In this document: piece after piece, positions 1-64,000 of the stretch
How the letters are laid out: each line of letters opens with the position of its first letter
Position numbering within the stretch: position 1 is the first letter of the stretch
Assembly (NCBI RefSeq): GCF_003918875.1
Contig: NW_025765958.1
Span: 310,001-374,000, forward strand
Direction: 5' to 3'
Length of the DNA stretch: 64,000 nt
Source: Haliotis rubra
Taxonomy: Eukaryota
Program-made: the position numbers and the translations under genes
The notes under the pieces: generated by a model
The model's database searches: none
Told to the model about the DNA's origin: nothing
Seen by the model: the letters and a program-made list of their open reading frames with translations, nothing else

Positions 1-1169
1 TGAAGTCGAAGGGCATGTCCAGTTGAAAAAATGCGTTAGAAACAAATTCCTGTACACAATATGACTCTTAATTCCAAAACGCATCAACATGAATCCACGC
101 AAAAAGCGCGAATTTCATTCTAAAATCATACTGACAGTGACATTAAAAGCAGGTGTATGAGAACCGATTCTTATTGCTTCACTAACGATTGTAAAACGAG
201 GACAGAGATGCCGAGGTTAACACCTAACGAAAGAGAACGTACACTAAGCATGAATCAGGTTGGCACCAGCAACAGGGATATTGCTCGACAACTTGGACGT
301 GGCCACTCCACCATCGTTAGGCTTCATAGACGACATCAGTAGACAGGCAGCACCCGTGACCTTCAATGACCTTTTCAGTAAAGGTTACAACAATGGCATG
401 GTGTGGTAGTCACTGACGAGTCACGTCTTCATCTACGTAATGCTGACGGCCGATTACGTGTTTGGCGTAGACGTGGTGAACGTTATGCTGATGAGTGTGT
501 GGTTCAGACAGACCTTTGGGTGTTGAGAGCGTCATGGTCTGGGGTGGAATAAATTACAATCACAGGACTGCCTTCATGTCTGTCAAGGGAGAGTTAATGC
601 CCTTTATTACCGTGAACAGATTCTTCAGAATTACATCGTATCTATCTTCAATCCCCACCAAGATGTCCATACTTTTCAACAGGACAACGCACGGGCACAC
701 ACAAGACTTTCCATGCAGTATCTGGCCCAGCAACACATCCAGGTTATTCATTGGTCAGCACAGTCGCCAGATGTATCCCCCATGGAGCACTTGTTGGACG
801 AATTTGGTCAAAGTCTTTCGCGGCGACAACAGATGCGAAACATCCGGGAACACTAGGCTGCACTACTGCAGAAGTGGAATGCCATCCTCAAGAACTGTAT
901 TCGGACGCTTATTGACTCAATGATGAGACGTTGAACTGCATGTGTCACTGCAAATGGCGGTCACAGGCGATATTGACTTTTCGGTTTGACCCCACGTGTG
1001 TTTGATCCTTTCTGACTGTGGAACATTTCAATGAAAGAGCGTCTTTTCTGTGTTGTCGTTTTGGTCGGTCGTCCAGCTGTTATTATCCACTCAAAAAATA
1101 TCAATTCCTTACACGGGCTTTTAATAATCTGAACTTTTATAAGTGGTGCGTTTTCAATGATGTTCAGTA
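1..1169 (+). mobile_element. Decayed Tc1/mariner DNA transposon (left end outside window)
   Basis: HTH-like start MPRLTPNERER...DIARQLG at 208. Across frameshifts, the transposase motifs TDESR, RVWRRRGERY, VMVWGGI, FQQDNARAH, SPDVSPMEH and ANGGHRRY* (stop at ~976) are readable. Right terminus ...gcgttttcaatgatgttcagta is followed by TA. Confidence 0.9.
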
Positions 1170-1205
1170 TATAACTAAAAAAAACTCTTCTTAACTCATC
1201 AGTAC

Positions 1206-1638
1206 GTAAGTCCCGAAACATTCCAAGGCAATTTAAATTTACCAGATTTTTAAATGTAGCATTTTTGTCGTTTTAAGTTTGGCAAAACTCGACCAAAAGC
1301 GCCAGCTGCTGAAGGGTTGATATAAATCCAGCTAGGGTCCATGTAGGTAGCCAAAGTACTGTAAGTCCCCATGGTCCCTAGAATGGTGATCTACCTTCAG
1401 CTGCTGGTGATCTATAGCCCGTTTTTATATTGTATCGTTGTTTATAGTGATATATTTTTTATGATAGTGTACTAGTTTTAAACTAAGAGCTGTGATACTC
1501 TAGTAGTTTTACTGTCTTTCGATGACAGATTGTTTATGTTCTCAATTTATTGATTTTAATGTTGATATAGATTAAATTGTTCTCGTCACGATATATAATA
1601 TTGTCGATGTGACTTTAAATATTAGCTCAATCACCCAC
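1206..1638 (+). mobile_element. 5'-truncated retroposon (family D, LINE 3'-UTR-like, (ACTC)n tail)
   Basis: Aligns with 47579-47931. Flanked by a 17-bp TSD with one mismatch, tcttaactcatca(g/a)tac, at 1189-1205 and 1639-1655. Confidence 0.8.
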
Positions 1639-1759
1639 TCTTAACTCATCAATACTGTGTGTGGTTGTAAATTCAAATGTAATTTAGGTGAGTTATTTGT
1701 TTAACAACGTCAAAATTGGCGAACAAACAAGTACCACACTATGTTGATTTCCACTAAGA

Positions 1760-1918
1760 TAGACTTAGGACAAGTCAGAACCTATCCTGGTATTTGTCCT
1801 AAGTTAGGATATCCTAGCGTTAGGATAGCTTTCGAGAATAAGATAGGACACCTCTCCTAGACTATAGGCTCAAAGTTAGGATATCCTAGGGCTAGGATCC
1901 TTTCGAGAATAGGGTCCA
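1760..1918. repeat. Internally repetitive MITE-like remnant
   Basis: Duplicated aagttaggatatcctag...ctttcgagaata at about 1801-1839 and 1873-1911. The right end resembles the terminus of the MITE at 59381-59487. Confidence 0.4.
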
Positions 1919-2385
1919 GGGTGGTTTCGATAAGGCATATTCCAAATCAAACGTCCAATGTCAAATGTGTTCATTCGATCGCATTCTTCGTGCAGGGCAG
2001 CGCCAAAGTTAGTCACCAGGATTCCGCCCACACCCTTACTGGGCCACCCCCAAAACAATCGTTCTGCCTAGCGTTAAGGTTACGTCGACAATACGTGTAA
2101 CTGCGACTGTCAAGGAAACTCAGAGCAAACCTTTGTTCATCCGAAAACATAACAGAGTAAATAGTTTGTCACATAACATGAAGGCCATCCAGGCAACAAT
2201 ATATAGAAACGCTTGACACTATATCTTGTTCACAGATAACAGTATAACAGTCTTTACGACAAGATCCTATAAAAATAGATATCAGCCTAACAGGCAAGGT
2301 AGTGTCATCTATCTAATTACCCCGTCACAGAAGATGTCGATAACAAAACTTTTATATTGTGAGGTACTATCAAAGCTTTCTATGT

Positions 2386-2522
2386 GATTTAAATTTTGTA
2401 ATAAGACACATGTATATAGAGTACATCGAGTCTTGTTGCTGCGAATGAATCATCAATAATATTATCGCAGCAACAAGACGTGACGTACTCTATATACATG
2501 TCTAATTACAAAATTTAAATCA
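2386..2522. repeat. Imperfect inverted repeat (~58-bp arms, 20-bp spacer)
   Basis: 2386-2444 is the reverse complement of 2465-2522 apart from small differences. Confidence 0.9.
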
Positions 2523-3168
2523 GCATTGTTATTAACACTGTTTTGTGCTCATTTACGCATTTGCTCTCTTTTTGTCACGCGTAAATACATAATTTATTTC
2601 ATCAATGTCTCTCTGCATAAGAAAATTATATAGGGTGATATGCATTTTATTACGTGATTGAGACAATGCTTCTGTCGCAGAAACAGGCTATCCAAGCATA
2701 AATACCAATCACACCTTCCGTGGAGACTGATTAAACTCTTACGCTAACATGCCTTTATTGAACCCACCGATCTTTTGAACCACTAAGTTAATTTATTTTC
2801 ATCTTGACGAATAATCGAAAGTACCTAATTAACCCACCTGCAACCAGGATGCAGCCTATTACTTCGTCTTGTCATCATACTTAAGGCGTCTGGTGCTCAC
2901 CCCAGCAACAATGGCGAACGATGGTAAATGATGCATTTATTGTACAAGGCGTTGTCTAGTGTCTCTCATGATGTGGAAGATTAGACTTCGTGGTGATAAA
3001 GCACTCACAGTTTCTATCAAGTAAGAGGAAACGAATTTAGATTGGAGTACTAGGCGACATTTGAAAAATAGAGCTATCCCTCGATATTAGTGTCTCAGAT
3101 TGATGCCATTTTAGGGCAGGGAACACTCACCGTTTCGCTAACACCTTGTATAAACAATATTTGATAGT

Positions 3169-3497
3169 GCGGTGAGGTGAGGTGAAATTGGGTTTAACGT
3201 CGTGAGTGAGAATATTTCGCTCACATGACGACGTGCATGCGTGTGTATGTGTATGTGTGGCTGCTTGTACTAGACCAGACTGAAGCTGGTTTTATAGTGC
3301 TAGCCCACTGAGATACCATGTCGCAGTGAAGCATGAATACCCCACTCAGACACTTTATACTGACTCCGAGGCGACCAGTCCTTGTTGTACCCATTAATGC
3401 CGAGCGCCAGGCAGGGACCAAAAGTACAATATTTTAACGTCTTTTGGTATGACGCGGTCGGGGATCGAACCCGCGACCTTCCGATCTCCGGGCGGAC
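3169..3497 (-). mobile_element. tRNA-headed SINE, family A (Meta/MESC-like central domain), slightly 5'-truncated
   Basis: B-box ggttcgatccc, central gtcataccaaaagacgttaaaa and a (CACCT)n tail. TSD atatttga(t/a)agt at 3157-3168 and 3498-3509. Empty site at about 13992 in copy B. Confidence 0.9.
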
Positions 3498-3891
3498 ATA
3501 TTTGAAAGTAATTTGTAGACACATAATATACTCTTGATATACTTCGGAATAGTACAAACGACTGTTTTTAGAGACATCTAATGAATATGAAATAAAATCG
3601 TCTTGAACGATTGACATTTAATGGAGTCATAAATTTAAGTGTAATGTATCTAGAACAATGTGCGATTCATATCTCAGCTTGATGTACGCAACTTAAAAGT
3701 TTTCCTGTGTCCTGTCATTCGTCTTCAATTTTCTTCAATTTAAAACTGATTTGATATAATTTTGTATCTAATGTTAGGTACCTATGTAATACCGTTTTGT
3801 AACCTATTATTGATAACACAAGAACGAGGAACGTGGCATTTAAATGTGGACTTGAGATCTCTGAGAACCTCTTTTGAATTCGTAATATTAA

Positions 3892-3984
3892 CTCTTGCTT
3901 GACAACGGTATAAGAATCCATACCGAAACGTCGCATCATATATAATAAAAGAAGTTGTTATCCATAAACAATCTTACTTTCTTA
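3892..3984 (+). mobile_element. 93-bp Penelope-like pLTR-derived insertion carrying a hammerhead motif
   Basis: Perfect 12-bp TSD tcgtaatattaa at 3880-3891 and 3985-3996. Absent from the paralogous site at about 14351-14365. AATAAA lies downstream of the ribozyme motif. Confidence 0.85.
3896..3935 (+). ncRNA. Minimal type I hammerhead ribozyme (U3-A8 variant)
   Basis: tgc-TTGACAA-c-ggtat[aagaatcc]atacc-GAAA-cGTC-gca. This gives stem I, the core, a 5-bp stem II and a palindromic ACGT stem III, with predicted cleavage after C3932. Confidence 0.8.
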
Positions 3985-6210
3985 TCGTAATATTAAGACA
4001 AAAACTGTTTGCTTTAGTTGGAAATCTAAAAGATCCAAGAGCTATCTAATATTAATTTAAGTATATATGCAAACGTTCTTAAAGCCCCTCACATTTCAGA
4101 GTCCTTGAGAACCTTGAAACGGAAACCAATCGAGACAATGCGGTATGTTAATCAATAACAATGCAGCTCACATTATAGATCGTCTTTGTGACAGAAAATC
4201 TCCGTTTTACATCTGTCATATCCTTGAACTACTACAAACCAGCAAAATATATTTCCCGAAAATAATACGTCTTTACTAATTGTATCTTGGTAAGGAGGAT
4301 CATAAGTCAATCCTAGTACTTAGGGAGTTTCTGTATTGATCCTTGTAGAAAGCACTGGTTTAGCTGTCCCAGTCGCGATTTTATGCAGGCTTTCGTGTCG
4401 TAACTAGAATATCACTGAGGCGTAGACAATAAAAGTAGAAACCATGTTATAATGATGTGTATCCATGTTATTATTTAAGGCAGATCGATAGCACCCGAGC
4501 TTCACACATGTAATGGGTGATATCTGATGGAAGACAAGTGGTCTCATTTCTCTTGATATAGAAAAGGCAACGTTTCATGTAAACAGTTGGCATTAGTAGA
4601 TGTATACTCAGCACACATAGAATGGAATGCAACACTGAAAACACGTGCAAACATTATATAGTTTCGTTCGTTAAGCGTCACATTGCCACTGTTAGATATG
4701 GGTAAATGTAACTGGTGGTGAAGACTGATTGTCTTGTTTACGCCACCAGCATAAGTAATCATGCTGTCTCACGGCAACAGATCATCATGTAAGGACATTG
4801 TCAGAACCTATTAATCCCCGCTGTCACTATACGACAACACACAGACAGCACGGAATATCTAAAATCACCCCACTGGTAGTGACAAGGAATGCACACAGAC
4901 GCGTAAACATTTTAAAAAACTGTGAACGTCTGCCTCTCAAGTTTACAACCTCATTGTTCCTAAGTATGTAAATATGTCTTGAATAGCTGCGCCTTCAGGT
5001 AGTAGTTTGGGGTTGCCAGACAGATGTTTCTTGTCAGCTTACAATATTGTCATACTGCTACATAGTTCTGACAACATCTAATTGTCCTCACACCAGACAA
5101 CCTAACACCAAGATGTATTCAGCTGTTAGCTACTGACAGACATAGGACGCAAGCCAAACTATATTTTTTGCGTCATGAGTCTACAAATAAGTTATCATGC
5201 TTCGTTACGTCATCTATCACCATATATTTTAGGGCTGTTAAGCTGAACCCGAAGTCGAATATGGTTCGAATTTGATACGGTCACCAAATTTGGTACCAGG
5301 ATTTTAATGACGTAAGGTTAAGTGTTTGAATCCATTTAGCATATATAATCAGGTTGCGCAAAGACTCAAGACAAACCAAAGCCATTATTCGGTTGATCAA
5401 CATGGCAAATGATGAGTAAATAGGTTTCAATTATTTAACATTGGTGAATCAATTTTTGGCTTCAGTCAAGATTCCAATTAATGGGTTTTTTAAATTGCAC
5501 AGAAAGGCAGCATTTTATGATACAACTAAGATCGTGTCGTTTTAGAAATTTAAACCTTCGCGATATATTTCATATGTATTGACCTTTTGTAACCAAACGT
5601 GTTGCAGTACGTACTGAATGAATCGAATCCACTCCTCTTCAGTTCATGAAAGCTTTATTGTCAAAGTCGATTTAGGAATAATACTTATTATCAACTATTT
5701 TATCTTATGAGATACTATGTATGCGCTTTTTATTCCCCCGGCATGTAATGCGGGGCATATAGTCAACGCCTCGTCTGTCCTTCCGTCCGTAAGTAATCAT
5801 TTTGTTTCCGGAACAGAACGTAAAGTGTTGCATTTTGCTATTTGCATATTTTTTGTTATTTTTATTTTTCTTGGTTGCCATGGAAACCGTTCATTATCTT
5901 TCAACAAAACTTGGCAGATATATCAAACAAACCCTAAAGTGGTACCTTATGCTATTTACAGATTTTTAATTTTTATTTTTCTTGGTTGCCATGGAAACGT
6001 TTTGGACGTAGTCTCAAAAGGGAAGTGTGTGCTTCGTTTCCGGAGCACAACTCGAAAACCGTTCAATATCTTTCCACAAGACTTGGCAGATATATCAACC
6101 AGATCTTGAAGTGTTGCCTTTTACTATTTGCAGATGTTTGTCATTTACATTTGTCATGATTTCCATGGAAACGATGGAACTTATTCTAAAAAAATCAAGT
6201 CGGACTTTAA

Positions 6211-6646
6211 AGGGATACTGATCCAAAGCGATTAATGTTTCTCGCCAACCATCTATTTACTATAACAAACTGCAAGCTGGTCAGTACCAGCTCCCTCGAC
6301 GGTGACGGGCACGGGGACTTCAGCCTAAACAGTGGGACATAAGGAAGGGTGGATGCCTTTAGATGCCGTTATTTGAAAATATCCCGGGTAGTTCTTGTCC
6401 GATTGGAATAAAGTATCCCAGCAGGTTTTATTTTGTTATTCATAATAATGAAGATGGAAATATTATCGAGTGAAAAAGATTTCATCTTTGTGATCAATCT
6501 ATACTTATCCTATCAATTGCGCATGCGGGTGGCGCAGCAGAGATGGCATACCACACAAGAATCCTGGGATATCGTCCGGGTACTCACGGGAGAAAAACAA
6601 AAACAAAAGCAATAACCAGTTCACAGTTCTCTGGATCAGTGCCGCT
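6211..6646. mobile_element. Non-autonomous TTAA-flanked TIR element (Kolobok-like)
   Basis: TTAA|agggatactgatcca ... tggatcagtgccgct|TTAA, an imperfect ~15-bp TIR with purine-purine 5' ends. Confidence 0.65.
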
Positions 6647-6650
6647 TTAA

Positions 6651-8383
6651 AGGGCAAGTGTACACGAAAATTAACCTTTTTGTCTTGCACTTTTTCATCA
6701 TAAAAAGTGTTTGTCAAGTAGTTTTGTAACCCAAACGGTACACATATTAGAAGTAGCTAATTTAATTTTTGCGTTATATCGATTCAAATTTTCCACATTA
6801 ACCTAGAGTTATATGTCCATAATAAACACACCATGGCTTACGTCCCTTGAAAATGACGTCATTGGTGCCCGACTGATAAACGAATGACGTTGTTAGAACT
6901 TATCAGACCCATTTCACGTGGTGCAGGTGTGGTTCTTGTGTCTCGATGCGCAGGCTACTGTTTTAATCGAGCTGTTGCCAGGCCGTCAGCTGGCTATGTG
7001 GTCAGTTCCATACTATGATGATGTTGCAGTTTGGAAAAAATGTATACATTGTACAAACAGTGTTATCACGTAACCAAATTGTACAACATTCAACCTGAGT
7101 CGGTCGTCTTTCAATAGTATCGTTTTTCACAAAAACTGAAACGTTTATGCACTACATCTAGCTTGCCATCGGTGAATGTATCGGCATTCTACTTTTGTTA
7201 CATAAATTCCTAAATAAATCGTAAATATATGTCCCACCTCTTCCTCTCTTCCCACCTATCAATACCATATCCAAATACATCACGAAGAAAAAATGCAATT
7301 GGCTGTCTTTAATTCTGTTTGAAATTTGGTTTTCTATGACGTCATCCGCTCATTGTAAGGCAGATATACTGACAATTACATGCATCGTAAATCTGGCCAG
7401 TTTTGACACATTACGAAATACACACAGTTAATGTCAAATTGAATTTTCAGCCATACTGGAGAGTGTTTATAAAATCATCACACACTTACACGAATCCCTG
7501 AATTCCTCTTATGTTCAAATGGTCTTTGTCACCAATACCAAGTGTTTCAGTTTCTAACGAAATATATCAGATGATGCGCCATATGTAAACAAAGTCGTGA
7601 TCTGTTCGCCTACTTTGTTTATGCTCATTAGTTTTAAAATCACGATAGTTAAATAAAATAGGTGTATTCCAATGATTTCCGAGATTCATCACAACATTTG
7701 ATAGTTTCTGAAAGCGTGACGCCATGACTGATGAAAAATTCACGCACACCGACGATGGAAGTTCTCCTCATTTCTGACTCTTTCCCTTGGTCACAATGAA
7801 AACAAAAAGAAAATAAGAACCAGCAGATGGTCAGAATGTTTCGGACTACTTACATGTCACATTTATGTATACACGTTACTTGAAACAACGAAATTTCCCG
7901 TCGAAAAATCCGGCGTACTCGTGTCAGTGAACACGCCATTTTCCCGATGTGATGTCATACGTACGTCAATATTGTTACACATATTTGGTATTTTCATTGA
8001 CGTGAGGTTATGAATGAAAATACACACGATCAATCTGTCCTGCTGCTTACATTTTCAGTTCTTATGCTTCTTTCGTATTTTCACAAACTTTTCGCACGTA
8101 ATTAAGTTCAGTATTATTATCTTTTGGTTTGGGACTAGACAGGAGACCAGTCTAAAATTAAGTGGCGCCAAATACGTCATAATCAAAGGGCGGTAACTCT
8201 GGCCTGTTTAGCTCGGCAAACAAGGACCGCATGATGGCATAACATTTCAGCACTTATTTTGAAGGTTATACTTTCATTGTAAGAAAATGAGTGTATGATT
8301 TCAAACATTGATATTAAATAATTAAAATATTTCATTTTGTTGCATATAGGAATAAATGTGAGTTTATCGTGTACACTTCCCCT
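6651..8383. mobile_element. Non-autonomous TTAA-flanked TIR element (Kolobok-like), 1.73 kb
   Basis: TTAA|agggcaagtgtacacga ... tcgtgtacacttcccct|TTAA, a 17-bp TIR with one mismatch. Confidence 0.8.
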
Positions 8384-11009
8384 TTAAGTAACTGTCAGAT
8401 TATTTGTTCTTTCAAATTTGTGGGGACCAGGGGATTTGTCATCTTCTGGATGTTGTCGGAAGCATAGATCAATGGGTTTAGCAGAGAATGTATGATTATG
8501 AAAACGGATTTTGTCGTTTTTATATTCATATTCCATTTAGTATTTTAACCTATATTTGTGTTTGAAGGTTGCTCATGGATTAGTTGGTCAATATATAATT
8601 ATATATCTATATGTTATAGCTTGATTGTACATAAGACGGTGGACGGTATAGAATCAAATGAAAGAACAAACTCAACCCTAACCACTTCTTTCTTATGTTT
8701 TCATTTATATATTCTATTATGGTTCATTCTATAGATACGTGGGATGCAATTATGAATAACGAGATGTGCAAAGAACTTATTGAGTAATTAATGAATTTCC
8801 TCACAAATCATTTTCTAACCAGGTTTTTCTCTTAACTTCACAAGAGGAACCAGAATCTAATAATTTTAGTCAATGTACAGTGTAACCCTGTCAATCACGG
8901 GCATAAAACATAAAACACTTTCATTCACTTTTAAAAGCAAAAAAAATTAAAAAAATACAACATATGTGATGAACAATTAGATGATGTTCACCAGTTAATG
9001 CAATTACATTAATGCAGTTAAATTATCAAAGAAGCTGTTTGTGTTATTAACAACTTACTCCCGGGGGGATAGTATTTGTATTGTAACTACGGACATACTA
9101 ATTCCCTGTCAAACTAAATCTCGGGTACTTTTTGTTACTTCAAATATTGGAAATGATAGCTCATTAGGTCGATTTCATGTGATGCACATTTCTGGGGGGA
9201 ATAACAATAACTTCAGTTGCTGTATTACTCGAATAACACAATCTAATGTCAACGCGTTTGGTGTACTTTAATTAGCAACATACAATGGGAACAATATTGA
9301 ACTGATGTGATAAGAACCATTCCATATTATGTCATTACATATAATTTAGGGCTGATTTAGATCATATGAAAAGGTTGGGCGGTGCAAAGATTATCGATCT
9401 GATGACAATCAGTACTGAGCACTCGTGGCCTTGATTTCTTACATCACAGGAACCTTATTAGTTTTTCAAAAGGATGTTTACCATTCGGCATTAATTTAAG
9501 AATTCTAACGATCCACAAAACAACCTCGTACATAATGCCATGATCTGTGTTGTACTCGACAAAATAAAAACACATGATTTTGTATAACAAGCGAGCATTT
9601 ATCTGTTGATCGCCAAACATTCTAGTAGAAGGGTCAAATATATGTGTGTGATATCAGATTACGGCAATTATATCTCCCTAAAGGTTGAAAACTTATTTCG
9701 CTTGTTAATTTCTGATAAATGAAACTCTGAAAGAAGACTTAATTCAACTCCTAAAAATAGTTTCTGGGTGCAAGAATGTGATGGATATCGTATAGATATA
9801 GAAAGTCAATGCAATGAAAACCCAGTCTTGACTATCCAAAGGAACAATTTAAGTTTTGGTATAAAGGAAAAACTAGCTGAGAAACATATATGAATGGATA
9901 ACTGAAAATCAGTGATGACAGCAGGTGTCCGCGAAAAGGGTAAGCATGTCCTGTAAGGTATCATATTTGGGTGAGTGAATGGGTTATATTGCATCGTCGC
10001 ATCAGCTATATAGCAACGAAAGCACGTTAACATATAAGCAAAGCTTCATTGTTGAAGTATCTTAGTTCCTAAGCATGATCTAATGTATTTGTCTTTGTTA
10101 AAAAACCATCTCATGTATATTCACACGCCTTTAAACTTTCTTAGCGAGTGACAAAAACTAACCATCAGTCAGAATGAAAACAGGGATGACTTTTACAGTG
10201 GAAATGACTAACGAGGAGGATATTTCCGAATGTAATGCATCAGTGAGAAAATGATTGAAGTCCGATGCAATTTCCTATGTGGATTTGTGCCATATGTTCC
10301 TCTGAGTGTTTAGGTGCGTTAAGGTGAACCAGTGACTTTCCTTGCGTGCGTTTGTAATTGTAAAACCAGATTGGCAGTATGCGCTCTCTGTTTCGTGACA
10401 CTCACTACTAGTCATTCATAAGCATACAGTATAATATAGTCGGAATCGTACAATGGACTTTAATAGAACAATCGTTCTCATGATAAGGGACATTTTGGGT
10501 TTGTTCGTTTTGTCATATGTATTACAATCTTAATAGATATTATTATAACAGAGCTTCTTGTCTGCGCTAACGTTAGTTGAAAAGAATACCGTCTACTGAT
10601 TTTTAAAAGTAATGGACATTTGGTTTGATTTATTCAAGCAAGAGACGTGGACATATTGATATTCAATATTGATTCAAGGAATGATAAGTGTGCGTACTGC
10701 CTGTATAAACACAATGAAGGACCGAAAGCTACAAATGCTTATTATTATTCGCCAGCTGTCTTCACATTGTCATCTGAGTGGTGCCATATCTTAACTTCCC
10801 ACCCAACTACACACTAAAATATATATGCACATCACATGATATCGACAGGGTCACCGGTATATCTGCTTCCCTGTTGTCTTAGTATTCAATTTCAAACTGC
10901 CAAACCCATTGTTGTTAAGTTATACATGTATGTCACCAGCTTTACACTGGCAAATATAAACGACAAAACTATTTTCATAATCATCAGAAATATTGGCTTA
11001 ACGTCGTGT

Positions 11010-11730
11010 TCATTGAACGATGTCCGTGTTTACCAAACACCATACATAATAAAGGATACCCGATTTGTCCTGGCGCCGCAAAAACCCATACCGAAGTGAC
11101 GGTACTTTCACGTACTTTCCCCAAGGCCAAACCCATAAGAACCCAAGATATGTTGTATGAGGAGCATGTATTACAGTAAGGTGATATGCGGAACGTATAT
11201 CGTACATAACTACCCTATCACCAGCTTTGATACACATGAGGGCAGCTTTCCAGTCATCGTCTTTTACTGGCAAATAAAACATATGTTCGTGTTCCGCAGA
11301 CAAACAAACATTAATTTACTCTTTCCAGAAGATAGAGCGGATTAAGTGCACACAGCCAATCCTCACAGTCCACTTATATTTTTCGACAACTTTACAAAAA
11401 ACAAGATCACATTGGTCCAAGGCTAAACGGATTGATTTCTCCATAGGTGGTGGAGACGAGTAAAATGTATTTTGTATCCACCAGCTATGACATCAAGTAC
11501 AAACTGAGCAGGACCAATGACATACAAGAACTGTATGCAAGCAAAATCTGTTTCAGCTTTAAGTATCTGAATTTCATCCAAATATGTCCTGATATCAATA
11601 TGCACATACTTCTTGAAATCTGGTATTAAAGTCACCCACAACAGCTTCCCTAAATCCTGTTCTTCATCCTCCGATAAGTAACACTTATCAAGCAAAGTCT
11701 CCTTTTCCCAACCTACATCCATGTAAGTAT
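11010..11730 (-). pseudogene. DIRS/Ngaro-type reverse transcriptase remnant
   Basis: The fragments FVLDVIAGGYKIHF and DDWK...YDIRSAYH..IHAPHTTYLGFLW match DIRS-group RT motifs. Frameshifted. Confidence 0.75.
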
Positions 11731-11747
11731 CATCTCCCTTTCCTTGG

Positions 11748-11914
11748 GGGGGCGGTGGGGTAGCCTAGTGGTTAAAGCGTTGGCTCGTCACGCCGAAGAC
11801 CCGGGTTCGATTCCCCACACGGGCACAATGTGTTAAGCCCATTTCTGGTGTCCCCCGCCGTGATATTGCTGGAATATTGCTAAAAGCGGCGTAAAACTAA
11901 ACTCAGTCAGTCAG
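11748..11914 (+). mobile_element. tRNA-derived SINE, family B
   Basis: A-box tagcctagtgg, B-box ggttcgattcc, tRNA-Asp-like gtcacg stretch and (AGTC)n tail. 13-bp TSD tccctttccttgg at 11735-11747 and 11915-11927. Confidence 0.9.
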
Positions 11915-12489
11915 TCCCTTTCCTTGGCTGCCTCAATTATTGCCTCAGGGATCAATTCATAAGCCTTCAAGAGCATGTGTCACCTCTGATAATTTGAAGT
12001 GACATCAACTGAAGGTGCTAAACATACGTCTTGAGCTTTGCCATTTAATACAACATTACACATTAATGCTTTTTGAGGGGCTATTTCAATTTGTTGCCAC
12101 AAGAACCAGTTGTCGACTTCCTTTTTTGTGAAACATGCGGGCTATTTTGATGTGATTGTCACATGAGAGGAATGTTGATCATTTTGAGAGGAATATATTT
12201 CTGTTTTGCAATTACAGTTCCTCCAATATGAAGTCACTCCACTTTTTAACTTTAAATTCGTTCATTTTCAGCTTCGTATCCTGAACGAGCACTGGTATCT
12301 GTCCTTTACAGAATTTGATTTGATTTGTCACTCTAACGTGTTAGAAAAGAATCTCCTTGCTTCAGTGATCAACTCGAATGAGAAATGGTAATTAATATTA
12401 TTCGTTATCTCAATCCCTTTTGGTTTCAAAAGTAAAAATATTCCCTTTCATTACAGTGTCCTCTGATCATATAATAATTGGTATTTTGT

Positions 12490-13112
12490 ATCTTTAATTA
12501 GTTAGATCGCACATTGTCTTGATGCCAGAGCCGGAAGATGTTCGAGAAGATGTTGGAACCGTGGTTTCAGTCACAATCGACGCTATTACTTCGGTTTTCG
12601 GGGACGAGGTAGAGGATTTCTACGACCACAGGGCTATGACAGTTTCCCTCAGGACGCCTCCCAGACAAACTCTTTTTTTAGAGTACGGAACGGACCAGTT
12701 CCAACCGTCCTGGTTCAAGAAACACTTTCAAAAAAGAGGGAAGGGGAAATGGACGACCCCAGCAAGCTAGAGAAGAGAGCCACTCAGTTAGCTGCGTGTA
12801 CTTCTGATATGCCAGATATTGAGACATAACACAAATATAGCCGGTAGTTTGAAACATTTTACCAATGAATGGGCTAAACTGATAAGTGATAAGACAATAT
12901 TACAGTTTGTATCTGGAGTAAAACTTGAATATATTGATAATGAATTACAAATGCGAAAATCAGGAAGTACTCATGAACAGTACAAGACGTACTGGGACAG
13001 ATGGATTAAGTTTTGTTCTGGGAAACAAGGTGACCCCTCTTCGGCACTCCAGACTGGTTGGTAGAATGTAGGTCAAATTTCACCTTTACCAAGGTAAGTC
13101 TCGTTTAACCTT
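12490..13112 (+). mobile_element. Internally deleted DIRS-like element
   Basis: IAGSLKHFTNEWAKLISDKTILQFVSGVKLEY (resembles the DIRS RT N-terminus) is fused to STHEQYKTYWDRWIKFC..DP (resembles a tyrosine-recombinase N-terminal domain). Confidence 0.7.
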
Positions 13113-15850
13113 TCCAATGTTCACAAATAACAGTATAAACGTGTTCACGTGAAGATCCCATAAACATCATATATCAGCATAACAGGCAGGGTAGTGTCAT
13201 CTATCTTATTGTCCTCTCTCTTAAGAAGGTAATTTCAAAACTTTTATATTGTAAGATATTATCAAGCTTTCTTGGCATATATATTGATGATTCCTTGGCA
13301 GGAACATGACGGACTCTATATGGATGTGTGTAATTACAAATTTAAATCGTACATTGTTAGAAACATTGGTTTATGCTCATTTATGCATTTGCTCTCTTTA
13401 TGTGTAAGTCGATGTTAGAAATACAAATACATTTCATCAATAACTCCTTGCATAAAGAAACGATATAGACATATATGCATTTTATTACGTGAGTGAGACA
13501 ATGCTTCTTTCGCAGAAACAGGCTATCCAAGCATAAATACCAGTCATACCTTCTGTGGAGACTGATAAACTCTTACGCTAACATGCCTTTATTGAACCCA
13601 CCGATCTTTTGAACCACTAAGTTAATTTCTTTTCATCTTGACGAATAGTCTAAAGAACCAAATTGACCCACCTGCAACCAGGATGCAGCCTATTACTTCG
13701 TCTTGTCATCATACTTAAGGCGGCTGGTGCTCACTCCAGTAACAATGGCGAACGACGGTAAATGATGCATTTATTGTACAAGGCGTTGTCTAGTGTCTCT
13801 CGTGATTTTAAAGATTAGACTTCGTGGTGGTAAAGCACTCACAGTTTCTATCAAGTAAGAGGAAGCGAATTAGCTTGTGGAGTACTATGGGGACATTTGA
13901 AAAAATATAACTATCCCTCAATATTAGTCTTAGATTGATGCCATTGTAGGGCAGGAAACACCCACTGTTTCGCTAACACCTTGTATAAACAATATTTGAA
14001 AGTGATATATAAGCACATACTCATAATATGCTTTGGAATAGTACAACGACTGTTGTGTTTGAGACGTCTTATGAATATGAATGAAATTGTCTTGAACGAT
14101 TGACATTTAATGGAGTCATAAATTTAAGTGTAAAGTATCTAGAACAATGTGTGATTCATGTTTCAGCTTGATTTAGAAATTGCCCTGTGTCCTTTTTGTG
14201 AATAGTGTTGTTACTAGTTTCAGCATCTGTTAATTTAATACTGATTTTGTATCAAATGTTAAGTACCTATGTAATATGGTTTTGTAACCTGATACATCAA
14301 CGAAGACATTTAAATGTGGAATTGACTTCTCTGAAAATCTATTGTGCAATTGCAATATTAAGGCAAACAAACAATTATTGCTTCAGTTGGGAATTTTAAA
14401 ATAATGTCAAACGGTCTTTAAGTCCCCTCACATTTCTGTATCTATATAATTCTTAGAGAACCTTAAAACGGAAACCAATCGAGACATGTTATTTGTGCAT
14501 AATTACAATACAGCTCACATTATAGATCGTCTTAGTGACAGACAATCTCTGTTTAACATCTGTGATATCCGTGAAATACTAAGTATCCTACTACTTAGAG
14601 AGTTCCTTTATTGATCATTGCAGAAAGCATTCGTTCAGCTGTCCAAGTCGCGATTTTATGCAGGCTTTCGTGTCGTAACTAGAATATCCCTGAGGCGTAG
14701 ACAATGATTGTAAAAACCATGTTATAAATGATGTGTATCAATGTTATTATTTAAGGCAGATCGATAGCACCCGAGCTTCACACATGTAATAGGTGATATC
14801 TGATGGAAGACTAGTGGTCTCATTTCTCTTGATATAGAAAAGGCAACGTTTCATGTAAACAGTTGGCATTAGTAGATGTATACCCAGTACACATAGAATG
14901 GAATGCAACACTGAAAACACGTGCATACATTATATAGTTTCGTTCGTTAAGCGTCACATTGCCACTGTTAGATATGGGTAAATGTAACTGGTGGTGAAGA
15001 CTGATTGTCTTGTTTACGCCACCAGCATAAGTAATCATGCCGTCTCACGGCAAAAGATCATCATGTAAGGACATTGTCAGAACCTTTTAATCCTCGCTGT
15101 CACTAGACTACAACACACAGACAGCACGGAATATCTACAATCACCCCACTGGTAGTGACAAGGAATGCACACAGTCGCGTAAACATAAACAATGTGAACG
15201 CCTGCCTCTCATGTTTACAACCTCATTATTCCTATGTAAATACGTCTTGAAAAACTGCTCCTTCGCGCAAAAGGTTTGGGGTTGCCAGACAGATGTGTTT
15301 TGTCAGCTTACAATATTGACAAACTGCTACATTGTTCTCACAACGTCTAATTGTCCTCACACTAGACAACATAACATCAAGATGTATTTAGCTGTTAGCT
15401 ACTAATTGACATAGAACGCAAGTCAAACTATCAGTTTCCGTCATGAATCCACAAACAAGCGATCATGATTCGTTGCGTCATATTAAGACGTATCTATCAA
15501 CATATATTTTATGGCTGTTAAGCTGAACCTGAAGTAGGATATGGTTTGTTTGAACGGTCACCAGATTTCTTTCATATCTATTTAGATATTTTGATACCAA
15601 ACGTGTTGCCGTAGATACTGAATGAAACGAATCTACTCCTCTTCAATTTATGAAAGCTTTCTTGTCAAAGTCGACCTGGGTATTACACTGATTACCCATT
15701 ATTTATTATTCTTAGGCACTGCGTGTGCCCTGTGTTTGATCTGGTATGCTCCTTATTTGATAGTGATTCATGTCGTTTTTATGTTCCTATTCCATTTGAT
15801 GTTTTAACGTAAACGTTCTGCTTGAAGGTTGCTCATGGAGTCCCTGGAAA

Positions 15851-16950
15851 GAATGAATGAATGAATGAATGAATCTCTTTATTTCCTCCAGTTTGTAGTC
15901 CGAAGATCATTATAAACATGTACATGAAATATTTACAGCAACATAATCACAGCAATATATTCACAACACATTCATATAGTCATATATACATGTACAAAGA
16001 AAAATGAAAGGTCTAGAATGCACAGTTTAGTGAGGGAAGCAAGGAATATAGGTATTTACAGAAGAGGACAATCATACATCTCCATGACATTTCATCAATA
16101 TCGTTAGTTACTAGTAGTTCACCCCCAGAAAATATTGATAACATTTCATCTTCAGATACTAGTTCTATTTGTACATAAACATCCACATCAAAGAGATCTA
16201 TAAGTTTTGAAAAGAAATTATTTCTGTTGTACATATAGTGTTCACAGTGTAGAATTACATGGCAGTCATAATCATTACAATATCTTTTGCAGAGTTCACA
16301 ATGTTTTGAGAGTTTTCCCCTTGAGCTGATTTGTACACAAAACTGTAATATATCTTTAAACTGTGGGTAAAAATACATCAAACAATACAATCTATGTACA
16401 TCAAAGAAATTGTGGGTAAGGCGATATTTATTCATATCTTGCCTTACCCACACTTGAGAAACCCATCGTTCAGTTTTATTTATGCAATTAATAGTTATTC
16501 TTCGCCATGACGATTTATATGGAAACCTTCCAAAATCGAGATAGTCACTAAGATAATTGAAGAGATGGTATTTTAAACTGTTTTGAATAAGTGTGTCATA
16601 TATAATATGTAAGACAGCTGTTCTATTTTGAAAGGTGGCTAAATGTACACTGAAAATATCCTTAAATGAAGGGTTACACTTGCTGTTGCACAGCTTGCAG
16701 AGAAATAATAGTCTACATTTATCTATATACCCATACATGCTCCACAATCCAAGGTTACCTAGCACTGAAGCTGAGGAAAAGCGCTTACCGAAACCCTGAA
16801 TGCATCTGGCAAAATATCTTTGTGTACTTTCTACCAAGTCATAATCTTTACCCCGAAGAATGGGTAAAAGTTCACAACCGTAAAAACTCGTTGGAAGTAT
16901 CATTCTTTTCCAAATTAACAGTATATCCTTCAACACGTTTCCGGAAAATA
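15851..16950 (-). mobile_element. 5'-truncated non-LTR retrotransposon (RTE/RTE-X-like) with 3' part of ORF2
   Basis: ORF 16013-16936 has the post-RT motif LPTSFYGCEL and a C-terminal CxxC...H...C knuckle. The 3' UTR ends in aataaa plus (ATTC)n at 15851-15885. Confidence 0.85.
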
Positions 16951-17823
16951 TATAGATCCTCTGTTAATTGGTTAATGTGGCATGTCACTGACAGCAAACA
17001 AATTAATGACAGTTCGTGCTTTTTGATTCCACAGAGGACAGATAAACAGAACTGCGAAGCTCTATTTTTAAAACAAAGATTAGAGGGAGTGGTACATGTA
17101 TATCCAGTCGTAGGAGTATCGTGAGCCTGAGACCATCAACTCAGTTTGTGTTATCAGTCATGAAACGGGCATGTCAGCACAAGGTCTGGTGTGAAGAGTA
17201 ACACACTGGTAGAATTCAGAAAAAGCTATGTAGTTTCGTGAGAAATTTGATCTTCTGGTTTCCGGATTACAACAACAAATTAATCCATCAAGATCAAATA
17301 TCAATAGGTAATTTGGTGAGTGAGTTGGTGAGTAGGGTTTAAAGCCGCTTCGAACAAAATTTCTCTCATTTGTCGTCAGTTTGATATGGGAGGGAAGGCT
17401 TGAGGAATCTCTGTCTTAGACGTTTCGCATTTTGGTGAAACCAAGTTGATAAGAATATGGTGTTGGCAATCTGAAAACACATAATCGGGCGTACCCGAGC
17501 AACGCAAATCTGCCCAACAAATCCCAGCGTCTCTGACGACTGTGCCTCCAGATCCAGTCATAAAAGCAGGTGCTATGTCAGTTGTTGACTGCTAGCTTCT
17601 TTGAGTGGCATATTTAGAAGTCATGTAGACGTCGGATGAAATTTGTCCTTATTAATTGTTGACTGAGCAAAATCGGTGGAAGTCTCTCAAGAACTTAGGT
17701 TGTATTCTATTTCCCCGTCAAAGAACAGCTGCAATTTCATGTACAACTCACGAGAAGCTGAAAACCCTTAATTCCTCTATATTACTATTGATAGTACGGT
17801 ACTCTCTCTGAACATGGTCTCAG

Positions 17824-18185
17824 CAGTGAGGTGAGGTGAGGTGAATTTGGGTTTAACGTCGTGCTTGAGAATATTTCGCTCATATGACGACGTGCATGCG
17901 TGTGTATGTGTATGTGCGGCTGCTTATACTAGTACAGACTGAAGCTGGTTTTATAGTGCTAGCCCACTGAGATACCATGCCGCAGTGAAGCATGAATACC
18001 CCACTCAGACACAATATATTGACTCCGAGCCGACCAGTCCTTGTTGTACCCATTAAAGCCGAGCGCCAGACAGGGACCAACAAGTACCATATTTTAACGT
18101 CTTTTGGTATGACGCGGCCGGGATCGAACCCCCGACCTTCCACTCTCCGGGCGGACGCTCTAACCACTACACCACGGAGGCGGTC
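17824..18185 (-). mobile_element. Full-length SINE, family A
   Basis: tRNA head, Meta-like domain and (CACCT)n tail. TSD tggtctcag at 17815-17823 and 18186-18194. Confidence 0.92.
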
Positions 18186-20431
18186 TGGTCTCAGTTGTCA
18201 TGGCCTCAGCAAATGTTGCAAGAAGTTTCATGGTGGTCATGTTGAAGATATTTCCTGCATGATGGTCGATGAAAACCCATACTTTGACCCATATTTTGTC
18301 CTTGCATGCGTGCTAGGGTCGGGTATGTTTGAATTGTGAGAACATGGTGTCGTTATTGGTCGTCTATTGCGTTATCCATTTGTACCGTCATAGAATCGAC
18401 TATTTCACCTACGTTGCTTGGTAAATATTTTTCTTGGAGCAGGAATCAACAGTTTCTGTCTTTTCACGTTTAGCCTAATCAATTATGCTATTTCCGTATC
18501 AGTTAGTTAGTGTTTCTCTCATATGCTCATTAGATTGAACGTGACTAAACAGACAAGCTTAAAACACTCTGGAGAGTTAAAAAGCTGACTTACCTTGGCT
18601 TCTTTCCTCTTAGTTGAGTAACAAGGAAACATAACTATGATCTCATTCGCTGCTAAAGTTCTCAATAGACACAAATCCTCTGTGCCGGATCAAAGAAGCA
18701 AGTGTGAATCGTGAGTTGGTCAATGTTATTCATACGTTGCAGCTTGATTGCACATAAAACAGTGGACAGTATGTGTTTAAATACTACCATTTCCTTATTA
18801 TGTTTTTATAAATATATTCTATTATGTTTCAATCTATACATACATGGCATGCAGTTATGAATTATCAGACGTGTAACGAACTTATGTAACTAATGAACTT
18901 CCTCACAAGTAGTTATCTTACCAGCTATTTCTGTTAACTTCACAACCAGAACCAGAATCCAGTTACATTAGTCAGTGTACAATGTAGCCCTGTCAATCAT
19001 AGGCATTAAACATAAAACAAATTCATTCACTTTCAAAAGCAAAATCGTATGTTGTGAACATTTAGATGCAAGTGTTTTCACCAGCTACGCAGTAACATCG
19101 TTAAATTATCAAAGAAGCTATGTATGTTATACTAACAACATACTCCCGGAGGGATGGTATTTGTCATGGAACTGCTGACCTGACACACTGATTCCATGTC
19201 AAATCTCGGTAACGTTTTGTTACTTCAAACGTTCTTAACTGTAATAGCTCAATTCCTCTGTAAATCGATATGATGTGAGGCACATTTCTGTAGGGAATTA
19301 TAGTAACCACATTTACTGTATTGCCGAAATTACATAATAGAGTGTCAACGCGTGACTATTGGCAGTTTCCATTGTGCTTGATTTATTATGGCAAGAGAGA
19401 AGATAACAGGAAAACGCCATAAAATATTGTCTTGCATTGCGGCCTGTTCATACATTACAGTACATGATCATTATCTTCAGGGCTGTAACTTGATGTTAAT
19501 GTTTCCCAGATTGAGTATTTGGTGGCCTTTAATTTGCAACATAAAATGAGTTCAATATTGAATTGATGTGACAAGAACCATTTCCATCAGAATACAGATT
19601 ATCTCCAAAATGACGTGTGATGGCCGTCCCAGATCTTTTGCACCTTTCCTAATTGCGGGTTTTAAAATGTAAAATTATCCGTGAATATGAAAGTGGTATT
19701 GTTAGAAGTAGTAACTGGTGAAGAGATTTAAATAAGTATGGTTTATGAGAAACCTCAAAATTGATTTATCTAGAATTGTGTTTCCTTTTTGACAAAACCC
19801 GACAAAATAATTACACATTATGCAGGTTTGTATTACAAGCAACCATTACATTTGTACCTGTTGATCGCAAAATATTCTTGCAGAGGGTCCTTGTAGATCT
19901 ACGTAATGTCGGATTATGTCAATTATCTGACACCTTTGACGTGAAGAACTTGATTTCGTTTGGTATATTAATTTCATACAAGAAACTCTGTAACAGGGCG
20001 TACTTCGATGGAGTTAAATAAAATGGAGTTAAATAAAAATCTCTCATGACAAGGGACATGTTTTTTGTTGCTTTGTCTTATGTATTACAGTAGTGAGGTT
20101 TGCAAAAATATGATTTATTCAAGCAAGAGGCATGGACATATTGACGTTCAACGTGGTGAAGAAATGATGATCGTCCACACCATGTTATAACCTGGATAAT
20201 ATGCATACATACTGCCTGTATAAACAAAATGAAGGACGGACAGCTTCAGATGATATTTATTGTTCGCCAGCTGTATCCAAACTGTCATCTGAGTGGTGCC
20301 ATATCTTAACTTCAAACGCCCAACCATACATTAAAGTATATGAGTACACCACATGGTATCGACAGGGTTACTGAAATATCTGCTTCCCTATTGTCTAAGT
20401 ATTCCATTTTAAATAGCACACTGTAACATGT

Positions 20432-20784
20432 GACCGCCTCCATGGTGTAGTGGTTAGAGCGTCCGCCCGGAGAGCGGAAGGTCGCGGGTTCGATCCCCGA
20501 CCGCGTCATACCAAAAGACGTTAAAATATGGTACTTGCTGGTTCCCGCCTTGCGCTCGGCATTAATGGGTACAACAAGGACTGGTCGGCTCGGAGTCAGT
20601 ATAATGTGTCTTATTTGGGTAATCATGCTTCACTGCGGCATGGTATCTCAGTGGGCTAGCACTATAAAACCAGCTTCAGTCTGGGCTAGTACAAGCAGCC
20701 GCACATACACGTACACACGCATGCACGTCGTCATATGAGCGAAATATTCTCAAGCACGACGTTAAACCCAATTTCACCTCACCT
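20432..20784 (+). mobile_element. Full-length SINE, family A
   Basis: Head gaccgcctccatggtgtagtggttagagc...ggttcgatccc. TSD cactgt(a/t)acatgt at 20419-20431 and 20785-20797. Confidence 0.92.
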
Positions 20785-20961
20785 CACTGTTACATGTCCC
20801 TATCAGCACATGATGCCACCAAACAAATTGTTCTTAAAACAATACCTTAAATTATATATGCATGTCACTAGCTGTACATTGGCAGAAACACGACAAAAAC
20901 ATTTCCATAATCCTCGGGAATATTAGTTTCAAGTCGTGCCCATTGAGCGAATCCGACGATA

Positions 20962-21530
20962 TCATAAGTCATGTGCATCATGTGGTTGCCAATAACTATC
21001 AATCATTGATGAGACAATGTTTGGACTGGAGCAGGGAAGACTCATACTGAAGTTCGATTCTCCACTTGCAGTACTTTCTCCAAGGCCAACCCCATAATAA
21101 CCAAGAAAAATGATATGAAGAACATGTATTTCAGTAGGGTGATATGCGGAATGCATATCGTACTTAACTACCCAATCACCACATTTGATACACATCAGAT
21201 CATCTTTCCAGTCTTCATATTTTACTGGCAGTTTAAAGCCATGTTTGTGTTCCGTTGACAAGATACGTTTCTATTTCCAGAAGATGGAGTTGGTAATGAC
21301 AGCGGAGTAACTGTACCCGACCCTTCTTCACATTCCACTTATCTGTTTTTGACAGCTTCACAAACATGATCATATTGCTCCAAGACTAAACGGGTTGTTT
21401 TTAATTCCATAGGTAATGTAAAATGTATCTTGTATCTTCCTGCAATGATATCAAGTACAAACTGAGTGGAGCCAGTGACACGTTCGAACTGTATGCAAGC
21501 AAACTCTGATTCAGCTTTAAGTATCTAAAT
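20962..21530 (-). pseudogene. DIRS/Ngaro RT remnant (paralog of 11010-11730)
   Basis: YEDWK...KYDMHSAYH.TEIH..H..FLG, collinear with copy A. Confidence 0.7.
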
Positions 21531-22475
21531 TACACGTTATCTAGTAAATTTGCAAGCTTATTAACAGATCCGTCAGTCTCTTCGCGAGAAGTAGATAAAT
21601 GCTGTAAGATACTGTCAACTGTCTTGTAAATGTCGCCAGGTGCTTGCACGATAAAATGGCTAATGAATACATGCAAAGTCAACAACTCATATCAGAAGCC
21701 TTCAAAAGCCTGTGTCACCTCTTCATAATTAGAAATGATATCAACCGAAGGTGCTAAACATGCGTGCTAGAAAAGAATCCTCTTGCTCATTTGAGTTGAG
21801 TTCAGTTGGGGTTTACGTCACATCGGCATTATTCCAGCCATAAAGTGACGGGATTAAGTGTGAATTTATAATTTATATAAGTCCAAATGAGTTGTTATCT
21901 TGCTTAGTGATCAACTTGAGTGAGAAATGATAAATGAATATTTTTCATGATCCCAATCCTTTTTTTGGTTTAAAAGTAAGCATGACCTTTCATTACAGTG
22001 TCCACTGATCATACTCTTTCTAGTAGTTTAACCATACTGCCTAATTATATTGGTTATACTGTAAGGTTCATGTGCTGGCATCACGTTAACACTTGCTTTT
22101 TGGACTGGTAGCAGCTGCTTAACCTCTTAATCATTACATTTCTTTTGCGTGCTTTTGAATATATTTTTTTGCCGAGCCTTACTTTGTTCATCCAGCATTT
22201 CTTCACCGGACATCTGGCATCTCCTGATATTGCTGCATGAGACATGCTCACCAGTGCTCCGGCAAGCTAATCTTAGACAGTCTTAAACTGGAGAAGAACA
22301 TACATTGTAGTCAATGTATGTATCTTTTCTCAAAGGGAATCTTTTGAGATATGGGCGTGACTTTTGCGTGTGTGGAAATTATTTTTATCGAGGTCGGCGT
22401 AAAACGTATTCCATAATGTTTAGGCAAACCATTGATAAAAGTGTATATTTATGAAGGCATGATTTTTTCGTGGGT

Positions 22476-22708
22476 TTGGTTTGGTTTGTTGTTGTTTGTT
22501 GTTTTACGCCGCACTCAGCAATATTCCAGCTATATGGCGGCGGTCAGTAAATAATCGAGTCTGAACCAGACAATCCAGTGATCAACATCATGAGCATCGA
22601 TCTACACGATGACATGTGTCAACCAAGTCAGGGAGCCTGACCACCCGATCCCGTTAGTCACCTCTTACGACAAGCATGTGTTGCTGAAGACCAGTTCTAA
22701 CCCTGATC
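22476..22708 (-). mobile_element. SINE-like family C
   Basis: Reverse complement of 52131-52375. ttttcgtgggt is duplicated at both ends. Confidence 0.85.
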
Positions 22709-22906
22709 TTTTCGTGGGTAGATCAACAGTGTTACTTATAATGAATAATGATTGAGCAATCCAGCAATTCCTGAATGAAATTATTAAGTCAGATATTTCA
22801 TGGCTATTGCATAAATGACCAAATAAATGAACACAAATATCCACCTTTGAGCAGATGTAATAAAAATAAATCTTTACATATTAAACTAACAACCATTCAT
22901 TTATCT

Positions 22907-23112
22907 CTCCGTCAATCTTGGGGTTAGAATTGGTCTTTAGCAACCTAGCAGGCGAAACAGGCGACTAACGGGATCGAGTGATCAGGCCTGTACACTTGGT
23001 TGATGCATGGCATTGTGTCCCAGCTGCGTAAATCGGTGCTAATGATGTAAATCAATGATTTGTGTTTTCCAGACACGGTTGTTATATATTCAAATCAACA
23101 AAACAAACAAAC
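22907..23112 (+). mobile_element. SINE-like family C, degenerate
   Basis: gggttagaattggtctttag...gcgactaacgggatcg, with a (AAAC)n tail. Confidence 0.75.
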
Positions 23113-25234
23113 TTCTCAAGTGTCTGTGAGCTATATCCACCCTTAGAAGGATTAATCATAAGAGTCAGAATAGGTGCGTACAGGTGCGCTCTTTTTCTAA
23201 TGAGCCGTCCTTAATAGGTCGACATACATGTACCTCATTGGTGTATTGAAATCAGGAATTGAAACTGAAATAAGGAAATAGACAATGTGTCATGATGTAT
23301 GAAATATACCGGTTCCTCTTTTTAGTGTTCCTGGCGTGTCCGTGTTCTTAATGTTTCTAAATGATATACATCAAATTTTGAAGCTGTTGAGATATTGCTG
23401 AAATACTTCCAACATGAATTTGTAAGTTTTAACTCACTCACTCACTTACAACTAGGTCGTTCTTATCAAATTGTCTTGTGCGCCAAATGTCGCCCTTGGT
23501 CGACCAGATCGATGTTCAAGGGTGTTTGTCTGTAGACATCCTGTTTGTATTCGCTGTGAAACTGTTACATGTTAAGAGCTCATGTCATGATGCTCTTCGA
23601 ACATGCCAATTTCCAAACACACGCACATGCAAGACATTTGTTTGACCTGAAGGGGATGTGTACACTCAGAAATTAAGATTAATGTATATAGTCAAAATCA
23701 ATTAATATCAATGATTGAACTGTTTTTTTCTTTTATTTTTCTCACACTGAAGGCAAAAGGCTTAACATAAATGTTGAAATGTTTTGAGTATAATGAGACC
23801 TTTGTTTTTCGAGCTAAACAGACCAGAGTTACCACCTCCCCTTAGCTTATGACAAATACGAATCGATATAATCAAAAACAGAATCGTAACTTGTGATATC
23901 TTTTCTGGTTTGGCTTTGAAACTACAAGGTAGGTACACGTTATGTTGAAAATGTGCATGAAAAACAGGTTTGTTTTCGTTCCAACTTGCCCTTTAAAAGA
24001 AACTGAAATCTACGTAACAAATCAAACTAAGGATTTGCATCGGACATCATTTCGTTTTGAATGCTGTAACCTGGAATAAACAGAGTAGTCTGAAGCTCTT
24101 TGTTGGAGGAGCAAGCTCAAATTGTAAACTGTAAATCAAAGATTGTGAAATGGAGACACGAAAGGTGCAGCTCCTATTGCTCGATACAAAAAGAAACTGG
24201 GAGACAACGTTCGGTTTTTTGTCGAAATTGAGGTCTTGGTGGGAGTAGTAAGTAGGACCTAATGGGAGATTCATCACCTTGATTACAATAATGTAAGTGA
24301 GAGGTGGGTACACTTTGATTTACGTACTGAAAATTTCATACAAAAAACATGACATAAAAAACACTATCAGATGCGTATTACTTAATTCCATATGATATAA
24401 CTATAAAAGAAAACTCACAGAAGGTCATATTTGTGCTTTAGAAACAAGGTTCCTGGAAACATGTAAATTCTCAGAGCAGGTCCTTTTTGGAAAGTAAGAC
24501 CTATGTATTGTTGATGTCGCTGCAGCTGCAGCCTTAATTTCAAGTACTTGCCCAAAGTAGAGACACTCGAAAAGAACCACGAAGAGGTCAACGGAGATGT
24601 GTAATTCTCGACGATGGAAAGTAACCAGCTTCATGTATATAGATTTTCGGTAAACCTTAAGCTACAGATTAACTTCTCTGCAAAAGTACCCTGCTTTGAT
24701 GTTGTACTAGCTCATATGAGAACCGCTCGTGAAGAACAATGAGGAGACGTCAGTGGAATTTTTATTATTATAGCTCAGGCGAGTAAATCAATGGAACGTC
24801 TCCGTCAAATTCCTTTGTTTGATGTTGCCATGGTGAGCAGATATTCCGAACTATATGCTCAAGAAAAGAGATTTGTTAAGTCTGCAGCGCAACTACTGTC
24901 CATATACTAAATTTCCTCATAGAATTCTTTTTGTTATGAAATTGTGTTGTCGCTTTCATTGTATAATTATACTTTTACTTGCGTAATAGATTAAATCAAA
25001 GCGGTAAACGTCAGTTACATTTCTCAATCAATTTGTATATCAAGATGGTAGGCTGGGATACATAAATAAATTGCCCGAAACGCAATTTGCAGTGTGCACG
25101 CACTTACAGATAAATCAATATGCACCCACATTTTTGGAATAAAAGTGGACAAATAGATGTCCAGATTTAATAGACGCAACGAGTCTCACATAATAAGGTT
25201 TTTATGATCTTTACGAGTAGTCATATTTCTATGA

Positions 25235-25755
25235 GGATGGTGGGGAAGCCCAGTGGTTAAAGGTGTCTCGCGTCACGTCGAAGTGTGCGTAAGTGAGTTG
25301 AAATTTTACATCGCATCAACAAGTTGTCTATAATTAAGTGTCTCTCTACAAAAGACAGTAAAACAGTATCTGAGTATCACAGTTTAGGTATAAATTTCAA
25401 TTCAATATTAAAAATATCACTTACTCAGAAATTTGGTATAAAATATATCTAGGCTATACCATTCTTTGAGTGGTACGTTTAGGCTATACTACACTAGCGA
25501 CCAAAGTTAGAACACCTTCCGGTAGATCGAGGGGACCTACGGCACTTCTGATTCCTACATGATTCAAAGGAGGATTTATGAAAAAGCAATTAAAATACTA
25601 TTTGATGTCATATATTTCAGTTACGTTGGATCCACGTGCTACTGTCGAAGACCGGGTTCGATTCGCCACGTAGGAACAATATATGTGAAGCTCATTTATT
25701 GGTGTGATACGTGATACTGCTGGTGTTAACAGCGGCACAAAACCATACACACACC
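25235..25755. mobile_element. Family B SINE interrupted by an antisense family D fragment
   Basis: SINE head at about 25235-25283 resumes at about 25645. A degenerate family D sequence lies between. Confidence 0.55.
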
Positions 25756-27997
25756 GTCATATTCCTATTCAGGAACAAACACGGTTAAAAAGAGAGTGTC
25801 CAGTTTTAATATAAGATTCAAAGTTGAGAAATGGTCGCATGTTTTGATGACGCGTGACAACATAAACCGATTCCCATGTGTTGATGTTGTTTTATAATTT
25901 TCTGAAAATTATCATACTTGCTGATTAATTTCATTGTGCTAGCTAGACTGGTCCTTTGTGTGACAGCCAATGACACGAGCGTTGTGTCATAACTGCAGTG
26001 CGCTGCTGTTGAAAGGGAAAGGATGCTGATGACATGATACTAGTATTTCACGATGAGGATGAACAGCCCTGTTACTCTCCCTAAACGCTATGTATTGATC
26101 GCTCTTCACTAAAGCCTGAATTCAATCACGATGTTGTACTTGTACGTGAGAGGTGATTTACGATGTTATTTACAACAAATGTGTGTTTGACAACAGGGAA
26201 TGTTAACATCCTAAATACTTACATATCTGAAGTACTTCTCTATACAACATAGTTTCCTCAAGAAACTCGTCTTTTCTCCTTTGTGCTATGTCTATTATGT
26301 TCAGCTTTGTCTTATGTGTGTCAGAGAAAATCGATCGATCAACAGGAAATCCGTTGTATAGGTGTCTGTCTCTTAGGCATGCCTGACACTTACATGTATG
26401 GTCGTGGATTCGAATCCCAGACTGTCACGATCATGTTCCCTACATACTGAGTTCCATCTAAGCAGTATGCGTCTCTTAACATTGGGCTCTCCTTCAGCAC
26501 CTTGCTGATATGTCGTGATGTAAGTTAAGGACTAAATCATTATGGTAAGACCACCTTTCTCGAAAACGGATAATCTGATCACTTGTCGATGGTTACCACG
26601 TCTTCAAGGTGTCCACACATCCGATTCATAGATCGGTAACCCAGGGATCGTTTTATTGTATTCTTCAATGAAGGATTAAAAACATTTTTTTGCCTAATAA
26701 TATGAACAATTGGCAAAGAAAATGGTTTAATGGATATCCCCTGCAACCGTTGCTCTATGTACCGAAGAAGGGGACGCACGGAGGTATGCGAAATAATTAT
26801 TTGGCACGTAGAAAATATCGTATTAATCACCATTCCATTCAATCTGTTGGCGGAACACTTTGTTCGAACTAGGTTATATATATGGGAAAAATCTGCTTAT
26901 TCGTTGATATTGTAACGTGTGTGGAAAATAGGAAGAATATGCACTAAGTTGGTAATGCGCATTGTTTTTTTTAACGTTCTGTGGACTATTGTGCAGTTCT
27001 TCACGGAGCGTTTCTAAAATGTGTGAATCTGATATTTGATGCCCAGGTCTATTTCCTAAGATTGCGCATTGTGTGAATCAAATAACATGATTTTGATGTG
27101 ATCATATATGTGAAACACATTATGAACCTCAATAGTTTTCGCCATGTCCTTTCAAGGTATTAATCCAATTTGGCTCCTATCCGGTGCAGCCTTGACATGT
27201 TTGCGTTATGCAGCATTAGCTGGCACAACTGACCGAGTAGTCCTCAGCAACCCACGCTTGTTTTATCAAGCGATTATGGACCTGAATGGCCAGGAATGGA
27301 CCAAGTAATCGAGCTTGACTTTAAACAAGCCAGCGAGCCTGATCACCCAATCCCATTAGTCGCCTCTCACGACAAATATGAGTTCCTGAAGACCAATTCT
27401 CAGCAGGTAGGTGGTACGTTAGGTCACGGGACTGATTGCATGTAATCTTAACCTAACTTTGCTCATGATGTTGGTCACTTGATTGGCTAACCAAACATCA
27501 TCATTATCGTCATATGGTTGGGCCATTGGTGACTGGCACGGGAATGAGTAGGCAACTCAAATGTATCTAAATTCGTACATATGTACAGTCAGTAAGAGAA
27601 CAGTTTGTCATCTCACATGTGTTTATATGGAAAAAGTTGTAACACTTTTTATGGATACAGACATAACCTGAAATATCTCTACTTCACAGGAGAAATCACT
27701 TTGCGTGAAAATTAATGTACTTCGCGTGACTCGTTGCCGCCATTTAGATAATTAATAGTGTTTGTGCGAATATGTGTGGCTTTGGAGTCATATCTGGTTA
27801 CTGGTCTACAAACTTATATGAGACGCCTGAGCGTCAGGCAGGTATCTTCAAACCTACACAATCTAGTCCATCAGACTCGCAAACATTGTTTCGCTTGCAT
27901 CCTTCTGCGATGTTTACAGCGTATCAGAGTCAATAAGCTTTCTGGAAGAGAAGCATCCTTTTCTCGCGCTGAACAGCCAGCAGAACAGGCGCGCTTG

Positions 27998-28057
27998 ATT
28001 GGTCGTCCTAGATCAATACGGAATGTCGAGATAGAGGCTGCAGGCTAGGTGTTTAAA
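27998..28057 (+). promoter_or_regulatory. Candidate GPCR promoter (reverse CCAAT box, TATA-like element)
   Basis: ATTGG at 27998-28002 and TTTAAA at 28052-28057, in a locally CpG-richer, repeat-free stretch just upstream of the candidate exon. Confidence 0.3.
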
Positions 28058-28084
28058 GTAAGATCAGGACAACGGAGAAGAGCC

Positions 28085-28159
28085 ATGTCTGCGGAAGACT
28101 CTCTAACTTCTTCCTCTTCTTTGGAGTCTTACCCGCATCCCGCTTTATCTTTCAATACG
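28085..28159 (+). CDS. Candidate first coding exon of the GPCR (MSAEDSLTSSSSLESYPHPALSFNT)
   Basis: gccATG context, 25 codons, then a strong phase-0 donor G|GTGAGT. The phase matches the acceptor at 43070. Confidence 0.55.
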
Positions 28160-29625
28160 GTGAGTCGACTTTTTAAGACTTATGGAACATTGTTATATTA
28201 TTTAAATATGTCCAACATTTTACTTGATCTAGGTATTTATAGAGATAGTTTTGTAATAAAATATGTGATTACTGGATTTGAATTCAGGAGGTGTGACCAA
28301 AAAAAGGTTTTAATCGGGTTCAGAATTCTTATATAAATGAATGAAATTGTTTTGTATCATTCCCAAGTTAACACGTTTCTAGTTCATCAGTTTGTTAATC
28401 TGAGTGTACATTATGTGACATAGCCATTCTACCTCGATTATACAACCAATAGTTTGTACCCCTAGTTTCCACATGTTGTAGTCAATACCTTGTTTCATAC
28501 GAAAAGCTTTGTTAGCTTTTCCGAGCGAATAGACTATACCACGAGAGCAAGTCTCCTAAGTAAGTAAGTTTTCCTCTTTATGGACCCATCTTATTGATAC
28601 CAGGGCGACGGTAACACGTTGTTTCGCATGTGAAAAAAGATCACATTGGTTCCATAAGTGTAAGGTTCTCCGCGATGACATAGTGCTGACAGGTATCTGT
28701 AGTGATTTGAGAATATGTCGACTTTCTGTAACACAATTCGTACAATATCATTTAAAATATTGATTACATTAGGACTGAAAGACCCGATGCAATGTATTTC
28801 TGACGTAAACTCTTTTGTATGGTATTAATATCTGTATAAGAATAGAAACTGAAACTGAAACTAACTTTTGCGAATGAATTTCTTAGTTTATCACACTTTC
28901 GTGTGTCTGGAGATTAAGTTGTGTCCAGTAGGCAACATCTGTGTTCTTTTGGGCGGCTTAAATCACTGGTATTCTTGTGCAAACTCAGTTATTTACTGAT
29001 CGATGCGACACGGCTGTAGTTGGTGTTCCCTTGGATTTAAGTTTACGCTATTCACGTATTTCTATTCACTCTTTAACGCCAAGTAATTTTAATAAATAGG
29101 ACATGTCCAGTGCTTCCGATTAAAACTGACGAAGCAATAACCCATCTTCGAACTCATCGGTAATTCATTTGATGTCACATTGTTATAAATTTTGATCGGG
29201 CCCCTGTTCATAGATGACTTGGCCACACCATCTGTGCTGACAGTGTTGTCATCATATGGAAACACCCTGGTTCAGTGCTCAACATCTTGCATGCATACAA
29301 TTTCACTGTCGATAAAAAGACGCCTGTCTTTACATTTATACCATCAATTTCCAATCACTGTTAATGCAGCATATTTAATGTATGATGTCATTGCGCGTAT
29401 ATATTGATTATATATTACATATTGATCCTGTAAACTTGCCAATCACTCTGTCGCGGTGTCTGTAGAATATGTAGAGGATGTCCTCGTATTGATTCCGTGT
29501 AGAATCAAGTGGGACCAGTGCAACATCGATGGAAACTACATACGGCGCCCTATGCAGTTCTGTTGAAACAACGTAACATCAACGATACTTATATGTGTAG
29601 TGTGGATCTTAAATATATACTACTG

Positions 29626-29860
29626 TGTGTGTGAGTTAAAATTTATCGTCACATCGGCAATATTTCAGCCATATCGTGGCGAGAGAAAATTATACGTTAA
29701 TAAAGAATATATTTAAGCGATATAAAATGCTGTCGCCAAAGGACAGTACAACAACTTGATTATCACATTTTATTTAAAATTAGTTTGAGGGCATATAAAA
29801 TAGTAAACTTATTATTAACAACATAATATAAAGATGGGCTCGAGGTCGCCAGCAACCAGG
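29626..29860 (-). mobile_element. Family D retroposon fragment
   Basis: Tail gtcacatcggcaatatttcagccatatcgtg plus body homologous to 32146-32398. Confidence 0.8.
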
Positions 29861-30259
29861 GTCAGGCCGCGATACTGGGAGCATTTACTACTGTGGTAAA
29901 ACCCAAAGGTGTGAATATTGTGCAGGCAAACAAACCTCCCTGGAGTATCCTGCAGATACCGTTGTCTATCAACCGTTGACTGTCGGGGAACTCACACGCA
30001 TACAATTTCTGTTTGCTGTTTGGCGCAGGAAAAAAAACCCCAGTAACTGTAATAATGTTGTAAGAGAAAAAATATGACAATTTGAGTGTTACAGTTTCCA
30101 TATTATCAAATTTGTGCGACCTGTTGGGCGTAAACACAAATTCAATCACAACCACATAATTGTCACATGATTGTCTAGGGAGGTGGCACCTCATCGCTGT
30201 GCCAAAATTATGTCTTCTTGTGGGTATTATGACTACTAATAAAATACCGTACGTAAAAC

Positions 30260-30393
30260 GGGGCGGTGGGGTAGTCAGGTGGTTAACGCGTTCGCTCGTG
30301 ATGCCAAATATCCGGGTTCGATTCCCCACATGAGTACAATGTGCGAAGCCCATTTCTGGTGCCCCCCGCGGTGATATTGTTGGGATATTGCTA
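30260..30393 (+). mobile_element. SINE, family B
   Basis: Homologous to 11748-11914. Confidence 0.85.
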
Positions 30394-30589
30394 ACACATC
30401 CGTACTTACGGATTATATTTATACTTTGAAGGTCGAATTCTAAATCCGGCAAAATAGTGCCTGATCGTGTTTGTAACGGATATGGATGGATATTTGCATT
30501 ACGTTGATAGGGTTTTGTCGCTTCTCTTAAGATGTTTAGATCGACAGAGCGAAGTCTAAGGTTTCTAAGTAATTAGGAATAAAGTAGCG

Positions 30590-31400
30590 TGCTCCTTGAG
30601 ACAGGATTATAGTAGCCTGTGTTTGGCAACAGGCATAAAGTAGCATACGTTTGGAAGCAGACAACAGAGTAAGGTGTGATTTAGAAGGCATGGAAAAGTA
30701 GCATGCGCAAGGAGGCAGGAATAAAATACGTACGTTTGGAAACACACAACGGAATCATGCGTAAGACGACATTGACAAGAAGTAGGTATTAAGAGGCAGG
30801 AATATTGTCGCATTAGTGTGGAAGCAGAAAATGGAGTGGTGTGTTAGACGGTATGGGTAAGTAGCATGTGTTAGGAGGCAGGAGCGAAGTGGCATGAGTT
30901 TGGAAGCAGACAAAGCAGTCATGAGCATGAGAAGGCAGGAATAAGAAGCATGTGTTGGGAGACAAGAATATAGTAGCAGAGTCATTGAGAAGGCAGGAAT
31001 AAGTAGCATGTGTTGGGAGAGTGAGTTGAGGGAAGCATGTGTTGGGAGACAAATATAGTAGCATGAGGAAGCAGACAAATGAGTCATGAGGAATTGAGAA
31101 GGCAGGAATAAGTAGCATGTGTTGGGAGACAAGAATATAGTAGCATGCTTTTGGAAGCAGACAAATGAGTCATGAGGAATTGAGAAGGCAGGAATAAGTA
31201 GCATGTGTTGGGAGACAAGAATATAGTAGCATGCTTTTGGAAGCAGACAAATGAGTCATGAGGAATTGAGAAGGCAGGAATAAGTAGCATGTGTTGGGAG
31301 ACAAGAATACTGCAGCATGCTTTTGGAAGCAGACAAATGAGTTATGGGTAATTAAGGAGGCAGGAATAAGTAATATGTGTTAGGAGGCAGCAATAACGGT
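30590..31400. repeat. Minisatellite with an 86-bp unit built from ~28-29-bp subunits
   Basis: About three near-perfect 86-bp units at ~31060-31345 (gaattgagaa recurs at 31091, 31177 and 31263), with degenerate flanking copies. Confidence 0.95.
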
Positions 31401-32145
31401 AGTTGCGTTGTGACTGAAATGTATCATGTTTACATTTATTTGAATTCGGCAAATGCCTTTCAAATCTTGATGAAACTTTTCGCAGTCTCGTAGCCCATGA
31501 CATTGATGATATATAGGAAATCAATGGGGATTTGAATATTTCACAACATGTCGGATATAGTCGGGGCGGACGAGAATATGTGGGGCAAATCAATACTTGC
31601 TAATCTGGTACACCTGCTACGGATATAAACATACGTCAATAGTGGTCAATACATCACGCACTCTTCGTCCAGAAATACATGAACCGTATGAAAAGGTTAT
31701 CTATGTTGATTTACTCACATTGACGAATGCTATGTCGTGACGCAGTCATTTTACTCTTACGCTGAGTTTGAAATAATAGCCTGTAAACTTGTCTGCCACG
31801 TCAAGATAAATCAGACGTTGATAACAGGAAAAACACGAATCATTGAGGTTGAATCAGATTCACAAATCCATTTCCTTTCTCGGGTTGTACGAAAAGTGTG
31901 CCTGTCCCGGCAAGTTAGAATTTGGAGTGATCATAAATCTTCGCTCACTCTTTAAGTGTCGCCGAATGCCTTTAAGGCTTTTCAGCGAGTCCCACCTGTG
32001 GAGCAGCTTGTGTCCATCGTTTCGTGAACATTTGTTTTACACTGCTGGATATTGATACCTAAACATATGCTCATGATATAGTCATAATCGTAAATTGACT
32101 GTTGTTATGATTATGGAAACGGTTTTATCTCCATTATCTTTCAAG

Positions 32146-32398
32146 TGAGTGAGTATTATTTAACGTCACATCGGCAATATTTCAGCCATATCGTGACGAG
32201 AACATTTGACATGAAAATTTAATAGATATAGATATTATAAAAACCTGCCGACGAAGGACAGTAAAACAACTAGAATATCACAATTTGAAGTAAAACTAGC
32301 GTGGGAACTTTAAAACTAATAGCACTATAGGGACAATACAATATAAAAAACAGGCTATAGATCGCCAACAACAGAAGGTAGATCACCATACTAGGGAC
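32146..32398 (-). mobile_element. Family D retroposon, 5'-truncated
   Basis: Perfect 15-bp TSD ccattatctttcaag at 32131-32145 and 32399-32413. Confidence 0.9.
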
Positions 32399-33614
32399 CC
32401 ATTATCTTTCAAGAGAAAATCTACGTTCCGACACTTGTACTGTTTGTATCTGCATCAATATGGGCTGAAGATTTGTTCCGATCCACAAATCGTTCGCAGC
32501 GATACGACCTATCGTAACTCTATACTACATCATTGGCTTACAAATGACGTAGTGATACGAAAGCTTTATTGTTAGGGTCCCAGACCAATTCCTGAAAACA
32601 TCGGAATTAGTTGTTGCAAGGTCGAAATATTCAGTTTTTGAAGGAGACATTTCTATTGATAATTATCCATATGAACACAACTGATTCGTACATGTATTTC
32701 AATCTCATATTTGTAAATAAAACATATCCAATGGGCTCAAATGTGTCTTCGTCCATATCCGTCACTGCGCAATTAGGAACGCTAAAGAGCCATATGCGAA
32801 TGGCATGATTTCGTATCCAAGCTGTACATTGTTTTTCTTTAAAACCTATCGAGCTTTCTTCGTGTAACCCTCTTATGGAATTATCCTTACGTCGGCGATC
32901 AGTCAATATACCGTTGACAGGCTCTGACATCGGGGCCATGGGAAAGGTCAGATAACGTCGATAGATCTTATCTATGGGTTGTATTGACAATTTGTATTAG
33001 CATCCTGAAACTATCCTGGAGCGTAACATGAACCGCATCCATTCATCATTCAGAGTATTCTGAGTAACAACGGTGAGAGAAAAACTGTTTGTGGCAATGT
33101 TTTTCTTCTACGGTTTTCTAAAGTACACTGTAGTAAAACATCGACTATCTGATACAGTTTTATCAAAAATATTCATAAGCGATACTGTACCTCTTAGCAC
33201 CTGTGTACACACGTTGTTTACCGACATTCAGTATCGTTTTAAGGGACATTCCATATGTCAAATCCCATTACACTATCAAGTATGTATTCTGTAAATATCA
33301 TATCTCGGGGTTTTAGTAGGTGGTAATGCACATAAGGTACGCTAATGATGATGTATATTTCCTGCTCACAAGTAGGCCTATACTTTAGCCTCTAGCTGTG
33401 CTTGAGGTATGAGTCGCATATACAACGATGTTATCTGCTGGTTCTGCTGATTATGATCCTTGGCAAGTCATAATGCTCGTGGGTTTCACCGAAGCAGAAA
33501 ATGACATGAAATTTCACCACTTTCTCATCTTCTCCCACATGTCAAATACGGGGATTATCAGCGTATAAACAACCATGCTTTCCGAACGCACACGCACACA
33601 CACAAACAAATATA

Positions 33615-33776
33615 TACCGAGGAAAAAAAATAAGGGATCACATGAAAGCACAAGTGTTCCCTTATTCCTTTCCAGGTTTCTTCACAGCTATGCGATACGA
33701 AGCTTGTGAAGAAACCTGGAAAAAAATAAAGGAACACTTGTGCTTTCATGTGATCCCTTATTTTTTCCCCTCAGTA
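33615..33776. mobile_element. Fold-back MITE, TA-flanked (Tc1/mariner type)
   Basis: About 75-bp near-perfect inverted arms, tac(c/t)gagg...aaataagggatcacatgaaagcacaagtgttcc...ttcttcaca, with TA on both sides. Confidence 0.85.
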
Positions 33777-35980
33777 TATATTAATTGATTTTGCATTATA
33801 TCTCAAATTTGAAATTGGTACACGGGCTCTGCAGTTAAAAGGAATTGCTGTAGTAGAAACAATAAACCTTGCAGGTAGAGACACCATATGTCATTATATA
33901 TCCTTGTTTTAATGTCTGCGCAACTTACACTAGGTGTACAAATGAAGTTATTCGTTGTTGTTTAATTTGCTCAAGGGTTTACGATTATTTAATGTCATAT
34001 GAGTTTTCTAACTAGACATTAAGCTACAAGTCATACATGGATACAGAAATCGTCCAGTGACCTTGATCCTGGTAAGATGGGTAGATGATGCAATGTGGGA
34101 TGACGTTAATGTGAATAATTTATAACATCAATTGAACACAAGCTTGCCAGTTCCTGGCCTGTCTACTTTGAAGTTCTGTTCCATAAAACGTTATTCATGA
34201 ACAGTAACTTACAACAAAAGCCGATTTAGAACTATACGGATTTGCAATGATATTTTAGTGAACACCTGGTGTTATTTTGAATTCTTACTGTTAAACGTAG
34301 ATAAACATTGTATATGTTTATGTTTATCAACTTGTCGTAGTCGGATAACGGAGATTACTTACGATCGTGGAAAAATGTTGTGTCGCTTTTTTCACAATTA
34401 ATGTTTCGAACAGTGACTGAAGTAGCATCACTGAAATGGGAAAGTAAGTGGGTTGTAGGGAATTCACGTGTTGATTGGTAGGTTGGTTTCCATTCCTGAC
34501 AGTGATGATCGATTAACGACCAGGTGTGGCCTCATGTGGCATGCTGAAACGTTCTCTAAAACAGTGTAATTATCTCACATGTTTCTGACATAGAACTAGC
34601 CCTTTCCTATTGTGTTACGTTTGCACGTTGTAAACGTATGCCTATATTAAGTCCCTTATGACACATTGTGTGTACTGAAAACTTTCAAATAGTGTTATGA
34701 AAATTGTATGTGTTTAGAAGACTAAGAAAATGACGATTGCCTGCCTAATGTTTTCACATTATAAACTAACGTCAATTGCAGATGATATTTCCAAATGATA
34801 TGCTTATTTACAAGACGTATGTTCGGTAATTATTACATTTGAAATTGGGTCAAACGTCAAATGTTCAAGTACGTCTGTTATTCATTACATATTACCTCGT
34901 TACACATTGACCCTCTATTTGATGGGGTCCTCTTAGTCGTCAACGTGTCGTGGGCAGTAAAGCTCACGTTACTGATCACTCCATTACCTTGTCAAGTTAA
35001 AGTCCAAGTCGCTGTACTATTGCACGAGTGCTGATAGGTACAGATGGAGGCACACTCTCTTTCGTTCTCTTGAAACGTCTGCAGGTGCTAACGGCAGAGA
35101 AGGACAGACATATGTTTAAATGGGTATTCTAGCACGACATTGGGTGATACTCGATTCTGATTGGCTGAGAGCTCATCAAAACCGTTCTTAAATGGCAGTT
35201 TAAGACCGCTAATTAAAGTGACCGATTCACCGCGTATGAATACAACGAACTCGTTGACCCTATTGTTTGTATACAAACATGTCGGACATCGGCAATTTCT
35301 ATCTCGGCAGCATCTTTGGTGTTTTTGAAGTAAAAAGCGAATGGTTTGAAGAAGAATTTCTTGACCCTAATCCCAGTGAAGAAACTACGAAGCTGGAAAA
35401 TCCGTCAGCAGCGCAAAAGCGGCAGTATATTTAAACCGGGTCCAGATCTACGTGTGCTGACGTCAACAACACACGTCGGCCCACACGTCCTAACCTGACC
35501 GCTTCCGCCCCGGCCGTAATGCCCAATCCTTCCACTTCCACTGTCCATGTTTCCAACATAAAACGTGGCATGTCAGGTCTTTTCCAAATTGGGAATAGTA
35601 GGGTGGTTATCAACAATTATTTCCGTGAATAAAGTTAGCGGCGACTAAACTTAGCGAGTTCGCGGCTTGAATTGGGGCGAGTCGATTGTCATACAGTAGG
35701 GGAGATCAATAATTCGCTTGAGTAAAATCAAATAATTGTACTTGCTCACAGTATAAACTGTATTTTTTTTATTTATGTATGCTACTTGTTACAAATACAA
35801 GCATACTGGTTCCTAAAATAAAGCATTTATGTTGTTGAAAATGTCTTATTTTGTTCATTACACAACCTGTCCCTCAACGGGACGATTCCAAGCGATTTCA
35901 AAGAGAAAGGGCCCTTCGCGCCTTGTAATCTTGCGCGCCAAAAAGTTCGGTTTTAAAACGCTTATCAGTCGTGCTAGTAT

Positions 35981-36111
35981 GAAGATAAAGCTACTCTGTT
36001 TTCAATATTGCGAACCTTTATCGTTGATTTAAGACTGCTAAATTAAACATTTAGCGGTCTTAAATCAACGATAAAGGACCGCAAAATTGAAAACAGAGTA
36101 GCTTTATCTTC
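35981..36111. repeat. Long near-perfect palindrome (~62-bp arms, ~5-nt loop)
   Basis: gaagataaagctactctgttttcaat...gctaaat / atttagc...attgaaaacagagtagctttatcttc. Confidence 0.92.
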
Positions 36112-36547
36112 TAACTATGAGTAGTTTCAACCGAGATTTTGTCAAGATTGTGAAATGAATAACTGGGTTTCATAGGAAAATCGGATATATTCTCTGCGTA
36201 ATTTTAGTAATAATGAACACACACTGGTGTTAGTGTTACAATCAGAAAATGCTACTGATGCTACAGTTCTACTTGCTGAAGCACTGAATCAGAGTCGTTT
36301 ACAGGTGACGAGCTACTTGAGACATATGTTCGACTGAAATCACGTTATTAAAATGCCAATGGGACATAAACGTGCTATCACACGCAAGCTTGTTTAATAT
36401 TTAATGTATTAATTGCGGTTTAAGACTTAATGAAACCTCTGTTGGTGGAACTAAGTCAAGCTTATGAATACATAGTCCACGCATCGACGAGATCAATAGC
36501 ATACTTTGGTCGAATTTATCAGAAAATACAACTTCAACAATACTTCA

Positions 36548-36715
36548 GTGAGTGAGTGAGTTTAGTTTTAAGCCTCATTTAGCAATATTCCAGCAATATC
36601 ACGGCGGGGGACACCAGAAATTGGTTTCACACATTGTACCGTTGTGGGGAATCGAACCCGGGTCTTCAGAGTGACGAGCGAACGTTGTAACCATTTGGCT
36701 ATCCCATCGCCCCCA
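36548..36715 (-). mobile_element. SINE, family B
   Basis: Reverse-complement homology to 11748-11914. Confidence 0.88.
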
Positions 36716-36815
36716 TACATAAGTGACTATTATAAACTTAATACTATGCAACGGCATACCTTTAGAAAACAGCATTAAAACATTTACAAACATATCAATA
36801 TACCCTTTGTTGTTA

Positions 36816-37905
36816 CAGTACAACCAGAAATTATTGAAAATTCAAAGATTGTAATTTTCTTTATTTTCTTCACTCATTACTCACGTATTAAATGTGAATA
36901 TTAGCAGAACATAACTCCAGATTCAAAGACAGGTGAGCAGTTAGTATTTTGTCAAGTCACCATGGGCAGCAATGCAGGTTTCAATGCGGCGGGGCATATT
37001 ACTGATCAAAGAAGTTAGAAAGTCGTGGTCCATGCTGTCCCAATATCGGACCACCTCTTCTTTCATTTCAGCAATACTTGACAGATTTTTCTTATTGACA
37101 CTTTCCTTCATAAGTCCCCAAACATTTTCTATTGGATTTAGGTTAGGGCTATAGCTTGGCCAATCTAATAATGTCAATTTCGGACTGTACTTTGGGCGCT
37201 GATACAAAGGTTTTTCAGTTTGTTTGGTCCAGGATTTTCAGTGTATTAGGAAACAGCCACACAACGTTCATCTGAGAAAAATCACATTATCCCAGTTAAC
37301 ATTTCTATGCTGTAAGCACCAGTTCAACCTTCGCTCCTGTTGTTCAGGTTTCATGATCGGTGATGGAATTCCTCGACTTTTCTGCCAGCCCATTGCATGC
37401 AGCTCAGTTCTAATTGTCTCCTTACAGACAGCCACAGTTCCTCTATCAATTATATCCAGTCTTAAGTTTTCTAAACTCCTTCGTTTGTTTTTAGAAACAA
37501 GAATACCAAGCCGCCTCCTGTCACCGACAGTCAATTTTCTGGGCCTACCTGCGCCTCCCTGGTGCTCAATGCCATATCAATTTGCAATATTTTTCAAAAC
37601 ACTATAAACAGTGGACAAAGGGATGCCTGTTCTACTTGAAATCACTTTATCTGATCTGATGTCCTTGTTATAATACTCTCAAATCAACTTCCTCTTCTCT
37701 AAATCATCCATACTGAGGATCACTGAAAATGTCGTCTGCTAGCAAGTAAACAAAGGGGGATAACTCTTCACAAACTAATGAAAAATGATTCGCGGGGTTG
37801 TCTCTCTTGAATGAAACCAAGCACTTGATAGCTGGTCAAGGTTGTTTATACTAGAAATCCAATTAAACATATTCCTAAAATTCTCAATAATTTCTGGTCA
37901 TACTA
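36816..37905 (-). mobile_element. Tc1/mariner element with both TIRs and a defective transposase
   Basis: About 27-bp imperfect TIRs (agta..accagaaattattga.aatt) flanked by TA. The transposase from ATG 37711 to stop 36941 has stops and frameshifts. Motifs ERRLNWC..H..W.NVIF, WPSYSPNLNPIENVWG and SMPRR-like/GDLTKY* are present, and the middle of the DDE domain is deleted. Confidence 0.93.
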
Positions 37906-39144
37906 TATCTGTAATTATGGTCAGGTGAAATAAAGCCCAGTGACGTTGGCCCATCATCAACGATGCTGAGTCAATTTCAGTAGCCCAGGGACGATGAGAG
38001 TTTCCATTATTTGCCACTGACACTAGTTCCTGCAGATTATAAGTAGGCGCTTTGATATAAGCAGCGTGCGATACAGATGTACATTCATTAAACAAGTGAT
38101 CTGTTCACGGATGAATAATAATTTTAACAACAGAGGATAAGAATTGAGAAACGAGTTACTGTTTTACTGTCATGACAGTTTGGTTAATCGATCGTGTCTT
38201 TATTTACATCGCGATAAATGTCGATATTAGATGATGGTTCCAATGAGGTACCCGTGGAGACTAGGCCCTTAACAGTCTATATATGGATCATGGGATCAAT
38301 TTGGTGTCGTTTTATCCCGGCGGACGCTGCTCATATTATCGATCACTAGACTGTCTGGTATATATTATGTACAGACTGCCGTCATATAGGTGGCAGATTG
38401 CTGAGCAAATTTAAGTAAGACAAGGGCTCCCCCTACAATGAGTGAGTGAGTGAATGAATGAATGAATGAATGAATGAATATAGACAACATGAAACAGACA
38501 AAATTGACGATGACCATCTATGAGTCTTGGGATTGAATAAGAAACCATCAAACCATTGGCATGGTTTATTGTCTCCAGAAAGTTCTGTGTAGGTTTAGAC
38601 TGGCGTATGAATGCAGGATGCTAAACAGGCAGCGGCCTCTATATTCGCCAGAATATTGAAAGTTACTGTAACGTCCAAGTCCTAGAACAATCAGTTTTCA
38701 ATCAATGACCCGACAATACAGATTCCAAATTGCGCAAATTGCGATACTGTTGACATTCATGAATGAACAAGGACCTCTAAACATTTAATATGTACATTGA
38801 TATGAAATAAATACACGTGATTTGAGAAAATTTGCAAGTATCTATCTTATCACGTACACTGTCTGTCAATGCATCAATCGTCACCTGATGCATGAATGAA
38901 ATGCAAGATATTCGTCAAAATCCTATACAGAATCGATTGGTCGTGTAGGCACCTATATGATGAACGTTTAGGTCACTGGCATATCTGGGGGTGATGGGGT
39001 AAAGCGGTTAAAGCCTTCGCTCCTAACGCCGAACACTGGTACATCTGTTGATGGAAATGGTACGTCGACCTAAGGTTATATAACGCATTAAAGGGATAGA
39101 ATTAACGGGATTTCACTTAAAACACCTTTACATTCTTCTGTCTG

Positions 39145-39209
39145 AGTGAGTGAGTGAGTTAATATTTAACGTCACATCGGCAATATTTCAGCCATATCGT
39201 GACGAGAAC
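39145..39209 (-). mobile_element. Family D, tail-only insertion (65 bp)
   Basis: 11-bp TSD tcttctgtctg at 39134-39144 and 39210-39220. Confidence 0.85.
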
Positions 39210-40491
39210 TCTTCTGTCTGCAGTTGAGGACCATTTTCACTTGGAGATGAGAGTGTTGATTATCCTGAACATTTTGATTCGTTGAAATTGATCCCACGCT
39301 CGTATGAAACACGAAATATTCGTGGTCGGCGCTTTTTGTAATATCCAGAAAAAAAATTGAGGAAGTACCCGTGTTTAAAGAGTAATTCATCTCCTTTGGA
39401 GATGTTCCATGTGTAACGTTGAAATCTGTATTGTCTGGCATACTATTAGGCTAATCCTCCACAGTGGAACTATTTTTATCATATAAACGCCTACATTTGT
39501 TTTACCCGGTAATGCAAGCGCATCTAATGAGCCTTTGTATCTAAAAACGGTCGATATTGGGAAACTGTGTCGGGGATAATTATTCATTTGCCCGTCGATA
39601 TTGTCAACTACGGTTTTTGTATTCATTTGTTGCTATGTTATGATGTGTAGCAATGCACGGGTTCCTCATCTGAAAACTGTATGTAAACATGACGTAGTAT
39701 TGTCAGCAGCAAGATCTACATCTACTTTTTCCGCCAACATGATGAGTACGACAAGTGTGCCAAAACAGAACCACAAGGGACACTTTCTTCCTCTGATGGT
39801 ATCGATCCTGACTTCAGTCAGGATGTAACGATTTCTTTGTGGATATTTTCCACATGAAGTGATTGGGAACTTGTCAATACAACGGGCTGGCAGTACAATG
39901 ACAGATGGGTTGGCAAGTCACAATTAACATGTCACTGGTATGGTTCATATTCCTTTGCCACATATGAAATTGTTCCTTGAAGTGTGGGACTAGCGTTTGG
40001 GTAGCCGTGATATTGCTGGAATATTGCTAAAAGCGGCGTGAAACTAAGCCCACACACTCACTAACTTGAACTGTGGGTGATATTATTTTCAGCATGTAAG
40101 GCAACATATATACCAGAATTCAGCGTCATGAAGCTGCATTGCATTGTATGCACCAAATTACTCTCTGAAGCACATCGATCCAAAAGGCAAAAACATGTGA
40201 ATTTGATTTTTCCAATTTTTATATTCAAGGTGTCAATTTGATGAAACGCCTTTTCAAAGAAATAACCCTTCAGAATTGTCTTTTAGTATGGATAGTGCTT
40301 AATTTTCTTTCTTTTTTATTTGTGTTAACAACATTATCACCTGAGGAACTCCAAATAATTCTTGATTTTTCTTTGTTGAATTATTGTGATTATGAAAGCT
40401 GTATTTGTTGTTTATTAACTGAGTCAACAGTTTTCTATCTAGCTGTTGCAGTGTGGCGGTCTGTAAATAATCTAGCCAACACTATGCATTA

Positions 40492-40633
40492 GTTTAGTTT
40501 TACTCCGCTTTTAGCAATATTCCAGCAATATCACGGCGGGGTACACCAGAAATAGGCTTCACACATTGTACCCAAGTGGGGAATCGGCGTTACGAGCGAA
40601 CGCTTCAACCACTAGACTATCTCACCGACCCCA
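40492..40633 (-). mobile_element. SINE, family B (internally deleted)
   Basis: Homologous tail and head with a short deletion near the B-box. Confidence 0.82.
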
Positions 40634-41399
40634 TGGTAAAAATGAAAAACGTGTGTATCATGACATCAAGACCTCATCCAATAACGTCTTTAATGCCAAA
40701 ATTGGACGCAACAATGGAACTTATTGTTTCTACAGTCAGAAACTGACCTTTGCAAATATCGTATTCATTATCATCTTGAACATTTGATCAATTTAAGCCG
40801 TTATAAAGCTCAAGAAACACATTCTGGAGCTATAATTCAGGAGATTCACAACAACGAGCATCCATACATAATTTGTGAGCCGTTACTGAAGAGTCATTAT
40901 CCATTAACAAAGAACGTCGTATCTTTACAAGCCGCTGTAAATTGTATGAGGGAGTAATTAGGTTTTATTATATTTTCTGTTGTGTTGTATTGAATTCGAC
41001 CACATTCATTCTCAGTGGTTCATGTTTCTTAATAGATCTGCACTCCACCTGGGAAATTGATTGGTAAATAAAAGCAAATTCTTTTTTTGTTATTCATGGT
41101 CATACACTTCTCATGGGGCAGGGGATAACAAATAACAAATAACAAAGAAATGTTTCACAACAAATGTGTTTCAATGTTAACTAGGTTGACAAATCCACAC
41201 TGATTTCAGTTAAATGATTGCAGTGTCCAACACCCACAAACACCAACAGGCTTCGTAATGTGAGATGGCAGTGGCATGTGCTTCCCTGCTTATATAGTCT
41301 ACATGATTAGAACGTTTCAAATTACATTGAACTCCAAAAGCGTCCAAATATAGTAATTTCCATAAAACTGTTTACATGAGATAGTAATACATTCCTGAC

Positions 41400-42480
41400 A
41401 ACTAACTATTGTTAAAACATGATGTCATACCCGAAACAATGTTATACAATTACAACACTATCAACAATAGATTTCACTGCCACATGATACAGAATATTAA
41501 GTTACTGTCTGAAGCAACGAAGCAGTTTCTGACCTAGTGAGATATTAAAAACAACTGTGTAAACACTGTACTATAAATCTTTCAATAACACCTTCATGCC
41601 CTTTAGGAAATGTACCATCCTTCTTTCTACTTGAAAAGGAACCTCAAAGCACTTTCCAAAACATAGTCTTGTTGCTAATGGTGTGCAAACAGTATTTCTT
41701 GATTCACCCACTTCAATTCAATTTATTCATTATCGATCGCGTGTATAGTATCTTAAAAGATATCTTAAAAAGGGGATTAAATATTTTGGGAAATAACATT
41801 TTTACCGTTGGGGACTTGAAAGCACAATTCCTTGAAATGTTCGATGCACAACTGTTAAACGAACTGCAAAGAATTCGATTTATTTATGACATGACTATCT
41901 TGATAAACAATCATGGCGCCATACATGGCAGCAGCACCCATTCCCCCTATCATTCGCCATAAAAAGGATGTTTTGTTACATCCACTATCTTTGAAAGATA
42001 TGGGAATTTGTTGACATGTTAAAAGTTTCTAAACCGGCTCTTTACGTCCTGCTGCAGTTTATGGAGAACTTGGTTGATATTCATTTCCAGATACATCAGA
42101 CCAACGTGATATTGAATCAAACTTCTCAATACATCCCGCCATGCTTAAAAATAATAGCGGAAAATATCACCAAACAGAGAATGTCATCAAAATTCAAGAC
42201 TAATGGCTGGTTTTAATAGCACCTTTATTAGACCCATATCAAACAAACTTCACACGGTTTCAATATGGAATACCTTAAATAACAGTATTTCTGCCAAGTA
42301 TTCCACAGAGTTGTCAATGTTTTTGAGAAAGAGTGAGAGTTTCGTTAGCGTGTTGATCGAATGGGCTTTCATAACATCAAAGGCTCCCTAAAATCCAATA
42401 AAACAAAAATGTATTGCTGGGTCCTGCAAAAGTAACACCCAATCCATGTTGCAAAAATAAATCCCCAATACACAAGACTT
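41400..42480 (-). mobile_element. Highly decayed LINE remnant
   Basis: On the minus strand, FIGF*GAFDV (~42400) resembles the RT motif FIDFxKAFD, and RLCFGKC....VE...HFL (~41610-41670) resembles the C-terminal knuckle. Confidence 0.4.
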
Positions 42481-43070
42481 CACTGTCACAGAAAGCATTT
42501 GAGACATGCAATTGATGCCATTCGGTGTCTCAAAAACAAAAATCATTTGTTTCAGTTTTGGGAACCTCGGAAAGAAAAAGTAAAAACAATTGATGTTTAA
42601 CGCTTAAAACCATTATCCTAATTGACAGCAGATTTATGTACATGGACTGGAAATAGAAATACCAGGGAACCCGTTTGGTATTCAGAGCTATGCATAAAGA
42701 TTTACATAAAGAGTTACAAAGACTCCCCACAAGACTCTAACTTAGCTTAATGTGGGATGAAACACGTGTCACAGACGTTTACCTTTTTGGTGAAACGGGT
42801 ATTGTGCTGACAAATATACAATGATACCTTTTTGGCATTACCAGGCTTTGGCGTCTGAATTTCAAAACGTTTGAGGTACAGCCAAGATTTAAACAGAGAC
42901 CTTCACCAAAAGCTATTTGATGGGCTTTACAGCATTCCAGACCTCAGTAAAGTTTTCAAAAGACTTTATAAGTTAGTTGGATCGAAATGATTCTTATTCA
43001 GCAGATATTTGTCAGGTTTATGGAAACGGATGTTCTCAATTATTCACGTGATATCGTTTTTACATTTCAG

Positions 43071-44213
43071 GATATGAACGTAACATCGACTGACGATATC
43101 AACTCAACCACAAGTTCTCCCAATAAACTGATCGAAGTACACACATTGGAAATCCTACTTTGGGTGTTAGAGAAACATGTGCCATTTGCAATTGCAGTCA
43201 ACAAGTGTGTTACTCCAATCTGGTACGCTATCGGTACCATCGGCAACATAATGTCAGCAGCCATTTGGCTAAGCCCCCGCCTACGATCATTCAACAGTCC
43301 AGCCTACTATCTTGCATCTCTGGCAATCGCAGATGAAGTGTACCTCGTGCTGCACGTCTTCTATGAATTGGAGAACCCTTGGCTGATTGGTGCGCTTAAT
43401 CTCAGTGGATGGTGTGAAATGTGGAATCTTCTGTACATGGCAGCTCAATATACTTGTGTGCTACTGGTGTTTGCCTTCACGGTGGAACGGTTCCTATCGA
43501 TATGCCATCCCTTCAAATCAGAGAGGTTCAGCCGCACATCTCGCTCACCTAAAGTCATTGTGGCAATTGTCATGATATCGGTTGTGTTTGCTACTCCTCA
43601 GGCATACTTCTGGCACGTCACAAGCTATTCCGAATGTCAGTTGCGACACAGTGAAAAAGCTCAGGGTGAAAAATCATTCTATTATATCTGGTCCTGGGGC
43701 TCAGAGATGATTATGTTTGGAATTGTTCCCATTCTGGTTCTGTTTTCAAATATCTGTGTTCTCAGGAAGATGCGACATGTTGGCCAGTTGAAGATGAAGG
43801 ACACAACAACCATCTCAACCGCTAATATGAGATACTTATCAACGACCATCACGTTGTTGTGGGTGTCATTTTTTCTGATCTTTACGACTCTCCCAGTCAC
43901 CATCACATTTGCTATTCAAAACAGGATAACACTTGGTCCAAACCTTCCCCTCCAGGAAATGGCGGAGAACTCTACGTGGCAATCCTACTTCTCCTATTAC
44001 ACTGCAAGAACGATAATAAAAGAAATAGGCATGTGTCATCACGTATGTAATATATTCATCTATTGCCTCACCAGCAAGAGATTTCGACGCAGAGTTATAC
44101 ATATTCTGTGTGGGCCTCTGGATTGCTCAAAAGCCACAGAACGTGAAGAGTCTTGGAGGAATCCAAGTCCTTTGTTGAAGGATACGACAAAGATTTGTCT
44201 CAATTCAAGATAA
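43071..44213 (+). CDS. Rhodopsin-class 7TM peptide GPCR, FMRFamide/sex-peptide-receptor-like (main coding exon)
   Basis: Seven hydrophobic segments with GTIGN (TM1), LAIAD (TM2), Cys at the top of TM3 and in ECL2, TVERFLSICHPF, TM7 NIFIYCL and helix-8 SKRFRR. N-terminal NVT/NST sequons. The acceptor tttttacatttcag precedes 43071, so ORF residues 1-28 are probably intronic. An alternative start is ATG 43074 (379 aa). Confidence 0.95.
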   Translation, partial: DMNVTSTDDINSTTSSPNKLIEVHTLEILLWVLEKHVPFAIAVNKCVTPIWYAIGTIGNIMSAAIWLSPRLRSFNSPAYYLASLAIADEVYLVLHVFYELENPWLIGALNLSGWCEMWNLLYMAAQYTCVLLVFAFTVERFLSICHPFKSERFSRTSRSPKVIVAIVMISVVFATPQAYFWHVTSYSECQLRHSEKAQGEKSFYYIWSWGSEMIMFGIVPILVLFSNICVLRKMRHVGQLKMKDTTTISTANMRYLSTTITLLWVSFFLIFTTLPVTITFAIQNRITLGPNLPLQEMAENSTWQSYFSYYTARTIIKEIGMCHHVCNIFIYCLTSKRFRRRVIHILCGPLDCSKATEREESWRNPSPLLKDTTKICLNSR

Positions 44214-44842
44214 ACATTTTAAAACTTCTCTTGCCATTTGACTGATTTGCTCACTGTATACACTGGACGTTTTCAAAAGTATTCATTGAAGGTCATGTGG
44301 ATGTATTACGACGTGAGGTCTTTCATACCAGACATATTAAAACAATTGCCTTTGGCTATGAAACATTCTTCTTCACGAAAAATAGCCTCTTCACTTCAAT
44401 TCAAATTTCATTTATGGATGCTCATACTTCAGATAATTTGTCCACTTTTGACAAGTGCAATGATCACAACTGACTTGCGTTGATGACATGGAAATATATG
44501 GAATCGGGAAATGATTTATGTAAATCTATGGATTGAACAAGCAGCATTGTGTGTAAATAACAGAAGGCTTTACGCGGATTCGTAAAGAAAAACATTCTTT
44601 ACTTCACTTTTATACTCTTTCCTTTAACTGTTTTGAAGGAGTATATACTACTTGACGAATTACTGTCGTACATTCCATCTTGTTATTGTTCATTCCATTC
44701 ATTCTCACACTTGACAAATTTAATATAGTTTTTATGTTACCTATGTTTCAAATTCATATCTGTTTGATGTTCGATTTCGTTTCTGTTTATTCCAGTGTCT
44801 AAGTAATAGTACTGTTTTAGTTACCTAGATATTTTCATTTGA

Positions 44843-44848
44843 AATAAA
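44843..44848 (+). terminator. Candidate polyadenylation signal of the GPCR
   Basis: AATAAA about 630 nt after the stop codon, in an AT-rich 3' UTR-like stretch. Confidence 0.4.
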
Positions 44849-46574
44849 GGTTAAAGTTGAACGAAATATAATTATTGACACATTGACTGTTTAAATATAG
44901 TTTGTTAATGCACAGGAGGCGGATTTACCAAATATTAAGGATATATTGAACCGCCATCAAATGCCGAAGTAAGCTATGCTCACCGCGGCAACTACCACGT
45001 GTGACAATGCTAACGCTGCAAAGAGTGCGAATACAAGTAATATAGCCATACCCATAAGAATTCTCTGCTAAAAACACAGTTCTGACTAAATTATGTGCAT
45101 GTGAATAACCGAGCAAGAGTCAAACGACACTCTTTCCTGTATGTTGCTATAGACAGGAGACATTGCCTTGTCTGGTTCAGACCCGATTTGATGACAAACA
45201 ACATCATACAGCTGTAATACTGCTGAAACAAATATCTGCTCATGATATAGTCACAATTGTACAATCAACTCTGCCTTTGGCAGATAATTCTTATGAATGT
45301 GGAAACGGTTTTGTCGCTTCTATTTGGTCACATCACAATCAACTGATCTTCAACAAAGTTGAGAGGAAGGATACAGAGGCTTTTATGAGCAAATCTAAAT
45401 TTGGTATAGAATCTTGCTTGGTAAAGATAATGCTTGTAAATAGTAGACAAAGCTTGTCAAAGTAGCCGTATCCAAACTTGTAATGTGGAAAAGGTCAACT
45501 GCTGATACAGTGTTGGTGTTTATGCATCTTGGTAAATGCACGTTGGAGCGAGTCCGTCACTTTACCAACTTCTAACCGCAGTTATCTAGCATTGCTCTTC
45601 GTGCAAATAGGTGGTTGCCATGACTCCGTAAACACTACGTGAAAGCAATCAGCGGGACCAGTCTGTCACTCGTCTAGTCGGTTATTAGCTTCTTTTTCCT
45701 ATTTGACGGTGACCCCTGCAACCAGGGTTGCCTACACGTGTCAATTGTCATAGTCCTGTAATGCCACGTGTCACTCGTCTTGTCGGTTCACAAGATTATG
45801 TTGCATAACACTGTGCCTCCAACCAAGTTATTATATTTATCATGTAATCAGTGCAATATAGCAATCTCATAAACTTGGTGTCCAAATCTGATAAATATGC
45901 AAATTAGGTCAATACACGAACTACTTTCCCAAAACTCCATACACGCCCTACGAATCCAAAAACGTTTAACATTTCATTGGTGACGTCGTCGCGAGGTTAC
46001 AGGGGGTTTTCCATTGCGTGGGCGCAGTTGTAAACAAATACGATTGCCCCAATTATGAAAATTGTTGATTCTGTAAGAATTGATGACAGAGGTTCTGGAG
46101 TCGTTACTGCAGTAATTAACTTTGGAAAACATGATACGGAGTACATGTACTTGGTTTACATTGAAGGAACGGATTATGAGGTACGAGTGAAAGGTGATCG
46201 TCTAAGAAAGGTACCAACCAAGGATTTCGATCTGTCGATCACAACAATGCAGACGACGAATCGATTTCGTCAGGTATGAGAAAATTGATATTGATGAGGT
46301 GAAGAAACTGTTTCCAAATGAATGAATTACAATTGTTCTGTTGAAAACTGCACGACTTTGTTCGTGTTTTTAAACAGAAAGATCTTATTTTAAGCAAGAG
46401 TTATGTTTGCACTATCTTAGCGACTGGTCACAACCATATGCCGCCGTCATGAACGACCTTCACCTTGGTGTATCGCTAAGTATTCTTACCCGAATGATCG
46501 ATTCACTTCATATAAATTCACGTACAATTTGCTTCATTTCTAGTAGTAAATGTAAGAGTGACATTATATGATAA

Positions 46575-46702
46575 AGAGGTTATTAACCTAGTGTGTTTCC
46601 GTATCATTAATATCATACTTTAGGAATAAATGCTTGCATAATACAATGTATTCCTAATATATGATATTAATGATACGGAAACACACGACGTTAATAATCT
46701 CT
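46575..46702. repeat. Inverted repeat (~55-bp arms), probable DNA-transposon end
   Basis: agaggttattaac..gtgtgtttccgtatcattaatatcata / tatgatattaatgatacggaaacacac..gttaataatctct. Confidence 0.88.
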
Positions 46703-47578
46703 ATTACCCACTTGCTGAACGAACAGATGGTAAGACGCACAAGGATGACATGTGTCATACTGGTTTGACTCCCGATTCGTGCGGATGGATTGGATAATCA
46801 CGACCGTGCCCTAGGGGTCACGTTGAGCCAAAACTACTTTTTCATTCATAACAATTCATTATCGTTTACAACAACTTCGTGTCGTCATACTTGGCGATGC
46901 AGACGTCATAGCTTCAGTACCTGAACTTGACCTCAGCTGTTGCACCCAGTTGGCAAGACAGTGACATAGGGCGACAAGACATCAGCTCAGAATGAACTGA
47001 AGGGCTGTACAGTTGAAAAGGCGAATACTAACATTAACGTTTGCTATAATCACAACATGATATCTAAGGAAAAACGTGAAGTGTCTGCAATCTTCGACTC
47101 ATCTGTTGATAACCACGCCGAGTGACATTTGCAAATTATGGAGGTGGTGGATTTGACAGTCCCTGAGTCTTCGAAGCTCAAAGCTATCTCTATCTATCCT
47201 CTCATTGATTCTACAGTCCTTATTTTTGCAAACATACTATTCACACTTTGCTAAGAATCAAATCATGGATTCAACAGAAAACTATGATGTGGGGTCAATC
47301 TTGGTTTAAATATCTAAGCCTATTGTAAGCATGGATCCTAAGTTTCAGTATGTCATTTCATCTAGTGGATCCCATACCTGCTATTGACAGGTGTTGTGTA
47401 CTTGTCAATAACTCGTTCCATGATATGCAAAATGGTCGATTGGTGCCATAAAAAACATTTTTGTGGTTACTCATGTATCAAGTACATAACGTTAGATTAA
47501 AGTGGCTGTTTGCCTAATGAGGGGTTACCATATCATTATTTATCCAGTTGTATATGGATACAATTTCATAATATAAAT

Positions 47579-47931
47579 GGCTGACTGTGTCTAAACTGCT
47601 AACGGCTGAAGGGATGGTGTAAATCCAGCTAGGGCCCATGCAGGAAGCAAATGTACTGTAAGTCTCCATGGTCCCTAGTATGGTGATCTACCTTCAGTTG
47701 TTGGCAATCTATAGCCTGTTTTTACATTGTCTTGTCATTTCTAGCTAACATGTTTTAGATTTCATCACTAGTTTTAACTGGATTTCTGTGATATACTAGT
47801 AGTTTTACTGTTCTTCGTCAACAGGTTTTAATTTCTTATTTATTGATACATGATATAATCATTAATTGTTCTCGTCACGATATGTCTGAAATATTGCCGA
47901 TGTGACGATAAATATTAACTCACTCACTCAC
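47579..47931 (+). mobile_element. Family D retroposon, 5'-truncated
   Basis: 13-bp TSD tcataatataaat at 47566-47578 and 47932-47944, with an (ACTC)n tail. Confidence 0.9.
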
Positions 47932-48516
47932 TCATAATATAAATCTACGTTTAAGTAAAGTTGTGAAGTTCTGTGATCCCTAGCAAAGTGTGAGTAGTAT
48001 ACATGAAATGTCTTCAACAGGACTCTGCTCGTGAATACAAAACGTAAATTCATTTTAAAAACTGGAATTCATTTAATGTGGGTAATATTTAGATGCTCCA
48101 ATTGTTCTTGTAAATACAAGTTTGACAAAAATCTTGATGTTCCTGTCGTATCGGACCACACTATCGCTCGCTGGGGTAAGATACGAAGTTCACTGGTACC
48201 TAATGTCCCGTGTCATCTCTACAGTTGCTAGGTTTTCAAATCGTCTCAAACTGTGTCAGTGTGTCACAATCACGAAATTTATATTGACACTACGTAAAAG
48301 ACCGTCAACACGTCAGTGTCTCTATCACCCACGCAAAAATTATATCTGTAAGGTATGTTGGGATCCATATAATTGTACAAAGATATGCTCGGACACTGCA
48401 GGGCCAAATATACCAAATACATCCCGTTGCCATTGGTGAGACAACTGATTTGAAGGAGACATACGGCTGCAAACACAAGAGACGGAGTCTTGTGCCGTGA
48501 AGCTAGTGTATGCCAA

Positions 48517-48673
48517 GAGCCGTTGGGGTAGTCTGGTGGTTAAAGCGTTCGCTCGCCACGCCGAAGACCCGGGTTCGATTCCCCACGTGGGTACAATATA
48601 TGAAGTCCGTTTCTGGTGATATTCCTGGAAATTTGCTAAAAGCGGCGTAAAACTAAACTCACTCACACAGTCT
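48517..48673 (+). mobile_element. SINE, family B
   Basis: 13-bp TSD tagtgtatgccaa at 48504-48516 and 48674-48686. Confidence 0.9.
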
Positions 48674-49090
48674 TAGTGTATGCCAATGTGAATGAGTCTG
48701 TTTCGTTGAACGCATTTTAACAGCCTTCCAGTGACGTCACGACGTGCCACGATCAGCTTAATGTGTTCCTGGATTCAGACTTTTGTCACTTTGGTGAAAC
48801 CCATTTGAAGCTTAATCGGGAAGTACCACGATTCGAACACACCATTATACGTTTCTGACGTGCCGAAAGGAAGCAAAATGCAGCGCCCCGGACGACAAGA
48901 CGCCTCTTGCTCATCCGTTCGACGGACCGAATCACATTCATTGAGCCATCTAAACCATTTGAGCTTAAAACGTTTGTGTTAGCTTCAGCCTGGATTTCAA
49001 GACTAACTTACCAGATTTCGTATTGTCCATTTGATTTACATGTGTACAAATGGAGGATATATTAGATTATGTCAAGCATAAAGTAATCAT

Positions 49091-49304
49091 TATAATATAG
49101 AACAATTTTTATGGATAACAACTTCTTTATTTCGTGAGTGCGACGTTTCGATGCAGATTCTTGTACCGTTGTCAAGCAAGAGTGTCAAGCAACAACGGTA
49201 CAAGAATCTGTATCAAACGTCGCACTCACGAAATATAGAAGTTGTTATCCATAAAGAATGTTCTATATTGTAAATCTCAACTTCTAAAATGCCACTCAAA
49301 CAAG
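49091..49304. mobile_element. Penelope-like inverted pLTR pair with hammerhead motif
   Basis: Arms 49091-49172 and 49192-49272 are inverted. 13-bp TSD ataaagtaatcat at 49078-49090 and 49305-49317. Homologous to 3892-3984. Confidence 0.85.
49139..49178 (-). ncRNA. Minimal hammerhead ribozyme (U3-A8 variant)
   Basis: Minus strand reads tgc-TTGACAA-c-ggtaca[agaatc]tgcatc-GAAA-cGTC-gca. Stem II has one G-U pair and one mismatch. Confidence 0.7.
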
Positions 49305-51565
49305 ATAAAGTAATCATCACTTTGCCTTCAGCCGTGCAATTTCGCAAGGCTATGTTATACGTGTCCGCCATTGTAAATATTTATATCTGTCATAGTACTA
49401 GGTTCATGAGACGGGACATACAAATAGATGGAATAAAACCGGCAGGTCCATATAATTGCCGCACTTGACGATTACAGGGATCAAATGTTCATGATAATGC
49501 TCAGTGGTGAACTTTGTCGTTGGCTATTATACTCGACCGCCATCAGTACATTGGACAGTGTAATGCCTAGAATTCGTTGAAAGGTGAGAACACAATGACT
49601 TTCCCACAGTTCCTGCAACACTATAGTAAACGTCAGAGTTCTCTATCACTTCGGTCATCCCGATCACATTCAGCTGAGATATTGTGAAAGAAAAGAAAAA
49701 TACAGTACAAATGATCTTAATTGGACACGCCCCTGAAACTGAAAAGGATAAGCATTTACCTCTCTTTGAAGAATATCACATGGTTAACACACCTACTTGT
49801 CCATGTGACATATATACTAAATGTAAGTTAACTGTTGATGCAGATACTTTCGAAGAATCTTAACAACGATTAGACGTGGTTCATGCTTCAGAAAAGAGTG
49901 ATGATCTTTTATTGATTTCCGCTTAAGTTGAGTCAAGAACATGACACAGGAATTTGAATGTGATCCTGTGTTTAAATGAAAACAAGTGAAACTTTGGTAA
50001 GGCTGTCCATAATTTTTTCCCCGAGTTTCCCATCCACAGCCCGAATTCATATTTCGATGTGAAATTCTAGAAAGTTAACTGATGTCAGTATGATTCGCCG
50101 CTATGTAAATGTATGCCCCGATGCGTTGTGATGATACTCTTGCACACTCATAAAGAACAGGTCATCTTAAAATTTACTCAACTCTGCATGTATTTAAACA
50201 GATAGACGGATAGGTAGAATTTGTTATGTAATCTCCTCCATACTATAATACATATTGTGTATACAATTATATATTTATTCAAGCAGCCAGTAATAGGAAT
50301 TCATAACTATGCAGTATAGTTATACTTATTCGGAGTTTTGGATATTCATAAAGTTTACACAGGAACAGTCAGATGCATTTATAGTCTTTTTAGACTTCGT
50401 TTACATCAGATACATGTGTATGATCCCTTGCATATATTCAACTGCATGTTCAATTTTGCCAAATCCTTTGTCAGAAACAGGCCACAGTGCGGAGAGCTTC
50501 TGGATGTTTGGGTTTCCAGAATCAAATTGTGACGTGTTTGATAGGAATTTCGCAATGGCTGGATGACGACAGTACAGCACCTTGAGGCACTCGCTCCTAG
50601 CATCACTGCATTTATCGTCAACCTCGGCACCACATGACCTCCATCTTCCCGGAGAGCTGTGTTACTAATGTGTCAGTAAATGCAATAGGTTCATCATTGG
50701 GAGCGTTGGTTTACGCGCGTAAATTGGGGAATCAGCTCCCTTGGCAAGAGGTGTAACAACCAACCCACACAAAACACAAGACATGAGTAAATAAACGTGA
50801 GTTTTTTGGGCAGCCGCCAAATCACACACATAATTCTCCAGGATATATTCAATCAAGTTTATAGCAAGGTACAACCATGTACACGTATATGTACACGTAT
50901 ACCGGGAACGGCAATCCTATAAAAGCATGACAAAGGACTCATTAGTTACGATATATATCAAGGTGCACAATGTAATCGGCAGTTTACGTATCATTGAATA
51001 GAGCACACCAGACACACTGATAAATGACCCGAGTAGACAGTCGCACAAGACATACAGCACACAGCTTATATATTCAAATGTAGTAAGATTAAATCATAAT
51101 GGAAGTGATCTATTATACACAATTATGTTAATATTTGAGAAACACACCAGGACCTTGACACGTTCCACATAAACCCCACTTAAACCCGGTTGTGTCAAGG
51201 GTCGTAACAGTTACGGTACGATGGATTAAACGTAAGACATAAGAGCATTATTGTAAAGATTTTAATAAGGTAGAAGATAAACAATGAGTCATTAGACAGT
51301 CACAGAAGGATTTGTGACTGTATCGTCCGTTTTATGTACCTAGCCTACCTGTTTTAGCTGTCACAGATTAAACTGACGATCAGGCTATTGTGAACATAGG
51401 ATTATGTCATTTAGTTTGACGGAAGCATCGGGGTTAAATGTGTCTAATGGATGACCATTTGAGAATATGCTACGAATGGATATGTGGCATTCGCGTGAAT
51501 TGACCAACGTGAAATAAAAACATACAATACAGACAAACACGTTGCACCTCGGCTCTGTCAGCTTA

Positions 51566-51742
51566 TGAGTGAGTGAGTGAGTGAGTGAGTGTGACTTTAC
51601 GCCGCCTTTAGCAATATTATAGCGTTATCACGGCGGGGGACACCAGGAATGAGCTTCACACATTGTACCCATGTGAGGAATCGAACCCGGGTCTTTGGTG
51701 TGACGAGCGAACGCTTTAACCATTAGTCTACCCCACCGCCCA
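51566..51742 (-). mobile_element. SINE, family B
   Basis: Full head and (ACTC)n tail, flanked by tgt(c/t)agctta. Confidence 0.9.
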
Positions 51743-52130
51743 TGTTAGCTTAAGTGATACTGGTTTATGTCCGATGCTCGTTATAAATGCAATCATTTGA
51801 ACGTGGTCATTAGTCAGTGATACTTCCATTTTCCAACATATAATTTCATAAAATATTTGTCCATTTTCTCCATGTTTACATATGGCACAGCTAGGCGAAA
51901 TTTATTGCATGTACATTTTGAGAGTGGCCGTTTGTAGTATCCCAGCGACGTCATGAAAGTGATGCATATTTTGTGTATGCCTATAAGGATTTGAAACCGC
52001 TGACAGCATACGCTAAAGGGTTAACATGAGGAATCTCTGCAGATATAAATTTGACCCGACCTCCAGTATTCTTCTTATACATCGCGTACGGATACCCACG
52101 TTGCCCTAAAAGTAGATAACATTTTGCCGG

Positions 52131-52375
52131 ACCCGTGGAGATCCGGGTTAGAATTGATCTTCAGTAACCCATGCTTGTCGTAAGAGGCAACTGACGGGAT
52201 CGGATGGTCAGGCTCGCTGACTTGGTTGACATGGTTGACACATGTCATCGGTGCCCAATTGCCCAGGTCGATGCTCATGCTGTTGATCACTGGATCGTCT
52301 GGCCCAGACTCGATTATTAACAGACCGCCACCATATTGCTGAGTGCGGCGTTAAACAACAAACCTACCAACCAAC
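52131..52375 (+). mobile_element. SINE-like family C (non-tRNA structured head)
   Basis: acccgtggagatccgggttagaattgatcttcagtaacccatgcttgtcgtaagagg..., ending in the shared tail gctgagtgcggcgttaaacaacaaac. Confidence 0.9.
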
Positions 52376-54524
52376 TAATCCTTTGTCCTTATTAACACAA
52401 TCAGACCATATTTCGCATCATACATTGATTTAAAGCCTACTACCAAATAATCTTCATTATAAAATTGCATAAAATATATTTACAACATGTTTCTATGTGT
52501 ACACTTATGTTTAGTTTTTCGCCGGCCTGCTCCTGTTGGTTGAGGTTGGAGATGAGAAACACAGAAAGCTACAACTGGCCTAACACAGGCGCGATGTAAT
52601 CAGACTGCGAGTTGGAGTCACTGAACCGTCCGTTTTCCGGAAACGTTGGATCTGTTTGATGGAGGTTGTATTCCGCCACTAAGAAAAGCTATTACAATCC
52701 TAAGCCTTTACATCAAGGATGAAAAGACAAGGTTGGCGTGACTCCATGATCAAGCATGCACGGATTACGAGTTTCCGAGCACAAGTAAGGTTTCAATAAG
52801 AACAGTGATTGCCCCGATGGTAGTCAAGGGGCATACCAGGGTTAGTTGTGACACGAAGGGTACGTATGCAGTTGCAGAAGGTGGGTTGAAGATTGCAGAA
52901 GATGCCAAACAATGGCTAAAGGACACCATATCCTGGTCTGCGATAGTCAGTCAACATCATTCCAGCTACATCGCGGTGGACTTAAAGAATTAATTAAACA
53001 CCTGGCCAAATGCTTATGAAACAAGTCTGATGTAACACTTTCCGTAACCATAAGAAATCTCAGTTTTAAATATATAAATTTATAATTACACATATGCATG
53101 ATATACGTGAAGTCTTTACCTGAACAGACTAGGGTTAGATAGCACACCTGAAACGAACAAGCAATAGTCCACGAATGGGCATGGCAAGAAAAAGGTATGG
53201 ACCTGACCACACGCTTCTCTAGGGAAGACAACGTCAGTCATTAAATACTGGGGAGTTCATCAAATGTACTCTCATTTAGGCGACGGGATTCTTACGTGTA
53301 ACATGAATGTAAACCCATTGGTATTACACAATGCACAACATGCATTGGTTTCTCAGTAATAATTTTATCAGATACAACACGTAGCCACAATGTAACATAA
53401 ATCCAAACGAATTATGGCAATACTACTCACTCCGTCTTTCTTGAATGATTTGACATGATTATGAATGAAGACAGATCGGGCATATGGATACCAGTATCAC
53501 TAACCAAGTAATTTGTTCACGAAGATAGCTGTCTTCACTGATTCTACAACGTGTGCAATGTCAGCAAAAAGTAACGAAATATATGTTCCATGACATTAAC
53601 AATTTACAGTTACGCTTCAGACGGGTGTTTCAAGGTTTGATACACTGTTGTGAAGCTATCACTAACACTCCTTCATTACCAATGAACATCAATCACAATG
53701 TTTCGCCCGGAATTACTTATATATTGTACCAGAGTATCAATTATACTGAACGTACGGTGCTACAATAAAATGATGATACTCATAGCAGTTCCCAGGAAGC
53801 CAGGCCGTCACAGGTCGGAAATACCACCACTTAGTACGGGTAATTATCCTGGACAGGTCTCACCGTAATGTGCGGCAGTGCACTAAGGGGAATGTTACAT
53901 GTACGTTGATAGGTATCTACTTACGTTGATGTACGTTCAGTTAGTGATAGCTAAATCAATTAAGTGTGGACTTTACCAGCAAGACCTGTTAAACCCTACA
54001 CACGAGGATCCATACGGTAATGAATTGCCAGACGACAGATTAATACATCATGCTGTAACGTAAACGTGTGTGAGAACACAACACCGGTGCATTAGACATT
54101 CATCCAGAGGCAAAGACAGTGTACTGCGTTTGTTTTTCATGTAACTGAAATGTATCTGTAAACGATCATTCTAGCCACACCTTGTAAGAAGAAATTCGTG
54201 GATGGGATCTTGAAATGCGTATTTGTGCAAAACAAAAACAACAGATTTAGTATGATTAAAAAATGTAGATCGTTAAAATACCATGACCATTACTACATTC
54301 TTAGTTGTACGTTATGTCAAATTATATTAAAGCAAACCATACAGAAATACTGAATGTTGTCAAAGCGTCAGCACAGGCTACTTTTTAATACAATCACAGC
54401 GTCAGCACTGGCTGTTCTTTCAATAGAGTAAAACCAACAGTGAACTGTGCAACAGCCAGCGTAAGTCAAGACAAGACAAGACAGCTTGATCCACGCAGCG
54501 CTTCAGCTTTTTTATTATTTTTGG

Positions 54525-54665
54525 GCTGTGGGATAGCCTAGTGGTTAAAGCGTTGCTTGTTCAAGCCGCAGACCACATGGGTGAACTGTGTGAAGCACAT
54601 TTCTGGTGTCCCCCGATGTGATATTGCTAGAATATTGTCAAAACGGCGTAAAACTGAACTCACTG
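54525..54665 (+). mobile_element. SINE, family B, degenerate
   Basis: tagcctagtggttaaagcg head and cggcgtaaaactgaactcac tail. Confidence 0.8.
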
Positions 54666-56603
54666 ATTCTTCTTTTATTTTATGGGCTACGTCAATATTT
54701 CGACTTGCAGCATATAGAAGCATGTCTCCAAATGGACGAAAGCCGTGAATTTAAACAAAAAAGGTTCTATAAATTGAGGACTCACTGTACCATGTTCTTC
54801 AGATATACACACCGACATGTTTGTAGACTGTACCTTTAGGCCAACATAGAAATGTCAAACGTAACTGTCGATGCGACAATATTGATCAATATTTTGCAAT
54901 GTTCATAAATGTATTCTCTTTAACCTTCTTCGGCTGTGTTTTGATAATAAAGAATTAAATTGAACAACATAAGGCACATTACAACAATTACCAGTATTCT
55001 GGTAAAAAGAACTCAAGGGATCATTAAAGAAATATTCCAAATATCACAATTTTATACACATTACTACCAGGCTATTGTCAATGTTGACATCGGATAAGCA
55101 AACGCAGAAAACTTCAAACTTCTAACTGTTAACGCATTACGGTATCATTTCAAAAACTATATCCAAGACCATTAGTAACAGCGGTTATTTCAACTAAATC
55201 AGCTTGCCGAGTTGTAGTTTACCGACGTCTCGCAGAAAATTAACAAAATAGTTGAAGCGATGCCAATCAATTCATAAACGCTTACTCATGCATGTTCTGT
55301 AGAATCTAACGCTTGTCAATCTGCGTTATATTAACATTATATTAAATATTATATTAAAATCGGATCAAGGGTGGAAACGTCAAAATGATGCAACCATTGC
55401 AAACGACATTGCTATGACTATGATTGTCGTATGTGCATTGTAAATGTGTTATCCATATGCCTTGAGAACCAGATATTGATTTTATGTGTCTGGACCTGAC
55501 TGCGTTGATATTGATTACGATACGAGAATACATCGTAATTTTTATACTTTATGATAAATATTTGAAAAATACATATATCTTATATATACACACACGCCCT
55601 GCTGCTCACACATTTTCAATGGTTAACTGTGTATTCTTGAGCGCTGCATCACATGCTGTCATTAAGTTATTGCAAATAATGCAGTTCTTAAATGTTTTTC
55701 CCCATTAATAATCTTCGGATTCGGCTCTGGAGGAAATTAAGACATTCAATTATTCCTTTCCGGAGAACATTCACACACCTACATAGCATGGTGTATGTGG
55801 GGGCAGAAGCTGGTGGTCTAGTCGAGATCACATCGTCTTCGCCAGCAGGGAATGCTTCTTACAGAGGCTTAATCCTTATGTGCCCCGGTGCCTGGATATA
55901 AAGTCAATTAGACTTGGTACGGAAATGCCCAAAAGGTGCAATCCCTCAAATATCCAAACTATTTCATTTCTTAGGAAATGCTTAGCCTGGTGTGTCCTGA
56001 AGGTTTTAACGTCAAACTGACAGCCAGCACTATTCTGGTATGATATTTTCCGACCTACAACTCTGATTGTGTCTCTTGAATCTTCTTCCACGTTGACTCT
56101 TGGATGAGGTGATATTGAACTATTGATTCAATGCTTCAGTTTATACAACAAGTTTATATTTGTGTTAAAAAAATCATGTCTGGTCAGTGGCTGGTATACA
56201 AATTTACAATATTTTTAGACAAGCGGTTTATCGTTATTTGGACAGTAATGCAGAAAAGTTGACGTGTTGTGTAAATGAATTCAGATCATAAGGTGACAAT
56301 ATTTTGGTTAATTTGGATCCCATAGGTGTTACGTTATTGACTGATATTTTTGTTTGTTTACAATGACAAACGCCATTTGACTGTGAGGCCCTAAAGCTAA
56401 AGTCCATGATATACTTCCATCGGACGCAAATTCAATACAAGAAAACATACATCTGTGACGCTTAATGTGTATGTACCATTGTTTAATCTTTAGCATACAA
56501 CAAATACGCAGTCAATTATTTGTGCAACACTGAACAGGAGTTGCTCAGTAAACAATGTACAACAATCCCGATATGTTAAGTAAATGCCACTCTCTCAGGT
56601 ACA

Positions 56604-56843
56604 ACCCGTAAAGATCTGGGTTTGAATGATCTTCAGTAACCCATGCTTGTCGCAAGAGGCGACTAACGGGACCGGGTGGTCAGGTTCTTGGTTCACACAT
56701 GTCATCGGTTCCAAAAGGCGTAGATCGATGCTCATGATGTTGATCACTGGATTTTGTCTGGCCCAGACTCGATAATTTACAAACCGCCGACATATAGCTG
56801 GAATATTGCTGAATGCGGCGTAAAAGTAAACTCACTAACTCAC
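56604..56843 (+). mobile_element. SINE-like family C
   Basis: Homologous to 52131-52375. Confidence 0.9.
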
Positions 56844-57151
56844 TTCTAGGTACAATAATGGGGACGACGTTTGGTTACTCTGATTACACAAGGGCTTGTC
56901 CTTTGCAATGCCATAATCATTTCTCCATACCTAGCCTGTGTGTGTTACGAAGATGCCTAGCATATATAACAATCCAGGGCTTCCATTTTTTGTTTGTCTT
57001 ATATGGCAATAACGCAACATGAGATTGGATTTTACACCAGGTCTTATGTCACGATTTTCTATATTTGTTTTGATGTAAACGTGGCAGTGCTGCAAGTGAG
57101 AAATGTCAGGGCAAGTTGAAACCTTATTCTATTTGCACTTACAACGTATGA

Positions 57152-57372
57152 GACCCGTCAAGATTCATGTTAGAATTAATCTTCAGCAGCCAATGCTTGT
57201 CGAAAGTGGAAACTCTTGGGATCGGTGGGTCAGGCACGTTGAGATGGCTAATACATGCATGTCATCATATCCCAGTTGTTTGGTTTGATGTATTGATGTC
57301 AATTGATCTGGTTTAAAGACCACGATCATACAACTTGGATATTGCTGAGGGTGGCGATAATAAATAAACAAA
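57152..57372 (+). mobile_element. SINE-like family C, degenerate
   Basis: gacccgtcaagatt..gttagaattaatcttcag..atgcttgtcg, with a degenerate tail. Confidence 0.7.
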
Positions 57373-57499
57373 AACTCCATCTGTGCACAAGCGTTTCAAA
57401 CTATGAACTAAAATCTTATGAATACAAAATGCAATCTAGAAAGTGATCAAATGTAAAGCATATTATGTTTGCGATTACCCTTTCTCAGTAAAGTACAGA

Positions 57500-57885
57500 T
57501 TCTAGTACTTTTGGATCAGGATTCGAATTCACACTCTCAGAGTCAGGCACCTTGTCGCAAGCACACAAAGCCAGCTGTCTAACCCATTCAGCCACCACGG
57601 CGTCTACAAAAATGGAAGTCAGGCAAGTGGTAGTCTAGACCACTGACTTTGTGTACTCTGATCAGTGTAAATTAGCACGGCTCACACGGCCGAAAGCTAT
57701 GAACACACAATGCCATTTAGAAAGTGGTAAAATATTACACATGTTGTCTTTGAGCTTACACTTGTTCAGTAAAATACAGATTCTAGTACTTTTGTTGTGT
57801 TGAGTCCCATCTGGGATTCGAACCCTTGTGCTGACTCTGTGTGCTGGCGATTAGGGCGTGGGTTCGAATCCTACATGGGATTGTT
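57500..57885. mobile_element. Fragments of a further tRNA-like repeat (long variable region)
   Basis: Minus strand ggtggctgaatgggttagac...ttcgaatcc at ~57520-57597. Related B-box pieces at 57812-57880 and 59148-59190. Confidence 0.5.
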
Positions 57886-58838
57886 CCTAAGGATCGATCC
57901 TCAAGGTTGATAAATTAGATTCGGTTTCAAAGGCAGATAATTTGACTGCAAGGTAATGAGACAAACTGTTGGAATTTCTAAATGAGTCATGCCAGATCTG
58001 GAAGCACATTGCATCTTTAATATGTTGTGGAATATAAAAGCCATGGCGGCAGATTTCGGTTTATAGTTCATTTATGAAGGAAATAGAGGAAAATAATCCC
58101 TTGGCGAACTCTTAGAGGTGTTTGAAATGGTGCCTATTCAGCAACACGCAATATTTGTGGCATTCGTATTAGCAGTTGTCGAGTTGTGATGACTTAACTG
58201 TAGTCACAACTGTAACTCAAGAAAATATAAAAAAAATCAGATTTGACACCGATCTGGAACACACTGCACAAAACCGACTGACCTATCTCCAAGTTAAGAA
58301 CCTGGCTTGTCCCACCGTTGGCAACCCCATACAAAAAGACACTTCGTTCTCTTCCCCGGCCCCCCAAAAAAAAAAACAACAACAAACAAACAAACACACA
58401 CACACCAACCACCCCCAAAAAACAAACAAACCCTAAATTATTTTTTTTTAAATGAAAACAAAAAACCAACAACCCCAAAACATACAAAAACAACAACAAC
58501 AACAGAAACAACCAAAATAAAACCGCAACAAACAAACACGGGAAACGTATGGTAGAAGTACAAAAAGCAAGTTGCATCGAAAATCATGTGACAAATTTAG
58601 AAAGGTCACATATCTACTAAAAACTCCTTACTGAGCCTTGTTTTGACAAAGGCAGTTTGTACACACATCAATACATCAATTAACTTATAATGAATAATGG
58701 AGGCCTGCTTGTAAAGCGTCAATAATGGATCAAAGATATAAACCCTCTATATCATGTTTCTTCAGTGGGCCTAACAAAATGGAAACTATTAATGGGGTAT
58801 AGCTGAGGGTGGCGTTAATCAATAAACAAAAACACCAT

Positions 58839-59010
58839 CCTTTGAGAGGCATTTTAGAAATTGTGAAGATGAAAGAAAACTAAGTTCTATGGATAGTCTA
58901 CTTCTTTATTGCAATAAGTGCGACGTTTCGGTGTAGGTACTAACACCGTTATCAAGCAAGTGATCGTTATCAATAAAGAAAGTGACTATCCATAGAACTT
59001 AGCTTTCCTT
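58839..59010 (-). mobile_element. Penelope-like pLTR-derived insertion with hammerhead motif and partial inverted arm
   Basis: TSD caaa(a/t)acaccat at 58827-58838 and 59011-59022. Empty paralogous site at 57369-57380. The end tttgag.ggcattttagaa is shared with 49091-49304. Confidence 0.85.
58919..58958 (-). ncRNA. Minimal hammerhead ribozyme (U3-A8 variant)
   Basis: Minus strand reads tgc-TTGATAA-c-ggtgt[tagtacct]acacc-GAAA-cGTC-gca. Perfect 5-bp stem II with a compensatory pair relative to 3896-3935. Confidence 0.82.
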
Positions 59011-59380
59011 CAAATACACCATATGTGCACGAGCGTTTCAAACTATGAACTAAGAACTTATGCATACAAAATGCTATTTAGAAAGTAACACATATTATAT
59101 TTGGGATTACACTTTCTCAGTAAAGTACAGATTCTAGTACTTTTGGACCGGGATTCGAACTCACACCCTCAGAGTCAGGCACCTAATGGCAAGAACACAA
59201 CTGGCGATATATGTGGCATTCGTATTAGCAGTTGTCGAGTTGTGATGACTAAACTGTAGTCACAACTGTAACTCAAGAAAACATTTACCCTTGATTTAAA
59301 AAAAATTAAAAATCAGATTTGACACCTATCTGGAACACACCGAATAAAACCGGCTAACCTGTTTGCAAGTTAAGAACCAG

Positions 59381-59487
59381 GGCCTAGATTTTCGAAGCTC
59401 TCTTAGAGCTAAGATAGTCGTAAGTTCATGTTAATGTATGGCACTTACGACTATCTCAGCGCTAAGAGAGGTTCGAAAATCTAGGCA
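59381..59487. mobile_element. 107-bp MITE (PIF/Harbinger-like, CWG target)
   Basis: Arms gcctagattttcgaa.ctctcttag.gct.agatagtcgtaagt are inverted. Flanked by cag/ctg. Empty site aagaacctgg at ~58295 in the paralog. Confidence 0.88.
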
Positions 59488-62400
59488 CTGGCCTGTCCCA
59501 TCGTCGGCACCTGCAACACAAGAAGACACTCCCCCCAAAAAAAGAAACCCACAAAAAAAACAAAAAACCAAAAACCAACAAAATACAAGCAAAAACAACA
59601 AACAAACAAACAACAAAACAAAACAAATAACAACAACGACAGCAGCAAGAGAAACTGCCAAAATACAACCGGCAATTTGTACACACATCAATACTCGTTA
59701 ACCTATAATGAATAATGGAGGTCTGCTTGTACAGCGTCAATAACGGATCAAAGATATAAACCCTCCATATCGTGTCTCTTCAGTGGACATAACAAAATGG
59801 AAACTATTTTGGCTGTCAAAATATAACGGCAACACATGTGAATGACCAGTCACCGACTCATGGAGTAAATGACAAAAATGAAACACGGACAAGTAGAATT
59901 GATGAATGGATCACTGAAAATCAGTGACGATAACGGATGCAAATGTTCTAGAATGTTCTCCCCCTTGCCCCTTCTGCCAGCGTCCCCACACCCACTTTAT
60001 GAGTATTAGCACTCCCACGTATCATGTTCGCATTGAAGTAGTCGTTTTCAAATGAGAGTCATTTTCAAATGAACAAAATGTGAAATAGAACCATGGCTCA
60101 TGGGATGATATGGCTCAAATAACCTTCAAGGTGTGTATCGAAATTCCCTAGGAACACCATAGTAATTATGCTGTCAAACTGCAGGCGCGTGTCAGTTTAG
60201 TTTACTGACAAGGTCTTCTGGTTTCCACTATCTCAAACCCTTGAGTTAACCGACATCACCTCCACGTTCGTATCCCTAAATGTATCGTCTATGTGGATCA
60301 TTTAGTAGAAAGGATGGCATCCGTTTCGTAAAAATATGTTTCAGGAGGGTCATACTATATTTTATATCAAATTCATATTTTTATAACATATATAACTAAA
60401 AATTGACCAAAAATGCTTTAGAACTGTATGTAGCAACGGTCAAGCTTAAAACAAGTGTTGACCAAACTAAAGCTTAAGACCTTATTAGTTTCCCGTTTAT
60501 ACCTTCTCCAATACCGGTAATCGACAACGTCATGTGCGAGTGCGTCAAACCGAAAGGCCATATTAATGCTGTTTATCAATACGTTGACACCTAAATATAA
60601 CTGAGTTAACACTAATACATATTAAACGTAATATCTGGATAGTGTCGCCAAATGGTTATGAAGTGTCTGATTGTTGTCTAAGCACAAGTATGTTGAAGAA
60701 ATGATAAATCAATTTTAGGGTTAACTGAAAACATAACAATTTAATATTACTTCAGTATGAGTTCGTTTCACCACCCGTATGTTCCGGTAAAAACAAACAA
60801 AAAAAACGTGTTCTTGCTCACACGGCCTTGAGTCTGTCTGGCTTTCATAATCTGACCGTGATCAGTACTGTTTTACTCACATTTTAAAAAAAATCGCTTG
60901 ATCAACATTTCTGACCAAATTCCATGATCGAATTCAGGTGGAAAAATATTGATGCATGTCTGAGAAATTGACATTCTCTGCTTATAATGAACTGTCGGAT
61001 CGATTTGTGCCTAACAGTTTTGGTGAAACATTGCGCTAATTCTTAGATCAGTGGAGACTGAACTAATGCAAGCTTGTGTGTGCGTTTGTCATATTGTTTT
61101 GCATAATTATATAGATATTCTTCTGCAACTGAGGTGAATGACAATACATAATTATTTACACATCAAAGTCTCTGTATCGGTAGCCCTATGTAAGGCTTCG
61201 ATAACAGTACGACGAACCAGACTCGTGCAACCAACGTAAACAAGTGATAACTTATATTAGCAAATCAAAACAGAAAATCAGTATTTACCGCATTTCATCA
61301 GAGAATGAACGAAAAACATTCTATCATATACAATAAAGAATAAAAGATGATAAACATAAGCATATGCAATATGTTTAACCGACTAGGTAAGATCTAAATA
61401 ATAGGCAGTGGTACTCTGATGGCCGAATGGAACTCTGGGTATTTTTGTGTGTGTGTGCGTGTGTGTGTGCGTGTGTATGTTACCACGTATATATGTCGGG
61501 TACAAGATGCCTTCATACGTATATGGATATTGATTTGTGTGTGGGCCTATGACCTTCACGGTTAATATAGATGTGTTGATGGTGTTGTTTTGATTGCAAT
61601 TTGAAATAAGAGTTTGGTAAAGGTTAGAATTCACAATCAGCGAATCAAACCTCTGGAAAAGCCTGAAAACTAACAGGTGCACCATGGGCACATATCTGAA
61701 ATATGTGTACCCATATGTGTATCGCCTTGTCATTGCATTGCTCGCCAATACCGGGTGCTGGATTTCAGAACATGGATTCACAGGAAAGGTCATGCAGAAA
61801 GCGCTGACGATTAATAGTTCTTTCTGAATATTTCGAGACAGTATCTACCAAAAGAAAAGCAACATGCCTGCAATTAACTTATGAATAATGTTAATCTCAC
61901 AAGACGGGATTGGATATCGCGTTTAGTTTGACATTATGCATACTTCATGTCTCACAATACCATATAATTTATAGGATGAGGAAAACAATCATAATGGGAT
62001 GCTTGTTTTTGTTCTAACATCAAACCACGGTGACATTTACACTATAAAGACCCAATCAATAATGATCACCTATTTCCTTTGTCCTTTTGCAGCATTGGCG
62101 GGGAATGTGACAGAAATGCATTGTTTTCTTTATCAGGCTTCACAATGAAAATATGATAGCTTTCCAGCTTGTAAACAACTCCGTTCTGTATGGGTCGGCA
62201 AACAGTTCACGGATATTCATGTGATCACGTATACTGTCAATAGAATTGTTTGTTTCGTGTAAAATATAACAACTTGGTGAAAGTCTGAAATACATTAAAA
62301 TAATGCCTTCACAGAACCAAACCACAGGACACGAATTTTTTATCAAATATTACAAATTGGCATTTATGTCACAAGTTAACTCAAACTATAGACAACTTGA

Positions 62401-62986
62401 CACCCCGAAGGAAATCATACGCGCACTCAGTATGGATTTATTTTCCTTATCAGTTGATCAGGTCGTAAATGGTCAAGCAAAAGGCTCGGTGATACGCGTG
62501 GAACCAATATTCTCAGAATCCCGAGGGTAGATTAATGATACAGCCAATCAAATCGGCAAGTATTGGGAGGACACAAAAGGGTCCACTACAGTCTTGAGAA
62601 TCTACTCAAATACTTTTTGTCATACAGTGTAGGAGGGATGCAAAATATTGCAGCAATGTGGAGATGAGAACAAGGTATTTAAAGAACCACTAAACTTTGT
62701 TTTTTGTTACTCTTTTAACCATTACATATGAAAGATTTGTGGTTAGTCTTATGCGGAACACCAAATTTATTCTTTAAAAACTTGTGGTTAATTAATACCG
62801 AGCGATTAAAAGTGGCCAAAAAGTCGCCTGCTTCCCTCTCGCCCGCCAACGAAACCACAGACAGGTTACGTAACTCTGTCGCCAGAGCACTGCAGTGACG
62901 TCATATGAGGAACGATTTTCAGTTAGTTGTATAGAAAGTGTGTAGCACGCTCATCATTTTGATGATTTCTCGACATGAACGACGAC

Positions 62987-63166
62987 ATGCCGAATCGTTG
63001 CTTTGTCGTCAATTGCTCCTAGGGGTCGGGTGATGGTGTCACCATGCACAGATTTCCACAGGACCCCGCAGTTCGTGCTAAATGGGTTATGTTTGTGAGT
63101 GCGAAGCGAGCGTTGTGGAAGCCTGAAACGATATCTTACTTGTGTTCAGATCGCTTCACGGAAGTT
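62987..63166 (+). pseudogene. THAP zinc-finger remnant, probably a Kolobok- or P-type transposase N-terminus
   Basis: MPNRCFVVNCS*GSGDGVTMHRFPQDPAVRAKWVMFVSAKRALWKPETISYLCSDRFTEV shows the C-x4-C...FP...W...P...LCSxHF pattern, with a stop at 63020-63022 and His replaced by Arg. TTAA|ag at 62679 is a possible left end. Confidence 0.88.
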
Positions 63167-63697
63167 AAAGAATCAAAACTACTTACTAGTTATAGTAAAA
63201 TATGTATATGATTGATGACCATAAAGATTTTCCATAACACAACTTGTAACATAACGATTTCTTCCTCGGAAGTGAGGTTGTGGTCGAAGTAACAATAATA
63301 TTGTAAGTAGTATTATATTGACACCCACCTCGCTGCCAGGAGAAATTGTTATGTTATACGCTATGTCATGCAAAATCCTATTGGCCATCAATAAAATACA
63401 TATTTTACTACCAGTAGAAAGTAGTTTTGATTTTGTAACTCGGTGAAAACAAACCAAAATAGCATTTATCCACAGACTGGCGGATGTTCCCGACAGGGCG
63501 CCGCCATTTTTGAAAATCGTAAAGTCTGTTAGAATTAATGAGATTATAGTTTGTTTTCATCAAGTTAGAAAATCAAAACTACTTTCTACTCGTAGTTAAA
63601 TATGTATTGGAATCATAACCAAACGGATTTTGCATGACACAACTTATAACATAACGATTTCTTCCACGGAAGCGAGGTGGGGGTCGAAGTCACAATA
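63164..63697. repeat. Three ~130-bp related units in +/-/+ orientation
   Basis: aatcaaaactact..tact..tagt.aaatatgta...ggattt..cat.acac.ac.t.taacataac.atttct occurs at 63164-63300 (+), 63318-63441 (-) and 63564-63697 (+). Confidence 0.85.
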
Positions 63698-64000
63698 CTG
63701 CGCGATAAATTTCTTGCTACATTCACATGGTTAATGTCCACTCACCAGTATGTAGATACTAGTCAATGTGCGTCTTTATATTTGGTCTTATAATCCTAAT
63801 TAGTTTATTATCATACTTTTATGCATTTTGAAACTAAATAAAAAGCTGACGATCTGCTGATACTTATAGTGAATTTATAACAGAACTGTAATATCTAGAC
63901 ATTTTATAGTTTGCCAATGTGAATCATAATTCGCACACACGCCCTAGTGTATGTTGTCTGTCTCATTACACTTCACTGCGAAAACAATTATTCTGTTGAA

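Follow-up and report, generated by a model that had tools for sequence, protein, structure and literature searches.

The window, a 64,000-nt stretch of the Haliotis rubra genome, contains a 93-bp segment flanked by perfect 12-bp target site duplications (TSDs) [Table 1]. The segment is located within a collinear duplication, in which positions 2227-5670 (3.4 kb) correspond to 13118-15674 with approximately 80-90% identity. The 93 bp are missing from the paralogous copy, where the site is uninterrupted. Pairwise alignment shows that the paralogous sequence, ttgcaatattaa, matches the TSD, tcgtaatattaa, at 10 of 12 positions. The initial annotation of this locus had described a retro-insertion with a TSD and a preserved empty site. 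This is what is observed, with the 12-mer at both edges of the segment and the 93 bp absent from the paralog.

An alternative without any insertion is slippage between two 12-bp direct repeats, by which 105 bp would have been deleted from the paralog. The direct repeats themselves, and nothing else, point to such a deletion. Against it, the 93 bp represent a dispersed repeat with hundreds of near-identical copies that are found at unrelated sites and have their own TSDs. A first look at the 1.38-Gb genome gave at least 1383 candidates for the 93-mer, of which 40 were scored, with identities of 98-100%. This copy number refutes a deletion in the paralog and leaves it with practically no probability.

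The duplication also differs by an unrelated repeat of approximately 330 bp, found in the window at 3166-3497, 17825-18156 and 20461-20787 (minus strand) with 93-94% identity. It is present in the copy of the duplication that carries the 93 bp and absent from the other, and represents a second post-duplication insertion.

Table 1. Features of the window, with positions counted from its first letter (PLE, Penelope-like element)
Feature	Position	Strand	Basis or remark
Left TSD, tcgtaatattaa	3880-3891	.	Identical 12-mer recurs at 3985-3996; single-copy in paralog
93-bp segment, very probable PLE 3' terminal piece, family 1, tail-less form ending ...CTTACTTTCTTA	3892-3984	+	Copy identity, upstream homology
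Minimal type I hammerhead motif	3896-3935	+	Direct reading; descriptor scan; covariation; consensus features of PMC4209133
Helix I, tgc/gca	3896-3898 with 3933-3935	+	3 bp
Core U3-A9, TTGACAA	3899-3905	+	Direct reading
Extra C after A9	3906	+	Direct reading
Helix II, GGTAT/ATACC	3907-3911 with 3920-3924	+	5 bp
GAAA, G12-A15.1	3925-3928	+	Direct reading
Palindromic CG	3929-3930	+	Part of helix III palindrome ACGU
U16.1	3931	+	Direct reading
C17; predicted cleavage after C3932	3932	+	Direct reading
Block conserved among three PLE families, starts with AATAAA (3944-3949)	3944-3968	+	Invariant alignment columns
Right TSD, tcgtaatattaa	3985-3996	.	Same 12-mer as 3880-3891
Empty paralogous site, ttgcaatattaa	14350-14361	.	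Pairwise alignment; collinear duplication
Third PLE family, head-to-head inverted pair of termini	49078-49317	.	Helix II GGUAC/GUAUC, U3-A8
Second PLE family terminus, fold-back copy with tail	58861-59012	-	Descriptor scan; alignment
Second family hammerhead, helix II GGUGU/ACACC, U3-A8	58922-58955	-	Descriptor scan

The hammerhead motif and its covariation

The string tgc-TTGACAA-c-GGTAT/ATACC-GAAA-CG-TC followed by gca, on which the initial annotation had based a hammerhead ribozyme, is present within the 93 bp as quoted. It has the core that is typical of PLEs, UUGACAA ... GAAA-CG-UC, with positions 3 and 8 paired, a G10.1-C11.1 pair (G3907-C3924) and the palindromic C3929-G3930. The other families agree with it in the unpaired nucleotide after A9, in this pair and in the palindrome. 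A relaxed descriptor of the minimal hammerhead finds two matches in the window, compared with a mean of 0.04 in shuffled sequences. The Rfam hammerhead models, including RF00163 (Hammerhead_1), show no match in positions 3600-4300 even at E <= 10. That standard searches miss the motif had been anticipated, and the Rfam result is expected because the motif is without helix III.

Secondary structure modeling of the monomer with ViennaRNA gives a minimum-energy fold of -9.5 kcal/mol, in which G5-C7 are paired with G16.2-C17 and C9a with G12. A hammerhead-compatible fold of the monomer has -5.5 kcal/mol, i.e., it is 4 kcal/mol worse. The best fold of the monomer is predicted to be inactive, with G5-C7 and G12 sequestered.

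Two other PLE families are found in the window [Table 1]. The inverted pair of the third family is located inside one 13-bp TSD (ATAAAGTAATCAT, 49078-49090 and 49305-49317), and G12 is lost in one of its arms. The helix II sequences of the three families in the window are GGUAU/AUACC, GGUGU/ACACC and GGUAC/GUAUC, with two of the five pairs double-changed. Other paired variants of helix II found genome-wide are GACAU/AUGUC, GAUAC/GUAUC, GGGACC/GGUCUC, GGAGU/ACUCC and GGGGC/GCCCC. Covariation here, in helix II as in the 3/8 pair, is expressed in copy counts and not in independent events, and the core was fixed by the search patterns.

The 3/8 pair was counted genome-wide in one fixed pattern frame (N3-TGA-N-N8-A-N-G, 12-20 nt, CGAAACGTC). 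There are 6248 copies with U3/A8 and 905 with C3/G8, compared with 166 with C3/A8 and 163 with U3/G8; reversed-pattern controls give 4-25 matches. This predominance of the paired states (6248 + 905) over the mixed states (166 + 163) upholds the earlier proposal that U3-A8 is a compensated pair. The mixed-class copies that were listed share their helix II sequences with the large families. The mixed copies look like decay products of single mutations, with the exception of one tandem array. Selection acts on the core and on its 3-8 pair in the amplified lineages. A related PLE from a metagenome, with 53% protein identity, has a mini-hammerhead of the C3-G8 type, which precedes its ATG by 75 nt. 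On comparison of these sequences, the interpretation of the motif as a hammerhead is well supported.

Genome-wide, the extra nucleotide that follows A9 also differs between the two types: the C3-G8 families have A there, and the U3-A8 families mostly C.

The probable parent element

In most copies the homology continues 5' of the 93 bp, for up to approximately 1 kb, and is truncated at many points. The sequence upstream of the 93 bp in other copies encodes a GIY-YIG-type motif that begins with GVVYK(V/I). The longest copy examined, L061, has an open frame of 882 codons with a match to RVT_1 (E = 2.8e-8) and a GIY-YIG motif with the CCHH cysteines and histidines. The C-terminus shows a weak match to NCBIfam TIGR01453, the group I intron GIY-YIG endonuclease (E = 0.0012). 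The GIY-YIG family in Pfam has no match to this C-terminal domain, even at E <= 10, and a PDB sequence search gives generic reverse transcriptase (RT) matches and nothing more specific. These tests for RT and GIY-YIG pertain to the long copy of the family and not to the 93 bp themselves. The family-1 hammerhead string is found in identical form 52 bp past the stop of the L061 read-through frame. L061 is itself 5'-truncated, and an inverted 5'-truncated copy is positioned head-to-head upstream of it.

The L061 protein has its relatives among uncharacterised RT proteins from Haliotis rufescens, H. asinina, H. rubra, Patella, a chiton, echinoderms, lamprey, a viper, insects, rotifers and flatworms. 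The domains of these homologues are RVT_1, DUF8422 and HTH_animal, with PF01541 in one of them. Thus a partner with RT and GIY-YIG domains and with exactly this terminus, as had been envisaged, is present in the genome in the form of the L061 ORF, with its RVT_1 and TIGR01453 matches and its GIY-YIG motif.

The 5' starts of the copies span positions 1 to 903 of a 995-bp reference, where window position 3892 corresponds to reference position 903. Many of the family-1 copies are adjacent inverted pairs that are 5'-truncated and joined head-to-head, and simple insertions have TSDs of 10-16 bp. There are two alternative fixed 3' ends, one at ...CTTACTTTCTTA, which is the form of the window copy, and the other 35 bp further. 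The 35-bp tail is present on 31 of 63 sampled ends. An optional tail of 30-40 bp has been reported as a signature unique to PLEs and ascribed to two internal start sites of reverse transcription (PMC8557442, PMC11167929).

The tail contains an ATG and the first six codons, MPIKQI (e.g., L028:1594-1630). The N-termini of full-length homologues are similar (MPLKQFIRR.HGD..., MPFKEFIR... and MPLKEY...), and the truncated L061 frame resumes at ...HGDVAINTINSL. By these properties, the tail spans the start of the ORF and the two start sites of reverse transcription straddle the ATG. With the tail in this position, the 93 bp represent the last part of the leader or pLTR, and in the intact element the hammerhead is located approximately 70 nt upstream of the ATG of the ORF.

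Between the hammerhead and the start site of reverse transcription is a block, AAUAAAGAAGU.G..UAUCCAUA, that is common to the three families. The AATAAA with which it starts had been taken for a poly(A) signal. No poly(A) tail is found on any family-1 copy examined, and the hexamer, which is conserved together with the rest of this longer block, is located in the leader upstream of the ATG; thus polyadenylation is not singled out as its role.

The 93 bp are very likely a dead-on-arrival retrocopy of the 3' terminal (pLTR or leader) segment of a PLE. This PLE would be young and abundant, of the canonical type with a C-terminal GIY-YIG domain, and would bear a PLE mini-hammerhead. Between the two possibilities offered in the initial annotation, the solo pLTR fragment is the correct one. 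The other, a tiny non-autonomous element, does not agree with the upstream homology that the copies have in common, which extends into the ORF and has many truncation points. The short length and the TSD would also be properties of a SINE, a MITE or the 3' end of a LINE. However, terminal inverted repeats are absent, as is any tail that is A-rich or of microsatellite type. The upstream partner encodes a GIY-YIG and not an APE or REL endonuclease, and the optional tail and the inverted copies are specific to PLEs. A SINE in particular was rejected, as no copy has an A-rich or simple-repeat tail and the 5' part is PLE coding sequence. The absence of terminal inverted repeats and tails, together with the GIY-YIG partner, therefore excludes these identities, and the probability that remains for them is very small.

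One copy (L021, about 1089-1476) has a minisatellite directly upstream of the hammerhead, in which a segment of approximately 30 bp (…gtctgttctgtgctgtagtacttcactcttg) is repeated in at least 12 tandem units.

Comparison with described hammerheads

Minimal hammerheads in the pLTRs of metazoan PLEs were described in 2014 by Cervera and de la Pena (PMC4209133). According to that description, helix I is short, one nucleotide between A9 and G10.1 is unpaired, the G10.1-C11.1 pair is conserved, 15.2-16.2 is palindromic and loop III is absent. The U3-A8 covariant was reported with about 1300 matches in Schistosoma mansoni, and the motifs were mostly solitary, which was ascribed to truncated PLEs, with nearby pairs on opposite strands (PMC4209133). 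Minimal hammerheads of PLEs were also treated by Lunse et al. 2017, as cited in PMC6765202.

The features of the window motif match this list, in agreement with its initial assignment to the minimal type I hammerheads of Penelope-like elements, in which helix III is palindromic. The novelty that had been implied is not borne out, as PMC4209133 already contains the U3-A8 variant, the additional nucleotide that follows A9 and the solitary motifs of truncated PLEs. Every feature that had appeared to be variant is on the published list, and therefore the kind is already known. The present motif is a further family, in a gastropod.

The similarity to the metazoan PLE motifs, including the U3-A8 motif of Cercyon in S. 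mansoni, comprises the type I topology, the palindromic helix III, the unpaired nucleotide between A9 and G10.1, the G10.1-C11.1 pair, the short helix I and the replacement of C3-G8 by U3-A8. Both occur in thousands of mostly solitary copies from truncated PLEs and in close inverted pairs. The differences are the gastropod host, a helix II of 5 bp instead of 7-8 bp, a helix I of only 3 bp, and the predominance of U3-A8 motifs over the canonical type, which is about 7 to 1 in this genome.

The Poseidon PLE of Anolis carolinensis (PAc, PMC11167929) is similar in having an RT with a C-terminal GIY-YIG domain, AT-rich targets, a hammerhead near the start of the ORF, and two starts of reverse transcription approximately 35 nt apart at the junction of pLTR and ORF, which give the optional tail. 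The PAc ORF begins inside helix II, whereas here the ATG is approximately 70 nt downstream of the cut site, in the tail; the PAc core is C3-G8 and the present one U3-A8. The Penelope element of Drosophila virilis has a motif with a bulge in helix II, a palindromic insertion of 2 nt and an intron that ends at helix I, none of which was seen here.

Animal non-LTR retrozymes (PMC7229834; preprint 10.64898/2026.07.22.740005) are also short hammerhead units that are related to PLE pLTRs. Retrozymes consist of units of 170-400 bp that are repeated in tandem and give rise to circular RNAs, whereas the window copy stands alone between its TSDs, with no head-to-tail tandem units. The likeness to retrozymes is confined to a 128-bp array on a contig outside the window (C115, about 241777-298856). 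This tandem array has a period of approximately 128 bp, and in every unit there is a mini-hammerhead whose core shows a U3/G8 wobble (TTGACGA-C-GGCAT...). In the PLE leader, the stretch from helix I through the end of the tail has this same length, and the array looks like a retrozyme-like satellite that was derived from a PLE pLTR.

Proposed origin and function

As inferred from the biology of PLEs (PMC11167929), the RT-endonuclease of the element would have nicked an AT-rich site. Reverse transcription would have started at the first of the two fixed internal sites on the PLE RNA and produced the tail-less 3' end. Approximately 93 nt would have been copied, and staggered cuts would have resulted in the 12-bp TSD. 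In the intact element, cleavage after C17 is expected to depend on the pairing of two copies via ACGU, i.e., on a dimer in tandem or multimeric transcripts. The solitary window copy should be inert, and any activity of the motif in master copies is inferred to be that of a dimer formed on multimeric transcripts.

Cleavage by the motif in vivo is considered somewhat more likely than not, given the selection on the core and on the 3-8 pair. The low activities in vitro and the findings in Anolis count against it. Single PLE mini-hammerheads showed no cleavage in vitro and dimers were weak (PMC4209133), and with the reconstituted Anolis PLE cleavage was dispensable for insertion in vitro and no RNA-seq ends were found at the cut site (PMC11167929). 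The same data would fit a motif whose RNA structure is maintained for another role, e.g., in recognition by the RT or endonuclease, as a promoter or as a leader, and which does not work as a ribozyme in vivo. The greater stability of the competing monomer fold is in line with such a role, as is the position of the preferred 5' ends of short copies, which precede the motif and do not coincide with the cut site. However, the conserved positions are exactly those of the hammerhead catalytic core. The 3/8 pair is maintained by a double change in amplified families, while the mixed states are scattered copies with single mutations and one satellite array. In addition, fungal PLEs have efficiently cleaving hammerheads at the same place (PMC4209133). 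A purely structural role is regarded as rather unlikely.

The 5' ends of the copies are not evenly distributed. Starts at reference positions 896-903 are found in 6 of 30 unbiased loci, with the window copy included, compared with 7 in the preceding 96 bp. These positions are 0-7 nt upstream of helix I, and many of the ends are fold-back junctions. The three families have the same 5' boundary just upstream of helix I. Family-1 hammerhead copies number at least 822 genome-wide (<= 2 mismatches), and counts of 30-mers are 822 for positions 907-936, 348 for 880-909 and 262 for 850-879, where the figure of 822 is inflated in that the pattern also catches sister subfamilies one mismatch away. One or two copies that start at the predicted cleavage site (reference position 944) were seen, and such 52-bp copies rank low in the searches used.

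The units of 93-128 bp, from helix I to the first or second RT start, may, with rather low probability, form a discrete class and not be random truncations; they would be either solo pLTRs in complete form or cDNAs produced by run-off on the PLE leader. Their 5' boundary would then record the 5' end of uncleaved PLE template RNA, and the 128-bp unit may have seeded the C115 array. The excess of starts at 896-903, the drop in segment counts from 822 to 348 and then only to 262, the boundary common to three families and the 128-bp period of the array are all consistent with this. On the other hand, sister subfamilies make the drop look larger than it is, and the fold-back junctions may simply reflect a favoured point of template switching. 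The upstream homology in most copies shows the 3-kb element to be the source of the family. Copies of 93-128 bp that originated as run-off products primed from the upstream start site, or as complete solo pLTRs, would imply templates that were uncut by the hammerhead. If true, the boundary would be a genomic read-out of the ends of PLE RNA, with templates mostly uncut, and the array would be a mollusc example of a PLE leader that became a retrozyme or satellite.

With the 93 bp as a very likely terminal retrocopy of a PLE, the present findings leave current understanding unchanged. The fixed 3' ends, the tail with its ATG and the hot spot at which 5' ends cluster fit the model of internal initiation that has been put forward for PLEs. 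For annotation, the thousands of short hammerhead repeats in this genome are PLE termini and not new ribozyme elements, and Rfam scans miss them. They also constitute a natural test set for the 3-8 pair, in which two compensated states have been amplified to hundreds or thousands of copies and the mixed states appear only as decay products.

What the first reader, a model, noticed from the sequence alone, without database searches (positions are those of the whole stretch)
58827..59022. Diverged second subfamily of the hammerhead element shows compensatory changes
Seen: compared with 3896-3935, stem II changes ggtat/atacc to ggtgt/acacc (an A-U pair becomes G-C), loop II is rewritten, and the free N7 position changes from C to U. 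The other core positions, stem I and GAAACGTC are unchanged while the flanks diverge. A 12-bp TSD (one mismatch) and an empty site at 57369-57380 are present. Inference: selection on the RNA structure acted in the source elements, which is the best in-window evidence that the motif is functional.
Basis: partly seen in the sequence, partly recalled or inferred. Interest (0 to 1): 0.78.

Follow-up and report, generated by a model that had tools for sequence, protein, structure and literature searches.

The report
Penelope-type mini hammerhead retro-insertion in abalone
The flagged stretch is a dead, 172-bp fold-back copy of a very abundant short jumping element whose first 43 letters encode a known minimal variant of the hammerhead self-cutting RNA carried by Penelope-like retrotransposons; it is a new example of a published kind, not a new kind.

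Summary
Observation confirmed. Window 58839-59010 is an insertion between 12-bp target duplications (58827-58838 and 59011-59022, one mismatch). A related copy of the host repeat has the site empty at 57369-57380.

On the minus strand the element carries UGC / UUGAUAA-C / GGUGU-loop8-ACACC / GAAAC-GUC / GCA. Compared with the copy at 3896-3935, one helix II pair is A-U instead of G-C, position 7 is C instead of U, and 4 of 8 loop letters differ. The other 15 core letters and helix I are identical.

Rfam gives no hammerhead hit because the core is not canonical: it has U3-A8, an extra C before G10.1 and no helix III loop. That design is published for minimal hammerheads of Penelope-like elements (Cervera and de la Pena 2014).

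The insertion also shows Penelope hallmarks: a head-to-head inverted truncated arm, an optional ~30-nt tail at one end, and 11-13-bp duplications.

Public contigs of four runs from three coded organisms hold 11,000-22,000 pieces each of this 125-nt unit, deepest over the ribozyme. The "second subfamily" is therefore a major family.

Selection on the RNA is plausible but rests on three independent sequences, and cleavage is untested. The scan reached the same reading before on other DNA of this genome (s1-329446).

The parts
58827..58838 (.). Left target-site duplication, CAAAAACACCAT
   Evidence: the repeat finder family D3; sequence
58840..58964 (-). Main 125-nt unit of the repeat family. Sense is the minus strand, with the 5' end near 58964 and the 3' end at 58840.
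   Evidence: Thousands of contigs in four runs align from 58840 to 58955-58964. Sequence beyond 58964 has no consensus (agreement 0.41). Alignment A2.
58840..58870 (-). Optional ~30-nt 3' tail. It is present in this unit and in the left arm of copy B. It is absent from copy A, from the right arm of B and from the inverted arm here.
   Evidence: Two alternative 3' ends about 32 columns apart in A2. Depth drops about 3-fold over 58848-58876. Matches the Penelope 'tail' signature (PMC11167929, PMC3846280, PMC8557442).
58919..58958 (-). Minimal hammerhead motif. Helix I 5' strand is 58958-58956 (UGC). U3-A9 plus the extra C is 58955-58948. Helix II is 58947-58943 paired with 58934-58930. Loop II is 58942-58935. 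G12 to C17 is 58929-58922. Helix I 3' strand is 58921-58919 (GCA).
   Evidence: Sequence. Descriptor scan. The centroid fold of the whole insert gives helix I and helix II, plus a C-G12 pair closing helix II, with the rest of both core strands unpaired. Design as in PMC4209133.
58921..58922 (-). Predicted self-cleavage site, 3' of C17 (58922). This is inferred, not shown.
   Evidence: Hammerhead rule of cleavage after GUH. Head-to-tail joints in contigs of related copies end at 58922-58925.
58965..59010 (+). Inverted, 5'-truncated partial copy of the unit. It lacks the ribozyme and the tail and is joined head-to-head to the main unit.
   Evidence: Inverted repeat I1, 83% complementary. BLAST 58870-58911 against 59012-58971, 90.7%. 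Fold of the whole insert: -61.6 kcal/mol, z = -9.5.
59011..59022 (.). Right target-site duplication, CAAATACACCAT
57369..57380 (.). Empty site in a paralogous copy of the host repeat, CAAAAACTCCAT
3892..3984 (+). Copy A. A single arm with the full ribozyme (core from 3899, GAAACGUC at 3925-3932), the short 3' end, and 12-bp TSDs at 3880-3891 and 3985-3996.
49091..49304 (-). Copy B, a head-to-head fold-back of two arms. The right arm (minus strand) has the full ribozyme with one helix II mismatch. The left arm is cut inside the core, lacks G12 and carries the tail. The 13-bp TSDs are at 49078-49090 and 49305-49317.

Best explanation
Window 58839-59010 is one fixed, inactive retro-insertion of a short (about 125 nt) non-autonomous element derived from, and mobilised by, Penelope-like retrotransposons.

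Shown: it is an insertion with a 12-bp target duplication into a tRNA-SINE copy. It consists of a full unit plus a head-to-head inverted truncated arm. The family has two alternative 3' ends about 30 nt apart, the 'tail'. The unit is present as 11,000-22,000 contig pieces in each of four runs from three coded organisms. Its first 43 nt fit the published minimal type-I hammerhead of Penelope elements in the U3-A8 variant: an extra nucleotide before G10.1, a G10.1-C11.1 pair, a 5-bp helix II, no helix III loop (palindrome ACGU) and a 3-bp helix I.

Inferred: in transcripts of master copies two such motifs pair through ACGU to build a shared helix III and cut after C17 (58922). Master copies were kept under selection for helix II pairing and the core, which left the compensatory changes seen between subfamilies. 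The copy in the window itself does nothing now.
For: Insertion anatomy. Family size and unit ends.

Motif features read from the sequence match, point by point, the features listed in PMC4209133: the U3-A8 covariant core found in Schistosoma Cercyon elements, a nucleotide between 9 and 10.1, G10.1-C11.1, and palindromic 15.2-16.2.

The full descriptor gave 0 hits in 20 Mb of random sequence. Core plus helix I is 21/22 identical against 32/56 elsewhere, p = 6e-4. All five helix II substitutions keep pairing, P about 0.01. Slid controls give 12-59% paired against 87.5% for the real register.

Penelope hallmarks: a head-to-head inverted 5'-truncated copy and an optional 30-40-bp tail at one end only (PMC8557442, PMC3846280). 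The tail is explained by two internal start sites of the Penelope reverse transcriptase and is described as unique to these elements (PMC11167929). Here two alternative 3' ends are seen in four arms.

Head-to-tail joints in contigs run from the unit's 5' end (58961-58965) back to 58922-58925, at or within 3 nt of the predicted cut.
Against: No Rfam hammerhead model matches, even at E up to 10.

Helix I is only 3 bp and helix III exists only in a dimer. The designed dimer is not the predicted lowest-energy dimer.

No Penelope reverse transcriptase or GIY-YIG gene was found: the four ORFs of 150 aa or more gave only a GPCR match in Pfam, and shorter ORFs were not scanned. No autonomous partner was identified.

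No RNA run was available, so neither expression nor cleavage ends could be looked at.

Full-length genomic copies keep the ribozyme, so their templates were uncut. In the one Penelope element tested in vitro, cleavage is not needed for insertion and no RNA ends at the cut site were seen.

Covariation rests on three independent sequences.
Confidence: 0.75

Rival explanations
1. The conserved 5' module (hairpin plus flanking letters) serves another purpose in the element's life cycle, for example as a promoter or as a binding site for the reverse transcriptase. On this reading the hammerhead likeness is vestigial or coincidental and the RNA does not cut itself in vivo.
For: Published minimal hammerheads of this type cleave very poorly in vitro. 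Catalytic mutants do not change insertion by a Penelope protein in vitro, and no RNA-seq ends map to the cut site there. Naiad-type Penelope elements thrive without hammerheads. Here helix I is only 3 bp, there is no Rfam hit, and full-length copies retain the uncut motif.
Against: All eleven fixed core positions are present, with the one change (U3-A8) being the pair that keeps the known tertiary contact. The full descriptor is absent from 20 Mb of random sequence. The same variant recurs in flatworm Penelope elements. Tandem joints cluster at the predicted cut.
Confidence: 0.15
2. It is an ordinary SINE-like retroposon moved by a LINE, not by a Penelope-like element. The inverted arms would arise by twin priming.
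For: TSDs of 11-13 bp and 5' truncation are also typical of LINE-driven insertion. No Penelope gene was found among the four ORFs of 150 aa or more in the window.
Against: There is no A-rich or microsatellite 3' end. There are two discrete 3' ends about 30 nt apart, the tail signature reported as unique to Penelope elements. The inverted arrangement is head-to-head, as described for Penelope. The ribozyme is of the Penelope minimal type.
Confidence: 0.07
3. It is a miniature inverted-repeat DNA transposon (MITE) whose long inverted arms are its terminal repeats.
For: A 52-nt inverted repeat and a very stable hairpin.
Against: The inverted repeat does not reach the left end of the insert, where 58840-58859 has no partner; its right arm, as reported by the repeat finder, runs on into the right TSD, with 8 of 12 letters there complementary. 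Copy A has no inverted arm at all yet has a perfect 12-bp TSD. TSD length varies from 11 to 13 bp. Arms are truncated at different internal points.
Confidence: 0.02

Closest known systems
Minimal hammerhead ribozymes (min-HHR) of Penelope-like elements, U3-A8 variant (Cervera and de la Pena 2014, PMC4209133)
   Same: U3-A8 in place of C3-G8. An unpaired nucleotide between A9 and G10.1. A G10.1-C11.1 pair. No helix III or loop 3, with palindromic 15.2-16.2 (ACGU). A short helix I. Many dispersed single motifs, and pairs on opposite strands 100-700 bp apart.
   Different: Helix II is 5 bp here, against 7-8 bp in the flatworm families. Helix I is 3 bp, against 4-5. The host is a gastropod mollusc according to earlier notes of the scan. 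The motif sits at the 5' end of a 125-nt unit with no coding element in sight.
Penelope pseudo-LTR insertions with an inverted arm and tail (Arkhipova et al. 2013 PMC3846280; Craig et al. 2021 PMC8557442; Frangieh et al. 2024 PMC11167929)
   Same: A head-to-head inverted 5'-truncated copy next to the full copy. An optional ~30-nt tail at one end only. Short TSDs. Cis-acting flanking-repeat sequence sufficient for mobilisation in trans.
   Different: The whole unit is only 125 nt, whereas pseudo-LTRs are about 180-220 bp in rotifers. No ORF lies between the repeats. TSDs are 11-13 bp, against 8-10 bp reported in Adineta vaga.
Metazoan non-LTR retrozymes (Cervera and de la Pena 2020 PMC7229834; Li et al. 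2026 preprint 10.64898/2026.07.22.740005)
   Same: Short non-autonomous hammerhead-bearing repeats of animals, proposed to derive from Penelope flanking repeats. They are abundant in molluscs.
   Different: Retrozymes are 170-400-nt tandem repeats with canonical type-I hammerheads that have a real, if short, helix III, and they are expressed as circular RNAs. Here the copies are dispersed or fold-back, the ribozyme is the minimal variant, and no RNA data exist.
Schistosoma Sm-alpha / Sj-alpha SINE-like elements with hammerheads (reviewed in PMC6765202)
   Same: A SINE-sized dispersed retroposon carrying a hammerhead.
   Different: Sm-alpha has a Pol III promoter and a canonical, active type-I hammerhead with loop-loop contacts. 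Neither is seen here.

Membership tests
Hammerhead ribozyme (canonical, Rfam models) | Match to a curated covariance model (Hammerhead_1, _3, _II, HH9, HH10) | tested here: not met
   No hit at gathering score in the window, and none at E up to 10 on 58780-59080.
Hammerhead ribozyme (canonical, Rfam models) | Core C3 U4 G5 A6 N7 G8 A9 ... G12 A13 A14 with three helices | tested here: not met
   The core reads U3 U4 G5 A6 U7 A8 A9 plus an extra C. Helix III has no loop and cannot form in one molecule.
Penelope-type minimal hammerhead (Cervera and de la Pena 2014) | Catalytic boxes with a paired 3-8 (C-G or the U-A covariant), GAAA, and a GUH cut site | tested here: met
   UUGAUAA ... GAAAC GUC in C, and the same with C7 in A and B-right. 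The U3-A8 variant is described.
Penelope-type minimal hammerhead (Cervera and de la Pena 2014) | [quoted passage not shown] | tested here: met
   C at 58948, and at the same column in A and B.
Penelope-type minimal hammerhead (Cervera and de la Pena 2014) | Conserved G10.1-C11.1 and a helix II with compensatory changes within a genome | tested here: met
   G-C in 4 of 4 sequences. Two pairs change on both sides. 95% of helix II cells are paired.
Penelope-type minimal hammerhead (Cervera and de la Pena 2014) | No helix III or loop 3; palindromic 15.2-16.2 allowing a dimer | tested here: met
   A15.1 C15.2 G16.2 U16.1 are contiguous, giving the palindrome ACGU. Dimer formation itself is not testable here, and the designed dimer is not the predicted optimum.
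Penelope-type minimal hammerhead (Cervera and de la Pena 2014) | Helix I of 4-5 bp (2 bp in the Drosophila virilis variant) | tested here: inconclusive
   Only 3 bp (UGC/GCA), invariant in A, B-right and C. This lies within the published range of variants but below the typical size.
Penelope-type minimal hammerhead (Cervera and de la Pena 2014) | Self-cleavage after position 17 | not testable with these tools
   No RNA run is on record. Tandem joints at 58922-58925 in contigs are only suggestive.
Penelope-like element insertion (mobilised by a Penelope RT/GIY-YIG protein) | Inverted 5'-truncated copy joined head-to-head at the 5' end | tested here: met
   C: 58965-59010 against 58870-58911. 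B: two arms. Opposite-strand joints are common in contigs. Literature.
Penelope-like element insertion (mobilised by a Penelope RT/GIY-YIG protein) | Optional 30-40-bp tail at one end only, from two reverse-transcription start sites | tested here: met
   A and B-right (and, by its coordinates, C's inverted arm, which is not in A2) end at columns 100-103 of A2. B-left and C's main unit run about 32 nt further. Literature.
Penelope-like element insertion (mobilised by a Penelope RT/GIY-YIG protein) | Sequence shared with the flanking repeat of an autonomous element encoding RT and GIY-YIG endonuclease | not tested
   The window's four ORFs of 150 aa or more gave only a GPCR match in Pfam; shorter ORFs were not scanned. 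No abalone Penelope locus could be fetched with the collections on hand.
Metazoan non-LTR retrozyme | Tandem repeats of 150-450 bp, each with a canonical type-I hammerhead; expressed as circular RNA | tested here: not met
   The copies in the window are single or fold-back, not tandem. The ribozyme is the minimal variant. No RNA data.

The most novel reading that the evidence does not exclude
Contigs of related copies contain head-to-tail arrays with a 37-43-nt period. These run from the unit's 5' end (58961-58965) straight back to 58922-58925. The arrays may therefore be concatenated or rolling-circle reverse transcripts of the 43-nt 5' cleavage product itself. That would be genomic-fossil evidence that this minimal U3-A8 hammerhead cuts in vivo at the predicted site, and it would define a 'retrozyme' several-fold smaller than the 150-450-nt repeats described so far.
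Probability: 0.12. Interest if true: 0.6.

Novelty: new member of a known kind. Interest (0 to 1): 0.3.

Why it matters
It adds a gastropod example of the U3-A8 minimal hammerhead, which was first reported in flatworm Penelope elements. The motif here heads a 125-nt unit present as 11,000-22,000 contig pieces in each of four runs from three coded organisms. That gives a large natural data set for testing whether these weakly active ribozymes are under selection and what they do for Penelope-type elements, which is still an open question in the literature. For genome annotation it explains a common class of small fold-back repeats that Rfam-based ribozyme scans miss. It does not change what is known about how such elements work.

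Tried and rejected
- Rfam at gathering score on the whole window and at E up to 10 on the locus gave no hammerhead.
- A covariance model built from the three full motifs (R1) and run without filters over the window found only the four known motif copies. All other hits were at E of 0.2 or worse. The other three GAAACGTC sites (17419, 35072, 55374) are unrelated.
- A public-run search found no RNA run, so expression and RNA ends could not be examined.
- A pattern scan of metagenome contigs did not return abalone copies. It returned an unrelated repeat family in low-GC, ORF-poor contigs with the same core design. Its helix II shows decay only and no compensatory change, so it adds no covariation evidence. 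The remaining hits, in GC-rich, gene-dense contigs, look like chance matches. The viral-contig scan gave two chance matches.
- A look-up of the window's GPCR protein, meant to confirm the organism and fetch more of the genome, found nothing on record. The species name therefore rests on earlier notes only.
- Lunse et al. 2017 (PMC5785218) is not held and is cited only through the review PMC6765202.
- Thermodynamic modelling of the dimer was uninformative. The lowest-energy homodimer simply opens the helix II hairpins.
- The MITE reading was rejected on copy A and on the arms not reaching the termini.
- A global alignment of filled against empty site misplaced the gap, so BLAST was used instead.

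Full report
THE OBSERVATION

The repeat finder gives a 12-nt direct repeat at 58827-58838 and 59011-59022 with one mismatch. BLAST of the region against the window joins 58795-58839 to 57337-57381 (89%) and 59011-59200 to 57369-57568 (84.5%). The sequence around 57369-57380 is therefore a related copy that holds the 12-nt target once and lacks the 172 bp in between.

That related copy is not an allele. Both are copies of a tRNA-derived SINE that runs on the minus strand from about 59224 down through the insertion point. The 'empty site' is thus a paralogous repeat copy. It still fixes the limits of the insertion exactly.

THE MOTIF

The motif lies on the minus strand. In hammerhead numbering it reads as follows.
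- Helix I 5' strand: UGC (58958-58956).
- Core: U3 U4 G5 A6 U7 A8 A9, then an extra C (58955-58948).
- Helix II: GGUGU (58947-58943), an 8-nt loop, ACACC (58934-58930).
- G12 A13 A14 A15.1 C15.2 G16.2 U16.1 C17 (58929-58922).
- Helix I 3' strand: GCA (58921-58919).

Against the copy at 3896-3935:
- one helix II pair is G-C instead of A-U;
- position 7 is U instead of C;
- 4 of 8 loop letters differ;
- the remaining 15 core letters and the six helix I letters are identical.

The body 3' of the cut site is only 28/48 identical. Core plus helix I is 21/22 identical against 32/56 for loop plus body, Fisher p = 6e-4.

IS IT A HAMMERHEAD?

Rfam says no, with no hit at gathering score and none at E up to 10 on the locus. 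The reason is visible in the sequence:
- the core is UUGAYAA, not CUGANGA;
- one nucleotide is inserted before helix II;
- A15.1 C15.2 G16.2 U16.1 are contiguous, so helix III cannot form within one molecule.

These are exactly the features that Cervera and de la Pena (2014, PMC4209133) list for the 'minimal' hammerheads of Penelope-like elements:
- no helix III or loop 3, with palindromic 15.2-16.2 so that two motifs build a shared helix III;
- a conserved nucleotide between 9 and 10.1;
- a conserved G10.1-C11.1 pair;
- a short helix I;
- in the Cercyon elements of Schistosoma, a U3-A8 covariant of the C3-G8 tertiary pair, with about 1,300 hits.

I tested how easily such a match arises by chance. 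A descriptor with all these features found the two intact copies in the window and nothing in 20 Mb of random sequence with the window's dinucleotide make-up. The loose version (paired 3-8, helix II of 5 bp or more, GAAA) found 50. The family's founder is therefore unlikely to resemble this ribozyme by accident.

Helix I is weak at 3 bp, against the published 4-5 bp (2 bp in Drosophila virilis). I mark that feature inconclusive.

COPIES IN THE WINDOW

A pattern search, my descriptor and a covariance model run without filters all find the same elements and no others.
- A: 3892-3984, plus strand, 12-bp TSD.
- B: 49091-49304, 13-bp TSD.
- C: the element under study.

Aligned on the ribozyme strand (A2) they define a unit of about 125 nt with the ribozyme at its 5' end.
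- A is a single arm.
- B is two arms joined head-to-head. Its right arm has the full motif with one helix II mismatch. Its left arm is cut inside the core and lacks G12.
- C is a full unit (58840-58964) joined head-to-head to a truncated arm (58965-59010) that lacks the ribozyme.

The arms end at two discrete 3' points about 30 nt apart. A, B-right and C's short arm stop at columns 100-103. B-left and C's main unit carry a further ~32-nt tail.

WHAT MOVES IT

The literature on Penelope-like elements describes this anatomy:
- heavy 5' truncation;
- an inverted 5'-truncated copy adjacent at the 5' end;
- a 30-40-bp tail often present at only one end (Craig et al. 2021, PMC8557442; Arkhipova et al. 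2013, PMC3846280; the latter reports TSDs of 8-10 bp and head-to-head junctions).

Frangieh et al. (2024, PMC11167929) showed in vitro that a Penelope reverse transcriptase starts at two adjacent internal sites of its RNA. The tail is the stretch between them, a signature they call unique to these elements. The two 3' ends seen here fit that.

I could not close the link to an autonomous element. The window's four ORFs of 150 aa or more gave only a GPCR match in Pfam; shorter ORFs were not scanned. No abalone Penelope locus could be fetched.

FAMILY-LEVEL DATA

I laid Logan contigs of four public runs on 58500-59350 at 80% likeness or more. The runs were two samples of coded organism A, one of B and one of C. 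The stretch is 851 letters, within the operators' limit.
- Between 11,000 and 22,000 contigs per run were laid on the stretch. The longest listed pieces on the element span 58840 to 58955-58964; the rest fall on the neighbouring SINE.
- Beyond 58964 the loose ends have no consensus (agreement 0.41), so 58964 is a true unit end.
- Summed depth is highest over 58906-58963, the ribozyme, in all runs. It falls stepwise towards the tail.
- Among the listed variants at 5% or more inside the unit, five lie 3' of the cut site and one (58937) lies in loop II. None lies in the core or helix II. However, 55 rows were not shown, so this is supportive rather than conclusive.

The 'second subfamily' is thus a major, old, multi-species family.

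The joints table shows frequent opposite-strand joints (fold-backs). It also shows head-to-tail joints that run from 58961-58965 back to 58922-58925, with periods of 37, 40 and 43 nt, seen in up to four runs. The upstream partner therefore ends at, or within 3 nt of, the predicted cut after C17. I read this as a hint that RNA ending at the cut site has been reverse-transcribed. Other 'to' ends also occur (58877, 58893, 58913, 58934-58941), and I could not see the contigs themselves.

SELECTION ON STRUCTURE

Three independent sources are available, because B's two arms come from one event. Helix II reads GGUAU/AUACC in A, GGUAC/GUAUC in the source of B, and GGUGU/ACACC in C. That is five substitutions, and all of them keep pairing:
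- two full compensations, at 10.4-11.4 and 10.5-11.5;
- one G-C to G-U change.

The one unpaired cell (A-C in B-right) differs from B-left, so it arose with or after that insertion.

The count of structure pairs gives 95% of helix II cells paired, two pairs changed on both sides, and 12-59% paired in slid registers. Its shuffle control is weak with four rows (37 of 500). My simulation of five random substitutions in three lineages keeps all pairs in about 1% of trials.

Together with the core conservation, this is what purifying selection in master copies would leave. The sample is small, and structure conservation is not the same as cleavage.

Folding the whole insert gives a long helix from the two arms (-61.6 kcal/mol, z = -9.5). 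In the centroid structure helix I and helix II form; a C-G12 pair closes helix II and the rest of both core strands is unpaired. The unit alone folds no better than shuffles, apart from the helix II hairpin.

WHAT REMAINS OPEN

The function of these ribozymes is unsettled even for bona fide Penelope elements. In vitro activity of minimal forms is low. Catalytic mutants insert normally, and no RNA ends at the cut were seen in anole data. Hammerhead-less Naiad elements proliferate well. No RNA run exists here.

The rivals are a conserved 5' module with another role, LINE-driven mobilisation, and a MITE. They are weighed in their own sections.

COMPARISON AND NOVELTY

This is a new member of a known kind: the U3-A8 minimal hammerhead of Penelope-type elements, here heading a 125-nt non-autonomous unit in what earlier notes of the scan call the blacklip abalone. 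I did not verify the species; one search found no record.

The same reading was reached earlier in this scan on other DNA of this genome (s1-329446). I reached the U3-A8 reading from the sequence before seeing that note. I then checked it against the paper and with the tests above.

Noticed in passing
window 59023-59224 (minus strand); related copies at 57337-57568 and 57737-57794: The hammerhead element inserted into a tRNA-derived SINE with a B-box-like GAGTTCGAATCCCGG near 59160. The part at 59080-59224 is among the most abundant sequences in all four public runs laid. ARAGORN calls no tRNA there.
   Followed up: partly
window 59125-59140 and 57493-57508 (minus strand): The SINE body holds a hairpin GUAC-UAGAAUCU-GUAC that is nearly the same as helix II plus loop II of hammerhead copy B (GGUAC-AAGAAUCU-GUAUC). 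This could be a module shared between the tRNA-SINE and the hammerhead element, or chance.
   Followed up: no
Logan contigs laid on window 58922-58965: Head-to-tail arrays of only the ribozyme part, with periods of 37, 40 and 43 nt. The unit's 5' end follows directly on 58922-58925, at or next to the predicted cut site. Seen in up to four runs from three coded organisms.
   Followed up: partly
loci L001, L002, L009, L010, L014, L032, L066, L077 and about 25 more (metagenome contigs): A dispersed repeat in low-GC, ORF-poor (eukaryote-like) metagenome contigs has the same core design: UUGAAAA-C-GGGAC ... GUCCC-GAAAC-GUC-GGUAAG. Its helix II shows only decay and no compensatory change. Helix I is 2 bp.
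   Followed up: partly
window 58860-58871 against 59011-59022: The inverted repeat found by repeat-finder runs on into the right target duplication, with 8 of 12 letters complementary. This could be microhomology used at integration, or chance.
   Followed up: no
window 58935-58942 (minus strand): Loop II of this subfamily contains the palindrome GUAC, which the dimer fold uses for loop-loop pairing. The other subfamily's loop has no such palindrome.
   Followed up: no
window 42987-44213 (plus strand): An intron-less 408-aa ORF with a rhodopsin-family 7TM receptor domain (Pfam PF00001, E = 6e-18). The exact protein is not on record in the contig index.
   Followed up: partly
window 58651-58790 and 59671-59808; 59198-59281 and 58142-58225: Further short repeats flank the element, at 91% and 94% identity. 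The neighbourhood is a patchwork of repeat copies.
   Followed up: no
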